From a bacterium (GTDB lineage Bacteria > Patescibacteriota > Minisyncoccia > Phycocordibacterales > Phycocordibacteraceae): a stretch of DNA of 64,000 bases. Below the pieces are notes generated by a model. That model was not told where the DNA came from and searched no databases. It saw only the letters and a program-made list of their open reading frames with translations. Shown here piece by piece: positions 1-64,000 of the stretch. The stretch's first letter is position 1; each line of letters begins with the position of its first letter. Where the stretch lies: the NCBI GenBank assembly GCA_037200965.1, contig JBBCGK010000001.1, positions 800,001 through 864,000 of the forward strand, given 5' to 3'. Made by a program: the position numbers and the translations under genes.

Positions 1-343
1 ACCTCCATGAGTTTCTCCCGCGCTATCTTCTCGCGCTCCTTTCGGCCCATGCCTTCCATTTTGAGCCCGTATGCGACGTTTTCGAGGGCCGTGAGCCAGG
101 GGAAGAGCGCGTAGTTCTGGAATACCATCGCCGGCTTCTTGAAGTCGCGCGCGATCTCGCCTTCGCGTACCGGAATGAGGCCGAGGATGGCGCGAAGCAG
201 GGTCGATTTGCCCGCGCCCGAAGGCCCCGAGATCGAAACAAAGGAGCCCTTCTTCAAGAAGAATGAGATATTCCTGAGGACATCACCGTGCGCGAGGTCG
301 TCGTGGAAGCCGATGCTGACGTCTTTGAGCGCGAGGGTGTTCA
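1..343 (-). CDS. ABC transporter ATP-binding protein, NitT/TauT-like; C-terminal part lies beyond the window edge
   Basis: Manual minus-strand translation from ATG at 343-341 gives MNTLALKDVSIGF...SGPSGAGKSTLLRAILG (Walker A)...MVFQNYALFPWLTALENV. Absent from the ORF track because it leaves the window. Confidence 0.8.
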
Positions 344-345
344 TA

Positions 346-1095
346 TCATTCGCTGTAGTGTTTGGAGCTTTCGGCGAGAAGCGGAGCCCAGATAAGGCGG
401 TTCAGCATGAAGACGAGGACGAGTATCGCGAGCGTTCCGGCGACCGTCGTCTGGCTTATGCCTTCCGTCCCGGCGGTCTTTATGAACGCGCCGAACCCGG
501 TCGTGTCCGCGATGATCTCGGCACCGATGACCGCCTCCCAGCCGATCGCGATGCCGACGATGGAGCCCGTGAGGATGGCGGGGAAAGAGAGCGGGGCGAG
601 ATAGTAGCAGATGCGGCGCCAGCCGTTCGCGCCGAAGATGGTCGCGGCGTCGTTTAAGTCGGCGTGTACGGTGCGTATCGCGGTCAGGGTCGAGAAGAGG
701 ATCGGCCACACGATCGAACTCACGGCGAACAGTATGATCATCTCGTCCGTGAAGCCGAAGAAGTAGATGAAGATGGGGATGAGCGCGAAGGACGGCACAT
801 TCTGGAGGACGTCGAAGAGGGGAAAGAGGAAGTCACTGAAGCGGCTCCAGCCTACAAGGAGCCCAAGCGCCGCCCCGAGCGCGAGCGCTATGACGTACGC
901 GAGCGCGAGGCGGTACGTGGATCGTACGAGCGCTATGGCAAGCGTTGCCCAGTCTACGTTTGCGAAGTATCCGAAGACGCCGAATCCGATCGCGACGACC
1001 GCTATCGCGCCCACGATCGCCCATGCATGCCGGGCGTGCTTCGTGTGCGCCCGGTGTATGGCTTTCGTTGCCGGGTGCGCGAGGCTTCGTATCAT
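346..1095 (-). CDS. ABC transporter permease (binding-protein-dependent inner membrane component, NitT/TauT/SsuC-like)
   Basis: 249 aa with multiple hydrophobic helices and a permease signature region (IAIGWEAVIGAEII). The ATPase follows immediately downstream on the same strand. Confidence 0.8.
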   Translation of the reverse strand: MIRSLAHPATKAIHRAHTKHARHAWAIVGAIAVVAIGFGVFGYFANVDWATLAIALVRSTYRLALAYVIALALGAALGLLVGWSRFSDFLFPLFDVLQNVPSFALIPIFIYFFGFTDEMIILFAVSSIVWPILFSTLTAIRTVHADLNDAATIFGANGWRRICYYLAPLSFPAILTGSIVGIAIGWEAVIGAEIIADTTGFGAFIKTAGTEGISQTTVAGTLAILVLVFMLNRLIWAPLLAESSKHYSE

Positions 1096-1168
1096 ACCTC
1101 CAGTTTACCGCGCTTAAGGTTGAATTACCGCCCGTTTTCCAGTATCGTCACCGAGTGCGGTATCATAT

Positions 1169-1242
1169 TGCCAGATCGTCTAAAGGTAGGACTCGAGACT
1201 CTGAATCTCGCTATCTAGGTTCGAATCCTAGTCTGGCAGCCA
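1169..1242 (+). tRNA. tRNA-Gln (anticodon CUG)
   Basis: 74-nt cloverleaf folded by hand. Acceptor TGCCAGA/TCTGGCA, D-stem GTCT/GGAC, anticodon stem CGAGA/TCTCG with loop CTCTGAA (U33, CUG, A37), T-arm CTAGG-TTCGAAT-CCTAG, discriminator G, encoded CCA. Confidence 0.8.
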
Positions 1243-1398
1243 ATTTGAACTCTAAGCCTCCAGCCTTCAATATGAATGACGGAAAGCTTCAAACGGTTTT
1301 AAAAGGCGGTGCATCAAGGCAGGACTGAAAAGTCTCTAAAAGAAAACTTTAACGTGCACAACCTCCTCGAAAGAGGACGGAAAAGTAAGGGCAAGGCA

Positions 1399-3291
1399 AT
1401 GAAAATGGATATGAACAAACAAAGCTCAAACAATAAAAAAGTACACCTCACCTCCGCCAATCTCTCCGAGGAGAAGCTGTTTGAGCTACGCCGCATCCTT
1501 CCCGAAGCGTTCAGCGAAAACAAGATTGACTGGGAGAAGCTCCGCACCGTTCTTGGTGACGCAGTAGACGCCCATATCGAGAAGTTCGGCTTTACCTGGG
1601 CAGGAAAAAGCAACGCTATCAAGAATGTTTTGATACCAAGCAAAGCCACACTCAACCCCGCTCCCGACGAGAGCGTGAAGTTCGATGAAAGCGAGAATCT
1701 CTTTATCGAAGGCGACAACCTCGAAGTCTTGAAGCTCTTGCAAAAAGCGTACTTCGAGAAGGTGAAGATGATTTATATAGACCCGCCATACAACACGGGC
1801 GGCGACTTCGTGTATAAGGACAACTTTGCCGCACCGCTCGACAACTATCTCAAGCAGACCGGCCAGAAGAACGGCAACGGCGAGCATCTCACAACCAACA
1901 AGGAGACCAACGGCCGCTTCCACAGCGACTGGCTTTCAATGATGTACCCACGCCTCAAGCTCGCGTGGAATCTTTTGCGTGATGATGGAGTGATATTTGT
2001 TTCGATTGACGATAACGAAGTGCATCATTTGCGAATACTAATGAATGAGATTTTTGGTGAGGAAAACTTCATCACTAATTTTGTTTGGCACTCTAGTACA
2101 GGTGGTGGTATCAGAAGCAAGTTTGCAAACCAGTCTCATCAATACGTTCTATGCTATGCAAAGAGTGTAGAAGACGTTGAGATGTTCTATGCGCCTCTTT
2201 CTGAAGATGCGAAGAAGCAATATAAGAAAGAGGATGAAAAAGGAGTCTATCGGGAGAAGGATTTTGCTTGGAAAAACTCATCGTGGGGAGCAAATCAAAA
2301 ATACTTCATCGAGTGTCCTGATGGTGAAAAAGCGAGACCAAAGGACGGGTATCTTTACCGCTTCATCGAACCAACTTTCAAGGAGAGTCTGGCAAATAAT
2401 ATGGTTGTCTTCAAAGAAGCAAGAAATAGTCCACTGGTAAATGAAAAAGGCGAGCAATCAAAATGGAACATCTATATCAAAAAGTATTTAGGTGATGGGA
2501 CAGGTGCTCCTTCATCAGTCATTCCGCGAGATTTAGTAGGAATCAATAATGAAGGCACTACAGAACTCAATGAACTGTTTGGTTCGAGTTTGTTTGAAAG
2601 CCCGAAGAATGTCCGGCTTTTGACATACCTACTCTCGTTAGCAGATAGCGATGATGGCGACATAATCCTCGATTTCTTTGCTGGCTCTGGTAGCACCTCT
2701 CACGCAGTGATGGCTCTGAACCAAAAGGATGGAATCAATAGAAAGTGGATTGTGGTTCAACTTCCAGAAAAGACTGACACGGATAGTGCCGCGTACAAAG
2801 CTGGATACAAAACCATTGCTGAACTTTCTGTAGAACGCATACGTCGCGCCGCGAAAAAGCTGGATGTCCAAGACGGCTTCAAGGTATTTAGACTGGCAGC
2901 ATCAAACTACCCAGAGAATACTTTTGAGTTCGACCCAGACAAGGCCGAGGAAGAGAACAAGGCGGCCTTCGAGGATTATTTGAAGCAAGCAAAGCGCGCC
3001 AAGCTTATTGACGACCTAGACGAGACGAGCGTCATCTACGAAAACATCGTCAAGGAAGGATTCTCGCTCAACTCCAAGATTCAGGAAGGCGTGCCAGGAA
3101 ACAACAAGGTCTACACCATCACCGACGGCGACCGGCAGTTTTCTATCTGCCTCGACCGTTCGATTGATGACACGACCGTAAAGAACATCACGGAGTGGGC
3201 TAAAGGAGCGACCTTTATCTGCTTCGATAATGCGCTCTCTGACAGCCAGAAAGCAAACCTCGGCCTCCACGTGGAGCTGAAAACGATATAA
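1399..3291 (+). CDS. mod: Type III restriction-modification methyltransferase (Mod, N6-adenine beta-class)
   Basis: DPPY motif (IYIDPPYNTGGDF) precedes the FxGxG SAM motif (LDFFAGSGSTSHAV). About 630 aa, directly upstream of res. ATG at 1399 has an AAGG RBS; the ORF is open from 1309. Confidence 0.85.
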   Translation: MKMDMNKQSSNNKKVHLTSANLSEEKLFELRRILPEAFSENKIDWEKLRTVLGDAVDAHIEKFGFTWAGKSNAIKNVLIPSKATLNPAPDESVKFDESENLFIEGDNLEVLKLLQKAYFEKVKMIYIDPPYNTGGDFVYKDNFAAPLDNYLKQTGQKNGNGEHLTTNKETNGRFHSDWLSMMYPRLKLAWNLLRDDGVIFVSIDDNEVHHLRILMNEIFGEENFITNFVWHSSTGGGIRSKFANQSHQYVLCYAKSVEDVEMFYAPLSEDAKKQYKKEDEKGVYREKDFAWKNSSWGANQKYFIECPDGEKARPKDGYLYRFIEPTFKESLANNMVVFKEARNSPLVNEKGEQSKWNIYIKKYLGDGTGAPSSVIPRDLVGINNEGTTELNELFGSSLFESPKNVRLLTYLLSLADSDDGDIILDFFAGSGSTSHAVMALNQKDGINRKWIVVQLPEKTDTDSAAYKAGYKTIAELSVERIRRAAKKLDVQDGFKVFRLAASNYPENTFEFDPDKAEEENKAAFEDYLKQAKRAKLIDDLDETSVIYENIVKEGFSLNSKIQEGVPGNNKVYTITDGDRQFSICLDRSIDDTTVKNITEWAKGATFICFDNALSDSQKANLGLHVELKTI

Positions 3292-3293
3292 CT

Positions 3294-5924
3294 ATGAAGT
3301 TCAAGTTTGACGCAAACCAAGATTTTCAAATAAACGCAGTCAACGCCATCGTTGGCGTCTTTGAAGGTCAGCCGAAGCGTCAAAGTGTGGTAGTAAATGT
3401 GCCCGCACTTTCCGTTTCCGGCTCATTGCCGCTCCAAACTACATACGGCATCTATCCGAACGAGCTGACGCTTTCCGACGAGGAGGTGTTTGCCAACGTC
3501 TGGAAGATTCAAGAGCAAAACAAAATCGGCAATGGCGGCACGGTTGAGGAGTACGACTTTTCTATCGAGATGGAGACGGGTACGGGTAAGACGTATGTGT
3601 ACCTTCGTACCGTCTTTGAACTCAACAAGCAATACGGATGGAAGAAGTTTATCGTTCTCGTGCCGTCCGTCGCCATCCGCGAGGGCGTCATCAAGACGCT
3701 CCAAATCACCAAAGACCACTTCGCCGAGCTGTACGACAACGTGCCGTACCGCTTCTACGAGTACCAGTCCAAGAACATCTCGCAGGTGAAGCGCTTTGCG
3801 GAATCCAGCAACCTGGAGATTATGGTGATGACGGTAGGTGCGTTCAACAAGGACGCGAACGTGCTCTATGCCGCCCGCGACCAGATGCAGGGCGAGCAGC
3901 CTATCAGCTACATCCAGCGCAGCAACCCCGTCCTCATCCTCGACGAGCCGCAGAATATGGAAGGTGAAGCGACGAAGGAGGCGCTCAAGAACTTCAACGC
4001 GCTTGCACGCCTGCGATACTCCGCGACGCATCGCAATCCGTACAACCTCATGTACCAGCTCACGCCGTTCGATGCGTATCAGCTCGGCCTCGTAAAGAAG
4101 ATTGAGGTGTATTCCGTTACGGATGACGACACCGGCATCTCGCGCCCGTCGCTCAACCTCATCTCCGTTGAATCCGGCAAGGCGCTCAAGGCAAAGTTAG
4201 AGGCCATCGTGAAAGATGCCGACGGCGCATTGAAGCGCAAGAAGCTCACCGTCAAACAGAACGACGACCTCGCGCAGAAGACCGGCAACGACGTATACGC
4301 CGGCTATATCGTGGACGAGCTTGACGCCGATGCGCCAGACCTCGGGCAGATTGGTAGGATTCGCTTTCGCAACAACGTGGAGATTCGCCAGGGTGAAGGC
4401 GTAGCAAACAACAACGAGCAAGTGATGCGCGAGCAGATTGAGCAGACCATCCGCCGCCACTTCGAGAAACGCAACCAGCTCCGCGATATGGGCATCAAGG
4501 TGCTCTCCCTCTTTTTCATAGACAAGGTAGACAACTACGTTCAATCAGACGGGTTTATCCGCTCTGCGTTCATAGCCGAGTTCAATCGCCTCAAGAAAGA
4601 CTATGGCGCTGACGGCATGGACGTGGATACCGTCCACAAGGGATATTTCGCCAAGCGCGGCGAGGAGTATTTGGAGCGAGAGTCCAGCATCGCCGAGAAC
4701 CAGGAAGCATACGAGCTGATTATGAAGGACAAGGAGCGCCTGCTTTCCTTCGATGAGCCGACGGAGTTCATCTTCTCGCACTCCGCACTCAAGGAAGGAT
4801 GGGACAACCCAAACATTTTCAATATCTGCACCCTGCGCGAGACCGTTTCAGTCATCCGCAAGCGCCAGGAGATTGGCCGAGGTATGCGCCTCTGCGTCAA
4901 TCAGGACGGAGAGCGTATTTTCTTGCGCAGCGTCAACCTGCTCTCCGTGATTGCAAACGAGAGCTATACGGAATACGTCTCATCGCTCCAGGGCGAATAC
5001 GAGGAGGACGGTATCTACAAGTCTGCGCCGTTGCCGAACAATGCCAAGCGAAAGACCACGGTGAAGCTCAAGAAAGATTTTGATAAGGACACGGACTTTG
5101 CTGGTATCTGGGAACGCATCTCGAAGAAGACCCGCTATGTCGTGCAGGTTGATAGCGAGCGCGTCATCGAAGCGTCCGCAAAGCAGATTGCGAAGCTCCA
5201 TCTCGCAAAGCCCAAGATGCGCGTCGAGCGCGCGGGCGTGAACATCGCGGCCGAAGGCATCACCGCAAACATCGTAGGCACCCGTGCCGAGGATTTGAGC
5301 CAGACCAAACGCACCATTGACCCTATCGAACTCATCAAAAACGAGACCAAGCTGACGCGCCACACGGTCGCGGAGATTTTGGCGAAAGCGGACAATACCG
5401 ACTCCTTCCTCAAGAATCCCGAACGCTTCTGCTTCGAGGCAACGCGCATCATCAAGGCCGAGCTGGTGAAGGATTACGTTTCCCAGATTCGCTATGAGGT
5501 ACTGCCGGAGCAGTATGACCTCAAGCAGTTCGAGGACATCCCGAGCTACAAGGACGCGACGCACAAGGTGAACAACTCCATCTACGACGCCATCGTGTAT
5601 GACTCCGACGTGGAGAAGAACTTTGCCGTCGCCCTCGATGCCGACGAGCGCGTGAAGCTCTTTATCAAGATGCCCAACTGGTTCAAGGTGAACACGCCTA
5701 TCGGCGGCTACAACCCCGACTGGGCAATCGTTACGGCCAAGCGAGACCTCCAGGGCAATGAGGAGAAGGAGCGCGTGTATTTCGTGATTGAGACGAAGGG
5801 CGACATCTCCAACATGCGCGAGAGCGAAGGACAAAAGATTGCTTCCGCCAAAAAGCACTTTGAAGTCATCGAGGTGAACTACAAGGAGGTCGAGAATTAT
5901 GGACAGTTTGCTGAACAACTATGA
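3294..5924 (+). CDS. res: Type III restriction endonuclease Res subunit (SF2 helicase plus C-terminal PD-(D/E)xK nuclease)
   Basis: Walker A METGTGKTYV, DExx-like ILDEPQN, C-terminal VIETKGD nuclease motif. 876 aa, 3 nt after mod. Confidence 0.85.
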   Translation: MKFKFDANQDFQINAVNAIVGVFEGQPKRQSVVVNVPALSVSGSLPLQTTYGIYPNELTLSDEEVFANVWKIQEQNKIGNGGTVEEYDFSIEMETGTGKTYVYLRTVFELNKQYGWKKFIVLVPSVAIREGVIKTLQITKDHFAELYDNVPYRFYEYQSKNISQVKRFAESSNLEIMVMTVGAFNKDANVLYAARDQMQGEQPISYIQRSNPVLILDEPQNMEGEATKEALKNFNALARLRYSATHRNPYNLMYQLTPFDAYQLGLVKKIEVYSVTDDDTGISRPSLNLISVESGKALKAKLEAIVKDADGALKRKKLTVKQNDDLAQKTGNDVYAGYIVDELDADAPDLGQIGRIRFRNNVEIRQGEGVANNNEQVMREQIEQTIRRHFEKRNQLRDMGIKVLSLFFIDKVDNYVQSDGFIRSAFIAEFNRLKKDYGADGMDVDTVHKGYFAKRGEEYLERESSIAENQEAYELIMKDKERLLSFDEPTEFIFSHSALKEGWDNPNIFNICTLRETVSVIRKRQEIGRGMRLCVNQDGERIFLRSVNLLSVIANESYTEYVSSLQGEYEEDGIYKSAPLPNNAKRKTTVKLKKDFDKDTDFAGIWERISKKTRYVVQVDSERVIEASAKQIAKLHLAKPKMRVERAGVNIAAEGITANIVGTRAEDLSQTKRTIDPIELIKNETKLTRHTVAEILAKADNTDSFLKNPERFCFEATRIIKAELVKDYVSQIRYEVLPEQYDLKQFEDIPSYKDATHKVNNSIYDAIVYDSDVEKNFAVALDADERVKLFIKMPNWFKVNTPIGGYNPDWAIVTAKRDLQGNEEKERVYFVIETKGDISNMRESEGQKIASAKKHFEVIEVNYKEVENYGQFAEQL

Positions 5925-6169
5925 ACTTCTATGGAGTCTTTATCGGGATAGACAGATACGCCTCTCCAAGTATCAACATGTTCGTGGACGAAGTGGCGGC
6001 AAACCGGAAGCTCGACACCGACAAGGTTGCGGCGCTCGCTGATGGCCGCACCTACGTTGGCACGGATGCCGTGAGCAACGGGCTGATTGACGGCATCGGC
6101 AGCATCCCCGAAGCGTCCGACTATCTCACTCAACAGATTGGTGAGCAGGCGTCTGTGTGTTGGTACTAA
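5921..6169 (+). pseudogene. Fragment resembling the C-terminal region of signal peptide peptidase SppA (S49); likely gene remnant
   Basis: 82-aa ORF with ...VDEVAANRKLDTDKVAALADGRTYVGTDAVSNGLIDGIGS..., resembling the SppA C-terminal helix region; no catalytic N-terminal part present. Overlaps the res stop and the DUF2726 start. Confidence 0.4.
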
Positions 6170-6699
6170 AAATTATGAACCTCTACGTCATCGCAGCAAT
6201 CATCATCGCCCTCGTCATCGTACTCGCTATACTCAAGGCGGTTGTTGAAGGCAGTGGTGGAGACAAGGAAAAGTCGAAGTACCGCTACACTCGCAAACAG
6301 TTTTTCCTTACCCGCGCCGAGCACGAGTGCTATGACGCCCTCGTTGCAGCGGTTGGCGATAAGTATTACGTCTTCGCGCAGGTACACCTTCCGACCATTC
6401 TCGATAACAAGGTGAAGGGGCAAGATTGGCGTGCCGCGCTTGCGCACGTCAGCCGCAAGTCCGTTGACTTCGTGCTCTGCGACAAGGCATACATTTCGCC
6501 GAAGCTCGCCATTGAGCTGGACGACAAGAGCCACGAGCGACCCGACCGGCAAGAACGGGACCGAGAAGTTGAGCGTATCTTGAGTGATGCAGGACTACCG
6601 CTTCTTCGACTGGAGAATCGCGGGGCGTTCAATACTGCGGAGCTGCTACAGAGGATTGATGATGCAGTGAAAGGTTTTGGTGAAAAAACCTCCTCCTAG
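6157..6699 (+). CDS. DUF2726-like protein (restriction-endonuclease-like fold, N-terminal TM helix)
   Basis: N-terminal hydrophobic helix then FLTRAEHECYDAL...VDFVLCD core typical of DUF2726. Sits at the edge of the RM island. Confidence 0.5.
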   Translation: MLVLKIMNLYVIAAIIIALVIVLAILKAVVEGSGGDKEKSKYRYTRKQFFLTRAEHECYDALVAAVGDKYYVFAQVHLPTILDNKVKGQDWRAALAHVSRKSVDFVLCDKAYISPKLAIELDDKSHERPDRQERDREVERILSDAGLPLLRLENRGAFNTAELLQRIDDAVKGFGEKTSS

Positions 6700-7100
6700 A
6701 GAGGGCATCCCCCGCCGAAAGGTCGGAAGCAAAAAGGAAACTACCACCACCCAGATTCCATATTTTCGTAGAAAACATTGAAGATGCACGGGGTATACCC
6801 CTCTGATGTACCTCTGCGTGTCTTCTGCTACAGAATAAGCACTAGAAAGCACACAGTGCCGGATAAAGGGAACACTGGTAAAGCAAGGCCAGGCGCGCGA
6901 CAGTGCTCCTGGCCTTGTGCGGCAGTGGGGTGGCTATGCGGCTACTACCGAGAGTAATTGCTGCATCTGCTGGAGAGAAACGGTAGGATATGGGAACATC
7001 CAGCCAGTTGATAGTTCGTAGTTCCTCCCTCCAAGCCAGCCAACTTGAGGCAGGTTCGGTAGTCCGAGGTGCATCAAAATCGTCTGTTACAATTTTCGTA

Positions 7101-7634
7101 ATGAAAACCATCCTTGTCATTCGACATTCTCATTGGGATGGGCAAACAGATACTCTCAGCCTGGAAGGTATAGCTGATTGCGAAGCAAAGAAGACCACTC
7201 TTGGATCTTTTACTACAGTTATTGCCTCTCCCTTCAATCGCACGGTAGAAGCGGCTCGGCTCCTAAGTGGTAATGATCCAGTTGTCGATGACCGAGCATC
7301 TATGCTCGCCTTAACACCGGAAGAGGCTGCCTGGCTGAAGGAGGCTCGCAAGAACTCTCCGCTCGGAGTGGCGGGGGTTATTTTCGGTCGACCAGATTTT
7401 CTAGAACCAGTAAAAGTCGCTGGAGAAAAGTGTCTTTCGCTTATAGAAGAGACGCTCGAAAAGTTACCTCTTGATGGGAGAGCACTTATTGTCTCGCATG
7501 ACGGGACTATGGTTGCAGTCGAGAAGTTACTCAAAAATGAACCGTTTTCTGGTCCGTTAGACCATACCTACGGAAACCTTGAAGGATTTGAGGTTGATGC
7601 TAACCTTAAATTCACTAAGCTCGCCTTCACATGA
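7101..7634 (+). CDS. Histidine phosphatase family protein (phosphoglycerate-mutase-like)
   Basis: N-terminal LVIRHSHW (RHG motif), C-terminal SHDG. Start moved to ATG 7101 inside the ORF open from 6990. Confidence 0.6.
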   Translation: MKTILVIRHSHWDGQTDTLSLEGIADCEAKKTTLGSFTTVIASPFNRTVEAARLLSGNDPVVDDRASMLALTPEEAAWLKEARKNSPLGVAGVIFGRPDFLEPVKVAGEKCLSLIEETLEKLPLDGRALIVSHDGTMVAVEKLLKNEPFSGPLDHTYGNLEGFEVDANLKFTKLAFT

Positions 7635-8608
7635 TCGTCCCTGCAAAAGAACTCCTAGATTTTGCCTACAAGAAATTCTCTGTGGGTGCCTATAACATCC
7701 ACAACCTCGAGCAGTTGATGGGACTCCTCTATGGAAGCCAAAAATCAAACGCGCCCTTTATCGTTCAGGCGTACCCGAGCACCCTCAACTACACGGACGC
7801 TAGCATGCTCGAAGCCCTTTTCCATGAGGCAGACAAGCTTTTTCCTGACCTGATTTTTGCCGTCAGTATTGATCATGGCGATGAAGCTACATGTATGAGA
7901 GCTATTGATTCGGGAGCGTACTCACACGTGATGATAGACGCTTCAATGGAAACCTTTGAGAAGAATATCGAGATTACGAAACGTGTCGTCGATCATGCGC
8001 ATTCTCGCGGCGTATCCGTGGAAGGTATGGTAGGAAAACTCGGTGGTCTGGAAAAGCACATGAAAGTTCTCGACGTATCCGAAGTGCAATTGACCACCGT
8101 TGAACAGGCACGAGAGTTTGCGGAGAGAACTGGCTGCGACAGTCTTGCTGTGTCTATCGGTACACTACATGGTGCTAACAAGGCTCCAGACGGCATACCT
8201 CGAAAGGTAGACCTCGATCGTCTCAAGGAAATAGGTGAAGCGCTCGAAGGTACTCCACTTGTTATGCACGGTTCGTCCTGCCTGCCACAGGAGGAAGTAA
8301 GACGGGTAGACGCCGCAGGAGGAAAGCTTGAACGCGTCGGAGGAATGGATGAAACACAGCAAAGTGAGGTACATAAACTTGGAGTTGCTCAGATAAATGT
8401 AAACAGCGATGGCCTTCTTATCTGGACGCGCTCGATCAGAGAATATCTGAGGGACTATCCAGGCGTGATTGATTTACGTGAGTCGGGCAAGGCTTTTATG
8501 CAGGAGTATGCGAGTTTCATAGCTCACAAGAATGATGTGTTCGGCTCATCCGGCAAACTTGATGCGTTGACAGAACACTACGAAACCCCATGGACATTAA
8601 TGAACTAG
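7631..8608 (+). CDS. Class II ketose-bisphosphate aldolase (fructose/tagatose-bisphosphate aldolase family)
   Basis: GAYNIHNLE, SIDHGDE, VMIDASMETFEKNI, GKLGGLE and HGSS motifs in class II FBA order. Confidence 0.8.
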   Translation: MIVPAKELLDFAYKKFSVGAYNIHNLEQLMGLLYGSQKSNAPFIVQAYPSTLNYTDASMLEALFHEADKLFPDLIFAVSIDHGDEATCMRAIDSGAYSHVMIDASMETFEKNIEITKRVVDHAHSRGVSVEGMVGKLGGLEKHMKVLDVSEVQLTTVEQAREFAERTGCDSLAVSIGTLHGANKAPDGIPRKVDLDRLKEIGEALEGTPLVMHGSSCLPQEEVRRVDAAGGKLERVGGMDETQQSEVHKLGVAQINVNSDGLLIWTRSIREYLRDYPGVIDLRESGKAFMQEYASFIAHKNDVFGSSGKLDALTEHYETPWTLMN

Positions 8609-9348
8609 AAAAAATCGATACGACCGTTATCAGCGACCTAATCGTCTCGCGTCTTCCATTGCCACTGCAAACATCACAAAAAGAGAATTTACTCTCGCCC
8701 AAGCCTCAAGCGTTACAAGACGTCATTGCTGATATCGAAAAGATAGAACATGAATGGAAGCTTGATACTGCTGACGAAGGTCACACTTACGGACGTAAGC
8801 ATGCTGGTGAGACTATTCAACTTTGGTCTGTGCCGCCTAAGAGTGCGCAAGTACTGGAGAATCTCGTTGTACTTACGGGCGCTAAGACCATTCTTGAAAT
8901 AGGAACCTCAGCAGGATACGCTGCGCTTTTCTTAGCTCATGGTGCCAAAGCAAATGGCGGACATGTTTATACGATCGAGCTTCTTAAGGAGAAAGCTGAC
9001 CTTGCTCGGGGTAATTTTGATAAGTCTGGCCTTGATAACATCACGCTTATAGAAGATGAGGCGTCAAAAGTCTTGAGCGCTTGGGATAATGGGAAAATAG
9101 ACTTTGTTTTTCTCGATGCCGATAAGGAAAACTACGGAAAATATTTTGACCAACTTGTACCACTTATGAATATTAGTGGTCTTATCGTAGCTGATAACGT
9201 GAATGACTACGGTCACATGATGGAAGATTATTTGCAGAAGGTAAGTGGTACGCATCTTCCAAAGACGAGAACTGATCACAGGGTTAAGAGCTATTACCTA
9301 GCAATGCTTGAAAATGGGTTGATGGTTACTCAGAAGATATCTGAATAG
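8590..9348 (+). CDS. Class I SAM-dependent O-methyltransferase (family 3, caffeoyl-CoA OMT-like)
   Basis: ILEIGTSAGYAALFLA SAM motif and DFVFLDADKENY motif. Confidence 0.75.
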   Translation: MDINELEKIDTTVISDLIVSRLPLPLQTSQKENLLSPKPQALQDVIADIEKIEHEWKLDTADEGHTYGRKHAGETIQLWSVPPKSAQVLENLVVLTGAKTILEIGTSAGYAALFLAHGAKANGGHVYTIELLKEKADLARGNFDKSGLDNITLIEDEASKVLSAWDNGKIDFVFLDADKENYGKYFDQLVPLMNISGLIVADNVNDYGHMMEDYLQKVSGTHLPKTRTDHRVKSYYLAMLENGLMVTQKISE

Positions 9349-9526
9349 TTTTATTATTGAGAATTATTTTACTTTTCAAGCATCCTGAGAAATTAGGTCC
9401 AGAAGTACATATTTGGACTTCTCAAAAGGTAGTTTGGGCTCATATCTGCGACAGCCGACCTCAGCGAGAGCAGGACTAGCGTTCCAACACCGTCCCAGAC
9501 TCCCGCTCGATAAGCTTACTTTCTTC

Positions 9527-10126
9527 ATGGAGAAAATAGAGCAGCTGCGGGATGAGGTGCACAATCTATATGCCCAAAAACTTCCTGGCCGTGCTGACTG
9601 GGCTGACTGGATCTATGATAAGCATGTCGTTCTTGTTGGCAATGAAGCAAGGAAGATAGCCGAAATGTACGGAGGAAGTCCGGAGCTTGCAGAGGCTGCT
9701 GGACTTTTGCACGATGTGGCCGACGCAGTAATGAAGCGGCAGGATCCGAATCATGAAAAGGAAAGCCTGCGTATTGCACGGGAGATGCTGCAGAAGACCG
9801 GATTTGGCGACAAGGAGATAGCCATAGTGGTAGACGATGCGATCGCGAAGCATAGTTGCCATGGAGAGACTCGGCCCGTCTCTGCAGAGGGGAAGGCAAT
9901 GGCAGCGGGAGACGGTGTCGTTCATCTCACAAGTGATTTTTATAAGATTGCCGAGGCGGGGAAACTTGGTCATAAATCACCACGAGAGGTTGCAGAGTGG
10001 GCCCTGCCAAAACTAGAACGCGATTTCACCAATAAGATTGCCTATGATGATTTAAGGGAGGAGATACGGCCAGATTACGAACAACTTAGGAAACACTTTC
10101 AGGATCTAGCCTCGGCCGGGGTGTAG
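9527..10126 (+). CDS. HD-domain phosphohydrolase
   Basis: H...HD motif (LLHDVAD) with downstream metal-binding histidines. ATG 9527 preferred; the ORF is open from a TTG at 9413. Confidence 0.6.
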   Translation: MEKIEQLRDEVHNLYAQKLPGRADWADWIYDKHVVLVGNEARKIAEMYGGSPELAEAAGLLHDVADAVMKRQDPNHEKESLRIAREMLQKTGFGDKEIAIVVDDAIAKHSCHGETRPVSAEGKAMAAGDGVVHLTSDFYKIAEAGKLGHKSPREVAEWALPKLERDFTNKIAYDDLREEIRPDYEQLRKHFQDLASAGV

Positions 10127-10170
10127 AGGTCCAACTTCGTACCGGACAGCCAGCCGACAGTTTCGCCCGC

Positions 10171-11304
10171 TTGCCATCCTGCACAAGTTCAGATACATAT
10201 GGCACTCCTCCTAACTGAGGAGCGATGCGTCAATTCAACATACTGAAGGATACCGAGGGCTGGTTGTATATGCGCGAGCGGAGCATACGCTTCCTGCATA
10301 TGAGGAACAACGACGAGGTGCGGCATCGGGTCAAGGTGCTGGACTTCTGGAAAACGCACGGGGAGCGTGCGGCCAGGGACGCCTTCAGCGTCTCTCGCCG
10401 CACGCTCTTCCGTTGGCAGGCGAAGCTCGACCGCGCGCACGGGAGACTCGACGCGCTCGATCCCAAGTCGACGGCACCGAAGAATCGGAGGAGACGCATC
10501 GTCCTCCCCGAGGTCGAGACGTTCATCCTGAAGGAGCGCGCGGAGCATCCGAGGCTCGGCAAGGCGAAGCTCGCAGCCCTGCTGCGGGAGGACGGGTACC
10601 GGGTATCCGAATCGTATGTCGGGAGGGTCGTCGCGGACCTCAAGAGGAGAGGGCTGCTGCTCCCGCACAAGCCGCTCTCATACTATGCGCGAAGCGGCAC
10701 GTATCGGGAGAAGCCCGTATCGAAGCGCACGAAGCTGCGCAGGCGGCACAAGCGGGGCATGGAGCTCGACACCGTCGTCCGCTTCATCGACGGCGTGAAG
10801 CGGTACGTCCTGACCGCCATCGATGTCGAGAAGAAGTTCGCCTTCGCCGGCGCGTATACCGTCCACTCCTCCGCGTCCGCCGCCGATTTCCTCGCGCGCG
10901 TCATCGCGGTGTGCCCCTTCGACATCACGGAGCTCCAGACCGACAACGGCCCGGAGTTCGCCAAGAACTTCGAGGCGGGGTGCCGCGCCCTCGGCCTCAC
11001 CCACTTCAATACGTTTCCCCGCAGCCCGAAGATGAACGCGTTCGTCGAGCGGTTCAACCGGACGATCTCGGAGGACTGCATCATGCTCAATCGGCCGCTC
11101 CTGCGGGACGACGTCGCGGCATTCAACCTGAAGCTGGTCGACTGGCTGCTCTGGTACAACGCCCGGCGTCCGCACGAGTCCCTGGGACAGGTGCCGCCGC
11201 TCCGGTATATACTCTCCTCATTAACGGCCGAGGAGTGCCAGAGGTACTGGACGCGTACACATCCTTGACAGAATTTAGACCAGGCTGCATTGTGGCGTCG
11301 GCAA
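10171..11304 (+). mobile_element. IS481-family insertion sequence (boundaries tentative)
   Basis: Single rve/DDE transposase ORF. Imperfect inverted repeats TTGCCATCCTGCACAAG (10171-10187) and reverse complement of CTGCATTGTGGCGTCGGCAA (11285-11304) share TTGCC...CACAA cores. Followed by a sharp GC shift. Confidence 0.35.
10225..11268 (+). CDS. IS481-family DDE transposase (N-terminal HTH plus integrase-core rve domain)
   Basis: TAIDVEKK..., LQTDNGPEF, HFNTFPRSPKMNAFVERFNRTI motifs typical of the IS481/IS3 integrase core; 347 aa. Confidence 0.8.
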   Translation: MRQFNILKDTEGWLYMRERSIRFLHMRNNDEVRHRVKVLDFWKTHGERAARDAFSVSRRTLFRWQAKLDRAHGRLDALDPKSTAPKNRRRRIVLPEVETFILKERAEHPRLGKAKLAALLREDGYRVSESYVGRVVADLKRRGLLLPHKPLSYYARSGTYREKPVSKRTKLRRRHKRGMELDTVVRFIDGVKRYVLTAIDVEKKFAFAGAYTVHSSASAADFLARVIAVCPFDITELQTDNGPEFAKNFEAGCRALGLTHFNTFPRSPKMNAFVERFNRTISEDCIMLNRPLLRDDVAAFNLKLVDWLLWYNARRPHESLGQVPPLRYILSSLTAEECQRYWTRTHP

Positions 11305-11355
11305 GCCCTCTTGAGGCCTGTCCCTTGACAGTCGAAAAGAAAGGAGAAATCGAAT

Positions 11356-11616
11356 GTGAAGGACCCCCCTTGTTACAGGGGTATTGTCAGGAACATTCTT
11401 CCTGGCAACGACCCGTACGCCGTCGTTGAATGCGACGGCGTGCCTGACCTCGTTACCGTTTCTCTGGGCGCACAAAGAGGCGTTTGGGAAGACTCAAGCC
11501 TGCCAGTGGTAGGCTCTGCAGTGATCCTCAGCGACGTTCAGTGCGTTCATGGGAAGTGGCGGGCCTACAACGCCCGGTTGTTCAAACCATCAGATGGAAG
11601 AGGAGTCCATGGCTAA
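11356..11616 (+). CDS. Hypothetical small protein (GTG start, strong AAGGAG RBS)
   Basis: 86-aa ORF with AAGGAG 8 nt upstream of GTG; first gene of the high-GC module. Confidence 0.4.
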   Translation: MKDPPCYRGIVRNILPGNDPYAVVECDGVPDLVTVSLGAQRGVWEDSSLPVVGSAVILSDVQCVHGKWRAYNARLFKPSDGRGVHG

Positions 11617-12262
11617 CAAAGGAGTCATGGGGATTCTTGAAAGTATCGGGGCAGTCGAAGTCGTGAATGACGGAGACCCACCCCCACCACCTTCAAGTTT
11701 CCCACCCACCGCAGCGCCAACACCGGTCCTGCAGCCAAGTGTGGCTGTACCGGCTGCCGGCACGGCCGACCAGGGTATGGTCGGTAAAATCCGTGGGGCT
11801 GTCACCAGCCGCACGCATTCGCCTGGATTTGCGATTTTTCTGGCAAATTTCGAGAAGGCAAAACAAGCCTTCCCGAACGACCCTCGAAATGCCGCAGCCG
11901 CAGCGCTTGTCTTTTCTTCGCAGACCTCGCAAGAGATCGGCGCAGAACTGAGTCGCTCTGTGGCGGCATCTCTGGCCGAAGCCGGATCGCAGATCAATGT
12001 CGACATCGCGCAACAGCGCGAGAGGTTGGCAGGCCAGCTCGATGGCGAAGAAAGCAGTCTCGACGGTGAGATTCACCGATTCGAGGCGGATCTCGCCGCC
12101 ATCCAGAAAAAGCTCGACGATGCGAAAGGCGCGAAAGCGCAGATCGCGAGTCGTCGTGCTGATGGCAGGGCAGCCATCGACTCTCGTCTCGCAACGGCAC
12201 TCGCCAGTCTGGCAGTCGTTCGTGACGAGATCGCAACCATCAAATCAATATTGCCGTCGTAA
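11609..12262 (+). CDS. Hypothetical coiled-coil protein with Pro-rich linker
   Basis: MANKGVMGILESIGAVEV..., PPPPPSSFPP linker, C-terminal heptad-like Ala/Gln/Arg-rich region. GGAG RBS; overlaps the upstream gene by 8 nt. Confidence 0.45.
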   Translation: MANKGVMGILESIGAVEVVNDGDPPPPPSSFPPTAAPTPVLQPSVAVPAAGTADQGMVGKIRGAVTSRTHSPGFAIFLANFEKAKQAFPNDPRNAAAAALVFSSQTSQEIGAELSRSVAASLAEAGSQINVDIAQQRERLAGQLDGEESSLDGEIHRFEADLAAIQKKLDDAKGAKAQIASRRADGRAAIDSRLATALASLAVVRDEIATIKSILPS

Positions 12263-12294
12263 CCCGGCGGCTAGGAGAAAAGGATCAAAGGAAA

Positions 12295-13326
12295 ATGGCT
12301 CAACAGTCGAACATGAATGACTTCTTCGACCAGCTCCCGACTCCCCCACGGGAGAAGGCGATACGCTGGGGGTTCTATGCCGGTGTGAGCTTGCTCGCGC
12401 TTGGCGTGGGACTCAAGATCATGCCTCCTGTCAACAATCTGCTCGACATGATGCTTCATGGCGCGTGGACTCTCGGCGAGATCGGTCTGGTCGGCGCCAG
12501 CATCGCAGTCGGCACAGTGGCTTTTACCAGCCTCTGGCCGTCGTACCGTCGCTTCATGGAAAGTGTCGCGCGGCGCACAACCGTCGCGATCTATGGCGAC
12601 GATCCGATCACGCCGCTCCACATGTGGCTCGCGGAAGTGAGCTCGGATTGCGAACAGATCGAAGCAGCGCAAAGTGAAGTCAGCGGCATCATCGAGGAGA
12701 ACAAGAAGGCCGCCTCTGACAATCTGACGCTGCTTGCGCAATCCGATGCCAGGTTTGCTTTCGCGGTACGGAAGCACGGCGAAGAGAGTGACCAAGCCAG
12801 AAACGCCTCCGCGGAATCTGGTGGCTACAAAGATCGGGCCGAAAATGCAGACCGCATCAACGTCCCGCTCATTGAGCTTTATGAACTGCTTGATGAGATC
12901 GCGAAAGCGAATCGTCATGTCGAGCATGAAGCCAAAATCGCCATCGAGACAGCGGAGCAGGAATGGCGTGCCGCCCTCAAGGCAGAGATTGCCATGGGCG
13001 CGGCGACTCGCACTCTCAACAAGCGCAGTGAGCGGTATGTCAACGCCACCCTGGCGTTCGGCATCATCCGCCAGAAGTACGCCGGCAACTTCGGCAAGCT
13101 TCGTTCGCTGCGTCGCCTATCGGAGCAGGCCATCAATTCGGCGGCTCTGGAAGGAGGTGTCAAACTGCAGGAATCGCTTGCCCGCCTCCGTGCGGAAAGC
13201 AAGTCGCTTCTCGGTCACGCCCCCGCGCTTGCCGTCCCGGATTTCTCCGGAAAGGGCAGGCAGAAGGTTCCGGTTCCAGCTGGTTCCGGGCCCGCGTCCC
13301 TTCGTCTGTTCGACGAAGAGAAGTGA
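12295..13326 (+). CDS. Hypothetical membrane protein (2 N-terminal TM helices plus long coiled-coil)
   Basis: Two hydrophobic helices in residues about 20-80, then an extended charged helical region. Confidence 0.5.
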   Translation: MAQQSNMNDFFDQLPTPPREKAIRWGFYAGVSLLALGVGLKIMPPVNNLLDMMLHGAWTLGEIGLVGASIAVGTVAFTSLWPSYRRFMESVARRTTVAIYGDDPITPLHMWLAEVSSDCEQIEAAQSEVSGIIEENKKAASDNLTLLAQSDARFAFAVRKHGEESDQARNASAESGGYKDRAENADRINVPLIELYELLDEIAKANRHVEHEAKIAIETAEQEWRAALKAEIAMGAATRTLNKRSERYVNATLAFGIIRQKYAGNFGKLRSLRRLSEQAINSAALEGGVKLQESLARLRAESKSLLGHAPALAVPDFSGKGRQKVPVPAGSGPASLRLFDEEK

Positions 13327-13369
13327 AATAACGCGTAACTCAGGAAAACAGTAACCAAGGAGAAAAGAA

Positions 13370-14926
13370 GTGGAACACCAGATTACCCTCAAAGGAAGAA
13401 TCTACCTCGGACTCGGAATCGCTGCGCTAGCGGTAATTCTGATCTGGGTCCTTCAGAACTTCATCCCGACCTCGTGGAAGGATGCAGTCACCGAGACAGT
13501 CGCGCCGGGCGGAAGCCCGACGACGCTTTCCAGTGACGGTTCGGACGTGATCAACGTCTGTGTCGTCACCTGGGGTGGCTACGTGGGTGGCGAGTACTTC
13601 AACGGCGGCTTCAAGCCGTCGGAGCAGTCCCGCTACTACAAGCAATACGGCCTGAAGGTCAAGTTCCAGATCATGGACGAGTTCGTTCCCTCGCGGGATG
13701 CGTGGAAGTCCGACAAGTGTCATCTTCTCTGGGCGACCGTCGACGCCTTCACCACGGAGGCGGCGAACCTCCAGAGAGCGGGGTACGACCCCCGGTTTGT
13801 CTTCCAGGCGGACTGGTCGCGCGGCGGCGATGCTATCGTCGTCGGCCCCGGCATCAATTCGATGCGGGACCTGCGTGGCAGGACGATTGCGGTGGCCTAC
13901 GGGACACCGTCACACACGTTCTTGCTGCGCATGCTCGAATCGGCAAACATGCAGAAAGGAGACGTCACCCTTATCGATACCGGAAGCGCTATCGATGCGG
14001 CCAAGGCGTTCCAGACGCGCAGCGCAGATGCGGCTGTGGTCTGGTCTCCGGATGACGTGGCCAGTGTCAGGGCGATTCCTGGCGCCAAGGTCCTCGTCAG
14101 TTCCAAGCAGGCATCGCACATCATCGCCGATGGCTTCTTCGCGAAGGAGGAATACATCGCGGCACACCGTGAACAACTCCAGCACCTCATCGAAGGCTGG
14201 ATGATCGGTGCCGCCGAGATCAACTCCGATCCCGCGGCGAAGCAGAAGGCTGCAACCATCCTGGCCGACGGTCTCAATCTGTCGGTCGACGATGCTCTGG
14301 CAGCCATCAACAACGTCCGGCTCACCACGTTCGGTGACAACCTGGCGTTCTTCGGCCTCGACAGCAGCTATACCGGCATGACTGGTGAACGGCTCTTCCG
14401 CGACAGCGGCGCGCTGTACCAGAAGAACGGGTACGCAAATCTGGTGCCGAGCGTGCCGGACTGGCGTACGGTCATCGACCTGAGCCTGCTGCGTAACATC
14501 AGCCTGACGGGCCCGGAACATGCGGCCGAAAGCACGGTTCGTTTTGCCGTGCCGACGACCGCAGATGTCAAGGCCAATGCCTTCTCGTCGAAGGCGCTGT
14601 CGGTCCAGTTCTCAATCGGGTCCGCAGTGCTGACTGACGAGGCGAAGGCGAACATCGCGACCAACTTCGTGCCGACGGCACAGTCGTTCGCGAATGCGCG
14701 CATTCGTATCGAAGGCAACACCGACAGCACGGGCAGCCGTGCGATCAATGTCGATCTGTCCCGCCGGCGTGCCCAGGCAGTCGCAGACTACCTGGGCAGC
14801 TTCGGTTTCGATCCCAACCGCTTCATCGTGGCGGGGAACGGGCCGGACAAGCCAGCATGTGGTACGAGCGATGCCGGGTGCCTGGCACAGAATCGTCGTA
14901 CCGACTTCGAGCTGCTGAACAACTAG
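13370..14926 (+). CDS. Membrane-anchored ABC substrate-binding protein (NitT/TauT/SsuA-like) fused to a C-terminal OmpA-like peptidoglycan-binding domain
   Basis: N-terminal TM helix; SBP body (VVTWGGY..., TIAVAYGTPSHTFLL); C-terminal NTDSTGSRAINVDLSRRRAQAVADYLG...RRTDFELL OmpA_C-like motif. GTG start with AAGGAG RBS. Confidence 0.65.
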   Translation: MEHQITLKGRIYLGLGIAALAVILIWVLQNFIPTSWKDAVTETVAPGGSPTTLSSDGSDVINVCVVTWGGYVGGEYFNGGFKPSEQSRYYKQYGLKVKFQIMDEFVPSRDAWKSDKCHLLWATVDAFTTEAANLQRAGYDPRFVFQADWSRGGDAIVVGPGINSMRDLRGRTIAVAYGTPSHTFLLRMLESANMQKGDVTLIDTGSAIDAAKAFQTRSADAAVVWSPDDVASVRAIPGAKVLVSSKQASHIIADGFFAKEEYIAAHREQLQHLIEGWMIGAAEINSDPAAKQKAATILADGLNLSVDDALAAINNVRLTTFGDNLAFFGLDSSYTGMTGERLFRDSGALYQKNGYANLVPSVPDWRTVIDLSLLRNISLTGPEHAAESTVRFAVPTTADVKANAFSSKALSVQFSIGSAVLTDEAKANIATNFVPTAQSFANARIRIEGNTDSTGSRAINVDLSRRRAQAVADYLGSFGFDPNRFIVAGNGPDKPACGTSDAGCLAQNRRTDFELLNN

Positions 14927-15004
14927 ACGCAGCTTGAATAGCTTGAGCCTTGGGGGAGGTGGTCGAGAGATCACCTCCCCTTTCTGTTAGAGGAGACAAA
15001 GGGT

Positions 15005-15811
15005 ATGCAAGAGAGGCTGACGAATTTGTTCGAGTTGCGCGGTAACGCGTCGGCTCGGCAAAATACGTTGCTTGGCATCGTGGGAGTGTCCCTCTGGTTG
15101 TTCTCATGGTGGCTCTTCGCCACCCTCGGGATTCTGCCGCGGCAGATTGCTCCCGGACCGTTTGAGGTCCTCGGGGTGGTACCGGACATGCACTTCCATG
15201 ACATGCTTGTGCGCAATGTCTGGTTTAGCTTCGAGATGAATCTCCTGGCGACCTTCATTGCGATCGTGATCAGTGTACCCATGGGGCTGGCGCTGGGCCT
15301 GCTGCCGTTCTTCCGCGGCATGTCCACGCCATTCTTCGTCGGGCTGCGCTTTCTGCCGCTGCCAGTGGCCACGATCCTGTTCATGGCGTGGCTGGGTATC
15401 GGCTACACCATGAAAACGGCCTTCCTCACGGTGGCCATTGCCGTCTATCTGGTGCCAACCGTGATCCAGCGGGTCGACGAAGTGCGTCAAGTCTATGTCG
15501 ACACGGTGCGGACACTCGGCGCGAATGAATGGCAGCTGGTCCGCTACGTCTATCTTCCCGATGTGTTCTCGCGCGTCTGGGACGATATCGTGATCCTGGT
15601 CGGTCTCTCGTGGACCTACATCAGTTTCATCGAGCTCATCAACAAAGGCGAGGGCGGCATCGGCGCGCTGATCTATTCGGCTCAACGCACCCATAGCATG
15701 GAGAAGTACTATGCACTCCTGCTGATCATTATGTTCGTGGCGTTCATCCAGACAGCCATCTTCAAACTGATCGGCCGGGTGCTCTTCCCCTATAAGCGCA
15801 TCGGAGGCTAG
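15005..15811 (+). CDS. ABC transporter permease (NitT/TauT family)
   Basis: Six predicted TM helices, an EAA-like loop, and translational coupling to the ATPase. Confidence 0.8.
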
Positions 15812-15813
15812 CC

Positions 15814-16617
15814 ATGACTGGTGTGGAATTCGTCAACACCGACCTCCCCGATATCATCGAATTGCGGGGGGTTACCCAGCGCTATGGGCAGAGGACGGTT
15901 CTGGACGGACTCAACCTGCTCATTGAAGACAAACCCGATCAGGGCCAGTTCGTAGTCCTGCTCGGCATCTCCGGCTCCGGCAAGTCAACGATCTTCCGCT
16001 ATCTCAATGGTCTGCAGACGCCGACCAGCGGGGCGGTGCTGATCAAGGGCAAGCCGGTGTCAGAGTATGGTGCGGTCAGTACGGTATTCCAGGACTATTC
16101 GTCCTTGCCGTGGCGGACCGTGCTTCAAAACGTCGAACTTCCGCTCGTCTTCAAAAGCGTGAAGAAGAGGGAACGGCGTGAGCGGGCGCTCGAGATAATC
16201 GCCCGTGTGGGACTTAAGGGTCACGAGCATAAATACGCTCGTACCCCGACGCTCTCCGGCGGCCAGCTGCAGCGGGTCGCTATCGCGAGAAGCTTGATTG
16301 CAAATCCGGAGATCATCCTGATGGATGAACCTTTCGGCGCGCTTGACGGCATCACCCGCTTCGAAATGCAGCAGCTGCTCGCTGATCTGTGGAAGACTTC
16401 GCAGTCGACCATCGTCTTCGTCACGCATGACCAGCAAGAAGCGGTCTTCCTGGGCGACGACATCTATGTGCTGGATCCGCGGATCGGCAAGATCGGTTCG
16501 CGTATCCGTGTGGATCTTCCGCTCGTGCGGGACCTTTCCACCAAACGTGACCCGCGCTTCATGCAGCTGGTCACCGAGGTAGATATGGCTCTGATGGAGA
16601 CCAGTCTGCCGCGCTAA
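15814..16617 (+). CDS. ABC transporter ATP-binding protein
   Basis: Walker [10 protein letters not shown], signature [15 protein letters not shown], Walker [12 protein letters not shown]. Confidence 0.85.
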
Positions 16618-16647
16618 GAATTGTTATTTCTACTGCACCTTCAGAAG

Positions 16648-16676
16648 GCGGAGCCGCAAGCTCCGCTTTTCTTTTT
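16648..16676 (+). terminator. Rho-independent terminator after the ABC operon
   Basis: GCGGAGC-cgcaa-GCTCCGC hairpin followed by TTTTCTTTTT. Confidence 0.5.
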
Positions 16677-16882
16677 ATATTGTTCCCTAACTTTCCTGCA
16701 CACAGCCGAGAGGACCTCGTTCCTTGGAGGCGGGTATTGGGGTTTGGGTCCCTGTCGGGCAGCCAAATCATGCGAGGTTGCTGCGCTCGAGACGCGCTGT
16801 TTTTAGCTAATTCGATTTGCCAAATAAAGTAAGAAAAGGTCTGGGAGCTTTTAGTTCTAACAAGAAATGGTAATCCAAACTC

Positions 16883-17212
16883 TTATACGGACAGGAATTT
16901 TGCTATATTAAATTTCTCATTCTGATTAAGCGCTGAGTCCAGGAAAGTAAAGGCTTCGTTATGCTTTATAATCGCCGCTGCAATTACCTTCTGTAATTCA
17001 TTAAGAATTTCTGCTGGCAAGTGTCCAATCTTACGATATTTTTCTAGAAGCTGCTTTTCGCTTACATATGCTCGTGTAGGATTATAAAACCAGCCACGAT
17101 TATCTGTATATTCTATATAATAACAACCACCAGTACTATCCTTTGTCGTGATTATACGGGACTCGCCAAACTCACTTCGAACCACATCTCCTACCAAAAG
17201 TTCTTTCTTCAT
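16883..17212 (-). CDS. Hypothetical protein in AT-rich (about 36% GC) orphan segment
   Basis: 109-aa ORF; strong compositional contrast with flanking 60% GC DNA. Confidence 0.45.
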   Translation of the reverse strand: MKKELLVGDVVRSEFGESRIITTKDSTGGCYYIEYTDNRGWFYNPTRAYVSEKQLLEKYRKIGHLPAEILNELQKVIAAAIIKHNEAFTFLDSALNQNEKFNIAKFLSV

Positions 17213-17411
17213 ATGATTATCTTGATTAGAATTCTATTCCTTTAAATTCTCTTTGCAATGGCTCTGGATAGTGCACGAGACGCGTCGTTTGGATAGTGTA
17301 AATGGAGTCAATCCGACTAAACGGGGCTTAACCATCCACGGTTCTAACACGAGACGGCCAGTCCGTAACTTCTAAGGCCCGTTCACAGTTAGATGTACTA
17401 TAACCGCAACT

Positions 17412-17669
17412 ATGCCTTTCAAATCAAAATGGGGCTCATACCTTGCCTTGGGCGTAACCGCTCTCCTGCTGTCTCGCGGAATGTTTGCCGCTTTCAACGA
17501 TCCTGAGGGCCCGAATCTGCTTATTGTCGTAGGGATGGCAGCGATCATATATTCCTTATCGCTCACGGTATACGCGTTCGGCTCTCCTGCTGCTGATCTC
17601 AAGAAACTCCTGTCAGCGGTTCTTATTCAAATGCTTCTGGTTATAAGTCTCTATGTTCTGTTGGGCTAG
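17412..17669 (+). CDS. Small hypothetical membrane protein (2-3 TM)
   Basis: 85 aa, almost entirely hydrophobic helices. Confidence 0.4.
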   Translation: MPFKSKWGSYLALGVTALLLSRGMFAAFNDPEGPNLLIVVGMAAIIYSLSLTVYAFGSPAADLKKLLSAVLIQMLLVISLYVLLG

Positions 17670-17746
17670 AGTCCTGACATTGTTCCAAACAGCCGCCTAA
17701 GCCATTTCTCCCGCTTACCATGCAACTTACTTTCGAAAGGTTCGAC

Positions 17747-18181
17747 ATGGCAACCGAGGAAAACGAATACCTGGAGCTTATCGACGACAACCTACGCGTC
17801 ATCCGGGGAACGTTCGTACACTTCTTTTTGAGGAACGGCGAGAAAAAGCGGCTCCGGAAGTTCCTGCGAGGCTCCGCGCTGCTCACTATCAAGGTGAATG
17901 GGGAATTGGCTGGATTCATCGCGTACACCCTTATCAACAACGGGTCAACGGCATACATCGAACGGTTCAACCTGAAAGCGCGGTTTAGAGGACAGGGTTT
18001 CGGAACCCGAACGCTTGAATTCGTGGAAACTAAAGCGAGAGAGTCCGGATGCTCAAGACTGGAGCTCGCCGTGCAAGCCAGCAATCCGGCGCTTCGGTTA
18101 TATAAGAGATTCGGCTTTAAGGAAACCGGATTTTTCCGCGGGGTGTGCTGGTGGATATACAATATGAGAAAGGAGCTTTGA
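17747..18181 (+). CDS. GNAT family N-acetyltransferase
   Basis: RFRGQGFGTRTLEFVE acetyl-CoA-binding motif. ATG 17747 has an AAAGG RBS; the ORF is open from 17720. Confidence 0.7.
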   Translation: MATEENEYLELIDDNLRVIRGTFVHFFLRNGEKKRLRKFLRGSALLTIKVNGELAGFIAYTLINNGSTAYIERFNLKARFRGQGFGTRTLEFVETKARESGCSRLELAVQASNPALRLYKRFGFKETGFFRGVCWWIYNMRKEL

Positions 18182-18271
18182 TCAGGCGATCTCACGCTAT
18201 CAGCACCGGAAAACAAAAACAGTGCAGGTCCGGGCTGGACCTGCACTGCTCTGCACTTGCGCGGAGGATGT

Positions 18272-18736
18272 TTACGGTTTGATCATTTCGTACAGTTCCA
18301 TGACTTGCCGATGGCGTTGCGGCGTGCCGTCGTCAAGCAGCAAGCGCGGACCTCTCCATGGGTCTCCGCCACCGTTGTCGAGTTGGATAGCGTTCATCAG
18401 GCCGACTGGCTCAAAGAGCGGCAACACCAAGATCATGCTGCTGCCTCCGAACGGGCTTCCGACCGTGGCTACCGCCATAGGCTGCCACTCCCTGAGAGGA
18501 AAGGGGAACCACCCGATGGCGGTGATATCCAGAAAATGCCGGGTTTTCCAGCCGTTGACGACCGCCTTCACGTCCAGGTATTTCCCGAGCGGAAGCGCGT
18601 TTTCGACAAGCTCCCGATCCGCCGCGGAAGGGTTGGCATGCATTCGTTTGGTGGCTGCGGCAACGGCCTCGCTATGAGCAGCCATCAATTCGTAGGCCCG
18701 CGGGCCGAACGGGTCGGCCGGATATGAAGTTTTCAT
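18272..18736 (-). CDS. Hypothetical protein (possibly DinB/four-helix-bundle-like)
   Basis: 154-aa ORF with good coding signal; no confident motif. Confidence 0.4.
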   Translation of the reverse strand: MKTSYPADPFGPRAYELMAAHSEAVAAATKRMHANPSAADRELVENALPLGKYLDVKAVVNGWKTRHFLDITAIGWFPFPLREWQPMAVATVGSPFGGSSMILVLPLFEPVGLMNAIQLDNGGGDPWRGPRLLLDDGTPQRHRQVMELYEMIKP

Positions 18737-18961
18737 GGGAACAGTTCCTTCTAGGGTGCCGAACCGCAGGATACCTTATTTTATTGCGTAATCAAATTCT
18801 ACCGAGCCCGCTTATGCACCCGCTAAAGACGCATGACGTACTAAAAGGCTATTTGCCGGATTCGATATCCCGAACGGCACCACTTTAACTTTCCTTTAAG
18901 TCGCCCCTGCTATAAGGGAAGGGCCTCTTAAAGACGCCGTTATCCCTAATCCTCCTGGCAC

Positions 18962-19540
18962 ATGGAATCAAAAACGACTCCGGATTTCCGCAGCATATTC
19001 GAATCCCTCCCCGAAAACTATCTCATCCTGCTGCCCGACACGCCCCATTTCACCATCGTCGCGGTAAGCGACGCGTACGCGAAAGCCACAAAGACGGTGC
19101 GCGAGCAGATTCTGGGGAAGGGCCTGTTTGAGGTTTTTCCGGATAATCCGAACGACCCGAAAGCGACCGGCGTCGCGAACCTCACGGCCTCCCTCAACCG
19201 CGTGCTCGTCAACAGGACGATCGATTTCATGGCGATACAGAAATACGACATTCCGCGCCCGGAACGGGGGCCGGGAGTCTTCGAGGAGCGCTATTGGAGT
19301 CCTGATAATTCCCCCATATGCGGCGAGGACGGCTCCGTCACGTATATCATCCATCACGTCACTGACGTCACGGAGCAGGAAATGCTCCTTCGCATGTACG
19401 GAGGGAGCCAGACCGACGGGAAAGAGGCGGGCGCGGGACATATCACGCAGGTGAAGAGGATGGAAAAGATCATGATCGAGCGCGAGGTGAAAATGTCGGA
19501 ACTCAAGAAAGAGATCGAGGCGCTCAAAGGAAAGCAATGA
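18962..19540 (+). CDS. Stand-alone PAS-domain protein with C-terminal coiled-coil
   Basis: PAS-like fold signature in residues about 10-120; overlaps the downstream kinase start by 4 nt (ATGA). Confidence 0.6.
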   Translation: MESKTTPDFRSIFESLPENYLILLPDTPHFTIVAVSDAYAKATKTVREQILGKGLFEVFPDNPNDPKATGVANLTASLNRVLVNRTIDFMAIQKYDIPRPERGPGVFEERYWSPDNSPICGEDGSVTYIIHHVTDVTEQEMLLRMYGGSQTDGKEAGAGHITQVKRMEKIMIEREVKMSELKKEIEALKGKQ

Positions 19541-21051
19541 CGGGGAACGAGCCGCGGATCGACTACCGCTCCCTCTTCGATCATATGATCGAGGGATGCC
19601 AGATCATCGACCCCGGTTTCCGGTATCTCTACGTGAACGAGGCGGTCGCGCGGCAGGGCAGGCACACGAAGGAAGAGCTCGTGGGGCGCACCATGATGGA
19701 AATGTACCCGGGCATCGAACGGACGGAGATGTTCTCGCATTTGCGAACCTGCATGGAGAGGCATACGCCGCAGCGCCTGGAGAACGAGTTCGTGTTTCCC
19801 GACGGAAACAAAGGATGGTTCGCGCTTCTCATAGAGCCGATACCGGAAGGCGCGTTCATCTTTTCCCTGGACATCACTGAACGCAAGCTCATCGAGCACG
19901 ACCTTGAGGACGCGAAAATAGCGGCCCGGAACATCATTGACGATCTCGCGCAGGAAAAAGAGCGGGCGCAAGGAATCGCGGAAGAACTCGAGAAGTTCAA
20001 GCTGGCGGTCGACGGGGTATCGGAACATATCGTCATCACCGACCCCGAAGGGATCATCCTGTTTGCGAACCCCGCAGCGGAACGCATCACCGGATTTACC
20101 CGAGCGGAAATCCTCGGAAAGAAATCGGGGAGCCGAGAGCTCTGGGGAGGGCTCATGGACACCGACTTCTATCGCACCCTCTGGCAGACGATAAAGGTCG
20201 AGAAGAAGACCTTCTCGGGCGAAATCAAAAACCACCGCAAAAGCGGGGAAGAATACGACGCCCACACGGTCATTTCACCTATTCTCGATGACGAAGGCGG
20301 GGTGGAGTTCTTCGTGGCCATCGAGCGGGACATCACGAAGGAGAAGGAGGTCGACAAAGCGAAGAGCGAATTCGTCTCGCTCGCCTCGCATCAGCTCCGG
20401 ACCCCGCTCACGAGCATCAACTGGTACAGCGAGATGCTCCTTGGGGACGAAGTCGCCAAGACCGCCAGGCGGCAGGATGAGTATCTGGCAAAGATCCATG
20501 CGGGAAGCCAGAGGATGGTCGTGCTCGTCGATGCGCTTCTCGACGTATCCCGCATCGAACTCGGGACGCTCCAGACCGAGCTCAAGCCGGTTTCGGTGAC
20601 CGGGCTTCTCGGGGACGTGATCGGCGAGCAGAAGCCCCAGATAGACGCCAAGCGCATCACGGTCGCCACCGATTTCCCCAAGCAGGTGCCCGTCCTTGAG
20701 ACCGATCCGAGCCGCGTCCGCATGATATTCCAAAACCTCCTTTCGAACGGGATAAAATACACTCCCTCCGGCGGACGGATCAGTATTTCGGTGTCTTTGG
20801 AGGATAGCCGCAATGTGCGGGTCGTCTTCTCCGATACCGGATACGGCATACCAAAAAAAGACCAGGACAAGATATTCACGAAAATGTTCCGCGCGGACAA
20901 TATAAAAACGAAGGGCGAGGACGGAACGGGCCTCGGACTCTATATCGTCAAATCGGTGCTTACGGCCCTTGGCGGTTCGGTCAGGTTCGAGTCCGAAGAA
21001 AACAAGGGAACGACCTTTTATGTCACGCTCCCGCTTGCGGTGCGGCAATGA
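19537..21051 (+). CDS. Sensor histidine kinase (two PAS domains, HisKA, HATPase_c)
   Basis: H-box SLASHQLRTPLTSI; N box LLSNGIKYT; G boxes DTGYGIP and GTGLGL. Confidence 0.85.
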   Translation: MTGNEPRIDYRSLFDHMIEGCQIIDPGFRYLYVNEAVARQGRHTKEELVGRTMMEMYPGIERTEMFSHLRTCMERHTPQRLENEFVFPDGNKGWFALLIEPIPEGAFIFSLDITERKLIEHDLEDAKIAARNIIDDLAQEKERAQGIAEELEKFKLAVDGVSEHIVITDPEGIILFANPAAERITGFTRAEILGKKSGSRELWGGLMDTDFYRTLWQTIKVEKKTFSGEIKNHRKSGEEYDAHTVISPILDDEGGVEFFVAIERDITKEKEVDKAKSEFVSLASHQLRTPLTSINWYSEMLLGDEVAKTARRQDEYLAKIHAGSQRMVVLVDALLDVSRIELGTLQTELKPVSVTGLLGDVIGEQKPQIDAKRITVATDFPKQVPVLETDPSRVRMIFQNLLSNGIKYTPSGGRISISVSLEDSRNVRVVFSDTGYGIPKKDQDKIFTKMFRADNIKTKGEDGTGLGLYIVKSVLTALGGSVRFESEENKGTTFYVTLPLAVRQ

Positions 21052-21112
21052 GCCTGGAAGGCATGCCACCAAGAGCCTAAGAAGGCTGCAGCAAGACCGA
21101 ATAAAAAGAAAA

Positions 21113-21132
21113 GGAGGTCATACAAGACCTCC
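21113..21132 (-). terminator. Hairpin terminator for the minus-strand gene at 21118-21564
   Basis: GGAGGTC-atacaa-GACCTCC. On the minus strand it is followed by TTTTCTTTTTATTC and overlaps that gene's stop codon. Confidence 0.4.
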
Positions 21133-21564
21133 AGTTCGCGTTAACAGCCGATTGATCGCTTCGCCCGCGCGCTCTTCGGCATCCGGATCCTCTTCTTCCA
21201 TCCGTTCGTGCTCGAGCAATGCGAGAAAGCCCCTGAACCCGCCTTCCGGGTCACCGGACGTTATGGCTTCTTTAAGCAGGTCGCCGATGTCCCCAACCGA
21301 TTCTTGTCGTCGTTTTTCGCTTTGTACCGCGAACTCGACAATATCGTCCGGGACCTCTGTTTCGCCGACGAGCTGATAGTTCTGCTCCAGATGCTGGATG
21401 GTTGGAATGAAACCTCCATTCACCTGGTAATACCCGTCAGTGCGAAATGCCGCCACAACCCACTTCTCGGCCCCGTTTTTCATGACGAAGACTTGAATAT
21501 GAACTGCCGGAACATAGAGACACCGACGTCCGGTCGCCGTCTCAATCAAGATTTGCGCACGCAT
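21118..21564 (-). CDS. Hypothetical protein
   Basis: 148-aa ORF with an acidic C-terminal tail and its own terminator. Confidence 0.5.
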   Translation of the reverse strand: MRAQILIETATGRRCLYVPAVHIQVFVMKNGAEKWVVAAFRTDGYYQVNGGFIPTIQHLEQNYQLVGETEVPDDIVEFAVQSEKRRQESVGDIGDLLKEAITSGDPEGGFRGFLALLEHERMEEEDPDAEERAGEAINRLLTRTGGLV

Positions 21565-21677
21565 GATGACGCTCCCACAGTTGCCGCCGATCGGACTGTA
21601 TCATATCTAACCCGCTTTAGGCTACCCTGATCCTATTCAAAGTATTTACCGCTCGAGAATCGTGTTACACTTTTAAT

Positions 21678-21968
21678 ATGAAAACAGCTTTGATCGCGCT
21701 TATAGCGCTCGTTATTATCGGAGGCGGCTATTATTGGTATTCTCACGCAACTACCGCCGAAACATCGTACCCTTCGGATGAAAACGGTGCGCCAGCGCAG
21801 GGCAAGCTCAATATCAATGTCGTGTGCGAAGGAGCGCTCGCATACATGACATTCCCCGACGGGGAAAGCGCACAGAAGTTCGTTGCGGAATGCAAGGCGG
21901 GAGAGCATCCGGAAGTCATCGAGCGCTACAAAGCCGAGATGCATCTCGGGGAAGGGGCGGCGATATAA
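21678..21968 (+). CDS. Small exported/anchored hypothetical protein
   Basis: N-terminal signal/TM helix (MKTALIALIALVIIGGG). Confidence 0.4.
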   Translation: MKTALIALIALVIIGGGYYWYSHATTAETSYPSDENGAPAQGKLNINVVCEGALAYMTFPDGESAQKFVAECKAGEHPEVIERYKAEMHLGEGAAI

Positions 21969-22039
21969 CCCGGTGCTATACATACGCGGCTTCTTGGGGC
22001 TGGCCGGCTAGGGTGCGATAAGCGTCCTGTCCCGGTGTT

Positions 22040-22429
22040 ATGCTTATGACCATGAGCACCGACATGCGGATAAACGTGCTCCTGCTCACGTCGTTCGTCC
22101 TCGCCCTCCTGCTTTTGTTGTGGGGCGGTTTCAAGGAGACCGAGACGATGCAGATCGTGAGTCTCGTGACGACCCTTTCCGTCACGATGGCCGGTTTCGG
22201 CATAGTGGCGTTCCAAATCGGGAAGTCATCGAACGAGCTGCGAAGCGATTTCATCGAGACCAGCACCCTGCTTCTTCTGAGCACGCTTTCCGGCTTCTTC
22301 TATCTCGTCTATCCGGACAAGACGGTCTTTTCCTTCAATTTCGGGGAGGCCAGCATATTCATATTCTTTTGGGCGTTCATCCTGTTTCTCATCATTTTAG
22401 TGGACCGGAGATTCAACCTATTAACCTAA
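22040..22429 (+). CDS. Hypothetical integral membrane protein (4 TM)
   Basis: 129 aa, four hydrophobic helices. Confidence 0.4.
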   Translation: MLMTMSTDMRINVLLLTSFVLALLLLLWGGFKETETMQIVSLVTTLSVTMAGFGIVAFQIGKSSNELRSDFIETSTLLLLSTLSGFFYLVYPDKTVFSFNFGEASIFIFFWAFILFLIILVDRRFNLLT

Positions 22430-22441
22430 TTAGCCCCAGGC

Positions 22442-22873
22442 GTGCCGCCGTATATGAAAATAAAGCCGCTGATACCTGCTCTTCTCATATCGGTTATTGC
22501 GATCGGTGCCGGGGTATACGGATACCGCTCGTCTTTGCCGCGCGTGTGGGAAACGCCCACGCCGGTGACTCCTGGAGCGACGGTATCGATTTGGGGCGAA
22601 GGGTTTAGTCCGGACGATAATACGGTCACGATAGGGCGGACCGCCATTCAAGAGTTGCCGTCTCGTCCCGCGGTATTTGGCGGCAAGGAAAGTCCGGAGT
22701 ATGCGAAAGGGTCTGTTATCAGCTTTACGGTACCGTCGTTGCCGGATGGCACCTATGCTCTTTTTGTGACAACCAGCAAAGGCAAAAGCAATACCGAATG
22801 GATAGTTATCGCGGGCGTCCCGCCGCCATCCGTGCTGCCCGGGCAATCGTCTCCGGAAATCCGCGCGGATTGA
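22442..22873 (+). CDS. Exported IPT/TIG-domain protein
   Basis: Signal peptide then ATVSIWGEGF...TVTIG...ISFTVPSLPDGTYALFVTTSKGKSN Ig-like IPT pattern. Confidence 0.5.
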   Translation: MPPYMKIKPLIPALLISVIAIGAGVYGYRSSLPRVWETPTPVTPGATVSIWGEGFSPDDNTVTIGRTAIQELPSRPAVFGGKESPEYAKGSVISFTVPSLPDGTYALFVTTSKGKSNTEWIVIAGVPPPSVLPGQSSPEIRAD

Positions 22874-23064
22874 CGGGGTCATAGCCGATAGCGCCGCGCT
22901 CGCGCTGGTTATGCCCGTGGTTTTGACGATATAAAACACGGAAGTTGAAAAGACGAGATGAATCGGCCCCTTCCGGTTGTCTTGTCCCGGACATTCTCCT
23001 CCTTGGCGCGCGAGCATCGCGCTGGCGGTTTGAGGGGATATGTGTATCGCGTATACTATCCTGC

Positions 23065-23676
23065 ATGGACGCTGTCAGCAGGGTAAACCGCGCATACTAC
23101 GATGCGCATGCCAAGAAATGGTCGGAGTCCCATAACAATTCTTTTTGGCACGAGGAAGCGTTTCGATCGTTCATGCGCTACCTGCCAGCCGGGGCGTCGG
23201 TGCTCGATATCGGCGCGGCGTCCGGCATTCATGTGCCGCTGTTTCTCGGCATGGGCCGGATGCTCAAATATTTCGGTATCGATATCAGCAGGAATTTCCT
23301 CAAAATCGCCAAGCGGCGCTATCCGCAGATGCGGTTCGCATACGGGGACATTTTAGACGCAGAGACGCTTCCAAAAAAGAAATTCGATGCGTTTTGGGCG
23401 GCTGCGGTGCTTCAGCATATTCCGCTTGCGCAGTGGCCGGAAGCGCTCTCCAATATCGAGCGCCATATGACACGCGGCGCTATCGGCTATCTTACGGTTC
23501 CGGAAGAGCGACCGAGCCCGGCCTCGGAAAAAGATCGGCGCTATTTCGAGCTGTTCGATGATAAGAAATTCCGCGCGGTACTTGTACCGAGGAAATGGCG
23601 GATACTCAAGGCAGGGGCAAGGAAAGGAAAGACCGGAGGGGTGGTATGGCGGTGGTATATCGTGAAGCTGCCGTAG
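23065..23676 (+). CDS. Class I SAM-dependent methyltransferase
   Basis: VLDIGAASGIH motif I. ATG 23065 chosen inside the ORF open from 22945. Confidence 0.7.
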   Translation: MDAVSRVNRAYYDAHAKKWSESHNNSFWHEEAFRSFMRYLPAGASVLDIGAASGIHVPLFLGMGRMLKYFGIDISRNFLKIAKRRYPQMRFAYGDILDAETLPKKKFDAFWAAAVLQHIPLAQWPEALSNIERHMTRGAIGYLTVPEERPSPASEKDRRYFELFDDKKFRAVLVPRKWRILKAGARKGKTGGVVWRWYIVKLP

Positions 23677-23712
23677 CCACACGACTGGTCGGATCCGTAC
23701 TACAATCGTAAC

Positions 23713-24273
23713 GTGATAAAAGTCTTTATCGTTCATGGATTTCAAGGAGCGCCCAATAGCGGGTGGAAGCCGTGGCTTATGGAAGAGTGCGCCAAACAAG
23801 GTATCTACGCCTGCGCGCTTTCGATGCCAAGCCCCGGCAGCCCGGTTCCTTCTGAGTGGGTCGAAGAAATCTCCCGACACGTCGATGCAAACAAAAAGGA
23901 CCCGATATACCTTATCGGACACAGCCTCGGCGCCACCGCTATCCTGCGATATCTTGAAACAACAAAAGCAAAGAATATACAGGGTGCAGTCTTTGTTTCC
24001 GCGCCTGTCTTCAAAAGCACAAAGCGAAAGGTGCAAGCTTTCCTTAAAAAACCTTTCGACTACGAAGCTATCAGAGCAAGGGTGCCGAAGATGGTCGTTA
24101 TCCATGGCGATAACGACAAGAGCGTGTCCGCGGACCAGGGAAAGACTTTGGCCAGGGAATTGGGAGCGAAACTGGTGCTTATCAAGAACGGCGGGCACCT
24201 GAACGGCTCCGCAGGCTGGCACAAGCTCCCGCAGTGCCGGGATGCTTTGCTGGGAATGATAAATGGCGGTTAG
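23713..24273 (+). CDS. RBBP9/YdeN-like alpha/beta serine hydrolase
   Basis: VFIVHGFQG, GHSLGA nucleophile elbow, C-terminal His; about 186 aa, typical of the family. Confidence 0.6.
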   Translation: MIKVFIVHGFQGAPNSGWKPWLMEECAKQGIYACALSMPSPGSPVPSEWVEEISRHVDANKKDPIYLIGHSLGATAILRYLETTKAKNIQGAVFVSAPVFKSTKRKVQAFLKKPFDYEAIRARVPKMVVIHGDNDKSVSADQGKTLARELGAKLVLIKNGGHLNGSAGWHKLPQCRDALLGMINGG

Positions 24274-24282
24274 AGGGCTTTT

Positions 24283-24984
24283 ATGCAAAAGAACATTCTC
24301 ATCACCGGCAGGCCAGGGAGCGGGAAGTCGACGCTCCTGCGGAAACTAATCGGTCGTATTCCGGCAAAGGAAGGGTTTGTCACGAACGAAATCCTTGGCG
24401 AACACGGGCGGCTAGGTTTTGAGGTAGAAACCCGTTCCGGAAGCAAGGCGGTCTTGGCGCACATCAATTTCAACACCCCGCGCAAGGTTTCCAAGTATTT
24501 CGTCGATATCGGCAGCCTCGAGTCGATGCTTCCCGCAGTTTCCGACTTCAAGGACGGCGGTATCCTTTATCTAGACGAGATCGGGCAGATGCAGCTTTTT
24601 TCGGAACGCTTCAAAGATCTGGTCTTGCGGTACCTGGACGCCCGGAATACCTGTATCGCTACCCTTTCCTCTGTATTCGAGGATGGCTTTACAGATGCCA
24701 TCAGGAAGCGGGACGACATAGTCCTGGTCGAGATTTCGGCAGCAAACAGGGAAGAGCAGGAGGTGTTTATAACTCAGCTTCTGAAGAAGATCGAAAAAGC
24801 GAGAAAGTACAGTTCCGAACCCGAGCGGTTCACCCGCACGGAATCGGGAATAGAACTGCACTCGGAGCATGGCACGAGAACGCTGGTTCATACGGAAGGA
24901 AAGTGGCACTGCGATTGCGAATTCTTCAAACGATACGGGATCTGCAGCCATGCTATAGCTGCCGGGGAATTTGCTAGGATGTAG
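24283..24984 (+). CDS. THEP1-like P-loop NTPase fused to a C-terminal SWIM-type zinc finger
   Basis: Walker A ITGRPGSGKSTLL, Walker B ILYLDEIG, C-terminal WHCDCEFFKRYGICSHAIA (CxCx(n)CxH). Confidence 0.6.
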   Translation: MQKNILITGRPGSGKSTLLRKLIGRIPAKEGFVTNEILGEHGRLGFEVETRSGSKAVLAHINFNTPRKVSKYFVDIGSLESMLPAVSDFKDGGILYLDEIGQMQLFSERFKDLVLRYLDARNTCIATLSSVFEDGFTDAIRKRDDIVLVEISAANREEQEVFITQLLKKIEKARKYSSEPERFTRTESGIELHSEHGTRTLVHTEGKWHCDCEFFKRYGICSHAIAAGEFARM

Positions 24985-24986
24985 TC

Positions 24987-25442
24987 ATGGACGCGCTCAA
25001 AAAGTTCTTGAAATCACAACGCCTTTTAGCTCTCGCCGTGCACGGTGAAAATGGACCATGGATAGCTAACGTCTATTTTGGCAGCGACGATGTGAACCGC
25101 CTCTACTTCATAAGTTCCGACACCAACATCCACAGTCTGATGATCCTGAAGGATCCGCGTGTGGCGTTCTCGACGGCATGGTTCGATCCCACAAACCACG
25201 GGGATCGAAAAGGGGTACAAGGGAAGGGTGTCTGCCGTCCGGCGAAAAACGACGAAGAAATCGCTGTGGGCGTCCGGTTGCATAACGAGAATTTCCCTGA
25301 GTTTAAGAAGAAAGTTACGACAGACTGGATCCGCACGAACGCAGGGGGCTCCACGGTCTGGGTGGTCGAGCCGAGCTATATGAAATACTGGGATGATGCG
25401 GTGTATGGAGACGACGAAAGCGAGGAATTCGCTATCGGCTAG
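24987..25442 (+). CDS. Pyridoxamine 5'-phosphate oxidase-like FMN-binding split-barrel protein
   Basis: About 150 aa with a general-stress-protein-26-like pattern; first gene of a tightly packed operon. Confidence 0.55.
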   Translation: MDALKKFLKSQRLLALAVHGENGPWIANVYFGSDDVNRLYFISSDTNIHSLMILKDPRVAFSTAWFDPTNHGDRKGVQGKGVCRPAKNDEEIAVGVRLHNENFPEFKKKVTTDWIRTNAGGSTVWVVEPSYMKYWDDAVYGDDESEEFAIG

Positions 25443-25452
25443 TACATAACGG

Positions 25453-26046
25453 ATGGAAACCGAAATAGAAGCCAAGTTCGCGGACATACATACTGAAACG
25501 CTTCGCGCCAGGCTCAAGGAGATCGGCGCGGTTCTTGAATACCCCGAAACGCTGATGCGGCGCAGGAATTTCGACTATCCCGACGGCCGTCTTAATACGA
25601 TCGGCGGGTGGATCCGCATCCGGGATGAGGGGAACAAAGTCACCTTAAGCTATAAGCAGCTTAACGACCGGACGCTCCACGGAACGAAGGAGGTGTCGGT
25701 GGACGTAAGCGATTTTGACAAGGCCGCGGATTTCCTGACTTCGATCGGGCTCGAGGCGAAATCCTATCAAGAGACGAAACGGGAGAAATGGATGTATCAA
25801 GACATGGAAATCACCATCGATACCTGGCCCTGGATTCCGCCGTTCATGGAGCTTGAAGGATCGAGCGAAGAAGCGCTTAAAGATGCCGCAGCCGCACTTG
25901 GTCTCGACTGGTCCCGCGCCATGCACGGAAGCGTTGAGACGGTATATCAGATGCACTACGATTTCCCCGAATCGGAAATCGATGCGTGGGGAAGCATCAC
26001 GTTCGTCCCGGAGCCGGACTGGCTCCTTACACGGAAGAAGGCATAG
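25453..26046 (+). CDS. CYTH-domain protein (class IV adenylyl cyclase / triphosphate tunnel metalloenzyme)
   Basis: N-terminal EIEAKF signature (ExExK) with downstream acidic/basic tunnel residues. Confidence 0.7.
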   Translation: METEIEAKFADIHTETLRARLKEIGAVLEYPETLMRRRNFDYPDGRLNTIGGWIRIRDEGNKVTLSYKQLNDRTLHGTKEVSVDVSDFDKAADFLTSIGLEAKSYQETKREKWMYQDMEITIDTWPWIPPFMELEGSSEEALKDAAAALGLDWSRAMHGSVETVYQMHYDFPESEIDAWGSITFVPEPDWLLTRKKA

Positions 26047-26062
26047 CGAGCTGATCCCCGTC

Positions 26063-26503
26063 ATGATCTATCTTGAGCGGCCGGAAGATTTCAATCCGAA
26101 ATTCGAGATCGGGAGCTGTTTTCTTAAGCGGGACGGAAAGTTCCTCCTGCTGTTGCGGCAGGATCATAAGCCGGAAGGGAATACCTGGGGCGTCCCGGCA
26201 GGGAAGATAGATGCGGGAGAGACTCCTGCGCAGGCCACAGCGAGAGAAATGGCGGAAGAAACGGGATACTCGGCAGCCCCGAAAGACCTGCGGTTTTTCA
26301 GGACAGGATATTCCCGCTTTCCCGAGTACGACTTTATCTATCACATGTTCTTCTTGAATCTGGCACGTGATCACGAAGTAGTGATTGACCCAGCTTCGCA
26401 CAAGGATTTCAGATGGGTAACCCCTGCGGAAGCGTTTGCGATGCCGCTTATCGGGGATCTCGAGGACTATATCAAGCTGTTTTACGAAGCTGATACACTT
26501 TAA
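26063..26503 (+). CDS. NUDIX hydrolase
   Basis: Nudix box GKIDAGETPAQATAREMAEETG. Confidence 0.75.
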   Translation: MIYLERPEDFNPKFEIGSCFLKRDGKFLLLLRQDHKPEGNTWGVPAGKIDAGETPAQATAREMAEETGYSAAPKDLRFFRTGYSRFPEYDFIYHMFFLNLARDHEVVIDPASHKDFRWVTPAEAFAMPLIGDLEDYIKLFYEADTL

Positions 26504-26505
26504 GG

Positions 26506-27024
26506 ATGCTCGGAGTAAAGCGAGGGACGGTAGTATTGGTTCCGCATAATCCGGAGTGGCCCCCGCTGTTCGATAAAGAGAAAAAACTACTTCTTGAAGC
26601 ATTCGGAGACAGAATAAAAGCCATAGAGCATATCGGAAGCACCGCGATTCCCGGTATGCCCGCAAAGCCGATCATAGATATCAATGTGGCCGTCAAATCG
26701 CTTGATGATATCGGTGATTTCATCCAGATACTTCCCGGGCTTGGATATGAATATATTCCGGAGAGACGTTTTGCTGACCGTCAGTTCTTTCCCAAGGGTC
26801 CGCCGGAATATAGAACCCATCATTTGAATCTCGTGGAAATAACCAGCAAGACCGGATGGATGAATGCTCTTGCATTCCGGAACTATCTGCGGAAGAATTC
26901 TTTAGCTAGGGAAGAATATCGGAAACTGAAGGAATCGTTGGCAGACCAGTATGCTGATAATCGTGAGGAGTATACCGAGCGCAAGAGCGCCTTCGTACAT
27001 GAAATACTGAAGAAAGCCCAGTGA
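26506..27024 (+). CDS. GrpB/UPF0157 family protein (nucleotidyltransferase-fold)
   Basis: VLVPHNPEWP...IEHIGSTAIPGMPAKPIIDINV typical of GrpB. Confidence 0.7.
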   Translation: MLGVKRGTVVLVPHNPEWPPLFDKEKKLLLEAFGDRIKAIEHIGSTAIPGMPAKPIIDINVAVKSLDDIGDFIQILPGLGYEYIPERRFADRQFFPKGPPEYRTHHLNLVEITSKTGWMNALAFRNYLRKNSLAREEYRKLKESLADQYADNREEYTERKSAFVHEILKKAQ

Positions 27025-27096
27025 CCGCTATCGGCAACAAAGTCCGAGTCGATAGAGTTTGTTATACTTCAACCATTAGCGGCTAAAACGATCCTT

Positions 27097-27534
27097 ATGG
27101 CGCGGACGAGCACCTATCTCAATTTCACGAACAAGAGCGAAGAGGCGTTTACTTTCTATAAATCAGTCTTCGGCGGCGAATTCACGGGAGGCATACACCG
27201 GATGGGCGATGTCCCGCCGCAGGAAGGCGTCCCGGCGCTTGCGGAGGCCGATAGGAATCTCGTAATGCATATCGAGCTCTCGATACTCGGCGGGCACGTT
27301 CTCATGGGAACCGATGCACCGGAATCGATGGGCTTCAAGCTCGTCGAGGGCAATAACGTGCACGTCAATCTCGAGCCGGATACGAAAGAAGAAGCCGAGC
27401 GACTTTTCACGGCCCTTTCGGAAGGAGGGAAAGTATCGATGCCGCTCCAAATGATGTTCTGGGGCGCGTACTTCGGGTCGTTCTCCGACAAGTACGGAAT
27501 CAACTGGATGGTGAACTATAGCTCAAAGGATTAG
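27097..27534 (+). CDS. VOC/glyoxalase-fold protein (PhnB-like)
   Basis: About 145 aa with YLNF...AFTFYKSVFGG and a C-terminal WMVN pattern typical of PhnB/3-demethylubiquinone-MT-like VOC proteins. Confidence 0.6.
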   Translation: MARTSTYLNFTNKSEEAFTFYKSVFGGEFTGGIHRMGDVPPQEGVPALAEADRNLVMHIELSILGGHVLMGTDAPESMGFKLVEGNNVHVNLEPDTKEEAERLFTALSEGGKVSMPLQMMFWGAYFGSFSDKYGINWMVNYSSKD

Positions 27535-27538
27535 CCCC

Positions 27539-28285
27539 ATGGCCAAGCCGACAACGAATGAGTTTTTCGATCTCAATAAATTTCCGAAGGAGCCTGGCAT
27601 CGTGTATTTCGCGCTCTCGATGCCGCTTCTGAATAACACTCAGAGCCCGCAGAACTGCTACGGCGCGGACGAGCACCTCATATCCAAGATTCAGGTCTCG
27701 AATGTCGGGGCGCAGGTCGTCTATACCGACAGCTTGTATCTCTACAGCGGCGAGCCCGCGATGGAACTGAAGCTCAAGCATCAGAAGCTTATCGAAGAGC
27801 ACAAGCAGGGATGGCTCAACCTCATCAAGAAGAATATTTATATCGTCCCGAGCGGCTTTACTTTCATGACCTGGAGCCAGCTTCTCCTCGACTGCCCGAA
27901 GTTCTCCTCGTACCTTGTCGAATTCCGCCGCATCTTTGAAAATGATGCGCAGCTCCGCGGGTATGTCACGCTCGATATCCAAGGAACCGGAAGGGAAGTG
28001 AATGAATACAGTATCGGCTACATGCTCGAAGAAATACTGACGGATTACCTGGTCGCCAAGGGCCACATGCGTCTCCAGAACGATTACACCAAGGACAAGG
28101 AGCAGTGGATACTCAACTGCTACCACGGAAAACCCCATCGCTCCCATATCTATCTGCACCAGCGGAATTTCTTTAAGCTCGACAATGCGAAGAACGTATA
28201 CCAGAACGCGTGGTATGACCTGGTGGCCAAAAAGCTCTACGAATTCGACCGGCTCGATATTGATACGTTCGACTTCGGGAAGTGA
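27539..28285 (+). CDS. Candidate cyclodipeptide synthase (CDPS)-family protein, NYH-like variant; function provisional
   Basis: 248 aa. Early Ser in ALSMPLLNN, Y161-x3-E165 (GYMLEE), and NCYH (Y195-H196) resembling AlbC LCYH (Y202-H203). Has a paralog at 41487-42221. Confidence is for the family assignment; the gene call itself is strong. Confidence 0.45.
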   Translation: MAKPTTNEFFDLNKFPKEPGIVYFALSMPLLNNTQSPQNCYGADEHLISKIQVSNVGAQVVYTDSLYLYSGEPAMELKLKHQKLIEEHKQGWLNLIKKNIYIVPSGFTFMTWSQLLLDCPKFSSYLVEFRRIFENDAQLRGYVTLDIQGTGREVNEYSIGYMLEEILTDYLVAKGHMRLQNDYTKDKEQWILNCYHGKPHRSHIYLHQRNFFKLDNAKNVYQNAWYDLVAKKLYEFDRLDIDTFDFGK

Positions 28286-28333
28286 GATACTCACCTCATT
28301 GCCTCTTCATTGGCATTTGATATACTAGCCTCG

Positions 28334-28385
28334 TGCCTGTGGGGCGTCAGCCCTATTTCGGCTAATACATAAGCCGAAGGCAGGC
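28334..28385 (+). ncRNA. Structured intergenic RNA element (closing helix enclosing two hairpins); nature unknown
   Basis: TGCCTG...CAGGCA closing helix around GGGC-gtca-GCCC and TTCGGCT-aatacata-AGCCGAA hairpins. Preceded by a candidate sigma70 promoter TTGCCT-16 nt-TATACT at about 28292-28319. Confidence 0.25.
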
Positions 28386-28386
28386 A

Positions 28387-28421
28387 TAGCAAAAATACCG
28401 ACATCAAGTCGGTATTTTTGC
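28387..28421 (+). terminator. Perfect 15-bp stem-loop, likely bidirectional terminator/attenuator
   Basis: AGCAAAAATACCGAC-atcaa-GTCGGTATTTTTGCT followed by ATTT. Confidence 0.45.
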
Positions 28422-28492
28422 TATTTAGTCCGCCTCCGGATCGACTTTCATCGTGCTGAAGAGTTTCATGTCGCGGTATTTGTTCGTCTCCC

Positions 28493-29341
28493 TTGGATGG
28501 CGCATACTACGAGGGAATGAAAACGAAACCCGACGGGCGCGAACTCAAGGGGTGGCGGCTTACGCTGCACCGCGTCATCTTCGAGTCGGATACGCCCGCC
28601 GGACGTTTCTTCGACACGGCGCTCCTGTGGATCATCGTGCTTTCGGTGCTCGTCGTAGTGCTCGACAGCGTCGAATCGTTCCACGCCCCGTTCGGTGCGT
28701 TCTTCCGTTATGCGGAATGGACGTTCACCATCCTCTTTACTATCGAGTACGTGCTTCGCCTTGTCTCGGTGCGCCGCCCCGCGCTCTATGCTACGAGCTT
28801 CTTCGGCATCATCGACCTCCTGGCGATCGTTCCGGCCTATGCCGCGGTACTTATCCCGGGCTTCCAGGCGGCCATGATTCTCCGCGTATTCCGGCTTTTG
28901 AGGGTCTTCCGGATACTGAAGCTCGCGCGGTTCGTCGTCGAGGGCGATACCCTGATGCAGGCGCTTCGCGCGAGCAAGGAGAAGATCGCCATTTTCATTC
29001 TCTTCGTCGCCTTTTCCGTTATATCGATGGGAAGCCTTATGTATCTCGTCGAAGGCCCCGAGCACGGGTTCACGAATATTCCCACGGGCATCTATTGGGC
29101 CATTGTGACGCTTTCGACCGTGGGCTTCGGCGATATAACGCCCGAGACCCCGCTTGGCCAGGCGATCGCGAGCTTCGTGATGCTTCTTGGCTACGGATTT
29201 ATCGCGGTGCCGACCGGGATCGTAACGTCGGAAATGGCGCGGGCAAAACACGGGGTCAACCGGCACGCGTGCGACGACTGCGGGAACACCGCTAATGATC
29301 CCGATGCGAGGTTCTGCAAGGTCTGCGGCGGAGCCTTATAG
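28493..29341 (+). CDS. Voltage-gated-like potassium channel (6TM, S4 Arg ladder, TVGFGD filter) with C-terminal zinc ribbon
   Basis: S4 RVFRLLRVFRILKLAR, selectivity filter TLSTVGFGDITP, C-terminal CDDCG...CKVCGG. TTG at 28493 or ATG at 28517. Confidence 0.75.
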   Translation: MDGAYYEGMKTKPDGRELKGWRLTLHRVIFESDTPAGRFFDTALLWIIVLSVLVVVLDSVESFHAPFGAFFRYAEWTFTILFTIEYVLRLVSVRRPALYATSFFGIIDLLAIVPAYAAVLIPGFQAAMILRVFRLLRVFRILKLARFVVEGDTLMQALRASKEKIAIFILFVAFSVISMGSLMYLVEGPEHGFTNIPTGIYWAIVTLSTVGFGDITPETPLGQAIASFVMLLGYGFIAVPTGIVTSEMARAKHGVNRHACDDCGNTANDPDARFCKVCGGAL

Positions 29342-29430
29342 CTATCCAAGCGCCCAGGGAGCTTATCCCCACCTGAAAGGAAAAACCGCGCTCGCTATAC
29401 TAAAGGGCATAGCCATAACGACGCATCACT

Positions 29431-30039
29431 ATGAGACTGTACTACTCCCCGGGCGCCTGCTCTCTTTCCCCGCATATCGTCGCCCGCGAAGCGGGGCTTC
29501 CGGTCGAACTTGATAAAGTCGATTTTAACGACGGACGGAAAACCGAGGACGGCTCGACGCTCGGGGAGGTGAACCCGAAGGGATATATCCCCGCACTGCG
29601 GCTCGATGACGGTCCGGTCCTTACCGAAGGAGTGGCGATCGTCCAGTACCTCGCCGATCAGGCGCCCGAAAAGAAGCTCATGCCGGAGCGGGGAACCACG
29701 GACTACTATCGCGCGCTCGAATGGCTTACGTTTATAAGCTCGGAGCTCCACAAGGGCTTCAGCCCCCTCTATAACCCCGCGATCGCGGAAGATGCGAAGA
29801 AAGCGGCAATTGAGAAAATCGGGAAGCGCGTAAGCTACGTGGAAGGAATGCTCGCGGGGAAGCAGTACCTTCTCGGAGACTCCTTCATGATTCCCGATGC
29901 CTATCTCTATACGATTCTGCGCTGGGCAAAGCGCTTCGAGATCGACCTGTCGGTATATCCGAACGTTACGGCGTTCATGGAACGGATGAGGGCGCGCCCG
30001 GGAGTTTCCGCGGCGCTTGCGGAAGAGGGCCTCGAATAA
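29431..30039 (+). CDS. Glutathione S-transferase (beta/GstA-like)
   Basis: N-terminal [15 protein letters not shown] thioredoxin-like domain and a C-terminal helical domain. Confidence 0.8.
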
Positions 30040-30040
30040 C

Positions 30041-30529
30041 ATGCAGAAAATCACCCCCTTTCTCTGGTTTAACGATACGGCGGAAGAGGCCGCGAACTTC
30101 TACGTATCCGTATTCAAGAACTCGAAGCTCGGCCGTATTGCCCGCTATCAGGGGAAGGAAGCGGAGCAAGTCTCGGGACGGCCGGAAGGTTCGGTGATGA
30201 CGGTCGGGTTCGAACTTGACGGTCAGGCGTTCACGGCGCTCAACGGCGGCCCCTTTTTCAAGTTTACGGAAGCGATCTCGTTCGTCGTGAACTGCGAAGG
30301 GCAGGAGGAGGTGGACGAGTTCTGGGACAAGCTCTCGGAAGGCGGGGAGAAGGGCCGGTGCGGATGGCTTAAGGATAAGTTCGGCGTATCCTGGCAGATC
30401 GTTCCTGTGGCGCTTGCGAGGCTCATGAGCGATCCTGATCCGGAGAAGTCAAAGCACGTAACGGCGGCGATGCTCCGGATGACCAAGCTCGACGTAGCGA
30501 CGCTTGAAGCGGCGTACGAAGAGGGATAA
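30041..30529 (+). CDS. VOC/PhnB-like protein
   Basis: [23 protein letters not shown]-terminus typical of PhnB-like VOC proteins; second copy of this fold in the window. Confidence 0.6.
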
Positions 30530-30572
30530 CGCTCCGATTTCCCAAAACCGGTTTTTATGCGATTATCCGCCC

Positions 30573-31403
30573 ATGGCTGAAAAGCGCCTGGAATCCGTCC
30601 ATGTCGTCCCGGGATATACCTTCTTCTATTGGGGGTTTACGCTTCCCAAGAAGGACTACGGTTCGTTTACGAAGCACTTCCGCCTCAAAGCCGGAAGCCT
30701 TACCACCCGCATCAGGCTCCTGATCGCGGGCAAGACATATCCCGCCAGGATCCGGCTTACCCGCATCACGACGAAGAACTCGCCGAACCGGGAAGTGGTG
30801 CAGATCTACTATGAGCGCGATTACGACACGCTGAAAGCGCTTCGGAAGTTCTTCATCTACAGCTACGCCTCCACGATCCGCAAGAGCAAGCCCAAGCTCA
30901 AGGAACTCATGGAGCTTGAACACATGGGCGGCGATTTGTTTAAGGTAGTCGCGCTCTCGAAGCAGGAAACGGACTTCGACGCGATGTTCCGTTTTATGGA
31001 GGAGAAGAACCTGTTCGAATTCTGGAGGGACGCGAAGAAGGGCAAGCGCGAATCTTTCTTTCTCGATTTCGCGCGGCACTGGATACCGGCGAAAGATCTC
31101 AGCAAGTATCGCGAGCGCGTGAACGTGATCTACGTCCTCTACAGTGAAAAGGATAAGCACCTGTATGTCGGCAAGGCGAACCGTTTCGGCGCGCGCCTTA
31201 AGGAAGGGCAGGGGCGTATCGGCCTTAAGAGCTGGGACAAGTTCATGTATTTCGAAATCGATCCTAAGTACGCGCACGCGCTCGAGGAAATCGAGGCGTA
31301 TACGATCAGGGTGCTCGCGTCGCTTTTCGACAACGACGTCAGGATGGCACCGCTCGGGCGGAAGGTGGAGCGGCTGGTGAACCGGCAGCTGAGGAGAAAA
31401 TAG
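30573..31403 (+). CDS. Two-domain protein with C-terminal GIY-YIG-like nuclease motif
   Basis: C-terminal VIYVLYSEKDKHLYVGKANRFGARLKEGQ fits GIY...YIG...R...E. N-terminal 180 aa unassigned. Confidence 0.45.
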   Translation: MAEKRLESVHVVPGYTFFYWGFTLPKKDYGSFTKHFRLKAGSLTTRIRLLIAGKTYPARIRLTRITTKNSPNREVVQIYYERDYDTLKALRKFFIYSYASTIRKSKPKLKELMELEHMGGDLFKVVALSKQETDFDAMFRFMEEKNLFEFWRDAKKGKRESFFLDFARHWIPAKDLSKYRERVNVIYVLYSEKDKHLYVGKANRFGARLKEGQGRIGLKSWDKFMYFEIDPKYAHALEEIEAYTIRVLASLFDNDVRMAPLGRKVERLVNRQLRRK

Positions 31404-31467
31404 GGATTCCGTTGTCCACACGTTTTATCGCTTCTTTATCTGCATTTTAAGAGCGGTTCAATGGCGT

Positions 31468-33468
31468 ATGCATATGGTTCCAAGGAACCATATTGCCGTG
31501 GCCATAACTACTTCGCTAAAGACCGGTTTCCTCCTCCTCGTCCTTGCAGGGTTGCTGGTTGCGGGCACGGCGGCGCACGCGGCTCCGCGCGTCTCTCCGT
31601 ACGGACCGGGCGAAACGCTCGCGCCCGACTGCCTTCCGGGCGAGGCGAACTGCAGCGTGCACGTGTCGACGAGCGATATCGCCGAAGGGGCGAATGCTTA
31701 TTACAGCGACGCGCGCGTGCTCTCGTATCTCGATTCTCTCGACGCCAGCCGGTTCTTTTCGACGACCTCGGCCGAGTACCTCCTTTCGCAGGGCGGCAGC
31801 GCCTCGTTCTCAAATGCGAGCATCACGAATGCCACGACGACGAACCTGTTTGCTTCGAACCTGACGCTTGGCACGCTCACGGGGTTTCTGAGGGCGACTG
31901 CGGGGGTGGTTGCGACGGCGCTCGTGAACCTGGCGTCGGACGTAACGGGCATATTGCCGATCGCAAACGGCGGCACGGGCAATCCGGCGGGCGGAACAAC
32001 GAACGGCGTGGAATATTATGACGGCCTCAAACTTACGAACGGATCGGGCTTCGTCTTCGACGGAAGCCATGTCGGCATCGGAACGACGACGCCGGCGTTT
32101 CCGTTCGTGCTTTCTGGAGCAAATTCCTCGACGACGTACCTTGATCCGAGCATCGGGGTTCCTGTCGTCCCGCAGGCGCTCCTTTCGACTTCGTATTCCG
32201 CCCCGGGCACCACCAATTTCGCAAATCTCTTTGTCGACACGACCGAGCGATACACCACCGCACAGGCGGGCGGCACCAACTACGGCATTTACGACAGCGT
32301 TACGATTCCCGCATCCGCGACGGTCGCCCAGCCTTCCATCGCGGCTCTTGGCGTATTTGCGAACCACCGGGGATCGGCGCCGATGTCGACCCTCTACGGC
32401 GCGAATCTGATTGCACGGTCAAGCGGGAGTGCGACGATAGCGAGCATGAACGGCTTTTTAGGATCGGTGCAGATAGCCGGCGGCACGGGCGCAACGTCGA
32501 CGAACGCGTCGGGCGTGACCGGAATCGTCGCGGTCACGTCTCCTTATAGCCGCATCACGAACGCCCAGGCCCTCTCCGCATCGCTTACGCTCGGCAACGC
32601 GAACGCGTCGTTTACGAACGGCTACGGGCTCAAGATCAACGACCTCATCAATACCGGAAGCATTACGAGCACCTACGGCGTCTATGTCGGGGATATAACC
32701 GCAGGCACGCAGACTAACCGGCCGTACTCCTTCTATGCGTTCGACGCGTCCGCGTACAATTATTTTGCCGGCAATACCGGCATCGGTACCTCAAGCCCGG
32801 CAACGGCGCTTGAAGTCGGCGGCGACGTCACCATCGACGCCATACTGAACTGCAACGGCCTTACCCAGGCGGTCGTCACCGACGCGAACGGGAAGCTGCA
32901 GTGCGGCGCGCTTACCCCTTCTGATAAGCGTCTCAAGACCAACATCGAACCGCTTGACGCGGCTTCCGGCCTTTCGCTTATCGAGAAACTCAGGCCGGTT
33001 TCGTACGACTGGAAAGATCCGCGGGTATACGGCAATTCGCCGCAGCTCCAGTACGGCTTCATCGCGCAGGAGGAGCGGGAGGTTGCGCCGAACCTGGTCG
33101 CCACCACGGCGCCGACCGCGCTTACGCCCGGCGAGACTTACGTATTCAATTATTTCGGCCTCATCGCGCCGATCGTAAAGGCTATTCAGGAACTTGACGC
33201 GCGCATCGTTGCGTTCGGAGAATCGTTTTCCTCGGCCGTGGCAACGTTTGGAGCGGTTACGACGCGCGACATAACGGTCGAGCAGGCGCTCTGCATCGGA
33301 AGCACCTGCGTTACGGAAGACGATCTCAAAGCGATTCTGTCGAATAACCGGATGCAGGCGCCGGCGCCTCCCCCGCCGCCCGCAGAGGAATCGGCCCCGG
33401 ATACCGCTTCGCCGGAAGAAGAAAGCGCGGATACGCCAAAGGACAGCGCGGATATCCCCGTTCCATGA
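31468..33468 (+). CDS. Tail-fibre-like secreted protein with C-terminal peptidase-S74 intramolecular chaperone auto-processing domain
   Basis: Signal/TM, long G/T/S/N/A-rich beta-repeat body, then SDKRLKTNIEPLDAASGLSLIEKLRPVSYDWK...GFIAQEEREVAPNLV, ending in a PPPPP/acidic tail. Confidence 0.65.
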   Translation: MHMVPRNHIAVAITTSLKTGFLLLVLAGLLVAGTAAHAAPRVSPYGPGETLAPDCLPGEANCSVHVSTSDIAEGANAYYSDARVLSYLDSLDASRFFSTTSAEYLLSQGGSASFSNASITNATTTNLFASNLTLGTLTGFLRATAGVVATALVNLASDVTGILPIANGGTGNPAGGTTNGVEYYDGLKLTNGSGFVFDGSHVGIGTTTPAFPFVLSGANSSTTYLDPSIGVPVVPQALLSTSYSAPGTTNFANLFVDTTERYTTAQAGGTNYGIYDSVTIPASATVAQPSIAALGVFANHRGSAPMSTLYGANLIARSSGSATIASMNGFLGSVQIAGGTGATSTNASGVTGIVAVTSPYSRITNAQALSASLTLGNANASFTNGYGLKINDLINTGSITSTYGVYVGDITAGTQTNRPYSFYAFDASAYNYFAGNTGIGTSSPATALEVGGDVTIDAILNCNGLTQAVVTDANGKLQCGALTPSDKRLKTNIEPLDAASGLSLIEKLRPVSYDWKDPRVYGNSPQLQYGFIAQEEREVAPNLVATTAPTALTPGETYVFNYFGLIAPIVKAIQELDARIVAFGESFSSAVATFGAVTTRDITVEQALCIGSTCVTEDDLKAILSNNRMQAPAPPPPPAEESAPDTASPEEESADTPKDSADIPVP

Positions 33469-34235
33469 GCTGCGCAAACGCCATGCGGGCGGTTGCCGGG
33501 ATAGCCATTGTCCTCGTTTTATCTCTCGGCGGCACACCCTTCGCGTTTGCCGCCGCCATCGATACGAGCTATCCGTATGCCTGGAGCGAGAATGTGGGAT
33601 GGATAAACTTCGCGCCTCCTTCCGGGGACGTCGAGGTAACCGATACCGGGCTTACCGGCTATGCCTGGAGCGGGAATGACGGCTGGATAAGCCTGCATCC
33701 GTCGGACGAAACCTACGTGCATAACGACGGCGGGGGCAATCTCTCGGGCTACGCGTGGGGAGAAAACCTCGGCTATATCGACTTCGCCGGCGTTTCGATA
33801 GATGCGGACGGTTTCTTCCACGGATACGCGAGCTCGACCGCCGCCGGACGCATCAGTTTTAACTGCGGGAATACCGGTTCCTGCGCCGCCGCTGACTTTA
33901 AGGTGCGTACGTTCTGGAGCACGGATATGGAGGCTGTCCCGCATTCATCCGGACGCGGGGGTTCCCCGTTTTTTCCGAACGCACCCGTTCTTTCTCCGGA
34001 GCGTTCTTCCGGCGCCGCGCTTACGGCGTATGGCCCGGTGTCCGGTTCGTTAGCCAGTGCGACGCCCCGTTTTGCCGAAGGAGGGACACGGCTCGCGCCG
34101 CAAACGCTCTTCGATATCGGCGTTCTTCCGCTCGTTTCTTCCCCGTCGTTCATCATTCCGGCATTCGCGCTCGGCGGCATCGCGCTCGCGTTTTTCTTTT
34201 TTGCTTTGCGGCGTTCCCGAAAGCGGGAGTCGTAG
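33465..34235 (+). CDS. Repeat-containing surface protein with C-terminal TM anchor and basic tail
   Basis: Three ~38-aa repeats with core GYAW(S/G)xNxGWI(N/S)(F/L); C-terminus hydrophobic then RRSRKRES. Start overlaps the upstream stop (ATGA). Confidence 0.5.
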   Translation: MSCANAMRAVAGIAIVLVLSLGGTPFAFAAAIDTSYPYAWSENVGWINFAPPSGDVEVTDTGLTGYAWSGNDGWISLHPSDETYVHNDGGGNLSGYAWGENLGYIDFAGVSIDADGFFHGYASSTAAGRISFNCGNTGSCAAADFKVRTFWSTDMEAVPHSSGRGGSPFFPNAPVLSPERSSGAALTAYGPVSGSLASATPRFAEGGTRLAPQTLFDIGVLPLVSSPSFIIPAFALGGIALAFFFFALRRSRKRES

Positions 34236-34544
34236 CGCGGGATTTTTCTGCCTCGATTTAAATCGGCGGTATTTCATATCATGGAGCTACGTTAAATTCC
34301 GTGTTGGTCAAAATACGCAAAAAAGCTTGAGGTATCGAGCCCTTTTGCCTGTTTTGAACGCGAATATACAAACACTTGTTTAATTGGCGGGAAAAACGTA
34401 TTTTTCAAGAACCTCTCCGGGAGCAACGGACCTGTTCCGGCTCGTATGTACGGGCTGGAATTTTCGCATTTAAAGGAATACCGCTTTCTCCGGTACGGAA
34501 AGATACCAACACGAATGGTTACTTAACTCAATCTTCTTATCCTT

Positions 34545-35519
34545 ATGAAGCATTGCCCGTATTGCCAGCATTCCGTTCAGCGCTGGGGTCATACCGAGAG
34601 CGGCGCGAGCCGTTTCTTCTGCCCGTCCTGCCGGAGGACGATAACCCGGAGGAAGCGCAAGGACGTGCGCGAGCGGCATTTACGCCATGAGCTCGACTTG
34701 TGGCTCGGGGGCAAGGACAACCTCAGGGAGATCAGTGAGAAGCGGCACGAGACGCGGCAGACGTTTTGGAAGCACATGCGCCCGCTCCTCAGTTTTCCGT
34801 TCGAGCCCGCGATACCCCGCGATCCGGTCCATACGCTCATCCTCGACGCGACGTACATCCACGGGAACGAGCTCTGCGCTTTGGTGGCGATCGACGAGAA
34901 CGACCGCATTTTCTGGCGTTTCGCGCCGCATGAGTCGTATACGGAGTGGTATGAATTCCTGAAGCTCTTTCCGCGGCCCAAAATCCTCGTCATGGACGGG
35001 CAAAAGGGACTCTTTCTCGCCGCAAGAAGCCTGTGGCCGCTGGTTCCGATACAGCGCTGCCAGTTCCACGTCATCGCCTTCTGCACACAATACACCGGCC
35101 GCCGTCCCAAGGACGACGCGTCCCGGTCCGTCCTCGACCTCCTCTATGAGCTCAAATACGCGAAGACTCCCGAGAGCCGCGACCAATGGATACGGCAGTA
35201 CAAGAAATGGGAGAGCAAATACGACCTCTTCCTCTATGCCCGCGGAAACTCCGGCGGGTACCGGTATCCGAAGCTCAGGAGTATCCGCTACGTCATCCGC
35301 AAGGCGCTGCCGAACCTCTTCACCTTCATCGATCACCCCGGGACCCCGAACACCACGAACCTCGTCGAGGGATGGGTGAACGCGGCGGTTGCTGAGGCGA
35401 TACGGCGGCACCGGGGAATCAAGGACTATGAGAAGAAGGTGCTCGTGTCGATCATCCTCACGCATCTCGTGCGCGGGGGCGACGGGAAGGTGAAGAAGTC
35501 TTTTTACGATTCGCTGTAA
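34545..35519 (+). CDS. IS1595-family (ISXO2-like) DDE transposase with N-terminal zinc ribbon
   Basis: CPYC...CPSC zinc ribbon; DDE residues in LILDATY, LVMDGQKG; C-terminal TNLVEGWVNAAVAEAIRRHRG matches the IS1595 NxxEgxW...R motif. Confidence 0.65.
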   Translation: MKHCPYCQHSVQRWGHTESGASRFFCPSCRRTITRRKRKDVRERHLRHELDLWLGGKDNLREISEKRHETRQTFWKHMRPLLSFPFEPAIPRDPVHTLILDATYIHGNELCALVAIDENDRIFWRFAPHESYTEWYEFLKLFPRPKILVMDGQKGLFLAARSLWPLVPIQRCQFHVIAFCTQYTGRRPKDDASRSVLDLLYELKYAKTPESRDQWIRQYKKWESKYDLFLYARGNSGGYRYPKLRSIRYVIRKALPNLFTFIDHPGTPNTTNLVEGWVNAAVAEAIRRHRGIKDYEKKVLVSIILTHLVRGGDGKVKKSFYDSL

Positions 35520-35543
35520 CCGTTTTTTGGTATACTTTGGCGG

Positions 35544-36314
35544 ATGCTCAAAGGACCGCCGCTCGACAAGATATGTCTCGACTTGAAGGGGGTGGATCGG
35601 TCCGGCTATCCTTTTTCGCTCCCTATTTTGGAGAATACGGAAGAAATATTCTTTCCCTCGCAAGTCACGTTCTTTGTGGGCGAGAACGGTACCGGCAAGT
35701 CCACAATTCTCGAGGCGATAGCTGTCATAGCTGGATTCGGGCCGGAAGGGGGAAGCAGGAATATTCATTTCAGCTCCTCCGAGGAACGTTTCCACGATGA
35801 TGCAAGGAAACTCGCCGCGCGCATGCGGCCTTCCTGGAGGAAAAAGCCCGCAGACGGAAACGGGTACTTCTTTCGGGCGGAGAGTTTCTTCAGCTTGGCC
35901 AATCATATCGACACGATCGCCCGTGAAGGCGGACAGGGGCCGGGGGCAGCATATGCGCCGTACGGAGGAAAGTCGCTCCATGAGCAGTCGCACGGCGAGA
36001 GCTTCCTCTCGTTCTTCATTAACCGGATACGTTCAGGCGGGTTTTTCGTCTTTGACGAACCGGAAGCCGCGTTATCTCCGCAGCGCCAGCTTTCGCTCCT
36101 GACAATCATTCACGATCTCTGCGAGGATCCCGATTCGCAATTCGTCATCGCGACTCACTCACCGATCTTGCTTGCGTATCCAGGCGCCACGATTTATTCG
36201 TGCGACAGCGGATCGCTCAGGCAAGTCGGTTATAAGGAAACGAGCCACTACGAGATCACCAGGGAATTTCTGGATAATCCCGAGCGGTATTTCGCGCAAT
36301 TGTTTAAGAAATAA
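35544..36314 (+). CDS. AAA/ABC-like stand-alone ATPase (AAA_21-like)
   Basis: Walker A GENGTGKST, Walker B FVFDEPEAALSP, ATHSP motif. Confidence 0.65.
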   Translation: MLKGPPLDKICLDLKGVDRSGYPFSLPILENTEEIFFPSQVTFFVGENGTGKSTILEAIAVIAGFGPEGGSRNIHFSSSEERFHDDARKLAARMRPSWRKKPADGNGYFFRAESFFSLANHIDTIAREGGQGPGAAYAPYGGKSLHEQSHGESFLSFFINRIRSGGFFVFDEPEAALSPQRQLSLLTIIHDLCEDPDSQFVIATHSPILLAYPGATIYSCDSGSLRQVGYKETSHYEITREFLDNPERYFAQLFKK

Positions 36315-36378
36315 CGAATTCGACTTTTCGGATACCGCATGGCATCCTGCGCTCGGGAAACAGTCCGGGGAGGACGCC

Positions 36379-36801
36379 ATGAAGCTTGCAAAAAGCGTTG
36401 TGGCGGCCTACCACAATGCATTCAATATCAAGTTTGCGCTGCCGTCAGCCGTTTGTAACGGCGCGATCGTGCTTGCGATCAACTGGCCGCATGGATCGAG
36501 CGAAGCCGCGTACGCGGGCCTGTGGCAGGCCTTCGCGTCGTTCTTCTCGACGGGTTTTACGGCGCGCGTCGTCCAGCACTTCTCGCCGATACAATCGCCG
36601 CTACCCGCGTACGCCTTGGGAAGCCTGATTCCCGCGGCGCTTACGTTCGGGATGAGCTTTGCCGCCCATTCCTATAACGGCACTAACGATCCGGTACTAA
36701 GCTCTTTGCCGGCAACGGCGATCAGCCTGGTCACGAGCGTCGGAACGAACTGGCTCACGCGCCGCGGATATCTGCTTCCGGGCAACTATCCGGAATCTTG
36801 A
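36379..36801 (+). CDS. Hypothetical membrane/exported protein
   Basis: 141 aa from ATG 36379 (GGGGAGG RBS). The longer ORF from 36172 overlaps the ATPase and is trimmed. Confidence 0.4.
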   Translation: MKLAKSVVAAYHNAFNIKFALPSAVCNGAIVLAINWPHGSSEAAYAGLWQAFASFFSTGFTARVVQHFSPIQSPLPAYALGSLIPAALTFGMSFAAHSYNGTNDPVLSSLPATAISLVTSVGTNWLTRRGYLLPGNYPES

Positions 36802-36811
36802 AGGTCGATCA

Positions 36812-36837
36812 CCCCGCCGGGCCAAAATCCGGCGGGG
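36812..36837 (+). terminator. GC-rich hairpin terminator
   Basis: CCCCGCCGG-gccaaaat-CCGGCGGGG followed by a T-rich stretch. Confidence 0.45.
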
Positions 36838-36885
36838 CATCAGTATATTTTATGCAGGACAGGTTGTATACGTTAAACTGCCTAA

Positions 36886-37410
36886 ATGGAAACCCCGGAA
36901 GCCATTCGCGAATTCGGTATCAAGCGGGAGAACGAAGAACGCCGGGACGGCGGGTGCGGCGTTGTCTTTGACCCCGCGACCCAGCGATACGCTATCGGCA
37001 AGCGGGATATGGACGGGCTGTTTCTTCTGTTTTCCGGCGGCGTTGCGGACGATGAGGATATGGAACAGGGCGTCCTGCGAGAAGTGAGGGAAGAGAGCGG
37101 CCTTCATGATTTTCTGTACGTGGAGAAGATCGCCGAAGCTTTTACGCACTATCACAACAAAGCCAAGAACGTGAACCGGGTTGCCAAGGCCACCTGCTTT
37201 CTCGTTATTCTGAGGAGTTCCGATCTCATACCGACGCAGCTTGAAGCGCATGAGCAGTTCTCGCTCGCGTGGGTTACGACCGAAGATATCCTTTCGAACT
37301 GGCGGGAGCGCAACCAAGACCAGGGTCTCGATCACTGGGTATGGTTCCTCGAAAAGTCAGTCGCACGCGCGATCGAGCTTGGGTACGACACCTCCCGTTC
37401 CGTTGCGTGA
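36886..37410 (+). CDS. NUDIX hydrolase
   Basis: Nudix box GGVADDEDMEQGVLREVREESGL. Confidence 0.7.
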   Translation: METPEAIREFGIKRENEERRDGGCGVVFDPATQRYAIGKRDMDGLFLLFSGGVADDEDMEQGVLREVREESGLHDFLYVEKIAEAFTHYHNKAKNVNRVAKATCFLVILRSSDLIPTQLEAHEQFSLAWVTTEDILSNWRERNQDQGLDHWVWFLEKSVARAIELGYDTSRSVA

Positions 37411-37527
37411 AGAAAGCCGGTAGTTGCGCGTTATTTCGTTCACCGCCGGTTCACGGCGCGTTTCATACCATACGGGCCGGTGCGGTGTCTCAGTACCGAG
37501 ACGCACCGCATGCGATTAGCAGTCTAA

Positions 37528-38763
37528 TTGCACGAACCTATGCACACCATTGCAGCAAAACTCGGAGCGATGGCGATTGCGCCGTTCATGCTGTTCTCCG
37601 CACACGCGCAGACGCAGCATGCGCCGCCCAAGACGCCCGCGCCCGAACATCCTAAGCCCGAGCTCTCCTGCACGACGCTCGAGCACAATCTTTCCTTCGG
37701 CTCCAGGGACTCGAACACCGACGGGGAAGTGAGCGAACTGCAGGCGTTCCTTCGGGCCGACGGCTATCTGAAGGCCGCCGTCTCGGGGACGTATGGCGCG
37801 GCGACCGCGCGCGCCGTGGCGAGCTTCCAGCGCGACGAGCATATCGCCGCGACCGGCTCCGCGGGTCCTAAGACGCGCGCCGCGATCGAGTCGGCAAGCT
37901 GCGGCGAAGCGTCCGCGGACCTCTCGATCTCCGGGATCGACGCGCCGACCGCCCTTGCGATAGGCGCGGAAGGTACGTGGATCGTGAACGTCGATCAGAA
38001 GGGCGACGGCAATCTCCGCTACTCGGTCAAATGGGGCGACGAGGGCAAGGCGAGGATGATGGCGCTTTCCGCTTCGGAAGAGACCTCTTCTTCCGCGACA
38101 TTCACCCACGCCTATGACAGCGCGGGTACGTACGCGCCCGAGTTCACCGTGACCGACGAGAGCGGCCATACGGCCACCAAAGTCGCGGCTACGGTGACGG
38201 TCGGAAGCGAAGCGGCGGCAGCGCACATCGCGTCGATCGCTCCGAAGTACGGGTATGCGGGAGCAACCGCGACCCTTACGGGCACCGGCTTCCTCGCGGA
38301 TAGCAAGGTGAGCTTCGGCGGCACCGATGCGGAGAACGTCACGGTCATAAGCGACACGTCCGTGACCTTTACCGTCCCGGCGGTCGACCCCGGCACCTAC
38401 GACGTCGCCCTTACGAACGGGAACGGCACGAGCAACGCGGTTTCCTTCAAAGTAATCGCGAAGCCCGCGGCCAAGCTCTCGATCTCGGGAATCGACGCTC
38501 CGGTGAAGCTCTCGGTTGATCAGGAGGGGACGTGGACGGTCCATGCGGATACGAACACGTCCGGCAGCCTCCACTACAGCGTGACATGGGGCGACGAAGG
38601 GGCCATGCGCTCGATGCTTGCGTCGAAGGGTACGGTTCAGACTTCCTCGACCTTCACCCACAGCTACGCGAAGGCGGGGACGTATGCCCCGAAGTTCACG
38701 GTTTCTGACGACAGCGGCAAGAGCGCGTCCGTAAGCGCGACGGTCGTCGTCCGAGCGAAGTAA
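37528..38763 (+). CDS. Secreted peptidoglycan-binding protein with PKD-like and IPT/TIG repeats
   Basis: Signal peptide; PG_binding_1-like GEVSELQAFLRADGY...ARAVASFQRDE; two LSISGIDAP...YSV(K/T)WGDEG repeats; IPT segment ATLTGTGF...VTFTVPAVDPGTYDVALTN. Confidence 0.65.
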   Translation: MHEPMHTIAAKLGAMAIAPFMLFSAHAQTQHAPPKTPAPEHPKPELSCTTLEHNLSFGSRDSNTDGEVSELQAFLRADGYLKAAVSGTYGAATARAVASFQRDEHIAATGSAGPKTRAAIESASCGEASADLSISGIDAPTALAIGAEGTWIVNVDQKGDGNLRYSVKWGDEGKARMMALSASEETSSSATFTHAYDSAGTYAPEFTVTDESGHTATKVAATVTVGSEAAAAHIASIAPKYGYAGATATLTGTGFLADSKVSFGGTDAENVTVISDTSVTFTVPAVDPGTYDVALTNGNGTSNAVSFKVIAKPAAKLSISGIDAPVKLSVDQEGTWTVHADTNTSGSLHYSVTWGDEGAMRSMLASKGTVQTSSTFTHSYAKAGTYAPKFTVSDDSGKSASVSATVVVRAK

Positions 38764-38782
38764 GTTCTTAGTGTTCTTTAAA

Positions 38783-38823
38783 GCGGAAACCCCGCGCGGC
38801 CCCTGGCCGCGCGGGGTTTCCGC
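38783..38823 (+). terminator. Perfect 19-bp GC-rich hairpin (3-nt loop), likely factor-independent terminator
   Basis: GCGGAAACCCCGCGCGGCC-cct-GGCCGCGCGGGGTTTCCGC immediately after the stop at 38763. Confidence 0.45.
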
Positions 38824-38855
38824 TGCGCATAAAGGCCATAGAGTAGAATGGCGGG

Positions 38856-39218
38856 ATGGACAGCTTTGCATTTGGCGACAGCCCGGCAATGGCCGATGAA
38901 CTCCTCGGTCTCGTACTAAGCGGCAAGAAGACCGCTACGGCCTGGGCTGCAAGCCAGGGAATCAAAGGGACGGAAGTAGGAAAGCGCGAAGTTATTAAGG
39001 ATGGCGCGGGAAGAGAGCGCGTGATTATTGAAACCACGGAGATCGTACCCCGTCCATTCTCTGAGGTCGACGCGAGCTTCGCGCGCGATGAAGGCGAAGG
39101 TGACCTGTCCCTCGCGTATTGGCGGCAGGCGCACAAGAGATACTTCACCCGCGAAGGCACGTATGCGGATGATATGGAGGTGTATTGCCAGCGTTTCCGC
39201 ATCGTGGAGGTTTTGTAG
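38856..39218 (+). CDS. ASCH-domain protein
   Basis: 120 aa with a PUA-like ASCH pattern (ELLGLVLSGKKTATAW...). Confidence 0.55.
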   Translation: MDSFAFGDSPAMADELLGLVLSGKKTATAWAASQGIKGTEVGKREVIKDGAGRERVIIETTEIVPRPFSEVDASFARDEGEGDLSLAYWRQAHKRYFTREGTYADDMEVYCQRFRIVEVL

Positions 39219-39238
39219 GGGAAGGTTATACTTATCCC

Positions 39239-39646
39239 ATGGCCGAGGCATTCAACCATCAGGCGCTTGGTTTGAGCAAAGACCGCCCGCTGGTCTATAC
39301 GGCGATGTCCAAGCATCTTTTCTATTACCGCATGTTCATTTCGAAATATGTTCTCGAGAACGGTGCCGTCCCGCTCAATCCTTTCATGGTGTTCGATTAT
39401 TTTTTGCTTGATGCCGTCGACCGCGACCTTGTCCGGGAGGGGAATAACAATCTCGTAAAAAGATGCGACGAGTTTTGGGTCTTTGGGGCCGTGAGCAACG
39501 GCGTTCTCGCGGAAATCAAGATCGCCCGCGCGAAAGGGAAACCCGTCAAGTATTTCAAGATAGAAAAGCCGCACAAAATCGTGCCGGTCGAGAAAGAACA
39601 GGTAGAACTCGAAGCGGATATAGAAGCATTCAGGTCAGAATTGTAG
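39239..39646 (+). CDS. Hypothetical protein
   Basis: 135 aa from ATG 39239; good coding signal but no motif. Confidence 0.4.
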   Translation: MAEAFNHQALGLSKDRPLVYTAMSKHLFYYRMFISKYVLENGAVPLNPFMVFDYFLLDAVDRDLVREGNNNLVKRCDEFWVFGAVSNGVLAEIKIARAKGKPVKYFKIEKPHKIVPVEKEQVELEADIEAFRSEL

Positions 39647-39653
39647 CCGCGCC

Positions 39654-40067
39654 ATGGGTACCATTACTTTCACGGTCTCCCTCAAAGAGGTACGACCATC
39701 GGATCTCTCCGGATTTTTCGTCGGCTGGCAGACTCCGCCTTCACCGGAAAAGTTCCTGCGGTTGCTGACCAACAGCGAATACCGGGTACTGGCGCTCGAC
39801 GGCGAGAAAGTCGTCGGTTTCATCACCGCCATAACGGACAAGACACTTGCCGCATACATCCCGTTTCTCGAAGTACTGCCTGAATATCAAGGCAGAGGAA
39901 TAGGGCAGAAACTCGTAAAACAAATGCTCGATCTTCTAAGCGAGTATTACATGGTTGATCTGCTCTGTGATGCGGAACTCCAGCCTTTTTACGAGAAGCT
40001 CGGCATGAAAAAGACGGCAGGGATGATGGTACGGAATTATGCAAAACAGAGCGGCTTGGATATATAA
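39654..40067 (+). CDS. GNAT family N-acetyltransferase
   Basis: EYQGRGIGQKLVKQM acetyl-CoA motif. Confidence 0.7.
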   Translation: MGTITFTVSLKEVRPSDLSGFFVGWQTPPSPEKFLRLLTNSEYRVLALDGEKVVGFITAITDKTLAAYIPFLEVLPEYQGRGIGQKLVKQMLDLLSEYYMVDLLCDAELQPFYEKLGMKKTAGMMVRNYAKQSGLDI

Positions 40068-40095
40068 AACCCGAGAAGATCCGTCTTCCTGTCCT

Positions 40096-40527
40096 TTATA
40101 GGGCCGCTTTAATTGTGCCAGCAATCTCAACCAACTCTTCGTCAGGACTTTTAGCGCGGCTTCCGGGACGATACAGGAAGACCCGCGGATCGTACCGATG
40201 AATACCCGCATCACCTTCTGTGCGGGGAACGACGTGAAGATGGAAATGAGGAACCGCCTGGCCGCCCATTTCTCCGTGATTCCATGCAAAGTTAAACCCC
40301 TTCGCGTCAAAGACTTTTTCCAGTGCCGTCTGCAGCTTATTCCTAAGATCCTCGATTGCCAGCTGTTCGTATGAAGTCAGCTCCCCATAATATTCAACGT
40401 GGCGTTTGGGAGAAACGAGGAGATGGCCGGGAGTAATCGGCAGGTTCGTCGGAAAAGCAAATGCGAGTTCGTTTTCAACCACGATCTGTTTCTGGATTTC
40501 GGGATTTTCACAAAATACGCAGCTCAT
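40096..40527 (-). CDS. HIT family hydrolase
   Basis: Histidine triad HFHLHVVPR plus an N-terminal C-x-x-C. Confidence 0.75.
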   Translation of the reverse strand: MSCVFCENPEIQKQIVVENELAFAFPTNLPITPGHLLVSPKRHVEYYGELTSYEQLAIEDLRNKLQTALEKVFDAKGFNFAWNHGEMGGQAVPHFHLHVVPRTEGDAGIHRYDPRVFLYRPGSRAKSPDEELVEIAGTIKAAL

Positions 40528-40611
40528 GCAGGGAGTATACAGTAAACGATCCCGACGCTCTGCTCCGGATTATGTATCTGCAGCGGCTGTCTTGGTATAA
40601 AATGTCCTTCT

Positions 40612-41286
40612 ATGCAGTTGTCGGAATTGCAGGGAAATCTATATCGAGATACGTATCTTTTCGATCCGGTATCGTACGGAAGGATATTCGCATTCGTGGA
40701 TTTCGCGAATGTCCGGCACTGGGCAAAGAGTTTTTGGCCTATAGAGAACAGGCTCTTCCTCCAAAAGGAGATTGATATCAGCAAGGTGGGGAAAGTCATA
40801 GACACTGTTAAGCCAAGCAGAAAGTTCTTCTACTATGGATACCACCGGGAACATCCCGAGCTCTCTGCACAGCATGAATTAAATAAGAAGCATCGGAAAT
40901 CGTGGTACCGTATAGCTAAAGCACAGGACTGCGGGTTCTCCACACGCCAGAAAGAGATAAAGGAGATCAACGATTTCGACGAGGACGGAAAATTCGTCGG
41001 CGTGCGTAGGAAGTGCAATTTCGATATCGAGATGGCTATGGACATGCTGCGACATGTCGAGCAATACGATACGGTATTCCTACGGTCCGGCGACAGCGAC
41101 TTCCATAAGCTTCTTCTCTATCTGAAGGAAAAGAAAAAGAAGCAGGTCATTACGGTTTGCGCACGGGACTTCGTAAGCAAGGAGGTGGATGAGTGTTCTG
41201 ATCTTTTCATTCCCGCAGATCCATTCAAGGATATTCTCGAGTATGTAAAAGACACCTCCCCCGGCTTGCGCCAGGGGAGGGCATAA
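40612..41286 (+). CDS. NYN-domain (LabA-like PIN) protein
   Basis: FAFVDFANV N-terminal Asp and LRSGDSDFHKLL central Asp cluster typical of NYN/LabA. Confidence 0.6.
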   Translation: MQLSELQGNLYRDTYLFDPVSYGRIFAFVDFANVRHWAKSFWPIENRLFLQKEIDISKVGKVIDTVKPSRKFFYYGYHREHPELSAQHELNKKHRKSWYRIAKAQDCGFSTRQKEIKEINDFDEDGKFVGVRRKCNFDIEMAMDMLRHVEQYDTVFLRSGDSDFHKLLLYLKEKKKKQVITVCARDFVSKEVDECSDLFIPADPFKDILEYVKDTSPGLRQGRA

Positions 41287-41486
41287 ATACGATCCTAATT
41301 ACCTCTAGGTAAGGATAGCTTGCGCTATAGGCAACAGTATACACTGATAGCAGTGTATAGGCAACTTTTCCACATGCCGCACCACGGCAAAGAACAAGGC
41401 TAAAAACAGGAACTGCAGACCGTTCACCGTTTCTTTAATGTCGCTTTACGACGTCAGAGTAAAGCAGGTCGTAGTAAGATAATTCT

Positions 41487-42221
41487 ATGTCCGAGCAGAC
41501 ATATTTCGATATCAACAAATTCCCCAAGGATTGGGGGATCATCGTGTTTCCGATCTCGATGAGCCGGATCGGAAACGCGCAGTCGCCGCAGGCCTGCATC
41601 GACGCGATGCGTTTTTTCCTGGATAAGATGACGGCGAACAGGGTAGGGGCGAATTTTATCTATTCCGAAGGCCTCTATATGAACTTCGAGCGCGACGCGT
41701 TCGAGACCAAGAACCGGTTCGCGAATACCGCGGTATCGCATATGGGCGGCGTGAGGAATCTCTTTCTCAAGAGCAGCAGGGAGCTGCAGATCGATTCCGC
41801 GCTGTCCTTCGAATCCTGGTTCCAGATGTATCTCTCGTACAAGGATTTTTTCAGCGCGTTCAAGAGCGTGCGAAAACTCTATGAGGACGACGCGGACTTC
41901 CGGAACTACGTCGCTTCGGACGCGAAGGCGGCAGGCAAGGAACTCACGGAAGAGCAGCTGAGTTTCTATCTCGAGGAACATACGTTTGCCTACCTTCTTA
42001 TGAACCGCCAGCTCCGGCTGCGCAATGATTTCGTGAACGACCGGGAACAATGGGTTCTTCTGGCATATCCCGGCATGCCGCTCCTCGGGCAGGTTTATCT
42101 GGTACAAAAAGATCCGCTCGGCATTAACGATGATTCGAACCCGTATAAGGGACAGTACAATCTCGAGAAGAAAGTGTTCATTCCATACCTCAAGGTCGAT
42201 CTGGAGAATCCGAATCTATAG
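41487..42221 (+). CDS. Candidate CDPS-family protein, XYP-like variant; paralog of 27539-28285
   Basis: 244 aa with the same N-terminus (F/YFD(L/I)NKFPK..., SM...N.QSP), (F/Y)xLEE, and LLAYP at the position of the Tyr-Pro pair of XYP CDPSs. About 30% identity to the upstream paralog. Confidence 0.45.
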   Translation: MSEQTYFDINKFPKDWGIIVFPISMSRIGNAQSPQACIDAMRFFLDKMTANRVGANFIYSEGLYMNFERDAFETKNRFANTAVSHMGGVRNLFLKSSRELQIDSALSFESWFQMYLSYKDFFSAFKSVRKLYEDDADFRNYVASDAKAAGKELTEEQLSFYLEEHTFAYLLMNRQLRLRNDFVNDREQWVLLAYPGMPLLGQVYLVQKDPLGINDDSNPYKGQYNLEKKVFIPYLKVDLENPNL

Positions 42222-42296
42222 CATCTCCCCTCTTAATCCTTTCTACACCCACCCCGTGGAAATGTATAAGCATTATCAGCCTAACCATCCGGAGAA

Positions 42297-42488
42297 ATGG
42301 CACGGTACGGAAAGAAAGCGCAGAGCAAGAAGCGCGCGATGCACGAGATGAAGCGCGGGAAACTGAAGTCGGGAAAAAGCGGCAAGAAAGTCACGAGCCG
42401 TAAGCAGGCGATAGCCATAGGACTTTCCGAAGCCCGGAAAGCGGGCGGCAAGGTGCCGCGCAAACGGGCCCGGAAATCAGGGAAGTAG
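42297..42488 (+). CDS. Small Lys/Arg-rich protein
   Basis: 63 aa, highly basic; widely conserved small-protein type. Confidence 0.45.
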   Translation: MARYGKKAQSKKRAMHEMKRGKLKSGKSGKKVTSRKQAIAIGLSEARKAGGKVPRKRARKSGK

Positions 42489-42521
42489 AAGGGCGGCCCA
42501 GCCCGGGGTATACTGCTTGGC

Positions 42522-43103
42522 ATGAAACCAACAATCGTCGTGCCAATCGCAGTCCTAGGAGTCCTTATCGTCATCGGAGCCGCCGCCCTTATCTTCATCC
42601 CTGCGGCCCACGCTCCGGTGCCCGAAGCCGCAACGACAACGTCCGCTGCGGGAACAGCTACTTCGACTCCTCTTCCTGCCGCGCAGGCTCCCGCTCCGAT
42701 GGTGCCGCTTAAGGCTACGAATGTAAGCAACGAGACGGTCTGGCGCGAGTTTACGGGACTAGGCTGGACGCTTCCGTTCTCTTTCCAGCCCTCATGGGCG
42801 GTCGCGGCCGACAAAAACCAGAACAGCATGGTGACGCAGGTAAGGCTCGCCGCAAGCGATACCAGCATTCTCATCAGCAAGAACCAACGCATCGGCATGC
42901 CTTCGAAGGTCGCGTTCTCGACCTCGACGCGCTCCATTGCCGGACAGAACGTAACGGTGACGCGCTTCGACAACCCGAATCCGAAGTACGCGTACTACCT
43001 GTACTTCGACGTTCCGGTCGGCACCGACACGTATTATTTCTCCCTCGACAGCGCGACGACTTCGATGAAGGTCGCGAACGACTTCATCAGTCTTATCAAA
43101 TAA
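42522..43103 (+). CDS. Secreted hypothetical protein
   Basis: Signal/TM helix then a mixed beta-rich domain. Confidence 0.45.
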   Translation: MKPTIVVPIAVLGVLIVIGAAALIFIPAAHAPVPEAATTTSAAGTATSTPLPAAQAPAPMVPLKATNVSNETVWREFTGLGWTLPFSFQPSWAVAADKNQNSMVTQVRLAASDTSILISKNQRIGMPSKVAFSTSTRSIAGQNVTVTRFDNPNPKYAYYLYFDVPVGTDTYYFSLDSATTSMKVANDFISLIK

Positions 43104-43104
43104 G

Positions 43105-43338
43105 ATGGCTACGGAAGAATTCAAGGTAAGCGGGGAGGAACTCATCAGGAAAGTGAAGGAGCTTATCAAAGCCGGGAACGCCAGGCGCATTATCATCAAG
43201 AACGAGAAGGGAAAGACGGTGATCGAGATTCCCCTTACGGTCGGCGCCGTCGGCGCGCTCATAGCTCCCGCGCTCGCGGCCGTGGGTGCTATCGCAGCCC
43301 TTGTCACCAAATGCACGATCGTCGTTGAACGGCGGTAA
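43105..43338 (+). CDS. DUF4342-like small protein
   Basis: EEL(I)RKVKELIKAGNARRIIIKNEKGKTVIEIPLTVGAVGAL pattern. Confidence 0.5.
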   Translation: MATEEFKVSGEELIRKVKELIKAGNARRIIIKNEKGKTVIEIPLTVGAVGALIAPALAAVGAIAALVTKCTIVVERR

Positions 43339-43347
43339 ACAAAGCGG

Positions 43348-43935
43348 TTGATGAAGAGAATCGCGTACATCATTCCGGGGTACGGCGAATCTCACACAAG
43401 GCAACGCGGGTATGATGCTCTCGCCGAGATGTTCAAGGCGAAGGGAATTGTGCCCGTACATATAGAAATCGATTGGCACGGGAAGAAGCCATCCCGGTTC
43501 GGCGAATACGCCAAACAATTTCTGCAGCAGTACGAAAAGCCGCGGCAGACCGAAACATACATACTTGGCTTCTCGTTCGGGGCGATTATCGCGCTTATAA
43601 GCGCGAAGCAGGCGAAACCGACGAATCTTATCTTATGCTCGCCTTCTCCCTTTTTCACGGAAGATATGAAAACCTTCAAGCCCGCTTTGCGTAAATGGTG
43701 GAAAGAAAACTTCGTCGAAAGCGACTATTCATTCGACGCAATTGCCCCGATGATACGACAGAAGACCTATGTGATAGTGGGTGATAAGGAGGACGTCGAA
43801 TGCGGGAAGCGGGCGAGAGCTGCCAAGCGAAACATCAGGAACAGCCAGCTCGTAACTGCCAAAGGGGCGAAACACAATATAAGCCAGAAAGAGTACCTGG
43901 CAGCGGTTTGGAAGGTCGTCTCAAAACTGCGATGA
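43348..43935 (+). CDS. Alpha/beta hydrolase-fold protein
   Basis: GFSFGA nucleophile-elbow-like motif; 195 aa. Confidence 0.5.
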   Translation: MMKRIAYIIPGYGESHTRQRGYDALAEMFKAKGIVPVHIEIDWHGKKPSRFGEYAKQFLQQYEKPRQTETYILGFSFGAIIALISAKQAKPTNLILCSPSPFFTEDMKTFKPALRKWWKENFVESDYSFDAIAPMIRQKTYVIVGDKEDVECGKRARAAKRNIRNSQLVTAKGAKHNISQKEYLAAVWKVVSKLR

Positions 43936-44297
43936 AAACCTACAAAGCCATCTCGCTCAAGCAGCCGTTCGCGAACTGGGTCGCGGAAGGGAAGAAAACG
44001 ATCGAGACGAGGAAGTGGAATACGAAATACCGGGGCGACCTGGTAATTTGTTCTTCAAAAAAGCCCGCTATCGATCCGGCGGGCTATGCGCTTTGCCTCG
44101 TCGAGCTCTACGACACGTGGCCGATGCGCAAGGAAGACGAGACGGGCGCCTGCTGCAAGCTCTACGACGGCGCATACGCCTGGCTCATCCGGAATGTCCG
44201 GCCCATACATCCGCCGGTGCCCGTAAAAGGGCAGCTGAGTATCTTCGACTTCGAGCTTCCCCTGGGGTATGATGGAGTAAATAAAAACCCGGTTTAG
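43932..44297 (+). CDS. ASCH-domain protein
   Basis: KAISLKQPFANWVAEGKKTIETR N-terminus typical of ASCH; ATGA overlap with the upstream gene. Confidence 0.5.
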   Translation: MKTYKAISLKQPFANWVAEGKKTIETRKWNTKYRGDLVICSSKKPAIDPAGYALCLVELYDTWPMRKEDETGACCKLYDGAYAWLIRNVRPIHPPVPVKGQLSIFDFELPLGYDGVNKNPV

Positions 44298-44299
44298 CT

Positions 44300-44656
44300 A
44301 TGCCGTCTCTCAGAACTCCCGAAGTAGTCGCCAAATATCTTGCGCATCGGGAAAGCCGCAAAGGCAGTGATTCGTGCGAGCTATGCGAGAAGCTCGCGAC
44401 CAAAGAGTTTACCTATTGGAAAGTTGTTGAAAACGACTTCCCTTACGGACAGATCGCCAAGACGCACCATATGCTCGTGCCGCTCAGGCATACGACAGAA
44501 GACGGTCTCACCGACAGCGAGCTGGCGGAACAGAAGCTTATCAAACGCGGATTCGTGAACGAGGGATACGACTGGATCATCGAAGCGACGCACAAGAACA
44601 GGTCGATCCCGTCGCATTTCCATCTGCACCTTATCGTCCAGAAAGAATCCGCATGA
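44300..44656 (+). CDS. HIT-like protein
   Basis: C-terminal HFHLHLIV histidine triad and an N-terminal CELCE. Confidence 0.55.
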   Translation: MPSLRTPEVVAKYLAHRESRKGSDSCELCEKLATKEFTYWKVVENDFPYGQIAKTHHMLVPLRHTTEDGLTDSELAEQKLIKRGFVNEGYDWIIEATHKNRSIPSHFHLHLIVQKESA

Positions 44657-45270
44657 CCAAGCCGAAAGCCGTAATCTATGACAACGACGGCATGCTTATG
44701 CACGGAGGCCGTTTCAGCGAACAGTATTCAAGAGAGTTCGGCGTTGATCTCGCCGTGATGTCCCGATTTTTCGAGACCTCCTTCAAGCTATGTCTCATAG
44801 GGAAAGCGGATTTAAGGGAAGAACTAGCAAAGGTACTTGAGGACTGGGAATGGAAAGGAACGGCCGATGAACTTATGCGTTACTGGTTTTCTATCGGCGA
44901 TACGCTATACGAAGATACGCATGCGTCTGTCGGCAAACTCAAGGAACAAGGCGTGGTCGTATGTCTTGCGACGAACCAGGAGAAGTATCGACTTCAATAT
45001 CTAACGAAGAAGTTTTCATACGATTCGCTATTTGACGAAATATTCTCCTCATCCGAACTCGGAGCGCTTAAGCATAGCGAGGAAGGACTGGAGAAGATAT
45101 CCCGGAAACTAAAGGAGGCGCATTCCATCGCCGACAGGGGCGAGGTTATGTACTGGGATGACCGGGAAAGCCAAATCAAGAACCTTGGTGAGGGAGGGTT
45201 CAATGCGCAGCTTTATACAGACTATCCCGCTTTCAGAAAGACGCTGGAAGAATACGGGCTTCGATTGTAG
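44653..45270 (+). CDS. HAD-superfamily hydrolase
   Basis: Motif I VIYDNDGML (DxDG). Confidence 0.7.
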   Translation: MTKPKAVIYDNDGMLMHGGRFSEQYSREFGVDLAVMSRFFETSFKLCLIGKADLREELAKVLEDWEWKGTADELMRYWFSIGDTLYEDTHASVGKLKEQGVVVCLATNQEKYRLQYLTKKFSYDSLFDEIFSSSELGALKHSEEGLEKISRKLKEAHSIADRGEVMYWDDRESQIKNLGEGGFNAQLYTDYPAFRKTLEEYGLRL

Positions 45271-45303
45271 TCCACCGTTTTCATTTCTTGCTACAATACC
45301 CGT

Positions 45304-46689
45304 ATGGAAGACATCAAGGAGAAGTGCGGCGTCTTCGGGGTCTATGGCAGAGGACTCGAGGCCGCACGCCTTACCTTCTTCGGCCTCTTCGCGCTTCAGC
45401 ACCGCGGACAGGAAAGTTCGGGAATAACGGTTTCCGGCGGCGAGCGCCTCTTCTCGCACAAGGGCATGGGGCTCGTGATGCAGGTATTCGCGGAGAAGGA
45501 TATCGAGAATCTTGCGGGGCATGCGGCCATAGGCCATAACCGGTATTCGACGACGGGCGGGTCGCTTCCGGAGCATATCCAGCCGTTCGTGGTGCGCTCG
45601 GGTACGCTCGCACTCGCGCATAACGGCAACCTTCCGTCGACGAAGGCGCTTGAGGAGTTCCTCGCGAGCCGCGGAAAGAATGCCGCGGGCTTTTCCGATT
45701 CGAAGCTCATCATCGAGGCGATATCGGTATATATGGACGACGGGCTTTCCGTCGAGGATGCGATAGCGAAGACGTATCCCTTGATGACGGGCGCTTTTTC
45801 GATTGTTATCCTTACGCCCGACAAGTTGATCGCGCTTCGGGACAGCTACGGCATCCGCCCGCTCTCGCTTGCCCGCCTCAACGGCGGGTTTCTCGTCGCG
45901 TCGGAAACGTGCGCTTTTAATCCGATGGGCGCGGTCTTCGAGCGCGACGTGCGCCCGGGGGAAATGCTGGTGATAAGCGAAGCGGGGCTTATGAGCCGCC
46001 AGCTTGCGGAAGGGAAGGAACAGCTCGACGCGTTCGAATTCGTCTACTTCTCCCGCACCGACAGCGTGCTTATGGGCCGGTCGGTATACGAAGCGCGGCG
46101 GCGCTTCGGTGAAATACTCGCGCGAGAGGCGGACATCGAGGTCGATATCGTCGTGCCCATCCCCGAAACGGGAATTCCGGTCGCCGCGGGTTATGCCGCC
46201 GCGGCAGGCATCACGTATGAGCCCGCGCTCGCTAAAAGCCGCTATATCCAGCGCACGTTCATCGCGCCCGACCAGCATCTGCGCGAGCAGGGCGTGAAGA
46301 TGAAGCTGTCGGCGGTCGCTGATGCGATCAGGGGGAAGCGTGTCGCGATCGCCGACGACTCCATCGTGCGCGGCACGACCTCGAAGCAAATCGTCGCGAT
46401 GCTTTTTGAGGCCGGGGCGAAGGAGGTGCACTTCCTCGTCTCGTCGCCCCCGGTCCGTTTCCCTGATTTCTATGGCATCGATACCCCCAGGCAGGACAAG
46501 CTTCTCGCGGCGAACCATTCGATAGAGGAGATGCGGGAGTATCTTGGCGCGACGTCGCTCCATTTCCTCTCGGTCGGAGGGCTTATCGAAGGCATCGGTC
46601 TCCCGCGGGAAAGTCTCTGCCTCTCCTGCTTTACGGGCGAGTATCCCATAGACCTCGGGGAGAGAGCGGGCGAAGTGTCGTATCGGTAA
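45304..46689 (+). CDS. purF: Amidophosphoribosyltransferase (glutamine PRPP amidotransferase)
   Basis: N-terminal M-CGVFGVYG (Ntn Cys), Gn-AT domain, PRTase motif VAIADDSIVRGTT. Confidence 0.9.
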   Translation: MEDIKEKCGVFGVYGRGLEAARLTFFGLFALQHRGQESSGITVSGGERLFSHKGMGLVMQVFAEKDIENLAGHAAIGHNRYSTTGGSLPEHIQPFVVRSGTLALAHNGNLPSTKALEEFLASRGKNAAGFSDSKLIIEAISVYMDDGLSVEDAIAKTYPLMTGAFSIVILTPDKLIALRDSYGIRPLSLARLNGGFLVASETCAFNPMGAVFERDVRPGEMLVISEAGLMSRQLAEGKEQLDAFEFVYFSRTDSVLMGRSVYEARRRFGEILAREADIEVDIVVPIPETGIPVAAGYAAAAGITYEPALAKSRYIQRTFIAPDQHLREQGVKMKLSAVADAIRGKRVAIADDSIVRGTTSKQIVAMLFEAGAKEVHFLVSSPPVRFPDFYGIDTPRQDKLLAANHSIEEMREYLGATSLHFLSVGGLIEGIGLPRESLCLSCFTGEYPIDLGERAGEVSYR

Positions 46690-46700
46690 AGCCTGAAAGG

Positions 46701-47819
46701 TTGTATCCTGTACGCATGGCTGGCGCGAAGAAATCTCAAGGCGTAACCAAGACGCGGGCAATCTCTATTTTGGGAGGCGTGCTGTGCCTCGTGCTGATCT
46801 ATATCCTCGGCTTCAGCAATTTCCACGGGGTCGAATACAACAAGGCGGACGCGGAAGGGAGGCATGCGACGACGACCGCGGCAACGCCCAAGGCGCCCGC
46901 ATTGCCGCCTCTCGATAAGGCCGCATATGATAAGAAACTCCTTTCGCTCGCCAACCGTCCCGTACTTGCAACCACGACCGCGAGCACCACGACCAACTAT
47001 CTTTGGCCCGTGACGGCCGCGTACCCGAATCCGGGAGCGATTCTGCCGTTTAAGCGCATCGTCGCCTATTACGGCAACTTCTATTCGAAAGGCATGGGCG
47101 TGCTTGGCGAGTATCCGCTTGACCAGGTCGCGGCGAAGCTCCGGGCCGCGGTCGCCGAGTGGCAGGTGGCTGATCCGGCGACTCCCGTCGTGCCCGCGAT
47201 CGACTATATCGCCATTACGGCACAGGCAAGTCCCGGCGCGGACGGCAAATACCGCTTCCGGATGCCCGACAGCCAGATACAGATCGCGCTCGACCTCGCA
47301 AGCCAGGTGAACGGCATCGTATTCCTCGATCTTCAGGTGGGCCTGAGTTCGCTTCCGGTCGAGCTGCCGCTCATCGAGAAATACCTCAAGATGCCGCAAG
47401 TGCATCTCGCGCTCGATCCGGAGTTCGCGATGCATAACGGCGCGAAGCCCGGCACGGTCGTCGGCACCATGAGCGCGAGCGATATCAACTATGCCGCGGA
47501 CTATCTCGCGAAGCTCGTGCGCGAGAACAATCTTCCGCCCAAGGTCCTCGTTATCCATCGCTTCACGCACGACATGGTGACCGGATACAAGTCCATCAAG
47601 CCTTTGCCTGAGGTGCAGATGGTGATGGATATGGACGGATGGGGCTCCCCGGCAAAGAAGATCGGCACGTATACGCGCGTCATCGCTCCGGAGCCCGTCC
47701 AGTTCACCGGATTCAAAATTTTCTATAAGAACGACCTGAAACCGCCCTCGACCCGCATCATGACGCCTGCGGAACTCCTGAAGCTTTCTCCGCAGCCGTC
47801 GTACATCCAATACCAGTAA
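46701..47819 (+). CDS. Membrane-anchored hypothetical protein
   Basis: N-terminal TM helix, 372 aa; no confident motif. Confidence 0.5.
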   Translation: MYPVRMAGAKKSQGVTKTRAISILGGVLCLVLIYILGFSNFHGVEYNKADAEGRHATTTAATPKAPALPPLDKAAYDKKLLSLANRPVLATTTASTTTNYLWPVTAAYPNPGAILPFKRIVAYYGNFYSKGMGVLGEYPLDQVAAKLRAAVAEWQVADPATPVVPAIDYIAITAQASPGADGKYRFRMPDSQIQIALDLASQVNGIVFLDLQVGLSSLPVELPLIEKYLKMPQVHLALDPEFAMHNGAKPGTVVGTMSASDINYAADYLAKLVRENNLPPKVLVIHRFTHDMVTGYKSIKPLPEVQMVMDMDGWGSPAKKIGTYTRVIAPEPVQFTGFKIFYKNDLKPPSTRIMTPAELLKLSPQPSYIQYQ

Positions 47820-47889
47820 GTTTCTGGATACGAGGAAAGAACCCTCCACAACTTGCCCAATAAGAAAGCTCCGTCCATACTAAATATGC

Positions 47890-48354
47890 ATGGAAAGTCG
47901 GCAATCGGTTACCGTCCTTAGCTTCGCACTGAACGGGATTCGCGAGCGGATTAAGGCGTGGAAGAACAACGGCGGAGAACCGGACTCGCTTGAATGGAAA
48001 ATCGTTAATGCAAGCCTTGCCACGACAGATCTCGGTTCGGTTATCGGTTCGGTACTTCCTTGTATTTCCATCGCTCTTATCCGGGTCACTGGAAATATCG
48101 CACCGCATAAACACCTGCTTTCCAACTCCGCGGGAGTGTTGCTCGGCGAGGCCGAAGGTTTCAGTTTTCCGCCCGATCCTATTGAAACCTTGCTTGATGA
48201 CGGCTGGCACTCAGTGCATGTGGGGGATCTGTTGGTTCTTACGGCGGGCAGCCCTCATGGGTTCCGAGGCGTCTTGTCTGCGCCTCTGTTCGCGCTTTTT
48301 CTCGATAGTCCGCCGATCGACGATGCTACCGATCATATTTTAGTGGAGATATGA
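47890..48354 (+). CDS. Cupin-like protein
   Basis: Two His-containing motifs (IAPHKH...HGF) spaced as in cupins. Confidence 0.4.
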   Translation: MESRQSVTVLSFALNGIRERIKAWKNNGGEPDSLEWKIVNASLATTDLGSVIGSVLPCISIALIRVTGNIAPHKHLLSNSAGVLLGEAEGFSFPPDPIETLLDDGWHSVHVGDLLVLTAGSPHGFRGVLSAPLFALFLDSPPIDDATDHILVEI

Positions 48355-49076
48355 GCAATGATACATTCCCACTTGCGTATCAATCAGAGGAAGCAAACCG
48401 CTATTTTGAATTCGAAAAGCAACAGCATCCGGCGGATACGTTTATAGCGGATGCGCTGCGCGGTATTGGTATTCACGGTCACAAGATACTCGATTACGGA
48501 TGCGGTTCCGGTCTTATGGTACCGCCGCTACTTAAACTCGGAGCTTCGCAAGTGATCGGGTGCGACCCGAGTGCAGCCATGATACGCGAGGCAAACCGCC
48601 GATTTGCCGGTGCTTCTGCCATGTCCGCTATGACTCGTTTCGATCTTCTCACGGGATTGCCACTACCATACCCGAGTTCAAGTTTCGACGGCGTGCTGCT
48701 CCGTTTCGTACTTCATTACATACCCGATACCCAATCCGCTTTCAGGGAGTTTGCCCGGATATTGAAGCCGAACGGATGGGTGGTGGCCGTTTCGAGCGAT
48801 GTGTCCCTAAAGCCTGGGAGGGAGTACCTCGCAAATACAATGATGCCGCTTATCTTTCAGGATATGTTGACGGTACGGACGCTGATAAAGCAGGGAAAAG
48901 AAATCACCGAGAGCGCCGGGAATGCGGGGCTCGAAATCGAACGGTACGAGCGTATTTCCGACGCGACTCTCGCCTCGGTCGATACGACGTACGAACATGC
49001 GCGCGAAATTGAGCAATTCAGCACCGGCTTGCTGGTCGCACGAAAACCATTGGATAAGCGCAAACCTACGGTCTAG
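48351..49076 (+). CDS. Class I SAM-dependent methyltransferase
   Basis: ILDYGCGSGL motif I and LKPNGWVV motif. Confidence 0.7.
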   Translation: MSNDTFPLAYQSEEANRYFEFEKQQHPADTFIADALRGIGIHGHKILDYGCGSGLMVPPLLKLGASQVIGCDPSAAMIREANRRFAGASAMSAMTRFDLLTGLPLPYPSSSFDGVLLRFVLHYIPDTQSAFREFARILKPNGWVVAVSSDVSLKPGREYLANTMMPLIFQDMLTVRTLIKQGKEITESAGNAGLEIERYERISDATLASVDTTYEHAREIEQFSTGLLVARKPLDKRKPTV

Positions 49077-49096
49077 CCAGAGAGTCGCTATCTGCT

Positions 49097-49819
49097 ATGC
49101 TTCGGGCCATGGCTGCCCGCAAACGTCCCGGTACCATAAGCTTTCTCCTCGCGGTTCTTGCGGCGGGCGTTACGCTCACCGGCGTCTATTTCGCCCTCGC
49201 TCCGGCTATCGTCCCGAACCCGGATCTTCGCGCGACCGTGATACCGACGGGCGTGCTCGCAAGAACCAACAGCGACCGCGCCGCAAACGGCCTTCCGGCG
49301 CTCCGGGGAAACTATCTGCTTGATAAAGCGGCGCAGATGAAGGCCGACGACATGGCGGAGCGCGGCTATTTCGCGCACATAAGCCCCGACGGGCAGAGCC
49401 CGCTCTACTGGCTCGACAAGGTCGGATACCAATACCTGAACGTGGGCGAGAACCTGGGGCGTAACTATCCGGACGCGCGGGCGCTTGAAACCGGCTGGAT
49501 GAATTCTCCGGAGCACCGGGAGAACGTGCTCCGGCCCGAATTCACCGAAGCGGGCGTCGGGACCGCAAGCGGCATGTACAAAGGGGAAATGACGACATTC
49601 GCCGTCGAGATATTCGCGACGCCGCTTCCTTCCGCCAAGGGAAACTCTTCGGGTAGCGGTACTGAAGTTGTTCCCATTCCCGACCTTATTTCGTCCAAGC
49701 CGCTCGCCTCGACAAGCGACGAAGACGCGCTCTACCGTGCGACGCTCGGCGCGCTCATCCTCGATCTCAAGCGCCAGATAGCGGAATTGGTCGCGCGCCT
49801 TGCGCTTAAGCCGGGCTAG
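49097..49819 (+). CDS. CAP/SCP-domain secreted protein (YkwD-like)
   Basis: Signal/TM; RANSDRAANGLPALRGNYLLDKAAQMKADDMAERGYFAH...NPDARALETGWMNSPEHRENVL. Confidence 0.65.
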   Translation: MLRAMAARKRPGTISFLLAVLAAGVTLTGVYFALAPAIVPNPDLRATVIPTGVLARTNSDRAANGLPALRGNYLLDKAAQMKADDMAERGYFAHISPDGQSPLYWLDKVGYQYLNVGENLGRNYPDARALETGWMNSPEHRENVLRPEFTEAGVGTASGMYKGEMTTFAVEIFATPLPSAKGNSSGSGTEVVPIPDLISSKPLASTSDEDALYRATLGALILDLKRQIAELVARLALKPG

Positions 49820-49838
49820 GCCTGCTATTATTGCCGGT

Positions 49839-50099
49839 ATGAATCCCGACGTAGCCGAGGAAGGTATCGAGCACTTGGAGCGGATCGAAACGGAACTCGA
49901 GGAAATAAGGAAGCGCACGGGCGGCACGACCCGCGCGTTCGTAAACGGATTGTTTCAGGGCGGCGGGGCGATCATCGGCGGCGTTCTCGCGATACTCCTC
50001 ATCGGCGCTATCCTCGCGTTTCTCGGGCTCATTCCGGGTCTGGGGGATGTCGCCGCATACATCCATTCCGCGGTCGAAGAGCTGCGTTACGCGCGATGA
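49839..50099 (+). CDS. Small membrane protein
   Basis: 86 aa, Gly-rich TM segment. Confidence 0.35.
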   Translation: MNPDVAEEGIEHLERIETELEEIRKRTGGTTRAFVNGLFQGGGAIIGGVLAILLIGAILAFLGLIPGLGDVAAYIHSAVEELRYAR

Positions 50100-50371
50100 C
50101 GGCAGGGAAGCGAATCGTTCGCGCTTCGCGCCATCACGTCTATATCCTCGAGTGCGCCGACGGGACGCTCTACACAGGAAGCACGAGCGACCTTGTCCGA
50201 AGGCTTCGGGAGCATAATCACGCCAAATCAGGGGCGCATTATACGAAGATCAGGAGGCCTGTCGTGCTCCGTTATGCCGAATCCGCAAAGACGCTCGGGG
50301 AGGCAAGAAGCCGGGAAGCCGCTCTTAAGCGCCTTACGAGGCAGGAGAAGCTCGCGCTTATCGGGAAATAA
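50096..50371 (+). CDS. GIY-YIG nuclease family small protein (UPF0213-like)
   Basis: HVYILECADGTLYTGSTSDLVRRLREHN, a textbook GIY-YIG core. Confidence 0.75.
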   Translation: MTAGKRIVRASRHHVYILECADGTLYTGSTSDLVRRLREHNHAKSGAHYTKIRRPVVLRYAESAKTLGEARSREAALKRLTRQEKLALIGK

Positions 50372-50383
50372 GTCCGGGTACAT

Positions 50384-51219
50384 TCAAGAAGTAATTGCAC
50401 CACCTCCGAAGAGTGCTAATGGTGTCTTGTACCCGAACCGCTTTCTCGGCCGCTCGTTCAGAGCCAGCTCAATCTCCCGTATCCGTGCCTCCGATACTGT
50501 TGCGAAGTCCGTGCCTTTGGGCAGGTACCATCGTATCAAGCCATTGACGTTCTCATTCGCCCCACGCTCCGATGATGTGTATGGGTGAGCGAAATACACC
50601 TGTACGCTTCTGCCGTCTTGCGGGGTATCTTCTCAATCGCCACGTACCCGCTCTTGCGCTCAAGCAGGGTGACCAAGGCAACCGATGATGCACGCGAGAC
50701 GATGAGGTCGCCCTCCCAGTCGCCAAGACGACTTCGGCGATCCACTGCCTTCGGACGTGCCTCGATCGAGCGTTTGTGTGGGTTCGGGAGACGCTGATGC
50801 TTCCTGAAGCCCTTCCGGTGCCTCGTTTTGTGGCGGCGTTTGAGAAGCGAGCGCAGGTCCTCGCCACCATTCTTCCATTCATCGTATACAAACTGGTATA
50901 TCGTCTCGTGCGACACGCCGCCCACGGTGCCAGCGACTTGTTCGGGCGACCACCCACGCCTCAAGCCAGCGGCAATCTTTTCTCGAAGACCGGCAGTTCG
51001 TATGCGCCCCTGTGTCTCGTGTCGTTTCGACTGTGCTCTCGCCTCCGCAAGCCGGGGCGTATATCGCCGCACTAACGCGGGCATGTTCTTGTTCACCTCG
51101 CGCGACACTGAGGACGGAGACCGTCCAAGGCTCTGGGCGATGGCCCGAATTGACCGCTTCTCCCAGAGTCCTTGCTGTATTTGCTCACGCTCTTCAATAC
51201 CGAAATGCCTGTGTGCCAT
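50384..51219 (-). pseudogene. IS30-family transposase, decayed (frameshift plus internal deletion)
   Basis: N-terminal HTH and DWEGDLI (first catalytic D) in ORF 50536-51219. C-terminal HPY..ERG.NEN.NGL (catalytic E region) in ORF 50384-50599 in another frame. The central DNG.EF segment is missing. Confidence 0.7.
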
Positions 51220-51282
51220 GCCGCTAGATTAGCGGAAGTGTTGCGTTTACTTGTTGAACTCAGGCGGTGCTAAAATTGCGCA

Positions 51283-52092
51283 ATGCGCAATTTCTGCTTT
51301 ACCGACTCCAGCGGGATATTGAGAAGCGATCGTTTCTTCGGAACCGGTCTTTTGGTGGTAAAGAACGTAGGGGACTTGGGCGACAAGCTCTATAAGAACA
51401 GCCAGCCGGCGAAGGCTCTCGCCAAGGAAGGAAAAAACCGACAGATCGAGCAGCTGCTTGCCGCCGGGAACAAAGACGAGGTCATACGGATGCTGCGGGG
51501 CAATTATCGTTTCGAGATGAAATTCGACAATGTCGGGAACCCTGCCCTGGCCCCGTATTACGACGGCATGGTTGACATCTTCTTTTCCGATTCCGACAAC
51601 CGCTTCTCCGCGATGGTCGTTGACCGCCAGAACCCCCGTTTTGACCACGGCGGCATGGAAGACTCGTGGGAAACCTATACGAAATACATCGCCATGCTGG
51701 TGGTGCGGGAAATGAGTCACATGCCGGACGACGAAATCTGCCTCGTTGTCGACGAGATAACCAAGCCCCGCACGAAGGCCTTGTCTTTGGAGGATGCTAT
51801 TTTGAGCAAAATTAGGGAAGAGACCGCGACCGTCGAGGGCCTCGATTTCGACAAGGTATTCGGTGCGCTTACCATCGAGTCGCATTCGAATCTCCCCATG
51901 CAGCTGTGCGATGTTCTTATGGGAGCCGTCATGTACGAGTACAAGAAGAAAAACGGTTTGAACAGTGTTCGGACAGAGGCGAGGAAAGAGCCGCTCGTGC
52001 GAAAAATACGCGCCGCGCTCGGCGAGCCGACCTTGGCGAAGGAATTCACCGCCAACTCAACGGCATACTTCAACGTTTTCGAGTGCGTATAG
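51283..52092 (+). CDS. DUF3800-like hypothetical protein
   Basis: N-terminal FCFTDSSG resembles the DUF3800 DESG motif; 269 aa. Confidence 0.35.
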   Translation: MRNFCFTDSSGILRSDRFFGTGLLVVKNVGDLGDKLYKNSQPAKALAKEGKNRQIEQLLAAGNKDEVIRMLRGNYRFEMKFDNVGNPALAPYYDGMVDIFFSDSDNRFSAMVVDRQNPRFDHGGMEDSWETYTKYIAMLVVREMSHMPDDEICLVVDEITKPRTKALSLEDAILSKIREETATVEGLDFDKVFGALTIESHSNLPMQLCDVLMGAVMYEYKKKNGLNSVRTEARKEPLVRKIRAALGEPTLAKEFTANSTAYFNVFECV

Positions 52093-52307
52093 GAAAAAAG
52101 GAAAACGGCCCGCACGAGGCGGACCGCTTCCCTTCATGGGTCATCGACAAGAAACCGACACCCACTACTTTTGCCAGTCTATACCAGGCCGCGTGACGGG
52201 TCAATGAATATGAAGATTATACGGCCTACCTAAGCCATGCACTTTTCCCCTGCATGCATCGGTTTCCGAACGAAAAAGCAAAAAATACGGGTTGCTTGAC
52301 ATGACTG

Positions 52308-52357
52308 CCACATGGGAGTACGCTTGCCGTAATTACGGCAAGCGTACTCCCATGTGG
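52308..52357 (+). repeat. Perfect 50-bp palindrome (25-bp arms, no spacer)
   Basis: CCACATGGGAGTACGCTTGCCGTAA|TTACGGCAAGCGTACTCCCATGTGG equals its reverse complement. TTGACA lies at 52296-52301 upstream and TATAAT at 52369-52374 downstream. Confidence 0.9.
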
Positions 52358-52428
52358 CTTATATGTGTTATAATACATCTCTGCCGCCCGAGTTCCGAGA
52401 TGCCTTGCCGAGTTGGTATACTGACAGC

Positions 52429-53145
52429 ATGCAAGACCAACCACATTTCGGCATCGTTATCGCGATCTGCGCGGGCATCGCCGCGCTCGCCGTCCTCTTT
52501 TACGTCTGGAATGCGGGACAACCGGAAAACCCTCTCATTCCGCCACTTTCCCCTGAAGCTACGTCGACGGACGGCGTAGCTAGTACCACTTCCGAAGTCC
52601 CCGTGTATGCGCCGGAACCCGCCGCCGACCCGGTGCATGCATACGGAAGCGTGACGATCTCGCTCGGGCAGGTCGCCCGTTTCGCCGACCTCTACATCAG
52701 TCCGCTTTCGATCGAAGAGGACAGCCGCTGTCCCAAAGGGGTACAGTGCATTCAGGCGGGAACGGTACGGGTACAGCTTGAGATCGGAAGCGGACTTGGC
52801 AAGAGCACTCAAGTCACAAAGCTTGGGGATTCCGTTACTACCGAAGCCGAAACTATCACGTTCGTTGCGGCGAATCCCGAGCCTGTCGCGGGCATTACGG
52901 TCGCCCCTGCCGACTACCGCTTTACGTTCACGGTCACGAAGCGCCCGCCTGCCGCCGCGGGCGGCCCGTGCTTTGTCGGCGGTTGCTCGTCGCAGATCTG
53001 CAGCGACGAACCGGGCGCGATCTCCACGTGCGAATACCGCGACGCGTACGCCTGCTATAAGACGGCACGCTGCGAGCGGCAGCCGGGAGGCCAGTGCGGA
53101 TGGACGCAGACGCCGGAACTCGCCGCGTGCCTTGCGTCGTCATAG
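52429..53145 (+). CDS. Cys-rich exported hypothetical protein
   Basis: N-terminal TM/signal, C-terminal CFVGGCSSQICSDE...CEYRDAYACYKTARCERQPGGQCGW. Confidence 0.5.
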   Translation: MQDQPHFGIVIAICAGIAALAVLFYVWNAGQPENPLIPPLSPEATSTDGVASTTSEVPVYAPEPAADPVHAYGSVTISLGQVARFADLYISPLSIEEDSRCPKGVQCIQAGTVRVQLEIGSGLGKSTQVTKLGDSVTTEAETITFVAANPEPVAGITVAPADYRFTFTVTKRPPAAAGGPCFVGGCSSQICSDEPGAISTCEYRDAYACYKTARCERQPGGQCGWTQTPELAACLASS

Positions 53146-53164
53146 CCCGAGCCAAGGTATTCCA

Positions 53165-53683
53165 ATGAGCACTAACATTGTATGGGTTGACGAAAATGAT
53201 GCCGTTCTTGGGGAAACCACAAGGGAAAAGGCCCATGCCGAAGGCCTCCTGCACCGTATCGCGGTCACCTATCTTGTAAATGCTGAAGGGGAGATCCTGG
53301 TGAATGAACGGGCTGACGATGGGCGTTTCGACCATTCATCAGCGGGTCATGTCGATGCGGGCGAAAGCTATGTTGAGACGGCCCGCAGAGAGCTGAAAGA
53401 GGAACTCGGAATTGACGGTATTGATATAAAGGAGATCGGCGGTTCCATATCTCAAGATTTGATAAACGATCCGGGTCAGCCGTTCATGAACGCCCGGCAT
53501 ATATTCAAAGTATTTCTCGGAGTCCTGCTCCGGCCGGATTTGATCCGGATTGATCCTGATGAAGTAAAAAGCGTATTTTGGGCTGATCCGAATAAAGTTA
53601 TGGAAGATATGCGTAGTAATCCTTCAAGATATGCCGGAGGCTTTAAGAGCTCCCTGCCCGTATACCTGGATTCTCAAGGATAA
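53165..53683 (+). CDS. NUDIX hydrolase
   Basis: Nudix box GHVDAGESYVETARRELKEELGI. Confidence 0.7.
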   Translation: MSTNIVWVDENDAVLGETTREKAHAEGLLHRIAVTYLVNAEGEILVNERADDGRFDHSSAGHVDAGESYVETARRELKEELGIDGIDIKEIGGSISQDLINDPGQPFMNARHIFKVFLGVLLRPDLIRIDPDEVKSVFWADPNKVMEDMRSNPSRYAGGFKSSLPVYLDSQG

Positions 53684-53687
53684 ACAC

Positions 53688-54158
53688 ATGAAAGAAAAGA
53701 AATTCATTCCGAGAAAGGGCCAAACGGACTTTACGAACATCCGCTATACGCCGGTTATCAATTGCGCCGTCCGCTATAAAGGCAGGATACTGCTCGTGAA
53801 GCGGGGTGCCGGAATGCGGTTGTATCCCGGGTATTGGAACGGGGTATCGGGGTTTCTCGATGACAAGAAGGAGCTTAAGGATAAGGTGCGCGAAGAACTC
53901 CGGGAGGAGCTTGGCCTTACGAAGAAGCAGATTGTTTCCATGAAGCTCGGCACGCTCCTGTATCAGGATGCTCCGAAGTATAAGAAGACGTGGCTCGTGC
54001 TCCCGGTATTGGTGGCTATAAATACTGACAAGGTGCGGCTTGACTGGGAGGGGGAAGAATACGGCTGGTTCAAGCCTTCCGGGATCAAGAAGCTCAGGCT
54101 TCTGCCGGGATTTAAGGAAACGCTTGAGAGCGCCCGTAAAGCCAGATACATCGTATAA
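53688..54158 (+). CDS. NUDIX hydrolase (tandem paralog)
   Basis: Nudix box GFLDDKKELKDKVREELREELGL; 4 nt after the previous NUDIX. Confidence 0.7.
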   Translation: MKEKKFIPRKGQTDFTNIRYTPVINCAVRYKGRILLVKRGAGMRLYPGYWNGVSGFLDDKKELKDKVREELREELGLTKKQIVSMKLGTLLYQDAPKYKKTWLVLPVLVAINTDKVRLDWEGEEYGWFKPSGIKKLRLLPGFKETLESARKARYIV

Positions 54159-54234
54159 ATGAAGGACGATATCCTGGAAAAGTGCAGGAGATTACGCGCG
54201 GCCTATGTAGAAGGCGGTCTTGGCCAGACCATAA

Positions 54235-54894
54235 ATGCCGGAGGATACACATCCGCAATTTGATGTCCCCGAGATAAGGCTTGCGTACTTTACGCTTCCC
54301 ATGGCGCTCAACTATCAGCGTGATAGTTATAAGTTATGGGAAGCTGCGCTAAAGACGCATGAAGATGCGCAGACCAGTTTCGTTTTTAATCTTTCGGAGG
54401 TATCCAAACGATCGGAAGAAGAGCTCAGAAAAGCTCTTGTAGCCCACAAGCTTGCCTTGCAGCCGAATAAGCATATCCGGACTTGGAGGACGATCACAGA
54501 TACTGTTAATCGCGAATGGGGTTCGTTTGAAGCCCTCATGCAAGCCTCAGGCGGTGATTTTCTTACGCTTAGGCACCTGGTTCAAGTCGCTCATAAACAG
54601 GGGTTTCCGTACCTCTCCGGTCCCAAAATCTTTAACTACTGGTCCTTTATTTTGAGTACTTACGGCGGCATACGTCTTAAAAATCGGCAACATATCAGTA
54701 TCGCCCCAGACACGCATATCACTCAATGCTCAATTCGATTGGGAGTTATTTCTCCTGAAGAAGCGGAGACACTATCAAAAGAAGTGATTTCTGAAAGATG
54801 GCATGATTTGCTTTCTGGAAGTGATATCGACGCTATCGACATGCATCCCCCTCTTTGGTTTTGGAGTAGAAACGGCTTCATATACCGTTTATAG
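54235..54894 (+). CDS. Hypothetical protein (possibly HhH DNA-glycosylase-like)
   Basis: 219 aa; weak resemblance to an HhH-GPD-type helix-hairpin-helix region. Confidence 0.35.
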   Translation: MPEDTHPQFDVPEIRLAYFTLPMALNYQRDSYKLWEAALKTHEDAQTSFVFNLSEVSKRSEEELRKALVAHKLALQPNKHIRTWRTITDTVNREWGSFEALMQASGGDFLTLRHLVQVAHKQGFPYLSGPKIFNYWSFILSTYGGIRLKNRQHISIAPDTHITQCSIRLGVISPEEAETLSKEVISERWHDLLSGSDIDAIDMHPPLWFWSRNGFIYRL

Positions 54895-54917
54895 CCCTGA
54901 TGCTATAGTTTTTATAT

Positions 54918-55556
54918 ATGAACATCACGAAACTCGGGCACGCGTGCCTGGTAGTCGAAGAGAGCGGGGTGCGGGTCCTCGTCGATCCCGGAAGCTTCAC
55001 GACGGAACAAAACGAACTTTCCGGACTCGATGCGGTCGTGATAACGCACGAGCATCAGGATCATCTTAATATCGCGTCGCTCAAGAAAGTCATAGACAAT
55101 AATCCCGATATAGTCATCATCGCGAACGCTTCGATCGGTGCTGTGCTCGAGAAAGAAGGAATTGCCTATGCCAGGGTAGGCGACGGAGAAAAGATCGAAG
55201 TGAAAGGGCTGGCTATCACCGGTTCCGGCAAGGATCATGCGACCATCTGCGACGGCTTCGGCCTTGTCGAGAATACCGGCTATTTCATCGGCAGCCGCTT
55301 CTTCTATCCGGGCGATGCGTTTCATAATCCGGGCATACCGGTCGGGGTGCTCGCGCTTCCGGTCGCGGGCCCGTGGATGAAAATCAGCGAAGCGGTCGAC
55401 TATGTGAAAGCGGTACGCCCCGAAGTCTGCTTTCCGGTACATGACGGCATGTATAAGTCCGGCTTTAACATCGCCGATCGTATCGGCGAAGCACTCGTTA
55501 CGCCTCTTGGCATCGATTATGTGCCGATGAAGGACGGCGAGAACAGGGAATTCTGA
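54918..55556 (+). CDS. MBL-fold metallo-hydrolase
   Basis: VVITHEHQDHL (HxHxDH) motif. Confidence 0.75.
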   Translation: MNITKLGHACLVVEESGVRVLVDPGSFTTEQNELSGLDAVVITHEHQDHLNIASLKKVIDNNPDIVIIANASIGAVLEKEGIAYARVGDGEKIEVKGLAITGSGKDHATICDGFGLVENTGYFIGSRFFYPGDAFHNPGIPVGVLALPVAGPWMKISEAVDYVKAVRPEVCFPVHDGMYKSGFNIADRIGEALVTPLGIDYVPMKDGENREF

Positions 55557-56257
55557 TGAAAGCAGCCGTACACCGGGCTGACAGCAGGGGTGGCGCGGAT
55601 CACGGCTGGCTCAAGACCCGTCACAGCTTCAGTTTCGCGAACTGGCACGATCCGGAGCGCGACGGTTTCGGCGCGCTCCGGGTGTTGAACGACGATGTCA
55701 TCGCGCCCCACCAGGGCTTCGGTGCCCATCCGCACCGGGATTTCGAGATCGTTACGATTGTCACGCGCGGCGCGGTTACGCACGAGGACGGCCTCGGCAC
55801 GCGCGCGAAAGTCGCCGCGGGAGAGGTGCAGGTGATGAGCGCGGGAACCGGCGTCGTGCACTCCGAAAAGAACGAGGAAGACGAACCGCTCGAGCTTTTC
55901 CAGCTTTGGATCGTTCCTAAGGAGCGGGGAGTCGCCCCGCGCTATGACCGGAAGAGGTTTGACGAAGCCAGCCGGAAGAACGCGCTCCAGCTTCTGGTCT
56001 CCGACACCGGGGAAGACGGCTCGCTCATGATCCGTCAGGATGCGCGGATATATCTGGCCGACCTTGCCGCGGGAGCGGAAATTCCGTATCAGCTGCCACC
56101 CGGGCGCGGGGCGTATGTATTCGTAGTCGAAGGCGAAGTGAAAATCGGAGAAGTCCTGCTCAAGCGCCGCGACGCCCTTGCCGTTTCGGATAGTTCCTCC
56201 TTCTCCATAACGCCTGTCACGGCCGCAAACATCCTTGTCATCGACGTGCCGGTATGA
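55556..56257 (+). CDS. Pirin family protein
   Basis: HGWLKTRHSFSFANW...GFGAHPHRDFEIVT pirin N-terminal cupin motifs. Confidence 0.8.
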   Translation: MKAAVHRADSRGGADHGWLKTRHSFSFANWHDPERDGFGALRVLNDDVIAPHQGFGAHPHRDFEIVTIVTRGAVTHEDGLGTRAKVAAGEVQVMSAGTGVVHSEKNEEDEPLELFQLWIVPKERGVAPRYDRKRFDEASRKNALQLLVSDTGEDGSLMIRQDARIYLADLAAGAEIPYQLPPGRGAYVFVVEGEVKIGEVLLKRRDALAVSDSSSFSITPVTAANILVIDVPV

Positions 56258-57504
56258 ACGGCGCGCATGACGTGATCGTCGTCGGGGGCGGAGCGTCGGG
56301 GATGATGGCCGCCGCGGTCGCGGCAAGGCGCGGCAAGCGCGTGCTTCTTCTCGAGAAGAACGCGCGGCTCGGGGAGAAGCTTTCGATATCGGGCGGCGGC
56401 CGCTGCAATATCACGAACGCGGAGTTCGATACGCGCGCGTTTCTTGCCCGCTACGGCGCCGCCGCGGATTTTCTCCATTCCGCCTTCGCGCAGTTTGGCG
56501 TGCAGGACACTTTTGATTTTTTCGAGGACCTCGGTCTTCCGCTCAAAGTCGAGGCCGGGAAGCGCGCGTTTCCGGCAAGCGAGCGCGCCACGGACGTCGT
56601 GCGCGCGCTCATCGAAGCGCTTCGCGCGGGCAGGGCCGAGGTTCGCACGGGCACGGCCGTCGGGCAGATCATCGCGAAGGACGGACGTATCGAAACGATT
56701 ATTGCGGGAGGGACAGAGTATCGCGCGGCTTCCTATGTTTTCTCGACCGGCGGCGTCTCGCATCCGGAGACCGGTTCGACGGGCGACGGTTTCGGATGGC
56801 TCCGGGAACTCGGGCATGCCGTAGCGGAGCCGACGCCGACCATCGTCCCTTTGGCCACCAAAGAAACGTGGGGGCGGGAGCTTTCCGGCGTCTCGATCGA
56901 CGGCGTGAAAATCGCGTTCGAGCGCGAGGCGTTCCCGGGAGAAAAGCCCAAGCGCTTCTCAAGGGAAGGAAGGGTGCTTTTCACGCATTTCGGCATCTCG
57001 GGTCCGACCGTGCTTAACGCGGCGGGGAAAGTGGCGGATCTTCTCCATGAGGGCGCGGTATCCGCGAGGATCGATCTCTATCCGGCGCTCGATGCCGGGC
57101 ATCTCGACCGGGAGATCACGGGCAGATTCGACGCGAACAAGAACAAATCGGCGCGAAACGCGCTCAAGGAATTCCTTCCGCCGGGCACCCCGCAGGTATT
57201 TTTGAAGCTTGCGGGCCTTGACCCGGAAAAGAAGGCGCACAGCGTGACGCGGGACGAGCGCCGGGCGCTCGCAAATCTCCTTAAATCCCTTCCGCTTACC
57301 ATCGCCGGGCTCATGGGATTCGAACGCGCCGTGGTCGCCGACGGCGGCGTTCCGCTTGTCGAAATCGATATGCGTACCATGCGTTCGAAGAAGACCGGGA
57401 ACCTTTTCGTCACCGGCGATCTTTTGAATATTGAGAGGCCTTCAGGCGGCTATTCGCTCCAGCTGTGCTGGACCACCGGGTACGTGGCGGGGAGCGCGGT
57501 ATAA
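56254..57504 (+). CDS. HI0933/BaiN-like FAD-dependent oxidoreductase
   Basis: DVIVVGGGASGMMAAAVAARRGKRVLLLEKN...ISGGGRCNITN. Confidence 0.8.
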   Translation: MNGAHDVIVVGGGASGMMAAAVAARRGKRVLLLEKNARLGEKLSISGGGRCNITNAEFDTRAFLARYGAAADFLHSAFAQFGVQDTFDFFEDLGLPLKVEAGKRAFPASERATDVVRALIEALRAGRAEVRTGTAVGQIIAKDGRIETIIAGGTEYRAASYVFSTGGVSHPETGSTGDGFGWLRELGHAVAEPTPTIVPLATKETWGRELSGVSIDGVKIAFEREAFPGEKPKRFSREGRVLFTHFGISGPTVLNAAGKVADLLHEGAVSARIDLYPALDAGHLDREITGRFDANKNKSARNALKEFLPPGTPQVFLKLAGLDPEKKAHSVTRDERRALANLLKSLPLTIAGLMGFERAVVADGGVPLVEIDMRTMRSKKTGNLFVTGDLLNIERPSGGYSLQLCWTTGYVAGSAV

Positions 57505-57511
57505 TCGGTCT

Positions 57512-58114
57512 ATGAAAAGGACCTGTATCGTGCTGTTTCTTCCTGCTCTGTTTGTTGTCGCAGCCGTCTCAAGCCCGCTTGCCGCCTCGGCCCACGTATT
57601 CAAGGAGGACGGGGCGATCGGAGCGCTCATGTATACCGACCTCGGCCATACGCCCCCCGCGGGCGTGCCGGTGAAATTCTTCCTCCAGTTCCGGGATTCG
57701 CAGGTACCGCTCCAGCTGCAGCACGATTACGAATTCACCATATCCTTTACGGATTCGGATAACGCTTCGAGCACGGTGCCGTCCGACGATTTCCGCTACG
57801 TCGCCGCAACCGAACTCGACTTCTATCATACGTTCCCCGGAAAAGGAGAATACACGCTGACCGTCTCGGGCGCGCCGCTTGCCGAAGGGCTTGCCCCTTT
57901 CACGCTTCGCTACGATCTTCCCGTTGCGGAGGCGGGGGAAGCCGTAGCGGATGATTCCCACGAAGGCATGGATAGCATGCACCACGACCACAGCCTGTTT
58001 GGCGAGCATGCCGTACACTTCATCCTCTTCGGGGGCGTTATCGTCCTCGTCGTATTCCTCATCGCCCGCGATCTGTGGCGCAGGCGGCGGGAGCCCGGAA
58101 AGCATACGGACTAG
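57512..58114 (+). CDS. Exported protein with C-terminal TM anchor and His-rich segment
   Basis: Signal peptide, DSHEGMDSMHHDHSLFGEH, C-terminal TM plus RRRRE tail. Confidence 0.45.
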   Translation: MKRTCIVLFLPALFVVAAVSSPLAASAHVFKEDGAIGALMYTDLGHTPPAGVPVKFFLQFRDSQVPLQLQHDYEFTISFTDSDNASSTVPSDDFRYVAATELDFYHTFPGKGEYTLTVSGAPLAEGLAPFTLRYDLPVAEAGEAVADDSHEGMDSMHHDHSLFGEHAVHFILFGGVIVLVVFLIARDLWRRRREPGKHTD

Positions 58115-58123
58115 AATGTTAGA

Positions 58124-59875
58124 GTGAAACCCATGCAGCTGTTTGCCAAAAAAGAAAAGCCTGTACATACGAGTTTCGGCCCGCCATATGCCGTGCTCAA
58201 TCTCTCCAAAGTCGGTCTGCGGTATTTCCGTTTCATGATCAAGTCGTCTCACGCTTCGAGGGATCGGCTCGTGCAGAAGTTCATAGACCATCCGAACGTC
58301 GGCTGGATATTCTCTGCGGAGGGCTGGTTCAATCTCGCCGTGGGCGTTTGGGCAAAGGACAATGCGGAAATCAACGATATCAGTTCCTCGATTCGCGCAA
58401 CGTTGAATCCGGGCGACGAGATTGTGTACCAATCCGAGCTCACGAGCCTCTACGGCTTCGGGAACCGGCCAGTCGCGGGAGAGGTCCGCGCGATGGCCAT
58501 AGTCGATGCCGTTTATACTCCGGTCGATCTCGACCATCTTACATTTGATTATCTTAAACTTGTCGCGCTCGACAGTTCGCTCCCGGAACGTGATGCCGCA
58601 GAAATCCTTGGAATAACGGAGGAAGCACTAACGCGGTTGCGAAGTGAGCTCGAGGCCGCGGGTGTCATAGTCGGGTACCAGGACCGGCTCAACTACACGG
58701 GTACGTATTACAAAGTATTCATCGATACGCTCCGTGCCAAGACGCCCGATGCGGTCCAGAAGCTTACCGATCGGCTCTGGGGAGATATGCGGTGCATTTA
58801 CATAGAACGCGCCAACGGAAAATACGATTTCGAATTCGAACTTGTGCTTGAGCACAAGGCGGCTATATGGGAATATGTCAGGGATTTTCCGGAGCACAAA
58901 ATAGCGGTCCTGACGAAGAACTTGTATACCAATCTCTACCCGCTCAATAAAATCGCGAACTTGCGGGAGATTAAGGATTCGATTCTCGCGCAAAGTGGAA
59001 GCGTTATCGATCTGCGCAACTCGAAACTCTGGTATCTGAATCCGAGAGGCGCGAACGCATATCTGAACATATATGAAAACAGGAACTATTTCGAGGCGAT
59101 GGAAAAGAGCGAACTCGATCTGTTCAGCGATATAACCGCTCATATCCGGGAGAAAAGCGGTGCGGAAAGCTACAGCCTCATAGACATCGGCAGCGGGGAC
59201 GGGCTCAAGGCAAGAATTTTCATAGAAAAGCTCGGAGAAGAAAAGATAAAAGCCTATTATCCGGTCGATATACAACCGATCGAACTTGCGGCCGCCCTTA
59301 AGTCGCATGCGGCCGGCGCATACGCGAAACATCCGGTGCTTCTGGATATCGAAAATCTATCGGCACGGTTTCCCTTAAAGCTTCACCCCGGCGAAGGACA
59401 GATAACCATTTTCCTTGGCGGCACATATGGAAACTTCAAGAACGAACGGATCAACGCGTATCTGAAACCGCTATTGCGCGATCCGTCTGCCGTGGTGCTC
59501 GTTTCGATGCCGATTGTGTCCGGGAAAACCGATGCCGATATGATCGAACTCTATTCGGGGAAACAGATGGAAGATATGGCCTTTGGTCCTCTGCTCCAGA
59601 TAGGCTTCGCGCTTGGCGACTTCGAGGCGAATCCGGCGCATCCCGATCTGCGCATACAGCCGGTCGTCGAGGATTCCAGGCTTGTTACCACATTTACCCT
59701 TAAAAACGATAAGATAATTCTTGGAAAGCGTTTTGATAAAGGGACTGTTTTCAAGATGACCACTTCGTGGAAGCCGACGCTTGAGGAAGTTCGTGCCGCG
59801 CTCGAACGTGATTTTGTTATCGAGAAGATGTTCCACAACAGCGAGATGTCCATTTCCATTATTAGGGCAAAATGA
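58124..59875 (+). CDS. Fusion protein: RAM-like domain + Lrp/AsnC (HTH+RAM) + EgtD-like SAM methyltransferase (Methyltransf_33)
   Basis: HTH LKLVALDSSLPERDAAEILGITEEALTRL; RAM YYKVFIDTLRAK...YDFEFELVLE; C-terminal LIDIGSGDGLKARIF...YYPVDIQPIEL...ITIFLGGTYGNFKNE matching EgtD G-x-G-x-G, YxPiDIS and FLGSTIGNF motifs. GTG 58124 or ATG 58133. Confidence 0.6.
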   Translation: MKPMQLFAKKEKPVHTSFGPPYAVLNLSKVGLRYFRFMIKSSHASRDRLVQKFIDHPNVGWIFSAEGWFNLAVGVWAKDNAEINDISSSIRATLNPGDEIVYQSELTSLYGFGNRPVAGEVRAMAIVDAVYTPVDLDHLTFDYLKLVALDSSLPERDAAEILGITEEALTRLRSELEAAGVIVGYQDRLNYTGTYYKVFIDTLRAKTPDAVQKLTDRLWGDMRCIYIERANGKYDFEFELVLEHKAAIWEYVRDFPEHKIAVLTKNLYTNLYPLNKIANLREIKDSILAQSGSVIDLRNSKLWYLNPRGANAYLNIYENRNYFEAMEKSELDLFSDITAHIREKSGAESYSLIDIGSGDGLKARIFIEKLGEEKIKAYYPVDIQPIELAAALKSHAAGAYAKHPVLLDIENLSARFPLKLHPGEGQITIFLGGTYGNFKNERINAYLKPLLRDPSAVVLVSMPIVSGKTDADMIELYSGKQMEDMAFGPLLQIGFALGDFEANPAHPDLRIQPVVEDSRLVTTFTLKNDKIILGKRFDKGTVFKMTTSWKPTLEEVRAALERDFVIEKMFHNSEMSISIIRAK

Positions 59876-60993
59876 GCAATTCAGCAGTACACGACCACAT
59901 CATCATCGGCGCCGGAATAGCCGGACTCTCGGCCGCGTACCACTTCGCCAAAGACGGCCATTCCGTCGTCGTGCTCGAGGCGACTGACGGCAAGAGCGGC
60001 GCGAGCTTCGCCTCGACCGCGGAAATGAATCATGATCCGGACGCGAAGTGGGAGAAGGTCGTGGAGCGGTTCGGCATTGAAGGCGCGCGGGAAGTCTGGG
60101 AACTGTCCGACTTCGCCATGGAGAAGCTCGCGGATTTCGCGCACCGCCCCGGAGAAGAGCATTTCGGCACCGAGCGGCTTCCCGCGCACCTGTTCTCGTA
60201 CAAAGACGGAGACGCGGGCATGCTTCGCGGCAAGTACGAGTTTTATAAGAGCATCGGCGCGAACGCAGAATTTACGGAAAACGGAAGCGCCCTCCATGAA
60301 AGCTTCAAAGCCGTCCTTACGATCAGGGACGAAGGCGCAACTAACAATCAGATGATACTCAAGGAACTCGCGCACGGCATGCGGGAATTGGGAGGAGAAA
60401 TCCACCATCACCGCCGCGCAGTCCGTATCGAAGAAAGCGCAGACGCCGTGCGTGTTGAGACCGAAAGCGGCGAACTTGTTTCCGGAAGAAGCGTACTTAT
60501 CGCCACGGGCGACGGCCGCGGGCTCGTACCCAAGGATCTTCTCATAGGGCGCATCCGCACGTTCGTCATCGCCTATGAAAAGCATGGTATGCGGGATATT
60601 TTCCGCGACTCGCTCATGTGGGATACCGACGAGCCGTTCCACTATGTCCGTCCCTTCGACCACACGCGGTTATGGGTGGGCGGGGAAGATGCGGATGAAA
60701 GCGCATACGACCCGAAAGACGAAAAAGAAAAGTATGCCGCGCTCGAGGACTATTCCAAAAACGTTCTGCATGTCGACGATGCATACAAACGGGACGGGCA
60801 GTGGAGCGGCGTCTTCTTCCCGAGCGATCGCGGCCTTCCGTATATCGGCGAGGTGCCGGGCAGCCGGATACGGCTGAGCCTCGGCTTCGGGGGCTCCGGC
60901 ATCCTCACGAGCTTCATCTCCGGCTATCTGCATGCCGCATGGCTTCGGGGCGAACTCCCCGAATACCGGCGGCTGTTTGCGGTGGGGTGGTAA
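59872..60993 (+). CDS. FAD-dependent oxidoreductase (DAO / sarcosine-oxidase-like)
   Basis: N-terminal HIIIGAGIAGLSAAYHFAKDGHSVVVLEA dinucleotide-binding motif; 373 aa; ATGA overlap with the upstream gene. Confidence 0.75.
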   Translation: MSNSAVHDHIIIGAGIAGLSAAYHFAKDGHSVVVLEATDGKSGASFASTAEMNHDPDAKWEKVVERFGIEGAREVWELSDFAMEKLADFAHRPGEEHFGTERLPAHLFSYKDGDAGMLRGKYEFYKSIGANAEFTENGSALHESFKAVLTIRDEGATNNQMILKELAHGMRELGGEIHHHRRAVRIEESADAVRVETESGELVSGRSVLIATGDGRGLVPKDLLIGRIRTFVIAYEKHGMRDIFRDSLMWDTDEPFHYVRPFDHTRLWVGGEDADESAYDPKDEKEKYAALEDYSKNVLHVDDAYKRDGQWSGVFFPSDRGLPYIGEVPGSRIRLSLGFGGSGILTSFISGYLHAAWLRGELPEYRRLFAVGW

Positions 60994-61036
60994 TACGGGA
61001 AAACTTCCCGGGCACGGCGTGCCCGGGAAGTCAGCG

Positions 61037-61570
61037 CTATACGTCGCGCACCTTGCGGACGATAGGTATGCGGACGCGAAGCATGCTTTCGCCTCGATTG
61101 CCGTATTTCACCCGAAACCCCTGCACGCCGTCGGTAAAGGTCTTGGCGTAGATGCCCATCGCGTTGAAGTTGAGCGTATACGCCCATACGACCAGGGTGA
61201 CGTGGCTCTCGATGCGCGTGTTCGTTTCTTGCGTCCACGCGATCACTTCGCGCAGACTTGCTTCGGTAAGCTTCGGGCCGAGCTTTTGGCCTTGGAACCG
61301 AGGGTCGATGCCGATCTGCTCGAGCTCGACGGCGGGTTCGGCCCGATGAAAACCGCCATGCGTTTGCCATCCCGCGTATCCGGCAACTTCGCCGTCGATT
61401 TCGATGACGAAATACTGATACAGCGGGAAGGACTTGAACCAACACGTCGCCCATTGGAGAGCGCCATCCGGCAAGTCCCGGTCGCCAAGGAATACGCCCG
61501 CATTGATCGCCGCTATACGTGGCAAGTCTTTTTCTTCGGCCCTGCGGACCGTTGCCTGTTGTTCACTCAC
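61037..61570 (-). CDS. GNAT family N-acetyltransferase
   Basis: IDPRFQGQKLGPKLTEASL acetyl-CoA motif. Confidence 0.7.
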   Translation of the reverse strand: MSEQQATVRRAEEKDLPRIAAINAGVFLGDRDLPDGALQWATCWFKSFPLYQYFVIEIDGEVAGYAGWQTHGGFHRAEPAVELEQIGIDPRFQGQKLGPKLTEASLREVIAWTQETNTRIESHVTLVVWAYTLNFNAMGIYAKTFTDGVQGFRVKYGNRGESMLRVRIPIVRKVRDV

Positions 61571-61632
61571 GCTCTCTGCTCCTATAAGGTTCGCCCCATC
61601 ACTGAGAACTTGTTTCCCGTATGCGAAGTTGC

Positions 61633-62337
61633 TTATCCAATCCCTAATGCTTTCAAAAATCCCTTGAGCGGCGGACCCTCGATCGGTCGGAACGCCCCGG
61701 ACGGGAGGCTCCCGAGTGCGATGTTCATCACCTTGGTGCGTTTGAGTTCGACCGTGTCGTTATGGAGCATCGAGACCATCCGGCGTATCTGGTGCTTCTT
61801 GCCTTCGGTGAGGGTGACGGCGAAGGCCTTTTCGCCAAGCAGCTTCACCTTTGCGGGCTTGGTCACATAGCCGTCTTCGAGTTCGACGCCTTTCTCCATG
61901 TGCTCCTTAAAGCTGGGCCGCAGCTTGTCGCGCGTCTTCACGACATATTCTTTCTCGTGGTCGTGATCGGGATTCAGCAGCCGATCGGTCACGCGCCCGT
62001 CGTTCGTGAGGATGATGAGGCCGTGCGAAGCCTTATCAAGACGGCCCACGGGGAAGACATCCGCAAGCTCGGGGAAGCTGCTCAAGGCGCCTTTTATGTC
62101 TTCTTCGTCTTCTTCCTGCGGCGAGTGGGTAATGACGCCCTTGGGCTTATGGTACGCGAAATATTTGTATTCCTTGGGCTTGTGGCCCGAGCGGAGTTCT
62201 ACTTTGTCGCCCTCCTCCACCTTGTCGCCAAGCACGGCGATGCGGTCGTTGAGGAGCACCTTCTTGGCTTCGATAAGCTCGTCGGCACCGCGCCTTGTCG
62301 CGTGGCCCTGGCGGGCGAGGTATTTATTGATGCGCAT
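61633..62337 (-). CDS. Pseudouridine synthase (RsuA/RluB family) with N-terminal S4 domain
   Basis: MRINKYLARQGHATRRGADELI S4 domain; catalytic GRLDKASHGLIILTNDG. Confidence 0.8.
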   Translation of the reverse strand: MRINKYLARQGHATRRGADELIEAKKVLLNDRIAVLGDKVEEGDKVELRSGHKPKEYKYFAYHKPKGVITHSPQEEDEEDIKGALSSFPELADVFPVGRLDKASHGLIILTNDGRVTDRLLNPDHDHEKEYVVKTRDKLRPSFKEHMEKGVELEDGYVTKPAKVKLLGEKAFAVTLTEGKKHQIRRMVSMLHNDTVELKRTKVMNIALGSLPSGAFRPIEGPPLKGFLKALGIG

Positions 62338-62439
62338 CGGGTATTCGGACGCGCTTTCTTTTTTCGGTGGCGGTTTTATCCCTTGACTATACCATGACTC
62401 TAATGGTATATCTAGCGCGGGTTGTTTCAGGAGTCAGAT

Positions 62440-62703
62440 ATGTCTAAGACGCTGAATGAGCATATGGATGAAGTCTTTCCACATGCTGGTGGCTTTGACC
62501 ACCTCCAAAACTACATCACACGATGGGCGCAGACGCTTCCGGAAAATGGACGAGGCGGTGAAGGGAAGTTCCCGCCCGCCGCGGCCGAAAAAATCGACCA
62601 AGTCTTCGCTCTTCTTGAGGGCGACGAACTTGCTCGGGCTCTGCTCGCCCACTACCTCAAATTCGCCCAACTGAATGCCCCTGCTTATCTTTTTCTGTGC
62701 TAA
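62440..62703 (+). CDS. Hypothetical small protein
   Basis: 88 aa from ATG 62440 with AGGAG RBS. Confidence 0.35.
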   Translation: MSKTLNEHMDEVFPHAGGFDHLQNYITRWAQTLPENGRGGEGKFPPAAAEKIDQVFALLEGDELARALLAHYLKFAQLNAPAYLFLC

Positions 62704-62721
62704 CGCGCCAGAGAACAAGGC

Positions 62722-62756
62722 CGACCCTGATTAATACTCAGGGTCGTTTTGTTTTG
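62722..62756 (+). terminator. Rho-independent terminator
   Basis: CGACCCTGA-ttaatac-TCAGGGTCG followed by TTTTGTTTTG. Confidence 0.55.
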
Positions 62757-62801
62757 CCCATACTCGCGAAATGCTCGTCCGACTGATAAGGTAACCGAAT
62801 C

Positions 62802-64000
62802 ATGGCGCGCGAAGAAACCGTCGTCCGGTTCGAAGACGTTTCGTTTGAATACGGGCACAACAAGCCGATCCTCGAGGAGGTGAATTTCGGCGTGCGCACG
62901 GGTATGAAGGTCGCGGTAATGGGCCAGAACGGCGCGGGGAAGACGACGCTCTTCGAACTTATCGCGGGCACCAAGTCGCCCGAGAGCGGACGCGTGCTCC
63001 TTTCTTCCGGCGCCACCATCGCCACCGCGAAGCAGGTGATACCGCGCGGGGACCTTGATCTTAGCGTCCGCGCCTTTTTCGAGAAGTGCTTCCCGAAGAA
63101 GGTATACGACATCGACCCCAAGATTGAGACCGTACTTGATGCCGTAGGCCTCAAGGCGCCGCTTGACCGCACTCTTCGCACGTTTTCCGGCGGCCAGCAG
63201 GCGAGACTCCTCCTTGCTTACGCGCTTATCCAAAGCCCCGACATCCTCCTTCTTGACGAGCCCACGAACAATCTCGACGCGGGCGGAATCAGGCACCTGA
63301 CGGAGTTCCTCACCGGATACCCGAAGACCGTGGTCGTGATCTCGCACGACGCGGAGTTCCTCAACGCCTTCACCGAAGGCGTCCTCTATCTCGACGCGTA
63401 CACGCGGAAGGTCGAGCAGTATTTCGGAAACTATAACGACGTACAGCGGGACATCGAGGCCCGCATCGAGCGCGAGAACCGCAAGAACGCGCTGCTCGCC
63501 AAGGAAATACAGGCGAACAAGGACAAGGCGAACTTCTTCGCGCAGAAAGGAGGCAAGATGCGGCTTGTCGCGAAGAAGATGCGGAACCTCGTCGAGGAGA
63601 TGGAGGAAGAGAAAGTCGATGTGCGAAAGGAAGACAAGACTATCCGGCCCTTCACCATTCCCGCCCAGCAGGGTCTTACCGGGGAGATTCTCAACATCAG
63701 TTCCTTCATGCGCACGAAGAATCATAAGGCGGTGAAGCACAAGGCGCGGGTGATTCTCTCCCGCGGCCAGCATCTTCTCGTTAAAGCCCCGAACGGGTAC
63801 GGGAAGACGACGCTTCTTGAAGCGATCGCGTCGGGGAAGGCGGAAGGAGCGAATGTGCAGGAAGGAGTGAAGATCGGCTATTATCGGCAGGATTTCTCGA
63901 CGCTCAATTTCGAACACACCGCATACGAGTCGCTTATGAAAGGAATGGGCCAGCCGGATGAGCAGAAGCTCCGGGCCGTCGCCGCAGGCTTTCTCATTAC
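62802..64000 (+). CDS. ABC-F family ATPase (Uup/EttA-like); C-terminus beyond the window
   Basis: Manual plus-strand translation: Walker A GQNGAGKTT; signature FSGGQQARLLLA; Walker B ILLLDEPTNNLD; coiled-coil linker; second Walker A APNGYGKTT. The track shows only an antisense artefact here. Confidence 0.8.
   Translation, partial: MAREETVVRFEDVSFEYGHNKPILEEVNFGVRTGMKVAVMGQNGAGKTTLFELIAGTKSPESGRVLLSSGATIATAKQVIPRGDLDLSVRAFFEKCFPKKVYDIDPKIETVLDAVGLKAPLDRTLRTFSGGQQARLLLAYALIQSPDILLLDEPTNNLDAGGIRHLTEFLTGYPKTVVVISHDAEFLNAFTEGVLYLDAYTRKVEQYFGNYNDVQRDIEARIERENRKNALLAKEIQANKDKANFFAQKGGKMRLVAKKMRNLVEEMEEEKVDVRKEDKTIRPFTIPAQQGLTGEILNISSFMRTKNHKAVKHKARVILSRGQHLLVKAPNGYGKTTLLEAIASGKAEGANVQEGVKIGYYRQDFSTLNFEHTAYESLMKGMGQPDEQKLRAVAAGFLI

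What the first reader, a model, noticed from the sequence alone, without database searches (positions are those of the whole stretch)
31468..34235. Phage-tail-fibre-like S74 chaperone protein followed by a novel YAWSxNxGWI repeat protein, without other phage genes
The 666-aa protein has a low-complexity beta-repeat body (G/T/S/N/A-rich, like tail fibres and spikes) and the self-cleaving intramolecular chaperone domain of endosialidase-type proteins near its C-terminus (SDKRLKTNIEPL...PVSYDWK...GFIAQE). An overlapping downstream gene encodes a membrane-anchored protein built from three about 38-aa repeats with the core GYAW(S/G)xNxGWI. No capsid, terminase or other tail genes are nearby. Flanking genes are a GIY-YIG protein and an IS1595 transposase, so this looks like a cellular surface structure or a domesticated fibre rather than a prophage.
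Basis: partly seen in the sequence, partly recalled or inferred. Interest (0 to 1): 0.5.

Follow-up and report, generated by a model that had tools for sequence, protein, structure and literature searches.

The report
Cell-surface fibre with barrel-protein partner
An ultra-small (CPR/Patescibacteria-type) bacterium encodes a secreted, phage-tailspike-like fibre next to a membrane-anchored protein whose four short repeats are predicted to fold into a small beta-barrel; this gene pair recurs in many such genomes and may be how these cells display attachment fibres on their surface.

Summary
Both ORFs are real. The 666-aa protein has a signal peptide, a predicted beta-helix body and a Peptidase_S74 chaperone domain with an intact SDxxxK dyad (Ser485/Lys490). 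The 256-aa protein has a signal peptide, four repeats, a disordered stalk and a C-terminal TM helix with a basic tail. Two details were wrong. The repeat period is 25-30 aa, not 38, with a degenerate fourth unit. The transposase is IS1249/IS256-like, not IS1595. The 64-kb window shows no phage structural genes in the proteins scanned and belongs to a 0.96-Mb contig.

AlphaFold2 predicts the repeats as one 8-stranded up-down barrel (pLDDT ~97). It has no Pfam, NCBIfam, PHROG or PDB sequence match, yet 7,882 protein clusters contain it, mostly from Patescibacteria. None was found in the two viral collections.

The pairing is conserved. In 80 other genomes, 20 of 28 fibre-type ORFs end within 1 kb upstream of the barrel gene, and all 28 are co-oriented. 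Adjacency tracks a ~25-aa N-terminal Cys-loop tag on the fibre, not the S74 domain.

My best reading is a cellular, Bdellovibrio-MAT-like adhesin fibre that the anchored barrel protein retains on the envelope. The docking step is inferred, not shown.

The parts
31468..33468 (+). Fibre gene (666 aa; GenBank start 31498 gives 656 aa): secreted tailspike-like protein with a C-terminal S74 chaperone domain
   Evidence: ORF. Pfam PF13884. PHROG tail-fibre families, best E 1.4e-15. GenBank name.
31468..31581 (+). Signal peptide of the fibre (aa 1-38; hydrophobic core FLLLVLAGLLVAG, then AHA/AP)
   Evidence: Read from the sequence. Kyte-Doolittle maxima at aa 8-40. AF2 predicts a helix at aa 9-32. 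The cleavage site is inferred.
31582..31665 (+). N-terminal Cys-loop tag (aa 39-66, APRVSPYGPGETLAPDCLPGEANCSV; consensus Y-x-P-G-E/Q-T-L-x-P-x-C-x-P-x4-C-x-V)
   Evidence: The same tag sits at the same position in 25 locus ORFs and 6 database fibres whose bodies differ. Its DNA pattern hits 15 sites in 13 of 89 loci and none in IMG/VR.
32005..32757 (+). Beta-rich body (aa ~180-430), predicted right-handed beta-helix. Contains ILPIANGGTG (aa ~160-171).
32920..33258 (+). Peptidase_S74 intramolecular chaperone domain (aa 485-~597) with the Ser485/Lys490 dyad (SDKRLK). The GNTGIGTSSPATALEV motif lies just upstream at aa 435-450.
33259..33465 (+). C-terminal tail of the released chaperone fragment (aa 598-666), ending in a Pro-rich acidic segment
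   Evidence: Read from the sequence. Low pLDDT.
33465..34235 (+). Barrel-protein gene (256 aa; alternative ATG at 33483 gives 250 aa); 4-nt overlap with the fibre gene
   Evidence: ORF. ATGA overlap. Exact match MEJ0054018.1. Family profile E 1.3e-55.
33465..33554 (+). Signal peptide of the barrel protein (aa 1-30, ...TPFAFAA/A)
   Evidence: Hydrophobic N-terminus. 234 of 260 family members have one. The cleavage site is inferred.
33555..33917 (+). Four-repeat beta-barrel domain (aa 31-151). Unit cores are YAWSENVGWI (38), YAWSGNDGWI (66), YAWGENLGYI (96) and YASSTAAGRI (121). The near-invariant NDGxGNLSG loop lies between units 2 and 3.
33918..34148 (+). Disordered S/A/G/P-rich stalk (aa 152-228)
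   Evidence: pLDDT 47-61 with no secondary structure. Composition.
34149..34232 (+). C-terminal TM helix (aa 229-248, FIIPAFALGGIALAFFFFAL) and basic tail RRSRKRES (aa 249-256)
   Evidence: Kyte-Doolittle maximum 2.39. 66 of 260 relatives have a C-terminal TM-like segment, and 60 of those are followed by at least 2 K/R.

Best explanation
This is a two-gene, co-transcribed cell-surface cassette of a Patescibacteria (CPR)-type bacterium. It is not a prophage remnant.

Gene 1 encodes a Sec-secreted fibre or spike. It most likely trimerises with the help of its C-terminal S74 intramolecular chaperone domain. That domain then cuts itself off at Ser485 using the Ser485/Lys490 dyad. The product is a mature fibre of roughly 445 aa. 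Its N-terminus carries a conserved ~25-aa Cys-loop tag and its C-terminal end is the free tip.

Gene 2 encodes a type-I membrane protein. An N-terminal 8-stranded beta-barrel, built from four ~29-aa hairpin repeats, sits on a ~75-aa flexible stalk above a C-terminal TM helix.

Proposed mechanism: the anchored barrel protein is the envelope partner that retains and presents the secreted fibre, probably by binding the fibre's N-terminal tag. The fibre tip would then project outward and bind a host cell or another surface.

What is shown: the gene structures, the domains, the intact catalytic motif, the predicted barrel fold, the conserved gene pairing, and the fact that pairing follows the tag.

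What is inferred: trimerisation, autocleavage, surface exposure, the physical fibre-barrel contact, and the adhesive role.
For: Cellular, secreted fibre:
- Signal sequences are present on both proteins.
- No phage structural genes were found in the window proteins scanned or in related loci.
- The body resembles tailspike and autotransporter beta-helices.

Barrel:
- pLDDT is about 97.

Pairing, starting from barrel genes in 80 other genomes:
- All 28 fibre-type ORFs are on the barrel gene's strand.
- 20 of them end within 1 kb upstream (74 kb surveyed). Only 4 lie more than 1 kb away on either side (about 481 kb surveyed).
- Of 65 loci with readable upstream DNA, 14 have a fibre immediately upstream, 6 have one gene between, and 4 have the fibre immediately downstream.

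Pairing, starting from fibres:
- 3 of 3 determinable tag-bearing fibres (P0122, P0126, P0163) have a barrel gene adjacent.
- 0 of 3 loci with tag-less S74 fibres do.

Co-variation:
- 18 of 18 barrels next to tag-bearing or S74 fibres have a degenerate fourth repeat.
- 5 of 5 barrels next to a second tagged adhesin class (GSLTP..YTLxDIY tag; the one member scanned carries Lcl_C) have a canonical fourth repeat.

Anchoring logic:
- The barrel is N-terminal in 257 of 260 family proteins.
- The C-termini are interchangeable retention modules: TM helix with basic tail, PG_binding_1, dockerin, or Ig/fn3 spacers.

Cell-specific parts:
- Neither the barrel nor the fibre tag was found in IMG/VR, and the barrel was not found in INPHARED (with positive control).

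Precedent:
- Bdellovibrio MAT fibres are cellular S74/SDxxxK fibres. Their conserved N-terminal end is proposed to bind an unidentified surface element (PMC10769870).
Against: - No direct evidence of contact exists. Complex prediction was not possible with these tools.
- By my detectors, 35 of the 65 testable barrel loci have no recognised fibre or tagged adhesin next to them. Several of these do have G/T/S/N/A-rich secreted proteins upstream.
- No barrel-fibre fusion proteins were found among 260 family members.
- The co-variation of barrel subtype with partner type is confounded by phylogeny.
- The fibre-first test rests on only 3 versus 3 loci.
- The fibre model is a monomer with mean pLDDT 60. 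The tag region itself is below pLDDT 50.
- The assignment to Patescibacteria rests on the closest relatives and on contig size, not on a marker gene.
Confidence: 0.45

Rival explanations
1. The two proteins are independent surface proteins that are only co-regulated. On this reading the barrel is itself an adhesin or ligand-binding head, for example for a glycan, lipid or small molecule. It sits on the cell on various anchors, and the fibre is retained by some other means.
For: - Over half of the barrel loci show no recognised fibre neighbour.
- The barrel is always the distal N-terminal module on an anchor, as expected for a binding head.
- S74 fibres exist without barrel neighbours.
Against: - Gene order is strict, the strand is shared, and there are 4-nt overlaps.
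- Adjacency follows the fibre's N-terminal tag, not simply the presence of a fibre.
- Barrel subtype co-varies with partner class.
- The repeat consensus places many aromatic residues in the strands, which by inference suggests a filled core and not a cavity.
Confidence: 0.3
2. The barrel protein is an extracytoplasmic assembly or export helper for the upstream fibre. It would be analogous to the tail-fibre assembly proteins encoded downstream of phage fibre genes, and would not be a permanent anchor.
For: - The gene order, fibre then small downstream gene, mimics phage fibre and chaperone pairs (established knowledge of phage Tfa and gp38-type proteins).
- The two genes are tightly coupled.
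- The pairing is conserved.
Against: - The fibre already carries its own intramolecular chaperone.
- The barrel also pairs with S74-less fibres and with Lcl_C adhesins.
- The gene order is reversed in some loci.
- The barrel family is absent from the phage and viral collections searched.
- Permanent retention modules such as PG_binding_1 and a TM helix fit a structural role better.
Confidence: 0.12
3. This is a prophage remnant or mobile-element cargo: a decaying phage tail-fibre module, with an accessory gene, brought in by the neighbouring IS or GIY-YIG element.
For: - PHROG tail-fibre hits and NCBI's 'tail fiber domain-containing protein' name.
- An IS1249/IS256-like transposase lies 310 nt downstream, and another assembly breaks there.
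- Some related S74 fibres sit near conjugation-type genes such as TrwB/TraG and a relaxase.
Against: - No capsid, terminase, portal, tail or lysis genes were seen in the window proteins scanned.
- Both ORFs are intact and have Sec signals.
- The same pair occurs in other genomes without the IS or GIY-YIG neighbours.
- The barrel and the tag are absent from the viral collections searched.
Confidence: 0.04

Closest known systems
Bdellovibrio bacteriovorus MAT (mosaic adhesive trimer) fibres, S74 subgroup, e.g. Bd3182 (PMC10769870)
   Same: - Chromosomal and non-phage.
- Signal peptide, a conserved N-terminal end and a variable body.
- Beta-helical fibre ending in an S74 chaperone/protease with the SDxxxK motif.
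- Proposed role in recognising other cells.
- The conserved N-terminus is proposed to bind an unidentified surface element of the producer.
   Different: - MAT proteins share a ~130-aa beta-rich N-terminal domain. Here only a ~25-aa Cys-loop tag is conserved.
- The producer is a Gram-negative predator. Here the producer is presumably a Patescibacterium.
- No adjacent partner gene came up in my term searches of that paper. Here a barrel-protein gene is adjacent.
- No sequence comparison with MAT N-domains was possible.
Phage endosialidase and tail-fibre proteins with a C-terminal intramolecular chaperone domain (K1F endoNF, T5 pb1; Pfam Peptidase_S74), and MyRF ICA
   Same: - S74 domain with a Ser/Lys dyad.
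- Structural match to the MyRF ICA domain.
- Beta-helical region upstream.
- PHROG tail-fibre families match aa 315-584.
   Different: - Not in a virion context.
- Has a Sec signal peptide and a cell-specific N-terminal tag in place of a virion-attachment domain.
- No phage genes were seen nearby.
Soluble 8-stranded up-down beta-barrels of bacterial surface proteins (hemophilin, HpuA/TbpB/LbpB barrels, fHbp, NHBA), avidins and YceI
   Same: Eight antiparallel strands in meander topology, with 85-100 residues superposing at 2.4-2.8 A, and an extracellular location.
   Different: - This barrel is made of four recognisable sequence repeats of ~29 aa. I do not know that to be a feature of those families.
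Known cell-surface repeat families (choline-binding CW_binding_1, FG-GAP and others in Pfam)
   Same: Short aromatic- and glycine-rich repeats in secreted proteins.
   Different: No Pfam family matches at E<=1 for the window protein or for canonical relatives. The repeats are predicted to form one closed barrel, not a solenoid or a propeller.

Membership tests
Peptidase_S74 / intramolecular-chaperone fibre proteins | Match to PF13884 above the gathering score | tested here: met
   60 bits against a cutoff of 22, E 2.7e-16, aa 485-544.
Peptidase_S74 / intramolecular-chaperone fibre proteins | Catalytic Ser-Lys dyad in an SDxxxK motif at the start of the domain | tested here: met
   S485-D-K-R-L-K490. 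It aligns to the dyad positions of MyRF ICA 7dc3. The motif is defined in PMC10769870.
Peptidase_S74 / intramolecular-chaperone fibre proteins | Fold of the chaperone domain | tested here: met
   [not shown]
Peptidase_S74 / intramolecular-chaperone fibre proteins | Trimeric beta-helical or fibrous region N-terminal to the cleavage site | tested here: inconclusive
   The monomer model shows a beta-helix at aa ~260-430, similar to tailspikes. The trimer was not modelled, and the single-chain helix could be an artefact of modelling a monomer.
Peptidase_S74 / intramolecular-chaperone fibre proteins | Autoproteolytic release of the C-terminal domain | not testable with these tools
   Needs expression of wild type against S485A, followed by SDS-PAGE or mass spectrometry.
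Bdellovibrio MAT fibre family | Signal peptide and non-phage chromosomal context | tested here: met
   Hydrophobic N-terminus with AHA/AP. No phage genes seen.
Bdellovibrio MAT fibre family | Conserved ~130-aa beta-rich N-terminal domain shared by all members | tested here: inconclusive
   Only a ~25-aa tag is conserved among relatives, and the bodies diverge immediately after it. AF2 gives pLDDT below 50 for aa 33-176.
Bdellovibrio MAT fibre family | Multiple paralogues per genome with diversified tips | not tested
   Only 64 kb of the 960-kb contig was visible, and it holds one copy. Tandem fibres occur in relatives L006, L020 and L088.
Prophage tail-fibre module (fibre plus assembly chaperone) | Adjacent phage structural, packaging or lysis genes | tested here: not met
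   None within +-10 kb and none among the large ORFs of the window. None in 8 related fibre loci.
Prophage tail-fibre module (fibre plus assembly chaperone) | Downstream gene has relatives in phage genomes | tested here: not met
   No tblastn-confirmed relative in IMG/VR. No tblastn hit in 50,697 phage records. No PHROG match.
Known repeat families (choline-binding, FG-GAP, other Pfam repeats) | Profile match to the family model | tested here: not met
   Zero Pfam families at E<=1 for the window protein and for P0022 and P0060. Zero in NCBIfam and PHROGs.
8-stranded soluble beta-barrel surface proteins (hemophilin / TbpB-type / avidin-like) | Significant structural and sequence similarity indicating common descent | tested here: inconclusive
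   [not shown]

The most novel reading that the evidence does not exclude
The four-repeat barrel is the long-sought type of 'surface element' that holds cellular phage-like fibres on the producer. On this reading, Patescibacteria use a modular tag-and-dock display system. Secreted adhesins carry short class-specific N-terminal tags: the Cys-loop tag on S74 and other fibres, and the GSLTP..YTLxDIY tag on a second adhesin class, whose one scanned member carries Lcl_C. Matching subtypes of an envelope-anchored barrel capture them. That would explain how these cells, presumed to lack an outer membrane, arm their surface for host attachment.
Probability: 0.35. Interest if true: 0.75.

Novelty: new variant of a known kind. 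Interest (0 to 1): 0.58.

Why it matters
How ultra-small episymbiotic bacteria recognise and bind their hosts is largely unknown beyond type IV pili (abstract of PMC12206443). This locus offers a concrete, widespread candidate system with three parts:
- phage-like self-processing fibres that are clearly cellular;
- a conserved N-terminal tag on those fibres;
- a very large, uncurated barrel-domain family (at least 7,882 clusters at 50% identity) encoded next to them.

If the barrel docks the tag, that would also suggest what kind of partner to look for in Bdellovibrio, where the MAT-fibre work left open what retains such fibres on the producer's surface. It would also provide a simple handle, tag plus barrel, for predicting and engineering surface display in uncultivated lineages. 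Even if the docking idea is wrong, the barrel domain deserves a family definition. It currently leaves thousands of proteins annotated only as 'hypothetical'.

Tried and rejected
- **Known repeat family:** rejected. There are no Pfam, NCBIfam or PHROG hits, even at E<=1.
- **Prophage:** rejected.
- **Literature search** for the repeat and tag peptide strings, and for S74 or tail fibres in CPR, found nothing relevant.
- **Foldseek against AFDB50** was unavailable. Foldseek against PDB gave no significant hit for the barrel.
- **Profile search with the 40-aa tag alignment** returned only two fragments, because the word index yielded 71 candidates. The viral scan with the same alignment could not be run, so I replaced it with a degenerate DNA pattern.
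- **Promoter, terminator and inverted-repeat scans** around the pair were no better than chance and did not delimit the IS.
- **Rosetta-stone fusions of barrel with S74 or tag:** none in 260 proteins.
- **Hierarchical clustering of barrel domains** at one threshold gave a single cluster. The useful signal was the state of the fourth repeat.
- **C-terminus as a sortase or PEP-CTERM-type signal:** considered, but no LPXTG or PEP motif is present, so I treat it as a plain TM anchor.
Full report
**1. What is in the sequence**

Two co-oriented ORFs occupy 31468-33468 (666 aa) and 33465-34235 (256 aa). They overlap by 4 nt at ATGA. They are identical to proteins on a 960,259-bp MAG contig (GCA_037975565.1). 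There they are annotated as 'tail fiber domain-containing protein' (656 aa, from a later start) and 'hypothetical protein' (256 aa).

The closest relatives of both proteins come from Paceibacterota, Kaiserbacteria and Parcubacteria MAGs. I therefore treat the organism as a probable Patescibacterium (CPR). No marker gene was checked.

**2. The fibre protein**

- It starts with a hydrophobic signal sequence ending in AHA/AP.
- Its body is 57% G/T/S/N/A.
- Pfam Peptidase_S74 matches aa 485-544 (60 bits).
- PHROG tail-fibre families match aa 315-584.
- The domain begins with S485-D-K-R-L-K490, which is the SDxxxK catalytic motif described for S74 proteins (PMC10769870).
- In an alignment to the solved MyRF ICA domain (7dc3), S485 falls on the residue that is Ala in that construct and K490 falls on its Lys.
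- An AlphaFold2 monomer model has low overall confidence (mean pLDDT 60). Two regions are usable: aa ~260-430 (pLDDT 70-87) and the S74 region (mostly 73-90).
- Whether the helix is really single-chain or part of a trimeric beta-helix cannot be decided from a monomer model.

**3. The repeat protein**

- In 120 homologues the modal spacing is 29 aa.
- The fourth unit is degenerate here and canonical in many relatives.
- With a 120-sequence alignment, AlphaFold2 gives pLDDT 94-98 for aa ~21-145 of the 250-aa form, all beta. The remainder is disordered.
- Foldseek finds nothing below E 0.1.
- The four hairpin repeats therefore most likely close into one small barrel.
- After the barrel come a ~75-aa S/A/G/P-rich stalk, a 20-aa TM helix and the tail RRSRKRES. 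By the positive-inside rule, this implies a type-I topology with the barrel outside the cell (inference).

**4. The barrel domain is undescribed but very common**

- It has no Pfam family at E<=1, no NCBIfam or PHROG family, and no PDB sequence relative.
- A 117-position profile finds 7,882 cluster representatives at E<=1e-3 among 1.84 billion. Of these, 4,259 are at E<=1e-10 and 1,239 at E<=1e-30.
- In GTDB species representatives, 356 stretches encode a relative. Most of the best 80 are named as Patescibacteria lineages.
- The domain is N-terminal in 257 of 260 proteins examined, and 234 of those 260 have a signal-like N-terminus.
- What follows the barrel varies. 66 of 260 have a C-terminal TM segment, and 60 of those are followed by at least 2 K/R. 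Among 120 homologues, 11 have PG_binding_1. Others have dockerin, TSP3, fn3 or Ig-like domains.
- The architecture is therefore a distal barrel head on interchangeable envelope-retention modules.
- No relative was confirmed in IMG/VR viral contigs or in 50,697 phage records.

**5. Context**

- Within +-10 kb the genes are small enzymes, an ion channel, GST, NUDIX proteins, an IS and a PG_binding/PKD/TIG surface protein.
- The largest other ORFs of the window encode a type III restriction-modification system, a histidine kinase, flavoproteins and an IS3-type transposase.
- None of the proteins scanned is a phage structural gene.
- The downstream transposase is IS1249/IS256-like, and a second assembly breaks at that point.
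- These neighbours are absent from related loci, so they are not part of the conserved unit.

**6. The pair is conserved**

In the two closest barrel loci, the upstream gene is a long secreted protein. It shares with the window fibre only an N-terminal stretch, SPYxPGETLxPxCxPGxxNCxV.

I built profiles for the S74 region, the fibre N-terminus and the barrel. I then scanned all ORFs of 80 barrel loci from other genomes.

- 28 fibre-type ORFs were found, and all are on the barrel gene's strand.
- 20 end within 1 kb upstream of it (74 kb surveyed).
- 4 start within 1 kb downstream.
- Only 4 lie farther away, in about 481 kb surveyed.
- Of 65 loci with at least 1.5 kb of upstream DNA, 14 have a fibre immediately upstream, 6 have one small gene between, and 4 have the fibre immediately downstream.

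The tag (Y-x-P-G-E/Q-T-L-x-P-x-C-x-P-x4-C-x-V) sits just after the signal peptide in 25 locus ORFs. The sequences diverge directly after the tag, and only some of them end in S74.

**7. Adjacency follows the tag, not S74**

I next started from fibres found by homology to the window fibre, independently of barrels.

- The three tag-bearing fibres with readable neighbourhoods all have a barrel gene adjacent.
  - P0163 has it immediately downstream with a 4-nt overlap.
  - P0126 and P0122 have a barrel-plus-PG_binding_1 gene immediately upstream.
- The three loci with tag-less S74 fibres (P0130; P0157, a tandem pair; P0146) have none.
- Two further tag-bearing fibres were undeterminable: P0125 (contig end) and P0127 (no DNA).

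The barrel subtype also co-varies with the partner class.

- 18 of 18 barrels next to tag-bearing or S74 fibres have a degenerate fourth repeat.
- 5 of 5 barrels next to a second class of secreted proteins have a canonical fourth repeat and a Cys-containing insert. That class has the N-terminal tag AGSLTP..PAAT.YTLxDIY, and the one member scanned (L027) carries a C-terminal Lcl_C adhesin domain.
- This co-variation is confounded by phylogeny, and the fibre-first sample is small.

A degenerate DNA pattern for the Cys-loop tag hits 15 sites in 13 of the 89 fetched loci. It hits none in the whole IMG/VR collection.

**8. Mechanism**

The shown facts fit a cellular surface-fibre system.

- The fibre is exported.
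- Its S74 domain probably assists trimer folding and then removes itself at Ser485. This is established behaviour of the family, demonstrated for a cellular example, Bd3182 (PMC10769870).
- Once the signal peptide is cut, the mature fibre has no anchor of its own.
- The gene next door encodes an anchored protein with a distal barrel head.
- The link between the two genes runs through the fibre's conserved N-terminal tag.

The simplest mechanism is that the barrel docks the tag and so retains and presents the fibre. I give the whole mechanism 0.45. I give about 0.85 to the narrower core claim, that this is a cellular, co-functioning surface cassette and not a prophage.

The main rival (0.30) is that the barrel is an independent binding head that is merely co-regulated. 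An assembly-helper role (0.12) and a prophage or mobile-cargo origin (0.04) are less likely, for the reasons given under the rival explanations.

**9. Comparison with the known**

The fibre is a member of the Peptidase_S74 fibre class. Profile, dyad and fold were tested and met. Cleavage could not be tested.

Functionally, the closest analogue is the Bdellovibrio MAT family.

- Those are cellular, signal-peptide-bearing S74 and non-S74 fibres with a conserved N-terminal end.
- Membership in MAT is not established. The conserved N-terminal part here is about 25 aa, against about 130 aa in MAT, and no sequence comparison was possible.

The barrel shares only topology with the hemophilin, TbpB and avidin-type barrels.

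**10. Verdict**

The 'cellular fibre, not prophage' reading is supported.

The new elements are:
- a large uncurated four-repeat barrel domain family;
- a short N-terminal Cys-loop tag that defines a fibre family in Patescibacteria;
- the conserved adjacency of the two.

Novelty: a new variant of a known kind (cellular phage-like adhesin fibres) with an undescribed partner. Interest 0.58. If docking is confirmed, it would rank higher.

Noticed in passing
window 34545-35519 (+), and L002 contig end: The transposase scores best to IS1249 (192.6 bits, below the 300-bit cutoff) and to the IS256 Zn-finger variant. It is not IS1595. A second assembly of the same sequence (GCA_015655515.1) ends about 190 nt after the barrel gene, which suggests the IS is repeated or variable.
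   Followed up: partly
window 35544-36314 (+): An AAA_21/AAA_15 (AbiEii/OLD-like) ATPase lies directly after the transposase. It may be IS cargo or a defence gene.
   Followed up: no
window 37528-38763 (+): A secreted protein with PG_binding_1, two PKD domains and a TIG domain. This is another envelope-associated surface protein, 3 kb downstream of the pair.
   Followed up: no
window 1309-5924 (+): A type III restriction-modification pair: an N6/N4 methylase, then a Res helicase with a C-terminal endonuclease domain.
   Followed up: no
window 10225-11268 (+): An IS3-type transposase (rve, HTH_32). This is a second mobile element in the window.
   Followed up: no
window 27539-28285 (+), 45109-46761 (-), 62700-63917 (-): ORFs of 248, 550 and 405 aa with no Pfam match at the thresholds used.
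   Followed up: no
L027 4403-5959; also L012, L019, L023, L026, L057 (upstream of barrel genes): A second family of secreted, G/T/S/N/A-rich proteins with a conserved N-terminal tag AGSLTPsxxPAAtxYTLxDIYxRL. The one member scanned against Pfam (L027) carries a C-terminal Lcl_C adhesin domain. In the five loci my pattern flagged (L019, L023, L024, L027, L057), the neighbouring barrel has a canonical fourth repeat.
   Followed up: partly
L086 5216-5941; L041, L050, L061, L081, L082, L085: A small single-TM protein (motif GSYYFYxKYxxLxxDP, weak LytR_C hit) often sits directly upstream of the barrel gene. In L041 and L085 an S74 fibre lies just upstream of it, which suggests a three-gene variant of the cassette. 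L046 and L062 have a similar small TM ORF between a fibre and the barrel gene.
   Followed up: partly
L006 6001-8753; L020 6093-11026; L088 2068-8075: Tandem arrays of two fibre genes. In L020 both follow a barrel gene. In L006 the second fibre starts with the same Cys-loop tag. This suggests one barrel may serve several fibres.
   Followed up: no
L087 and L089 (loci of P0130 and P0146): Tag-less S74 fibres in Patescibacteria-like contigs sit among TrwB/TraG-like, relaxase, recombinase and TIR genes. Some S74 fibres may therefore belong to conjugative or integrative elements.
   Followed up: no
barrel domain alignment A2 (window aa ~78-90 of the 256-aa protein): The loop V-x-N-D-G-x-G-N-L-S-G between repeats 2 and 3 is the most conserved stretch of the domain. 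It looks like a possible Ca2+- or ligand-binding loop. Some subfamilies carry an extra C-x5-C insert after repeats 2 and 4.
   Followed up: no

What the first reader, a model, noticed from the sequence alone, without database searches (positions are those of the whole stretch)
41487..42221. Second CDPS-like paralog of the XYP type, next to a NYN-domain RNase-fold protein
This 244-aa protein is clearly paralogous to 27539-28285, sharing the N-terminal F/YFD(L/I)NKFPK...SM...N.QSP block and the (F/Y)xLEE...RL.ND...EQW.L block. It has LLAYP where the other copy has NCYH, so the pair mirrors the NYH and XYP subfamilies of cyclodipeptide synthases. It sits just downstream of a NYN/LabA-like PIN-fold protein (40612-41286) and a HIT hydrolase. 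A tRNA-using enzyme next to an RNA-nuclease-fold protein is a suggestive pairing. Two divergent CDPS-like genes in 15 kb would be unusual.
Basis: partly seen in the sequence, partly recalled or inferred. Interest (0 to 1): 0.65.

Follow-up and report, generated by a model that had tools for sequence, protein, structure and literature searches.

The report
Divergent cyclodipeptide-synthase-like enzyme family
This unannotated 244-residue protein and its paralog 13 kb away belong to a rare, previously unrecognised branch of the tRNA-dependent cyclodipeptide synthases, found in ultra-small CPR bacteria and DPANN archaea; its link to the neighbouring NYN gene is coincidental.

The parts
41487..42221 (+). 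CDS, 244 aa (GenBank MEJ0054029.1, WDN10_04920, 'hypothetical protein'): CDPS-fold enzyme of a new XYP-like clade
41550..41567 (+). Motif P22-I-S24-M-S-R27 at the end of the first core strand. S24 (41556-41558) aligns with the catalytic Ser (AlbC S37), P22 with G35 and R27 with the variable X40.
   Evidence: hhalign; S24 is conserved in 160 of 164 members; coordinates checked
41661..41684 (+). Motif Y59-S-E61-G-L63-Y64-M-N66 after the second core strand. It corresponds to the XYP 'D-x-L-x-R-H-N' block. E61 aligns with the Asp that hydrogen-bonds the catalytic Ser in ParcuCDPS (D58).
   Evidence: acidic residue in 132 of 164 members; PMC7613923
41817..41819 (+). W111, aligned with the Trp at P1-pocket position 119 that is typical of XYP CDPSs
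   Evidence: (P1 motifs xxxxWxxx)
41964..41978 (+). Motif F160-Y-L-E163-E164, corresponding to XYP 'Y-x-x-E-E'. E164 aligns with AlbC E182. F160 replaces AlbC Y178.
   Evidence: F160 in 160 of 164, E163 in 162 of 164, E164 in 163 of 164
42006..42050 (+). Family-specific insertion of about 13-15 residues (R174-Q188) between the catalytic helix and the Y-P-G strand. XYP CDPSs lack it.
   Evidence: gap in hhalign; modelled as a loop
42066..42074 (+). Y194-P195-G196 at the end of a strand, corresponding to AlbC Y202 (cyclisation Tyr), P203 (XYP signature) and G204
   Evidence: Y in 163 of 164, P in 149 of 164, G in 150 of 164
27539..28285 (+). Paralog, 248 aa (MEJ0054012.1, WDN10_04835). Same family, but a different and smaller subclade. 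Motifs: A-L-S27-M-P-L, Y-T-D64-S-L-Y, Y161-M-L-E-E165, C-Y195-H196-G. It keeps Tyr at the Y178 position and has His at position 203.
40612..41286 (+). NYN-domain protein. It is a neighbour only and is not part of a conserved unit.
   Evidence: Pfam; absent from 54 other loci
40096..40527 (-). HIT-family hydrolase on the opposite strand. It is a neighbour only.
   Evidence: one weak HIT match, 3 kb away, in 54 loci

Best explanation
The gene encodes a stand-alone, single-domain enzyme of about 245 residues. It is a very distant homolog of the tRNA-dependent cyclodipeptide synthases and is closest to the XYP subfamily. Inferred mechanism, by analogy: an aminoacyl-tRNA docks and its aminoacyl group is transferred to Ser24, which Glu61 may activate in the way Asp58 acts in ParcuCDPS. 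A second aminoacyl-tRNA is then attacked with the help of Glu164, giving a dipeptidyl-enzyme. Tyr194 promotes intramolecular cyclisation, and a 2,5-diketopiperazine is released. Shown here: the fold, the homology, and conservation of Ser, Glu, Tyr and Pro at the aligned catalytic positions. Inferred, not shown: aa-tRNA use, the acyl-enzyme, the product and its amino-acid composition. No tailoring genes are clustered with it, so the product would be an unmodified cyclodipeptide, or the enzyme serves another aa-tRNA-dependent role.
Against: No curated CDPS model matches (Pfam PF16715 and NCBIfam). HMM-versus-sequence scores against canonical CDPSs are 20 bits or less. One of the four canonical catalytic residues, Y178, is Phe in 160 of 164 members. 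The family has its own invariant residues with no known CDPS role (K47, Y59, Y64, H85, Y224) and a 13-residue insertion beside the active-site helix, so the chemistry may differ. A NYH-only profile gave a different register for the catalytic helix. No cyclodipeptide-tailoring genes or any other conserved neighbours were found. No biochemical data exist.
Confidence: 0.55

Rival explanations
1. The protein has a CDPS fold and probably still uses aminoacyl-tRNA, but its chemistry has diverged. It might transfer a single aminoacyl group from tRNA, via Ser24, to another acceptor (small molecule, lipid, cell-wall precursor or protein). It might release a linear dipeptide. Or it might hydrolyse particular aa-tRNAs. 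In any of these cases it would be a new enzyme class built on the CDPS scaffold.
For: The family lies farther from XYP than XYP lies from NYH: HH score 56-72 against 131. Y178 is replaced by Phe. Family-specific invariant residues (K47, Y59, Y64, H85, Y224) and a 13-residue insertion lie next to the catalytic helix. Two members are fused to a SET methyltransferase domain, which is not a known partner of diketopiperazine pathways. The genes are stand-alone in reduced genomes that have few secondary-metabolite clusters.
Against: The residues needed for the later CDPS steps are as invariant as the nucleophile: E164 (=E182) in 163 of 164 members and Y194 (=Y202, the cyclisation Tyr) in 163 of 164. 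A pure transferase or hydrolase would not need to keep them. Y-to-F at position 178 is tolerated in ParcuCDPS (PMC7613923).
Confidence: 0.27
2. The protein is a non-catalytic relic of a class I aaRS or CDPS, for example a tRNA- or nucleotide-binding protein, or it has a function unrelated to tRNA.
For: No curated family match. The query is acidic, pI 5.4. The genomic context varies.
Against: Strict conservation is concentrated at the C-terminal ends of the core strands and on the catalytic helix (S24, Y59, Y64, W111, E163, E164, Y194, G196), which is the pattern of an active site. There is no HIGH or KMSKS motif for ATP binding. The protein is closer to CDPSs than to any aaRS.
Confidence: 0.08
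3. The CDPS-like enzyme and the adjacent NYN (PIN-like) nuclease-fold protein form a functional two-gene unit acting on tRNA or RNA.
For: The two genes are adjacent on the same strand in this window.
Against: tblastn finds no NYN homolog within 5 kb of the family gene in 54 other loci. NYN is not among the recurrent neighbour families at positions +/-1 to +/-3. A 200-nt intergenic gap with a hairpin separates the two genes. The paralog at 27539 has no NYN neighbour.
Confidence: 0.04

Closest known systems
XYP-subfamily cyclodipeptide synthases (Nbra-CDPS 5MLQ, Fdum-CDPS 5OCD, Rgry-CDPS 5MLP, Cglo-CDPS 6Y4B, ParcuCDPS 7QB8)
   Different: Sequence identity is only 10-17%. Pfam PF16715 and NCBIfam do not match, and HMM scores are 20 bits or less. 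Y178 is Phe. XYP 'D-x-L-(Q/H)-R-H-N' becomes '(E/D)-G-L-Y-M-N'. There is a 13-residue insertion after the catalytic helix. Additional invariant residues are K47, Y59, Y64, H85 and Y224. The HH score to XYP (56-72) is about half the XYP-NYH score (131). The labelled members are almost all CPR or DPANN. No activity has been shown.
NYH-subfamily cyclodipeptide synthases (AlbC 3OQV/4Q24, Rv2275 2X9Q, YvmC 3OQH, BtCDPS 6ZTU)
   Different: hhalign probability is only 51% (E 1.6e-4). Neither copy has N40. His203 is sporadic in the family (4 of 164). Both models rank XYP structures above NYH ones.
Class Ic aminoacyl-tRNA synthetase catalytic domains (TyrRS, TrpRS)
   Different: No HIGH or KMSKS motif and no anticodon-binding domain; 244 aa in total. 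A Ser nucleophile loop sits where the HIGH motif would be.

Membership tests
Cyclodipeptide synthase family (CDPS) | Match to the curated family models (Pfam PF16715; NCBIfam tRNA-dependent cyclodipeptide synthase) | tested here: not met
   No hit at E<=0.1 (Pfam) or E<=1 (NCBIfam) for the query, the paralog or six distant full-length members. Caveat: the structurally and biochemically validated Cglo-CDPS (P0375) also has no precomputed PF16715 hit.
Cyclodipeptide synthase family (CDPS) | Demonstrable homology to validated CDPSs | tested here: met
   hhalign of the family against 6 validated XYP CDPSs: Prob 96.2-96.7%, E 2.5e-9 to 3e-10. Tool hhalign: 92.8%. Against 96 XYP sequences: 94.3%. 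Reversed and shuffled controls: at most 0.3%.
Cyclodipeptide synthase family (CDPS) | Class-Ic-aaRS-like Rossmann fold as a single domain of about 240 aa, without HIGH or KMSKS | tested here: met
Cyclodipeptide synthase family (CDPS) | Catalytic Ser (AlbC S37) after the first core strand | tested here: met
   S24 aligns with the Ser of G-I-S in both XYP and NYH profiles; conserved in 160 of 164. Based on profile alignment, not 3D superposition.
Cyclodipeptide synthase family (CDPS) | Conserved Tyr (AlbC Y178) | tested here: not met
   F160 occupies this position (F in 160 of 164). Only the window paralog and its ortholog P0120 have Tyr. ParcuCDPS Y167F retains activity (PMC7613923).
Cyclodipeptide synthase family (CDPS) | Catalytic Glu (AlbC E182) | tested here: met
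   E164 aligns with the second Glu of XYP Y-x-x-E-E; conserved in 163 of 164. A NYH-only profile gave a register shifted by 9 residues, which the XYP alignments supersede.
Cyclodipeptide synthase family (CDPS) | Cyclisation Tyr (AlbC Y202) | tested here: met
   Y194 aligns with Y202 in all alignments; conserved in 163 of 164.
Cyclodipeptide synthase family (CDPS) | Uses two aminoacyl-tRNAs and releases a cyclodipeptide | not testable with these tools
   No biochemical data. The only indirect hint is MetRS or IleRS directly upstream in 4 loci.
XYP subfamily of CDPSs | Y202-P203 signature with a non-conserved residue at position 40 | tested here: met
   Y194-P195, with P in 149 of 164. R27 sits at position 40. 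The paralog has H196 instead.
XYP subfamily of CDPSs | Falls within the XYP sequence cluster | tested here: not met
   HH score of the family against XYP is 56-72; XYP against NYH scores 131 at Prob 99.2%. No family member was found by the XYP profile search, and no CDPS appeared among the top 150 of the family profile search. No full phylogeny was made.
XYP subfamily of CDPSs | Basic beta2 (K-phi-x-F) and beta7 (L-(R/K)-F-K-K) strands that bind the acceptor stem (PMC7566563) | tested here: inconclusive
   Basic residues are conserved at K11 (126 of 164) in the N-terminal F-D-I-N-K-F-P segment and at K229 (118 of 164) and position 230 (96 of 164; Val in the query) in the C-terminal hairpin. 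These termini lie outside the confident hhalign region, so positional equivalence is not shown.
NYH subfamily of CDPSs (proposed for the paralog) | N40 + Y202 + H203 | tested here: not met
   The paralog has Y195-H196, but Leu30 at the N40 position. Its model ranks XYP structures first. His203 occurs in only 4 of 164 members, scattered across the family.
Class Ic aminoacyl-tRNA synthetases | HIGH and KMSKS ATP-binding motifs and an anticodon-binding domain | tested here: not met
   Found in 0 of 54 other loci, and NYN is not among the recurrent neighbour families.

The most novel reading that the evidence does not exclude
These proteins are a third, ancient subfamily of the CDPS superfamily, exchanged between CPR bacteria and DPANN archaea. 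On a Ser/Glu/Tyr CDPS scaffold, with Phe replacing Tyr178 and with a new invariant His85/Tyr59/Tyr64/Tyr224 set, they carry out aa-tRNA-dependent chemistry that differs from canonical cyclodipeptide formation. Alternatively, they make a specific diketopiperazine that episymbionts use in their interaction with the host.
Probability: 0.3. Interest if true: 0.8.

Novelty: new variant of a known kind. Interest (0 to 1): 0.58.

Why it matters
CDPSs are currently divided into two subfamilies, NYH and XYP (reviews of 2022 and January 2026: PMC11610984, PMC12945691). Genome mining for them relies on sequence models that do not detect this family. A third clade would widen the known sequence space of tRNA-dependent peptide-bond-forming enzymes. 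It would also offer a natural test of the role of Tyr178. And it would assign a plausible activity to a conserved "hypothetical protein" of CPR and DPANN organisms, whose small genomes contain many genes of unknown function and whose chemical interactions with hosts are almost unexplored. The hypothesis is cheap to test with the standard CDPS assay: expression in E. coli followed by LC-MS.

Tried and rejected
Curated libraries gave nothing for either paralog: Pfam, NCBIfam, PADLOC and PHROGs, and PDB sequence searches with a single sequence and with the family profile.

Profile comparison with NYH-type CDPSs alone was weak (Prob 1% with 4 sequences, 51% with 112). It placed the catalytic helix 9 residues out of register (Y169=Y178, N173=E182). 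I rejected that register once XYP sequences were available, because F-Y-L-E-E then aligns with Y-x-x-E-E at 93-97% probability.

The afdb50 fold library was not available. Model coordinates are not exposed, so no residue-level superposition could be made.

The published 568-sequence CDPS alignment (supplement 8 of PMC5816076) was too gapped to harvest efficiently. I took XYP sequences from supplement 4 instead.

The NYN partnership was rejected (0 of 54 loci). The search for any conserved neighbour or tailoring enzyme at positions +/-1 to +/-3 found none.

The promoter and terminator scan of the NYN-CDPS spacer was uninformative.

P0226 (1789 aa), a hit in the family profile search, is a false positive: a repetitive S-layer protein.

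Literature searches for a described third CDPS clade or a CPR/DPANN CDPS-like family found nothing, but the library is partial.

Full report
**Observation.** The ORF at 41487-42221 (+, 244 aa) and the ORF at 27539-28285 (+, 248 aa) both exist. They are clear paralogs: BLASTP gives 33% identity over 237 residues, E 2e-47. A family HMM finds no third copy in the window. GenBank lists them as hypothetical proteins MEJ0054029.1 (WDN10_04920) and MEJ0054012.1 (WDN10_04835) of an unclassified "bacterium" MAG, on a 960-kb contig.

**No curated model recognises the proteins.** Pfam, NCBIfam, PADLOC and PHROGs give no meaningful hit for either paralog, and Pfam also gives none for six distant full-length relatives. 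In particular, the Pfam CDPS model PF16715 does not match. PDB sequence searches with the protein and with a 50-sequence family profile find no CDPS either.

**The family.** A word-indexed search found 104 relatives, all "hypothetical". The names attached to them were Parcubacteria, Moraniibacteriota, Pacebacteria and Patescibacteria.
- An exhaustive HMMER scan of 1.84 billion cluster representatives found only 232 clusters at E<=1e-3. Many are fragments, and at least one (P0226) is a false positive.
- A pattern-based scan of 185,579 species-representative genomes found 47 loci, which is a lower bound. Most are labelled CPR bacteria: Paceibacteria/Parcubacteria, Moranbacteria, Falkowbacteria, Saccharibacteria and Peribacteria.
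- Thirteen loci are labelled DPANN or other archaea: Woese-, Pace-, Nano- and Micrarchaeota. TBP and MCM genes occur among their neighbours.
- A few MAG labels look out of place (Bacillota, Micavibrio, Gammaproteobacteria, Acidimicrobiales, Methanosarcinales). I did not verify them.
- A rough neighbour-joining tree puts most archaeal copies in one cluster nested among CPR copies. The window's two genes fall in different clades.

**Conservation.** In 164 full-length members the near-invariant residues, in query numbering, are:

| Residue | Members with it |
|---|---|
| P22 | 146 |
| S24 | 160 |
| K47 | 150 |
| Y59 | 161 |
| L63 | 156 |
| Y64 | 160 |
| H85 | 158 |
| W111 | 150 |
| F160 | 160 |
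| E163 | 162 |
| E164 | 163 |
| Y194 | 163 |
| P195 | 149 |
| G196 | 150 |
| Y224 | 158 |

Position 61 is acidic in 132 members. In the model these residues sit at the C-terminal ends of the parallel strands and on one helix, which is the pattern of a Rossmann-type active site.

**Fold.** AlphaFold2 with the family alignment gives pLDDT 93.3 and pTM 0.91 for the query and pLDDT 95.3 for the paralog.
- Foldseek against the PDB returns cyclodipeptide synthases for the first 45 hits (E down to 5e-6, TM 0.43-0.56), then TyrRS and TrpRS.
- Neither protein has a HIGH or KMSKS motif.

**Sequence-level homology and catalytic residues.**
- I recovered the sequences of solved NYH-type CDPSs from the PDB search output, using AlbC as bait. 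I collected 112 NYH relatives.
- Against these, the family profile reaches only Prob 51%, E 1.6e-4.
- I then took six experimentally characterised XYP CDPSs from Supplemental Data Set 1 of Gondry et al. 2018 (PMC5816076). Against them the family profile gives Prob 96.2%, E 2.5e-9 over 172 columns.
- The session's own hhalign gives 92.8%. A 96-sequence XYP profile gives 94.3%.
- Reversed or column-shuffled XYP profiles score Prob 0.3% or less.
- For scale, XYP against NYH gives Prob 99.2%, E 2e-19, score 131. The family against XYP scores 56-72. The family is therefore more distant from XYP than the two recognised subfamilies are from each other.
- HMM-versus-sequence scores between the family and canonical CDPSs never exceed about 20 bits. 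This explains why annotation pipelines miss it.

The XYP alignments give these equivalences, in AlbC numbering:
- P22 = G35.
- S24 = S37, the acyl-enzyme nucleophile.
- R27 = X40.
- E61 = the Asp of the XYP D-x-L-x-R-H-N block. This is D58 of ParcuCDPS, which hydrogen-bonds the catalytic Ser; its mutation removes more than 90% of activity (PMC7613923).
- W111 = W119 of the P1 pocket.
- F160 = Y178.
- E163-E164 = E181-E182.
- Y194-P195-G196 = Y202-P203-G204.
- A 13-residue insertion (about residues 174-188) follows the catalytic helix.

Three of the four residues described as conserved throughout CDPSs (Ser, Glu and the cyclisation Tyr; PMC7613923) are therefore kept, and the XYP signature Pro is kept too. 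The fourth, Y178, is Phe in 160 of 164 members. ParcuCDPS Y167F, the same substitution, still makes product at lower yield (PMC7613923).

The NYH-only alignment placed the catalytic helix differently (Y169=Y178, N173=E182). I regard that as superseded. However, none of these equivalences could be checked by 3D superposition, because model coordinates are not exposed.

XYP CDPSs bind the tRNA acceptor stem with basic beta2 and beta7 strands (PMC7566563). The family has conserved basic residues in the corresponding terminal segments: K11, K229 and position 230 (Val in the query). Their positional equivalence is unproven.

**The paralog, and the "NYH versus XYP" idea.** The paralog has S27, D64, W112, Y161-M-L-E-E165 and C-Y195-H196-G. 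It keeps Tyr at the Y178 position; only it and its 61%-identical ortholog P0120 do so. It has His at position 203. It lacks N40, having Leu30 there. His at 203 occurs in only 4 of 164 members, one of which is 61% identical to the Y-P query. Structurally the paralog is nearest to XYP enzymes. The pair therefore does not reproduce the NYH/XYP split; both belong to one XYP-like clade. Duplicates also occur elsewhere: L034 has two copies 1.8 kb apart.

**Genomic context.** Both window copies lie in long same-strand runs of small, unrelated enzymes:
- Around the paralog: PNPOx-like, CYTH, NUDIX, GrpB, VOC, then the paralog, then an ion channel.
- Around the query: ASCH, DUF7768, GNAT, HIT (minus strand), NYN, then the query, then DUF6496, DUF4342, an alpha/beta-hydrolase, ASCH, a HIT-like protein, HAD and a probable PurF (the last by inspection of its translation; no Pfam scan was run on it).

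A 200-nt spacer containing a 9-bp perfect hairpin separates NYN from the query.

Across 54 other loci, no NYN homolog lies within 5 kb. Pfam scans of 90 immediate neighbours and 148 neighbours at positions +/-2 and +/-3 found no recurrent partner, no P450 and no cyclodipeptide oxidase. Methyltransferases and radical SAM enzymes appeared only twice each.

The most frequent neighbour family is class I aaRS. A MetRS gene ends 3-9 nt before the family gene in L004, L006 and L014, and an IleRS gene ends 1 nt before it in L007. That amounts to two independent juxtapositions. It is weak evidence, but consistent with a link to aa-tRNA.

**Interpretation.** The best-supported reading (confidence about 0.55) is a highly divergent, XYP-like cyclodipeptide synthase that works by the canonical ping-pong mechanism: an aminoacyl-Ser24 intermediate, Glu164-assisted dipeptidyl formation, then Tyr194-assisted cyclisation. 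Homology, fold and residue conservation are shown here. Substrates, intermediates and product are inferred.

The main rival (about 0.27) is a CDPS-fold enzyme with altered aa-tRNA-dependent chemistry. What favours it: the large sequence distance, the Y178F replacement, the family-specific invariant residues (K47, Y59, Y64, H85, Y224), the insertion, and two SET-domain fusions. A non-catalytic role is unlikely (about 0.08), as is a NYN partnership (about 0.04).

**Novelty.** Reviews up to January 2026 recognise only the NYH and XYP subfamilies (PMC11610984, PMC12945691). My searches found no description of a CDPS-like family specific to CPR and DPANN, though the library is partial. Canonical XYP CDPSs from Parcubacteria are known (PMC5816076), but they match PF16715-type models and are a different group. 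I classify the finding as a new variant of a known kind.

The core idea (CDPS-like, XYP-type) is upheld. The two embellishments are not: the claimed NYH/XYP mirror and the functional pairing with NYN.

Noticed in passing
P0157 (429 aa) and P0168 (406 aa), metagenomic proteins: Two family members carry a C-terminal SET (lysine methyltransferase-type) domain fused to the CDPS-like domain (PF00856, E 1e-9 and 1.5e-10). SET domains are not known partners of cyclodipeptide pathways.
   Followed up: partly
Loci L023, L025-L027, L029, L031, L035, L036, L039, L041, L042, L044, L054: The family also occurs in genomes labelled DPANN archaea, with TBP and MCM among the neighbours. In a rough NJ tree most archaeal copies form one cluster nested among CPR bacterial copies, which suggests inter-domain transfer between episymbiont lineages.
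   Followed up: partly
L004:4558-5997, L006:3498-4997, L014:3483-4988 (MetRS); L007:1652-4999 (IleRS): A class I aminoacyl-tRNA synthetase gene ends 1-9 nt before the CDPS-like gene on the same strand in four loci. These represent two independent arrangements.
   Followed up: partly
L034:2449-3204 and L034:4977-5744: Two family genes lie 1.8 kb apart in another MAG, so local duplication of this family is not unique to the window.
   Followed up: no
window 41326-41365: The NYN/CDPS-like spacer contains a perfect 9-bp inverted repeat, TATACACTG (41338-41346) / CAGTGTATA (41351-41359). It is flanked by a direct repeat TATAGGCAAC (41326-41335 and 41356-41365). This could be a terminator hairpin or an operator.
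   Followed up: no
P0112 (525 aa): A relative of the window paralog (47% identity) has a 280-residue N-terminal extension with no family match apart from a weak winged-helix hint (E 0.05).
   Followed up: no
P0375, P0459, P0463: The validated Cglo-CDPS (PDB 6Y4B) has no precomputed Pfam CDPS hit. Two canonical XYP CDPSs are fused to other domains: a YbaK-type aa-tRNA editing domain (PF04073) in P0459 and a 2OG-Fe(II) oxygenase (PF03171) in P0463.
   Followed up: no
window 24987-31403 and 38856-46689: Both paralogs sit in long, mostly same-strand runs of small unrelated enzyme genes, some of them duplicated: two ASCH, two HIT-like, two VOC, plus NUDIX, CYTH, GrpB, GNAT, HAD, DUF7768, DUF6496 and DUF4342.
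   Followed up: partly
L009, L010, L013, L033, L045, L052, L055, L036, L054 (record titles): Some MAGs that carry the family are labelled Bacillota, Micavibrio, Gammaproteobacteria, Acidimicrobiales or Methanosarcinales. These labels may be wrong or may reflect binning errors. They matter for the claim that the family is restricted to CPR and DPANN.
   Followed up: no

Follow-up and report, generated by a model that had tools for sequence, protein, structure and literature searches.

A 52-bp perfect palindrome between a DUF3800-like/small RNA locus and a Cys-rich gene in a Patescibacteria bacterium, tentatively read as a long-stem terminator or insulator hairpin

The palindrome described here comes from an uncultured bacterium of the Patescibacteria (CPR) and lies in the spacer of two genes, within a 64-kb stretch of DNA that was analysed at its full length and is called the window below. 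The window is part of a metagenome-assembled genome (GCA_037975565.1), on the 960-kb contig JBBCBH010010897.1. The features surrounding it run in the order CAP-domain gene (49097-49819), gene for an 86-aa membrane protein, GIY-YIG gene, remnant of an IS30-family element, DUF3800-like gene with a small RNA (sRNA) gene, palindrome, and Cys-rich gene (Table 1). The original prediction had the IS30 and DUF3800-like neighbours right, but it missed the sRNA gene, which is read from the minus strand between the DUF3800-like gene and the palindrome. It had also noted that the palindrome is flanked by a TTGACA and a TATAAT hexamer and that the Cys-rich gene starts about 70 bp downstream; both hexamers were found (52297-52302 and 52369-52374), and the ATG at 52429 is about 70 nt past the palindrome. 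The TTGACA hexamer, judged by its spacing, is probably a chance match. Elsewhere in the window, the segment from 1309 to 5924 carries a DNA methylase gene (N6_N4_Mtase) and then the gene of a helicase-type restriction enzyme (ResIII and RE_endonuc); from these domains, the two look like a type III-like restriction-modification pair.

Table 1. Coordinates of the palindrome, its neighbours and the other hairpins discussed in the text (window positions unless a locus is named).
Feature	Position	Strand	Remarks
Palindrome	52307..52358		26-nt arms; identical in the independent assembly L005
T-rich tail TTATATGTGTTA	52359..52370	+	directly 3' of the hairpin; terminator-like in scan
TTGACA hexamer	52297..52302	+	without a usable -10 at 16-18 nt
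Extended -10-like TGTTATAAT	52366..52374	+	includes the TATAAT at 52369-52374
Extended -10 TGGTATACT	52414..52422	+	6 nt (gacagc) ahead of ATG 52429
Cys-rich gene WDN10_05005	52429..53145	+	membrane-anchored or exported protein; Heavy_Cys_CGP, PF27854
IS30-family remnant	50377..51264	-	internally deleted; both terminal inverted repeats (TTCAAGAAGTAA...) kept
Leaderless-type promoter TGCTAAAAT of the DUF3800-like gene	51268-51276	+	TGnTAnnnT geometry
DUF3800-like gene WDN10_05000	51283..52092	+	269 aa; RNase H-like fold family
Predicted sRNA gene	52089-52170	-	~80 nt; convergent with the DUF3800-like gene; conserved
sRNA promoter-like TTGACC-17-TAGACT	52176..52204	-	comparable -35/-10 pairs readable in other loci
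Hairpin	38782-38824		20-bp perfect stem; -47.8 kcal/mol; 20 nt past stop codon; no U-tract
Hairpin	28386-28424		17-bp stem; bidirectional terminator-like
Hairpin	61003-61031		14-bp stem; between convergent genes
Hairpin	18220-18248		12-bp stem
Imperfect hairpin	10357-10416		-45.1 kcal/mol; within the 5' part of an rve-family (integrase core) transposase gene
L006 palindrome	4926-4975 (L006)		24-nt arms and 2-nt spacer
L032 palindrome	4038-4082 (L032)		19-nt arms and 7-nt loop

The palindrome is an inverted repeat without a spacer, its arms (GCCACATGGGAGTACGCTTGCCGTAA on the left, TTACGGCAAGCGTACTCCCATGTGGC on the right) being 100% complementary. An exact 50-bp inverted repeat had been predicted at 52308-52357; the repeat is indeed present, but its true length is 52 bp. 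All 26 pairs are Watson-Crick pairs with no G-U, the centre is AT-rich (GTAATTAC), and as RNA the sequence would fold into a 24-bp stem closed by an AAUU loop. In a sliding 60-nt scan, whose mean was -14.5 kcal/mol (sd 5.2), no other fold of the window was as stable as this one at -51.2 kcal/mol; its fold z-score was -7.9. The arm was found in none of 100 shuffled sequences, and the arithmetic expectation for such a palindrome (about 64000 x 4^-26) is roughly 1e-11, in agreement with the earlier statement that it is unlikely by chance. Because a 4-nt loop is self-complementary one time in 16, the description "perfect palindrome" adds little beyond "perfect long hairpin".

We asked whether the palindrome is real and whether it is a member of a repeat family, since either an assembly artefact or many genomic copies of a REP-like element had been named as grounds for setting the prediction aside. 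An independent assembly made from a different sample (GCA_015655515.1, contig JAATEX010000169.1, locus L005) is 99.97% identical to the window over 7.8 kb, with 2 mismatches, and carries the identical 52-bp palindrome contiguous with both flanks. Short-read graphs do break at the palindrome: the Logan contigs (k=31) built from run SRR28211700 break off at 52336 and resume at 52329, with the final k-mer on each side containing exactly one base of unique flank. This is the behaviour expected of a de Bruijn graph at a true palindrome longer than k, and, together with the presence of the palindrome and its flanks in L005, it leads us to reject an assembly artefact. A branch of a k=141 graph, caused by fold-back or strain heterogeneity, was suspected because L005 stops 140 nt past the first base of the palindrome, and was rejected; the next contig of the same assembly (L049) starts 30 nt further on, so that the end of L005 is probably a coverage gap. 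At its other end (positions 1-240), L005 diverges totally from the window left of 44630, which would mark a strain-level mosaic or a rearrangement breakpoint.

Further copies were sought in the window and in sequence collections. No second copy of the arm was detected in the 64 kb at up to 3 mismatches, and half-sites (15-mers from the arm) did not occur in the window above chance. A 20-mer from the arm was absent from the GTDB species-representative genomes and from IMG/VR, the 341-bp region around the palindrome had no match among PLSDB plasmids and INPHARED phages, and comparison of the region with Rfam 15 returned only sub-threshold, spurious miRNA-hairpin matches. A dispersed REP-like repeat was rejected on these grounds. 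The REP/BIME elements of proteobacteria are likewise extragenic, hairpin-capable palindromes that could stabilise an upstream mRNA; however, REPs are imperfect, about 35 bp long and present in tens to hundreds of copies, whereas the palindrome here is perfect, 52 bp long and single-copy in everything searched. The copy search within the genome took in 64 kb of roughly 1 Mb; even so, given two assemblies from different samples with identical sequence and flanks and the empty searches of the genome, viral, plasmid and phage collections, we consider it extremely improbable that the palindrome is an artefact or one copy of a dispersed repeat.

The promoter of the Cys-rich gene bears directly on what the palindrome could do. 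In the window the motif TGnTAnnnT, followed by 6-7 nt and the start codon, precedes thirteen genes, all of them on the plus strand (the sites at 45289, 49823, 51268, 52414, 54901 and 58117 are among them), which implies widespread leaderless transcription in this CPR genome. The motif at 52414 is, by its geometry, the probable leaderless-type promoter of the Cys-rich gene, and the Cys-rich homologues in the loci L055 and L057 show the same layout of extended -10 and ATG. In contrast to these sites, the extended -10-like sequence at 52366-52374 has no start codon at the usual distance of 6-7 nt. Transcription from a leaderless-type promoter should start at the ATG, which places the palindrome outside the 5' UTR; the proposal of an RNA hairpin in a 5' UTR is thus disfavoured. 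Relative to the predicted start of the Cys-rich gene the palindrome lies at about -71 to -122, and it does not cover the core promoter.

We compared the DUF3800-like gene with its relatives at other loci, 27 unique loci in all, the relatives being 47-73% identical. DUF3800 proteins are regarded as having an RNase H-like fold and are tied to non-coding RNAs, retrons and CRISPR accessory genes (PMC10910872, PMC7736814, PMC13594972). The window protein matches PF12686 at E = 0.02, and 21 of 23 family members match it at a permissive E <= 1, below the Pfam cutoff, the best at 2.8e-07. A 21-nt palindrome (AAATTGCGCAaTGCGCAATTT, 51273-51293) covers the start codon of the DUF3800-like gene and reaches into its -10 region. 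In every locus for which the 3' flank was available, a 30-nt block (GGGTCATAGACAAGAAACCTACACCCACTA) was found 40-60 nt past the stop codon with 0-4 mismatches, and beyond this block the similarity among the loci ends abruptly. The conserved segment can be folded into a 5' hairpin, whose loop is invariant and whose stem covaries, and, 3' of it, an intrinsic terminator that has a U-run. The RNAalifold consensus has 23 pairs, 10 of which show compensatory changes (TAG/CTA became TCG/CGA in the window and TGG/CCA in L024), and G-U pairs are formed on the minus strand only. The covariation, the U-run hairpin on the minus strand and the -35/-10 pairs on the same strand together point to a convergent sRNA of about 80 nt.

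A covariance model of this sRNA scored 77 bits at 52089-52170 and had no second hit in the window; each DUF3800-like locus likewise contained a single copy, antisense to the gene in every case, and no copy away from DUF3800-like loci was detected in 180 kb. Searches against Rfam 15 returned no match at E <= 10 for the window region and none at the gathering score for 20 loci. DUF3800 genes are known to associate with structured RNAs that bear terminators, namely the motifs DUF3800-I to -XI, drum and skipping-rope (Weinberg et al. 2017, PMC5737381). The sRNA resembles these in being structured, in having a 3' intrinsic terminator and in always adjoining a DUF3800-family gene on the opposite strand; it differs in that no Rfam 15 model matches it and in that it was found in Patescibacteria loci. 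By this resemblance, the sRNA probably adds another motif to the DUF3800-associated RNAs reported there.

Comparison with L055 and L057 shows how relatives arrange these genes. In both loci the CAP-domain gene directly precedes the Cys-rich gene (L057 also has a small membrane protein), and a block of ~2.3 kb containing the GIY-YIG gene, the IS30 remnant and the DUF3800-like/sRNA pair is absent between them. From this synteny, the palindrome is placed at the right edge of ~2.3 kb of inserted selfish DNA, as the last feature before the ancestral Cys-rich gene. The same comparison shows the spacer from 50096 to 52300 to be a sink for selfish DNA. The IS30 remnant has its closest intact relatives in L053 (83-90% nucleotide identity) and L054, which have terminal inverted repeats of 22-26 nt starting TTCAAGAAGTAAACGCAACAC; about 100 bp of the catalytic core are missing from the remnant relative to L053, and a 227-aa N-terminal HTH ORF is still open. 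Junctions at which two IS30 inverted repeats meet are known from (IS30)2 and from minicircles, and the palindrome resembles such a junction in having 26-nt arms abutted head to head near an IS30-family element. However, the inverted repeats of this lineage are unrelated to the palindrome arms (the best local alignment spans 7-10 nt), and the remnant is whole at both ends and about 1 kb away, so that an IS30 end or an IR-IR junction was rejected. A MITE or a pair of solo inverted repeats was rejected as well, since no direct repeats flank the palindrome.

We examined whether long palindromes recur at other DUF3800-like loci. In 232 kb of CPR DNA there were 15 perfect hairpins with stems of at least 12 bp, 4 of them with arms of at least 19 nt, and 3 of these 4 were within 220 nt of a DUF3800-associated sRNA gene. 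Two of the 26 other DUF3800-like loci, L006 and L032, have a perfect palindrome of about 45-50 bp in a similar place, and the three palindromes are mutually unrelated in sequence. L006 and L032 have in common a 48-nt coding-like block, 74 and 69 nt past the palindrome, respectively, with a small ORF containing NDLLENIKLLLNYI; because this block lies at a similar distance in both, we take the two palindromes to be positional homologues and to count as roughly one event. The distance from palindrome to sRNA is 50 nt in L006 and 167 nt in L032. The ATG of the small ORF in L006 begins 1 nt past the palindrome. In L032 an IS110-family transposase gene (Transposase_20/DEDD_Tnp_IS110, 4295-5032, minus strand) lies about 210 nt from the palindrome and appears to interrupt the small ORF common to L006. 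The link between long palindromes and DUF3800-like/sRNA loci is suggestive but weak, and the notion that the palindrome is a general, integral part of the DUF3800-like/sRNA module was rejected, since 24 of the 27 loci are without one.

Few natural bacterial sites match the palindrome in size and perfection, and among them are the protelomerase sites telRL of N15, phiKO2 and PY54, which are perfect or near-perfect palindromes of about 42-56 bp. In contrast to these, the palindrome is set among ordinary chromosomal genes. Both on the 960-kb contig and on the independent 8-kb contig it has an internal position, with both flanks present, and the cumulative GC skew climbs monotonically across it with no switch. 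No protelomerase or ResT gene was detected among the 20 window ORFs scanned with Pfam. A telomere-resolution site was rejected for these reasons.

The reading that we favour, with a probability of roughly 0.45, is that the palindrome is a very long-stem, factor-independent terminator or insulator hairpin, acting in RNA or in DNA. The original prediction did not include a terminator in its list of candidate functions, which otherwise named an operator, a recombination site and a 5'-UTR hairpin; a terminator is the best-supported reading here. The palindrome separates the end of one plus-strand gene from the beginning of the next, in a genome with hardly any genes on the minus strand, and lies 214 nt past the stop codon of the DUF3800-like gene and 55 nt ahead of the Cys-rich -10. 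A simple terminator scan flagged it on the plus strand only, with the tail TTATATGT, an interrupted tract with 5 T in the first 8 nt; the minus-strand tail of the hairpin is not T-rich. Plus-strand transcription would exit the DUF3800-like gene and run antisense through the convergent sRNA gene; such read-through is plausible, since the hairpin just past the DUF3800-like stop codon carries a U-run when read from the minus strand and none when read from the plus strand. Read-through would then be halted at the palindrome, where the 24-26-bp stem precedes UUAUAUGUGUU, or its 3' end would be fixed and protected there; the leaderless-type promoter of the Cys-rich gene lies another 55 nt downstream. 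A perfect stem of this length would be a substrate for RNase III too. Observed directly are the existence of the hairpin, its placement between two plus-strand units, the geometry of the promoters and the synteny; we infer that transcription reaches the hairpin and ends there.

Other hairpins of the window and the homologous loci support the terminator reading. The other very stable perfect hairpins of the window (Table 1) are of the same kind, being placed after stop codons and before the next promoter; the hairpin at 38782-38824 ends about 13 nt ahead of the -10 of the next gene. The two next energies in the window, -47.8 and -45.1 kcal/mol, form a continuum with that of the palindrome. Across the 232 kb, hairpins just upstream of leaderless-type promoters numbered 2 of 15 against a background of 2.7%, too few cases to count for or against this reading. 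In L057 the homologous Cys-rich gene has a TGTTATACT promoter with a canonical terminator 13 nt ahead of it, which shows that an arrangement of terminator and then promoter occurs elsewhere at this gene. The palindrome is like intrinsic terminators in being a stable stem-loop past one unit and just upstream of the next promoter, and in that its T-rich tail is on the plus strand, where termination would call for one, and similar hairpins in the window follow stop codons; it differs from them in its 24-26-bp stem (typically 5-14 bp), in its distance from the nearest upstream stop codon, in its interrupted U-tract and in that termination is predicted. The 214-nt distance may be due to insertion of selfish DNA upstream of the hairpin. 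Long "I-shaped" terminator hairpins without clear U-tracts have been described in some high-GC bacteria.

Several observations argue against a terminator. The stem is 2-3 times the length of a typical intrinsic terminator, and the organism uses ordinary terminators, such as that of the sRNA, with stems of 8-12 bp and a U-run. The U-tract of the palindrome is broken. The 24 DUF3800-like/sRNA loci without a palindrome have no comparable downstream hairpin, and the stems in L006 and L032 are AT-rich and have no T-tail. Lastly, the presence of Watson-Crick pairs at all 26 positions, with no G-U, fits a symmetry arising at the DNA level equally well. Whichever function applies, we infer that the simplest source of this perfection is a process acting on the DNA, namely hairpin-templated correction or a recent birth, and the symmetry was presumably kept or made by intrastrand template switching and not by selection on each base.

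The same perfection is the starting point for a neutral explanation, in which the palindrome is a by-product of a recent inverted duplication, or of quasipalindrome correction through intrastrand template switching, in a tolerant spacer. The AT-rich centre, the single-copy status with no sequence relatives in any collection scanned, the gathering of selfish DNA in this spacer and the lack of sequence relationship among the perfect palindromes of the window, L006 and L032 are all consistent with such an origin; however, no structure in the 64 kb is more stable, and the palindrome occupies precisely the position expected of a terminator. Its conservation in two strains argues only weakly for constraint, since these strains differ by no more than 2 mismatches in 7.8 kb. 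We regard a purely neutral origin as unlikely. Symmetry is also what one would expect of a protein-binding site, that is, an operator or activator site for the Cys-rich gene, the divergent sRNA promoter or both, and the palindrome does lie between divergent promoters (sRNA -35 at 52204, Cys-rich -10 at 52414). Yet it overlaps neither core promoter, being at about -139 to -190 with respect to the sRNA in addition to the position given above for the Cys-rich gene, and 52 bp of perfect symmetry is far beyond known operator half-sites and the needs of protein contact. The neighbouring genes (DUF3800-like, IS30 remnant, GIY-YIG and NUDIX) include no regulator gene, the sole nearby HTH is that of the IS30 remnant, and the inverted repeats cognate to it are different, and no half-sites were detected elsewhere in the window. 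No similar site was present upstream of the Cys-rich homologues in L055 and L057, where an operator could have diverged because the closest homologues are only about 50-63% identical. The dimeric-regulator operator put forward originally is accordingly disfavoured, and a protein-binding site of any kind is very unlikely.

Could the palindrome instead be a feature of the mobile or selfish DNA next to it, serving as a target, a junction or a recombination site, including one for cruciform-mediated recombination? Its position at the right edge of the block that is absent in L055 and L057, the proximity of three of the four longest palindromes to a DUF3800-associated sRNA and the IS110-family transposase close to one of them would fit such a role. 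On the other hand, most DUF3800-like loci (24/27) have no such palindrome, the palindromes in L006 and L032 hold their distance to the coding block (74 and 69 nt) and not to the sRNA (50 and 167 nt), no target-site duplication surrounds the palindrome, the IS30 inverted repeats are unrelated to its arms, and the Pfam scan of 20 window ORFs revealed neither a recombinase nor a protelomerase. These results make a mobile-DNA site distinctly unlikely. The observations neither favour nor oppose the cruciform recombination site or hotspot of the original prediction. It is highly improbable that the palindromes are functionally tied to the DUF3800-like/sRNA cassette itself, either as a targeted DNA hairpin or cruciform or as the scar or boundary of a hairpin-forming insertion, which would amount to a new mobile RNA-protein module.

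Under the terminator or insulator reading that we favour, the palindrome probably belongs to a known kind, of which it would be an unusually long example. If it does act in this way, it would be an extreme case of the separation of transcription units in a CPR genome with leaderless transcription, and its value would lie mainly in annotation. More noteworthy than the palindrome itself is the sRNA beside it, which is unannotated, tightly conserved and paired with a DUF3800-family gene, and which extends an unexplained association of RNA and protein that was first noted in 2017.
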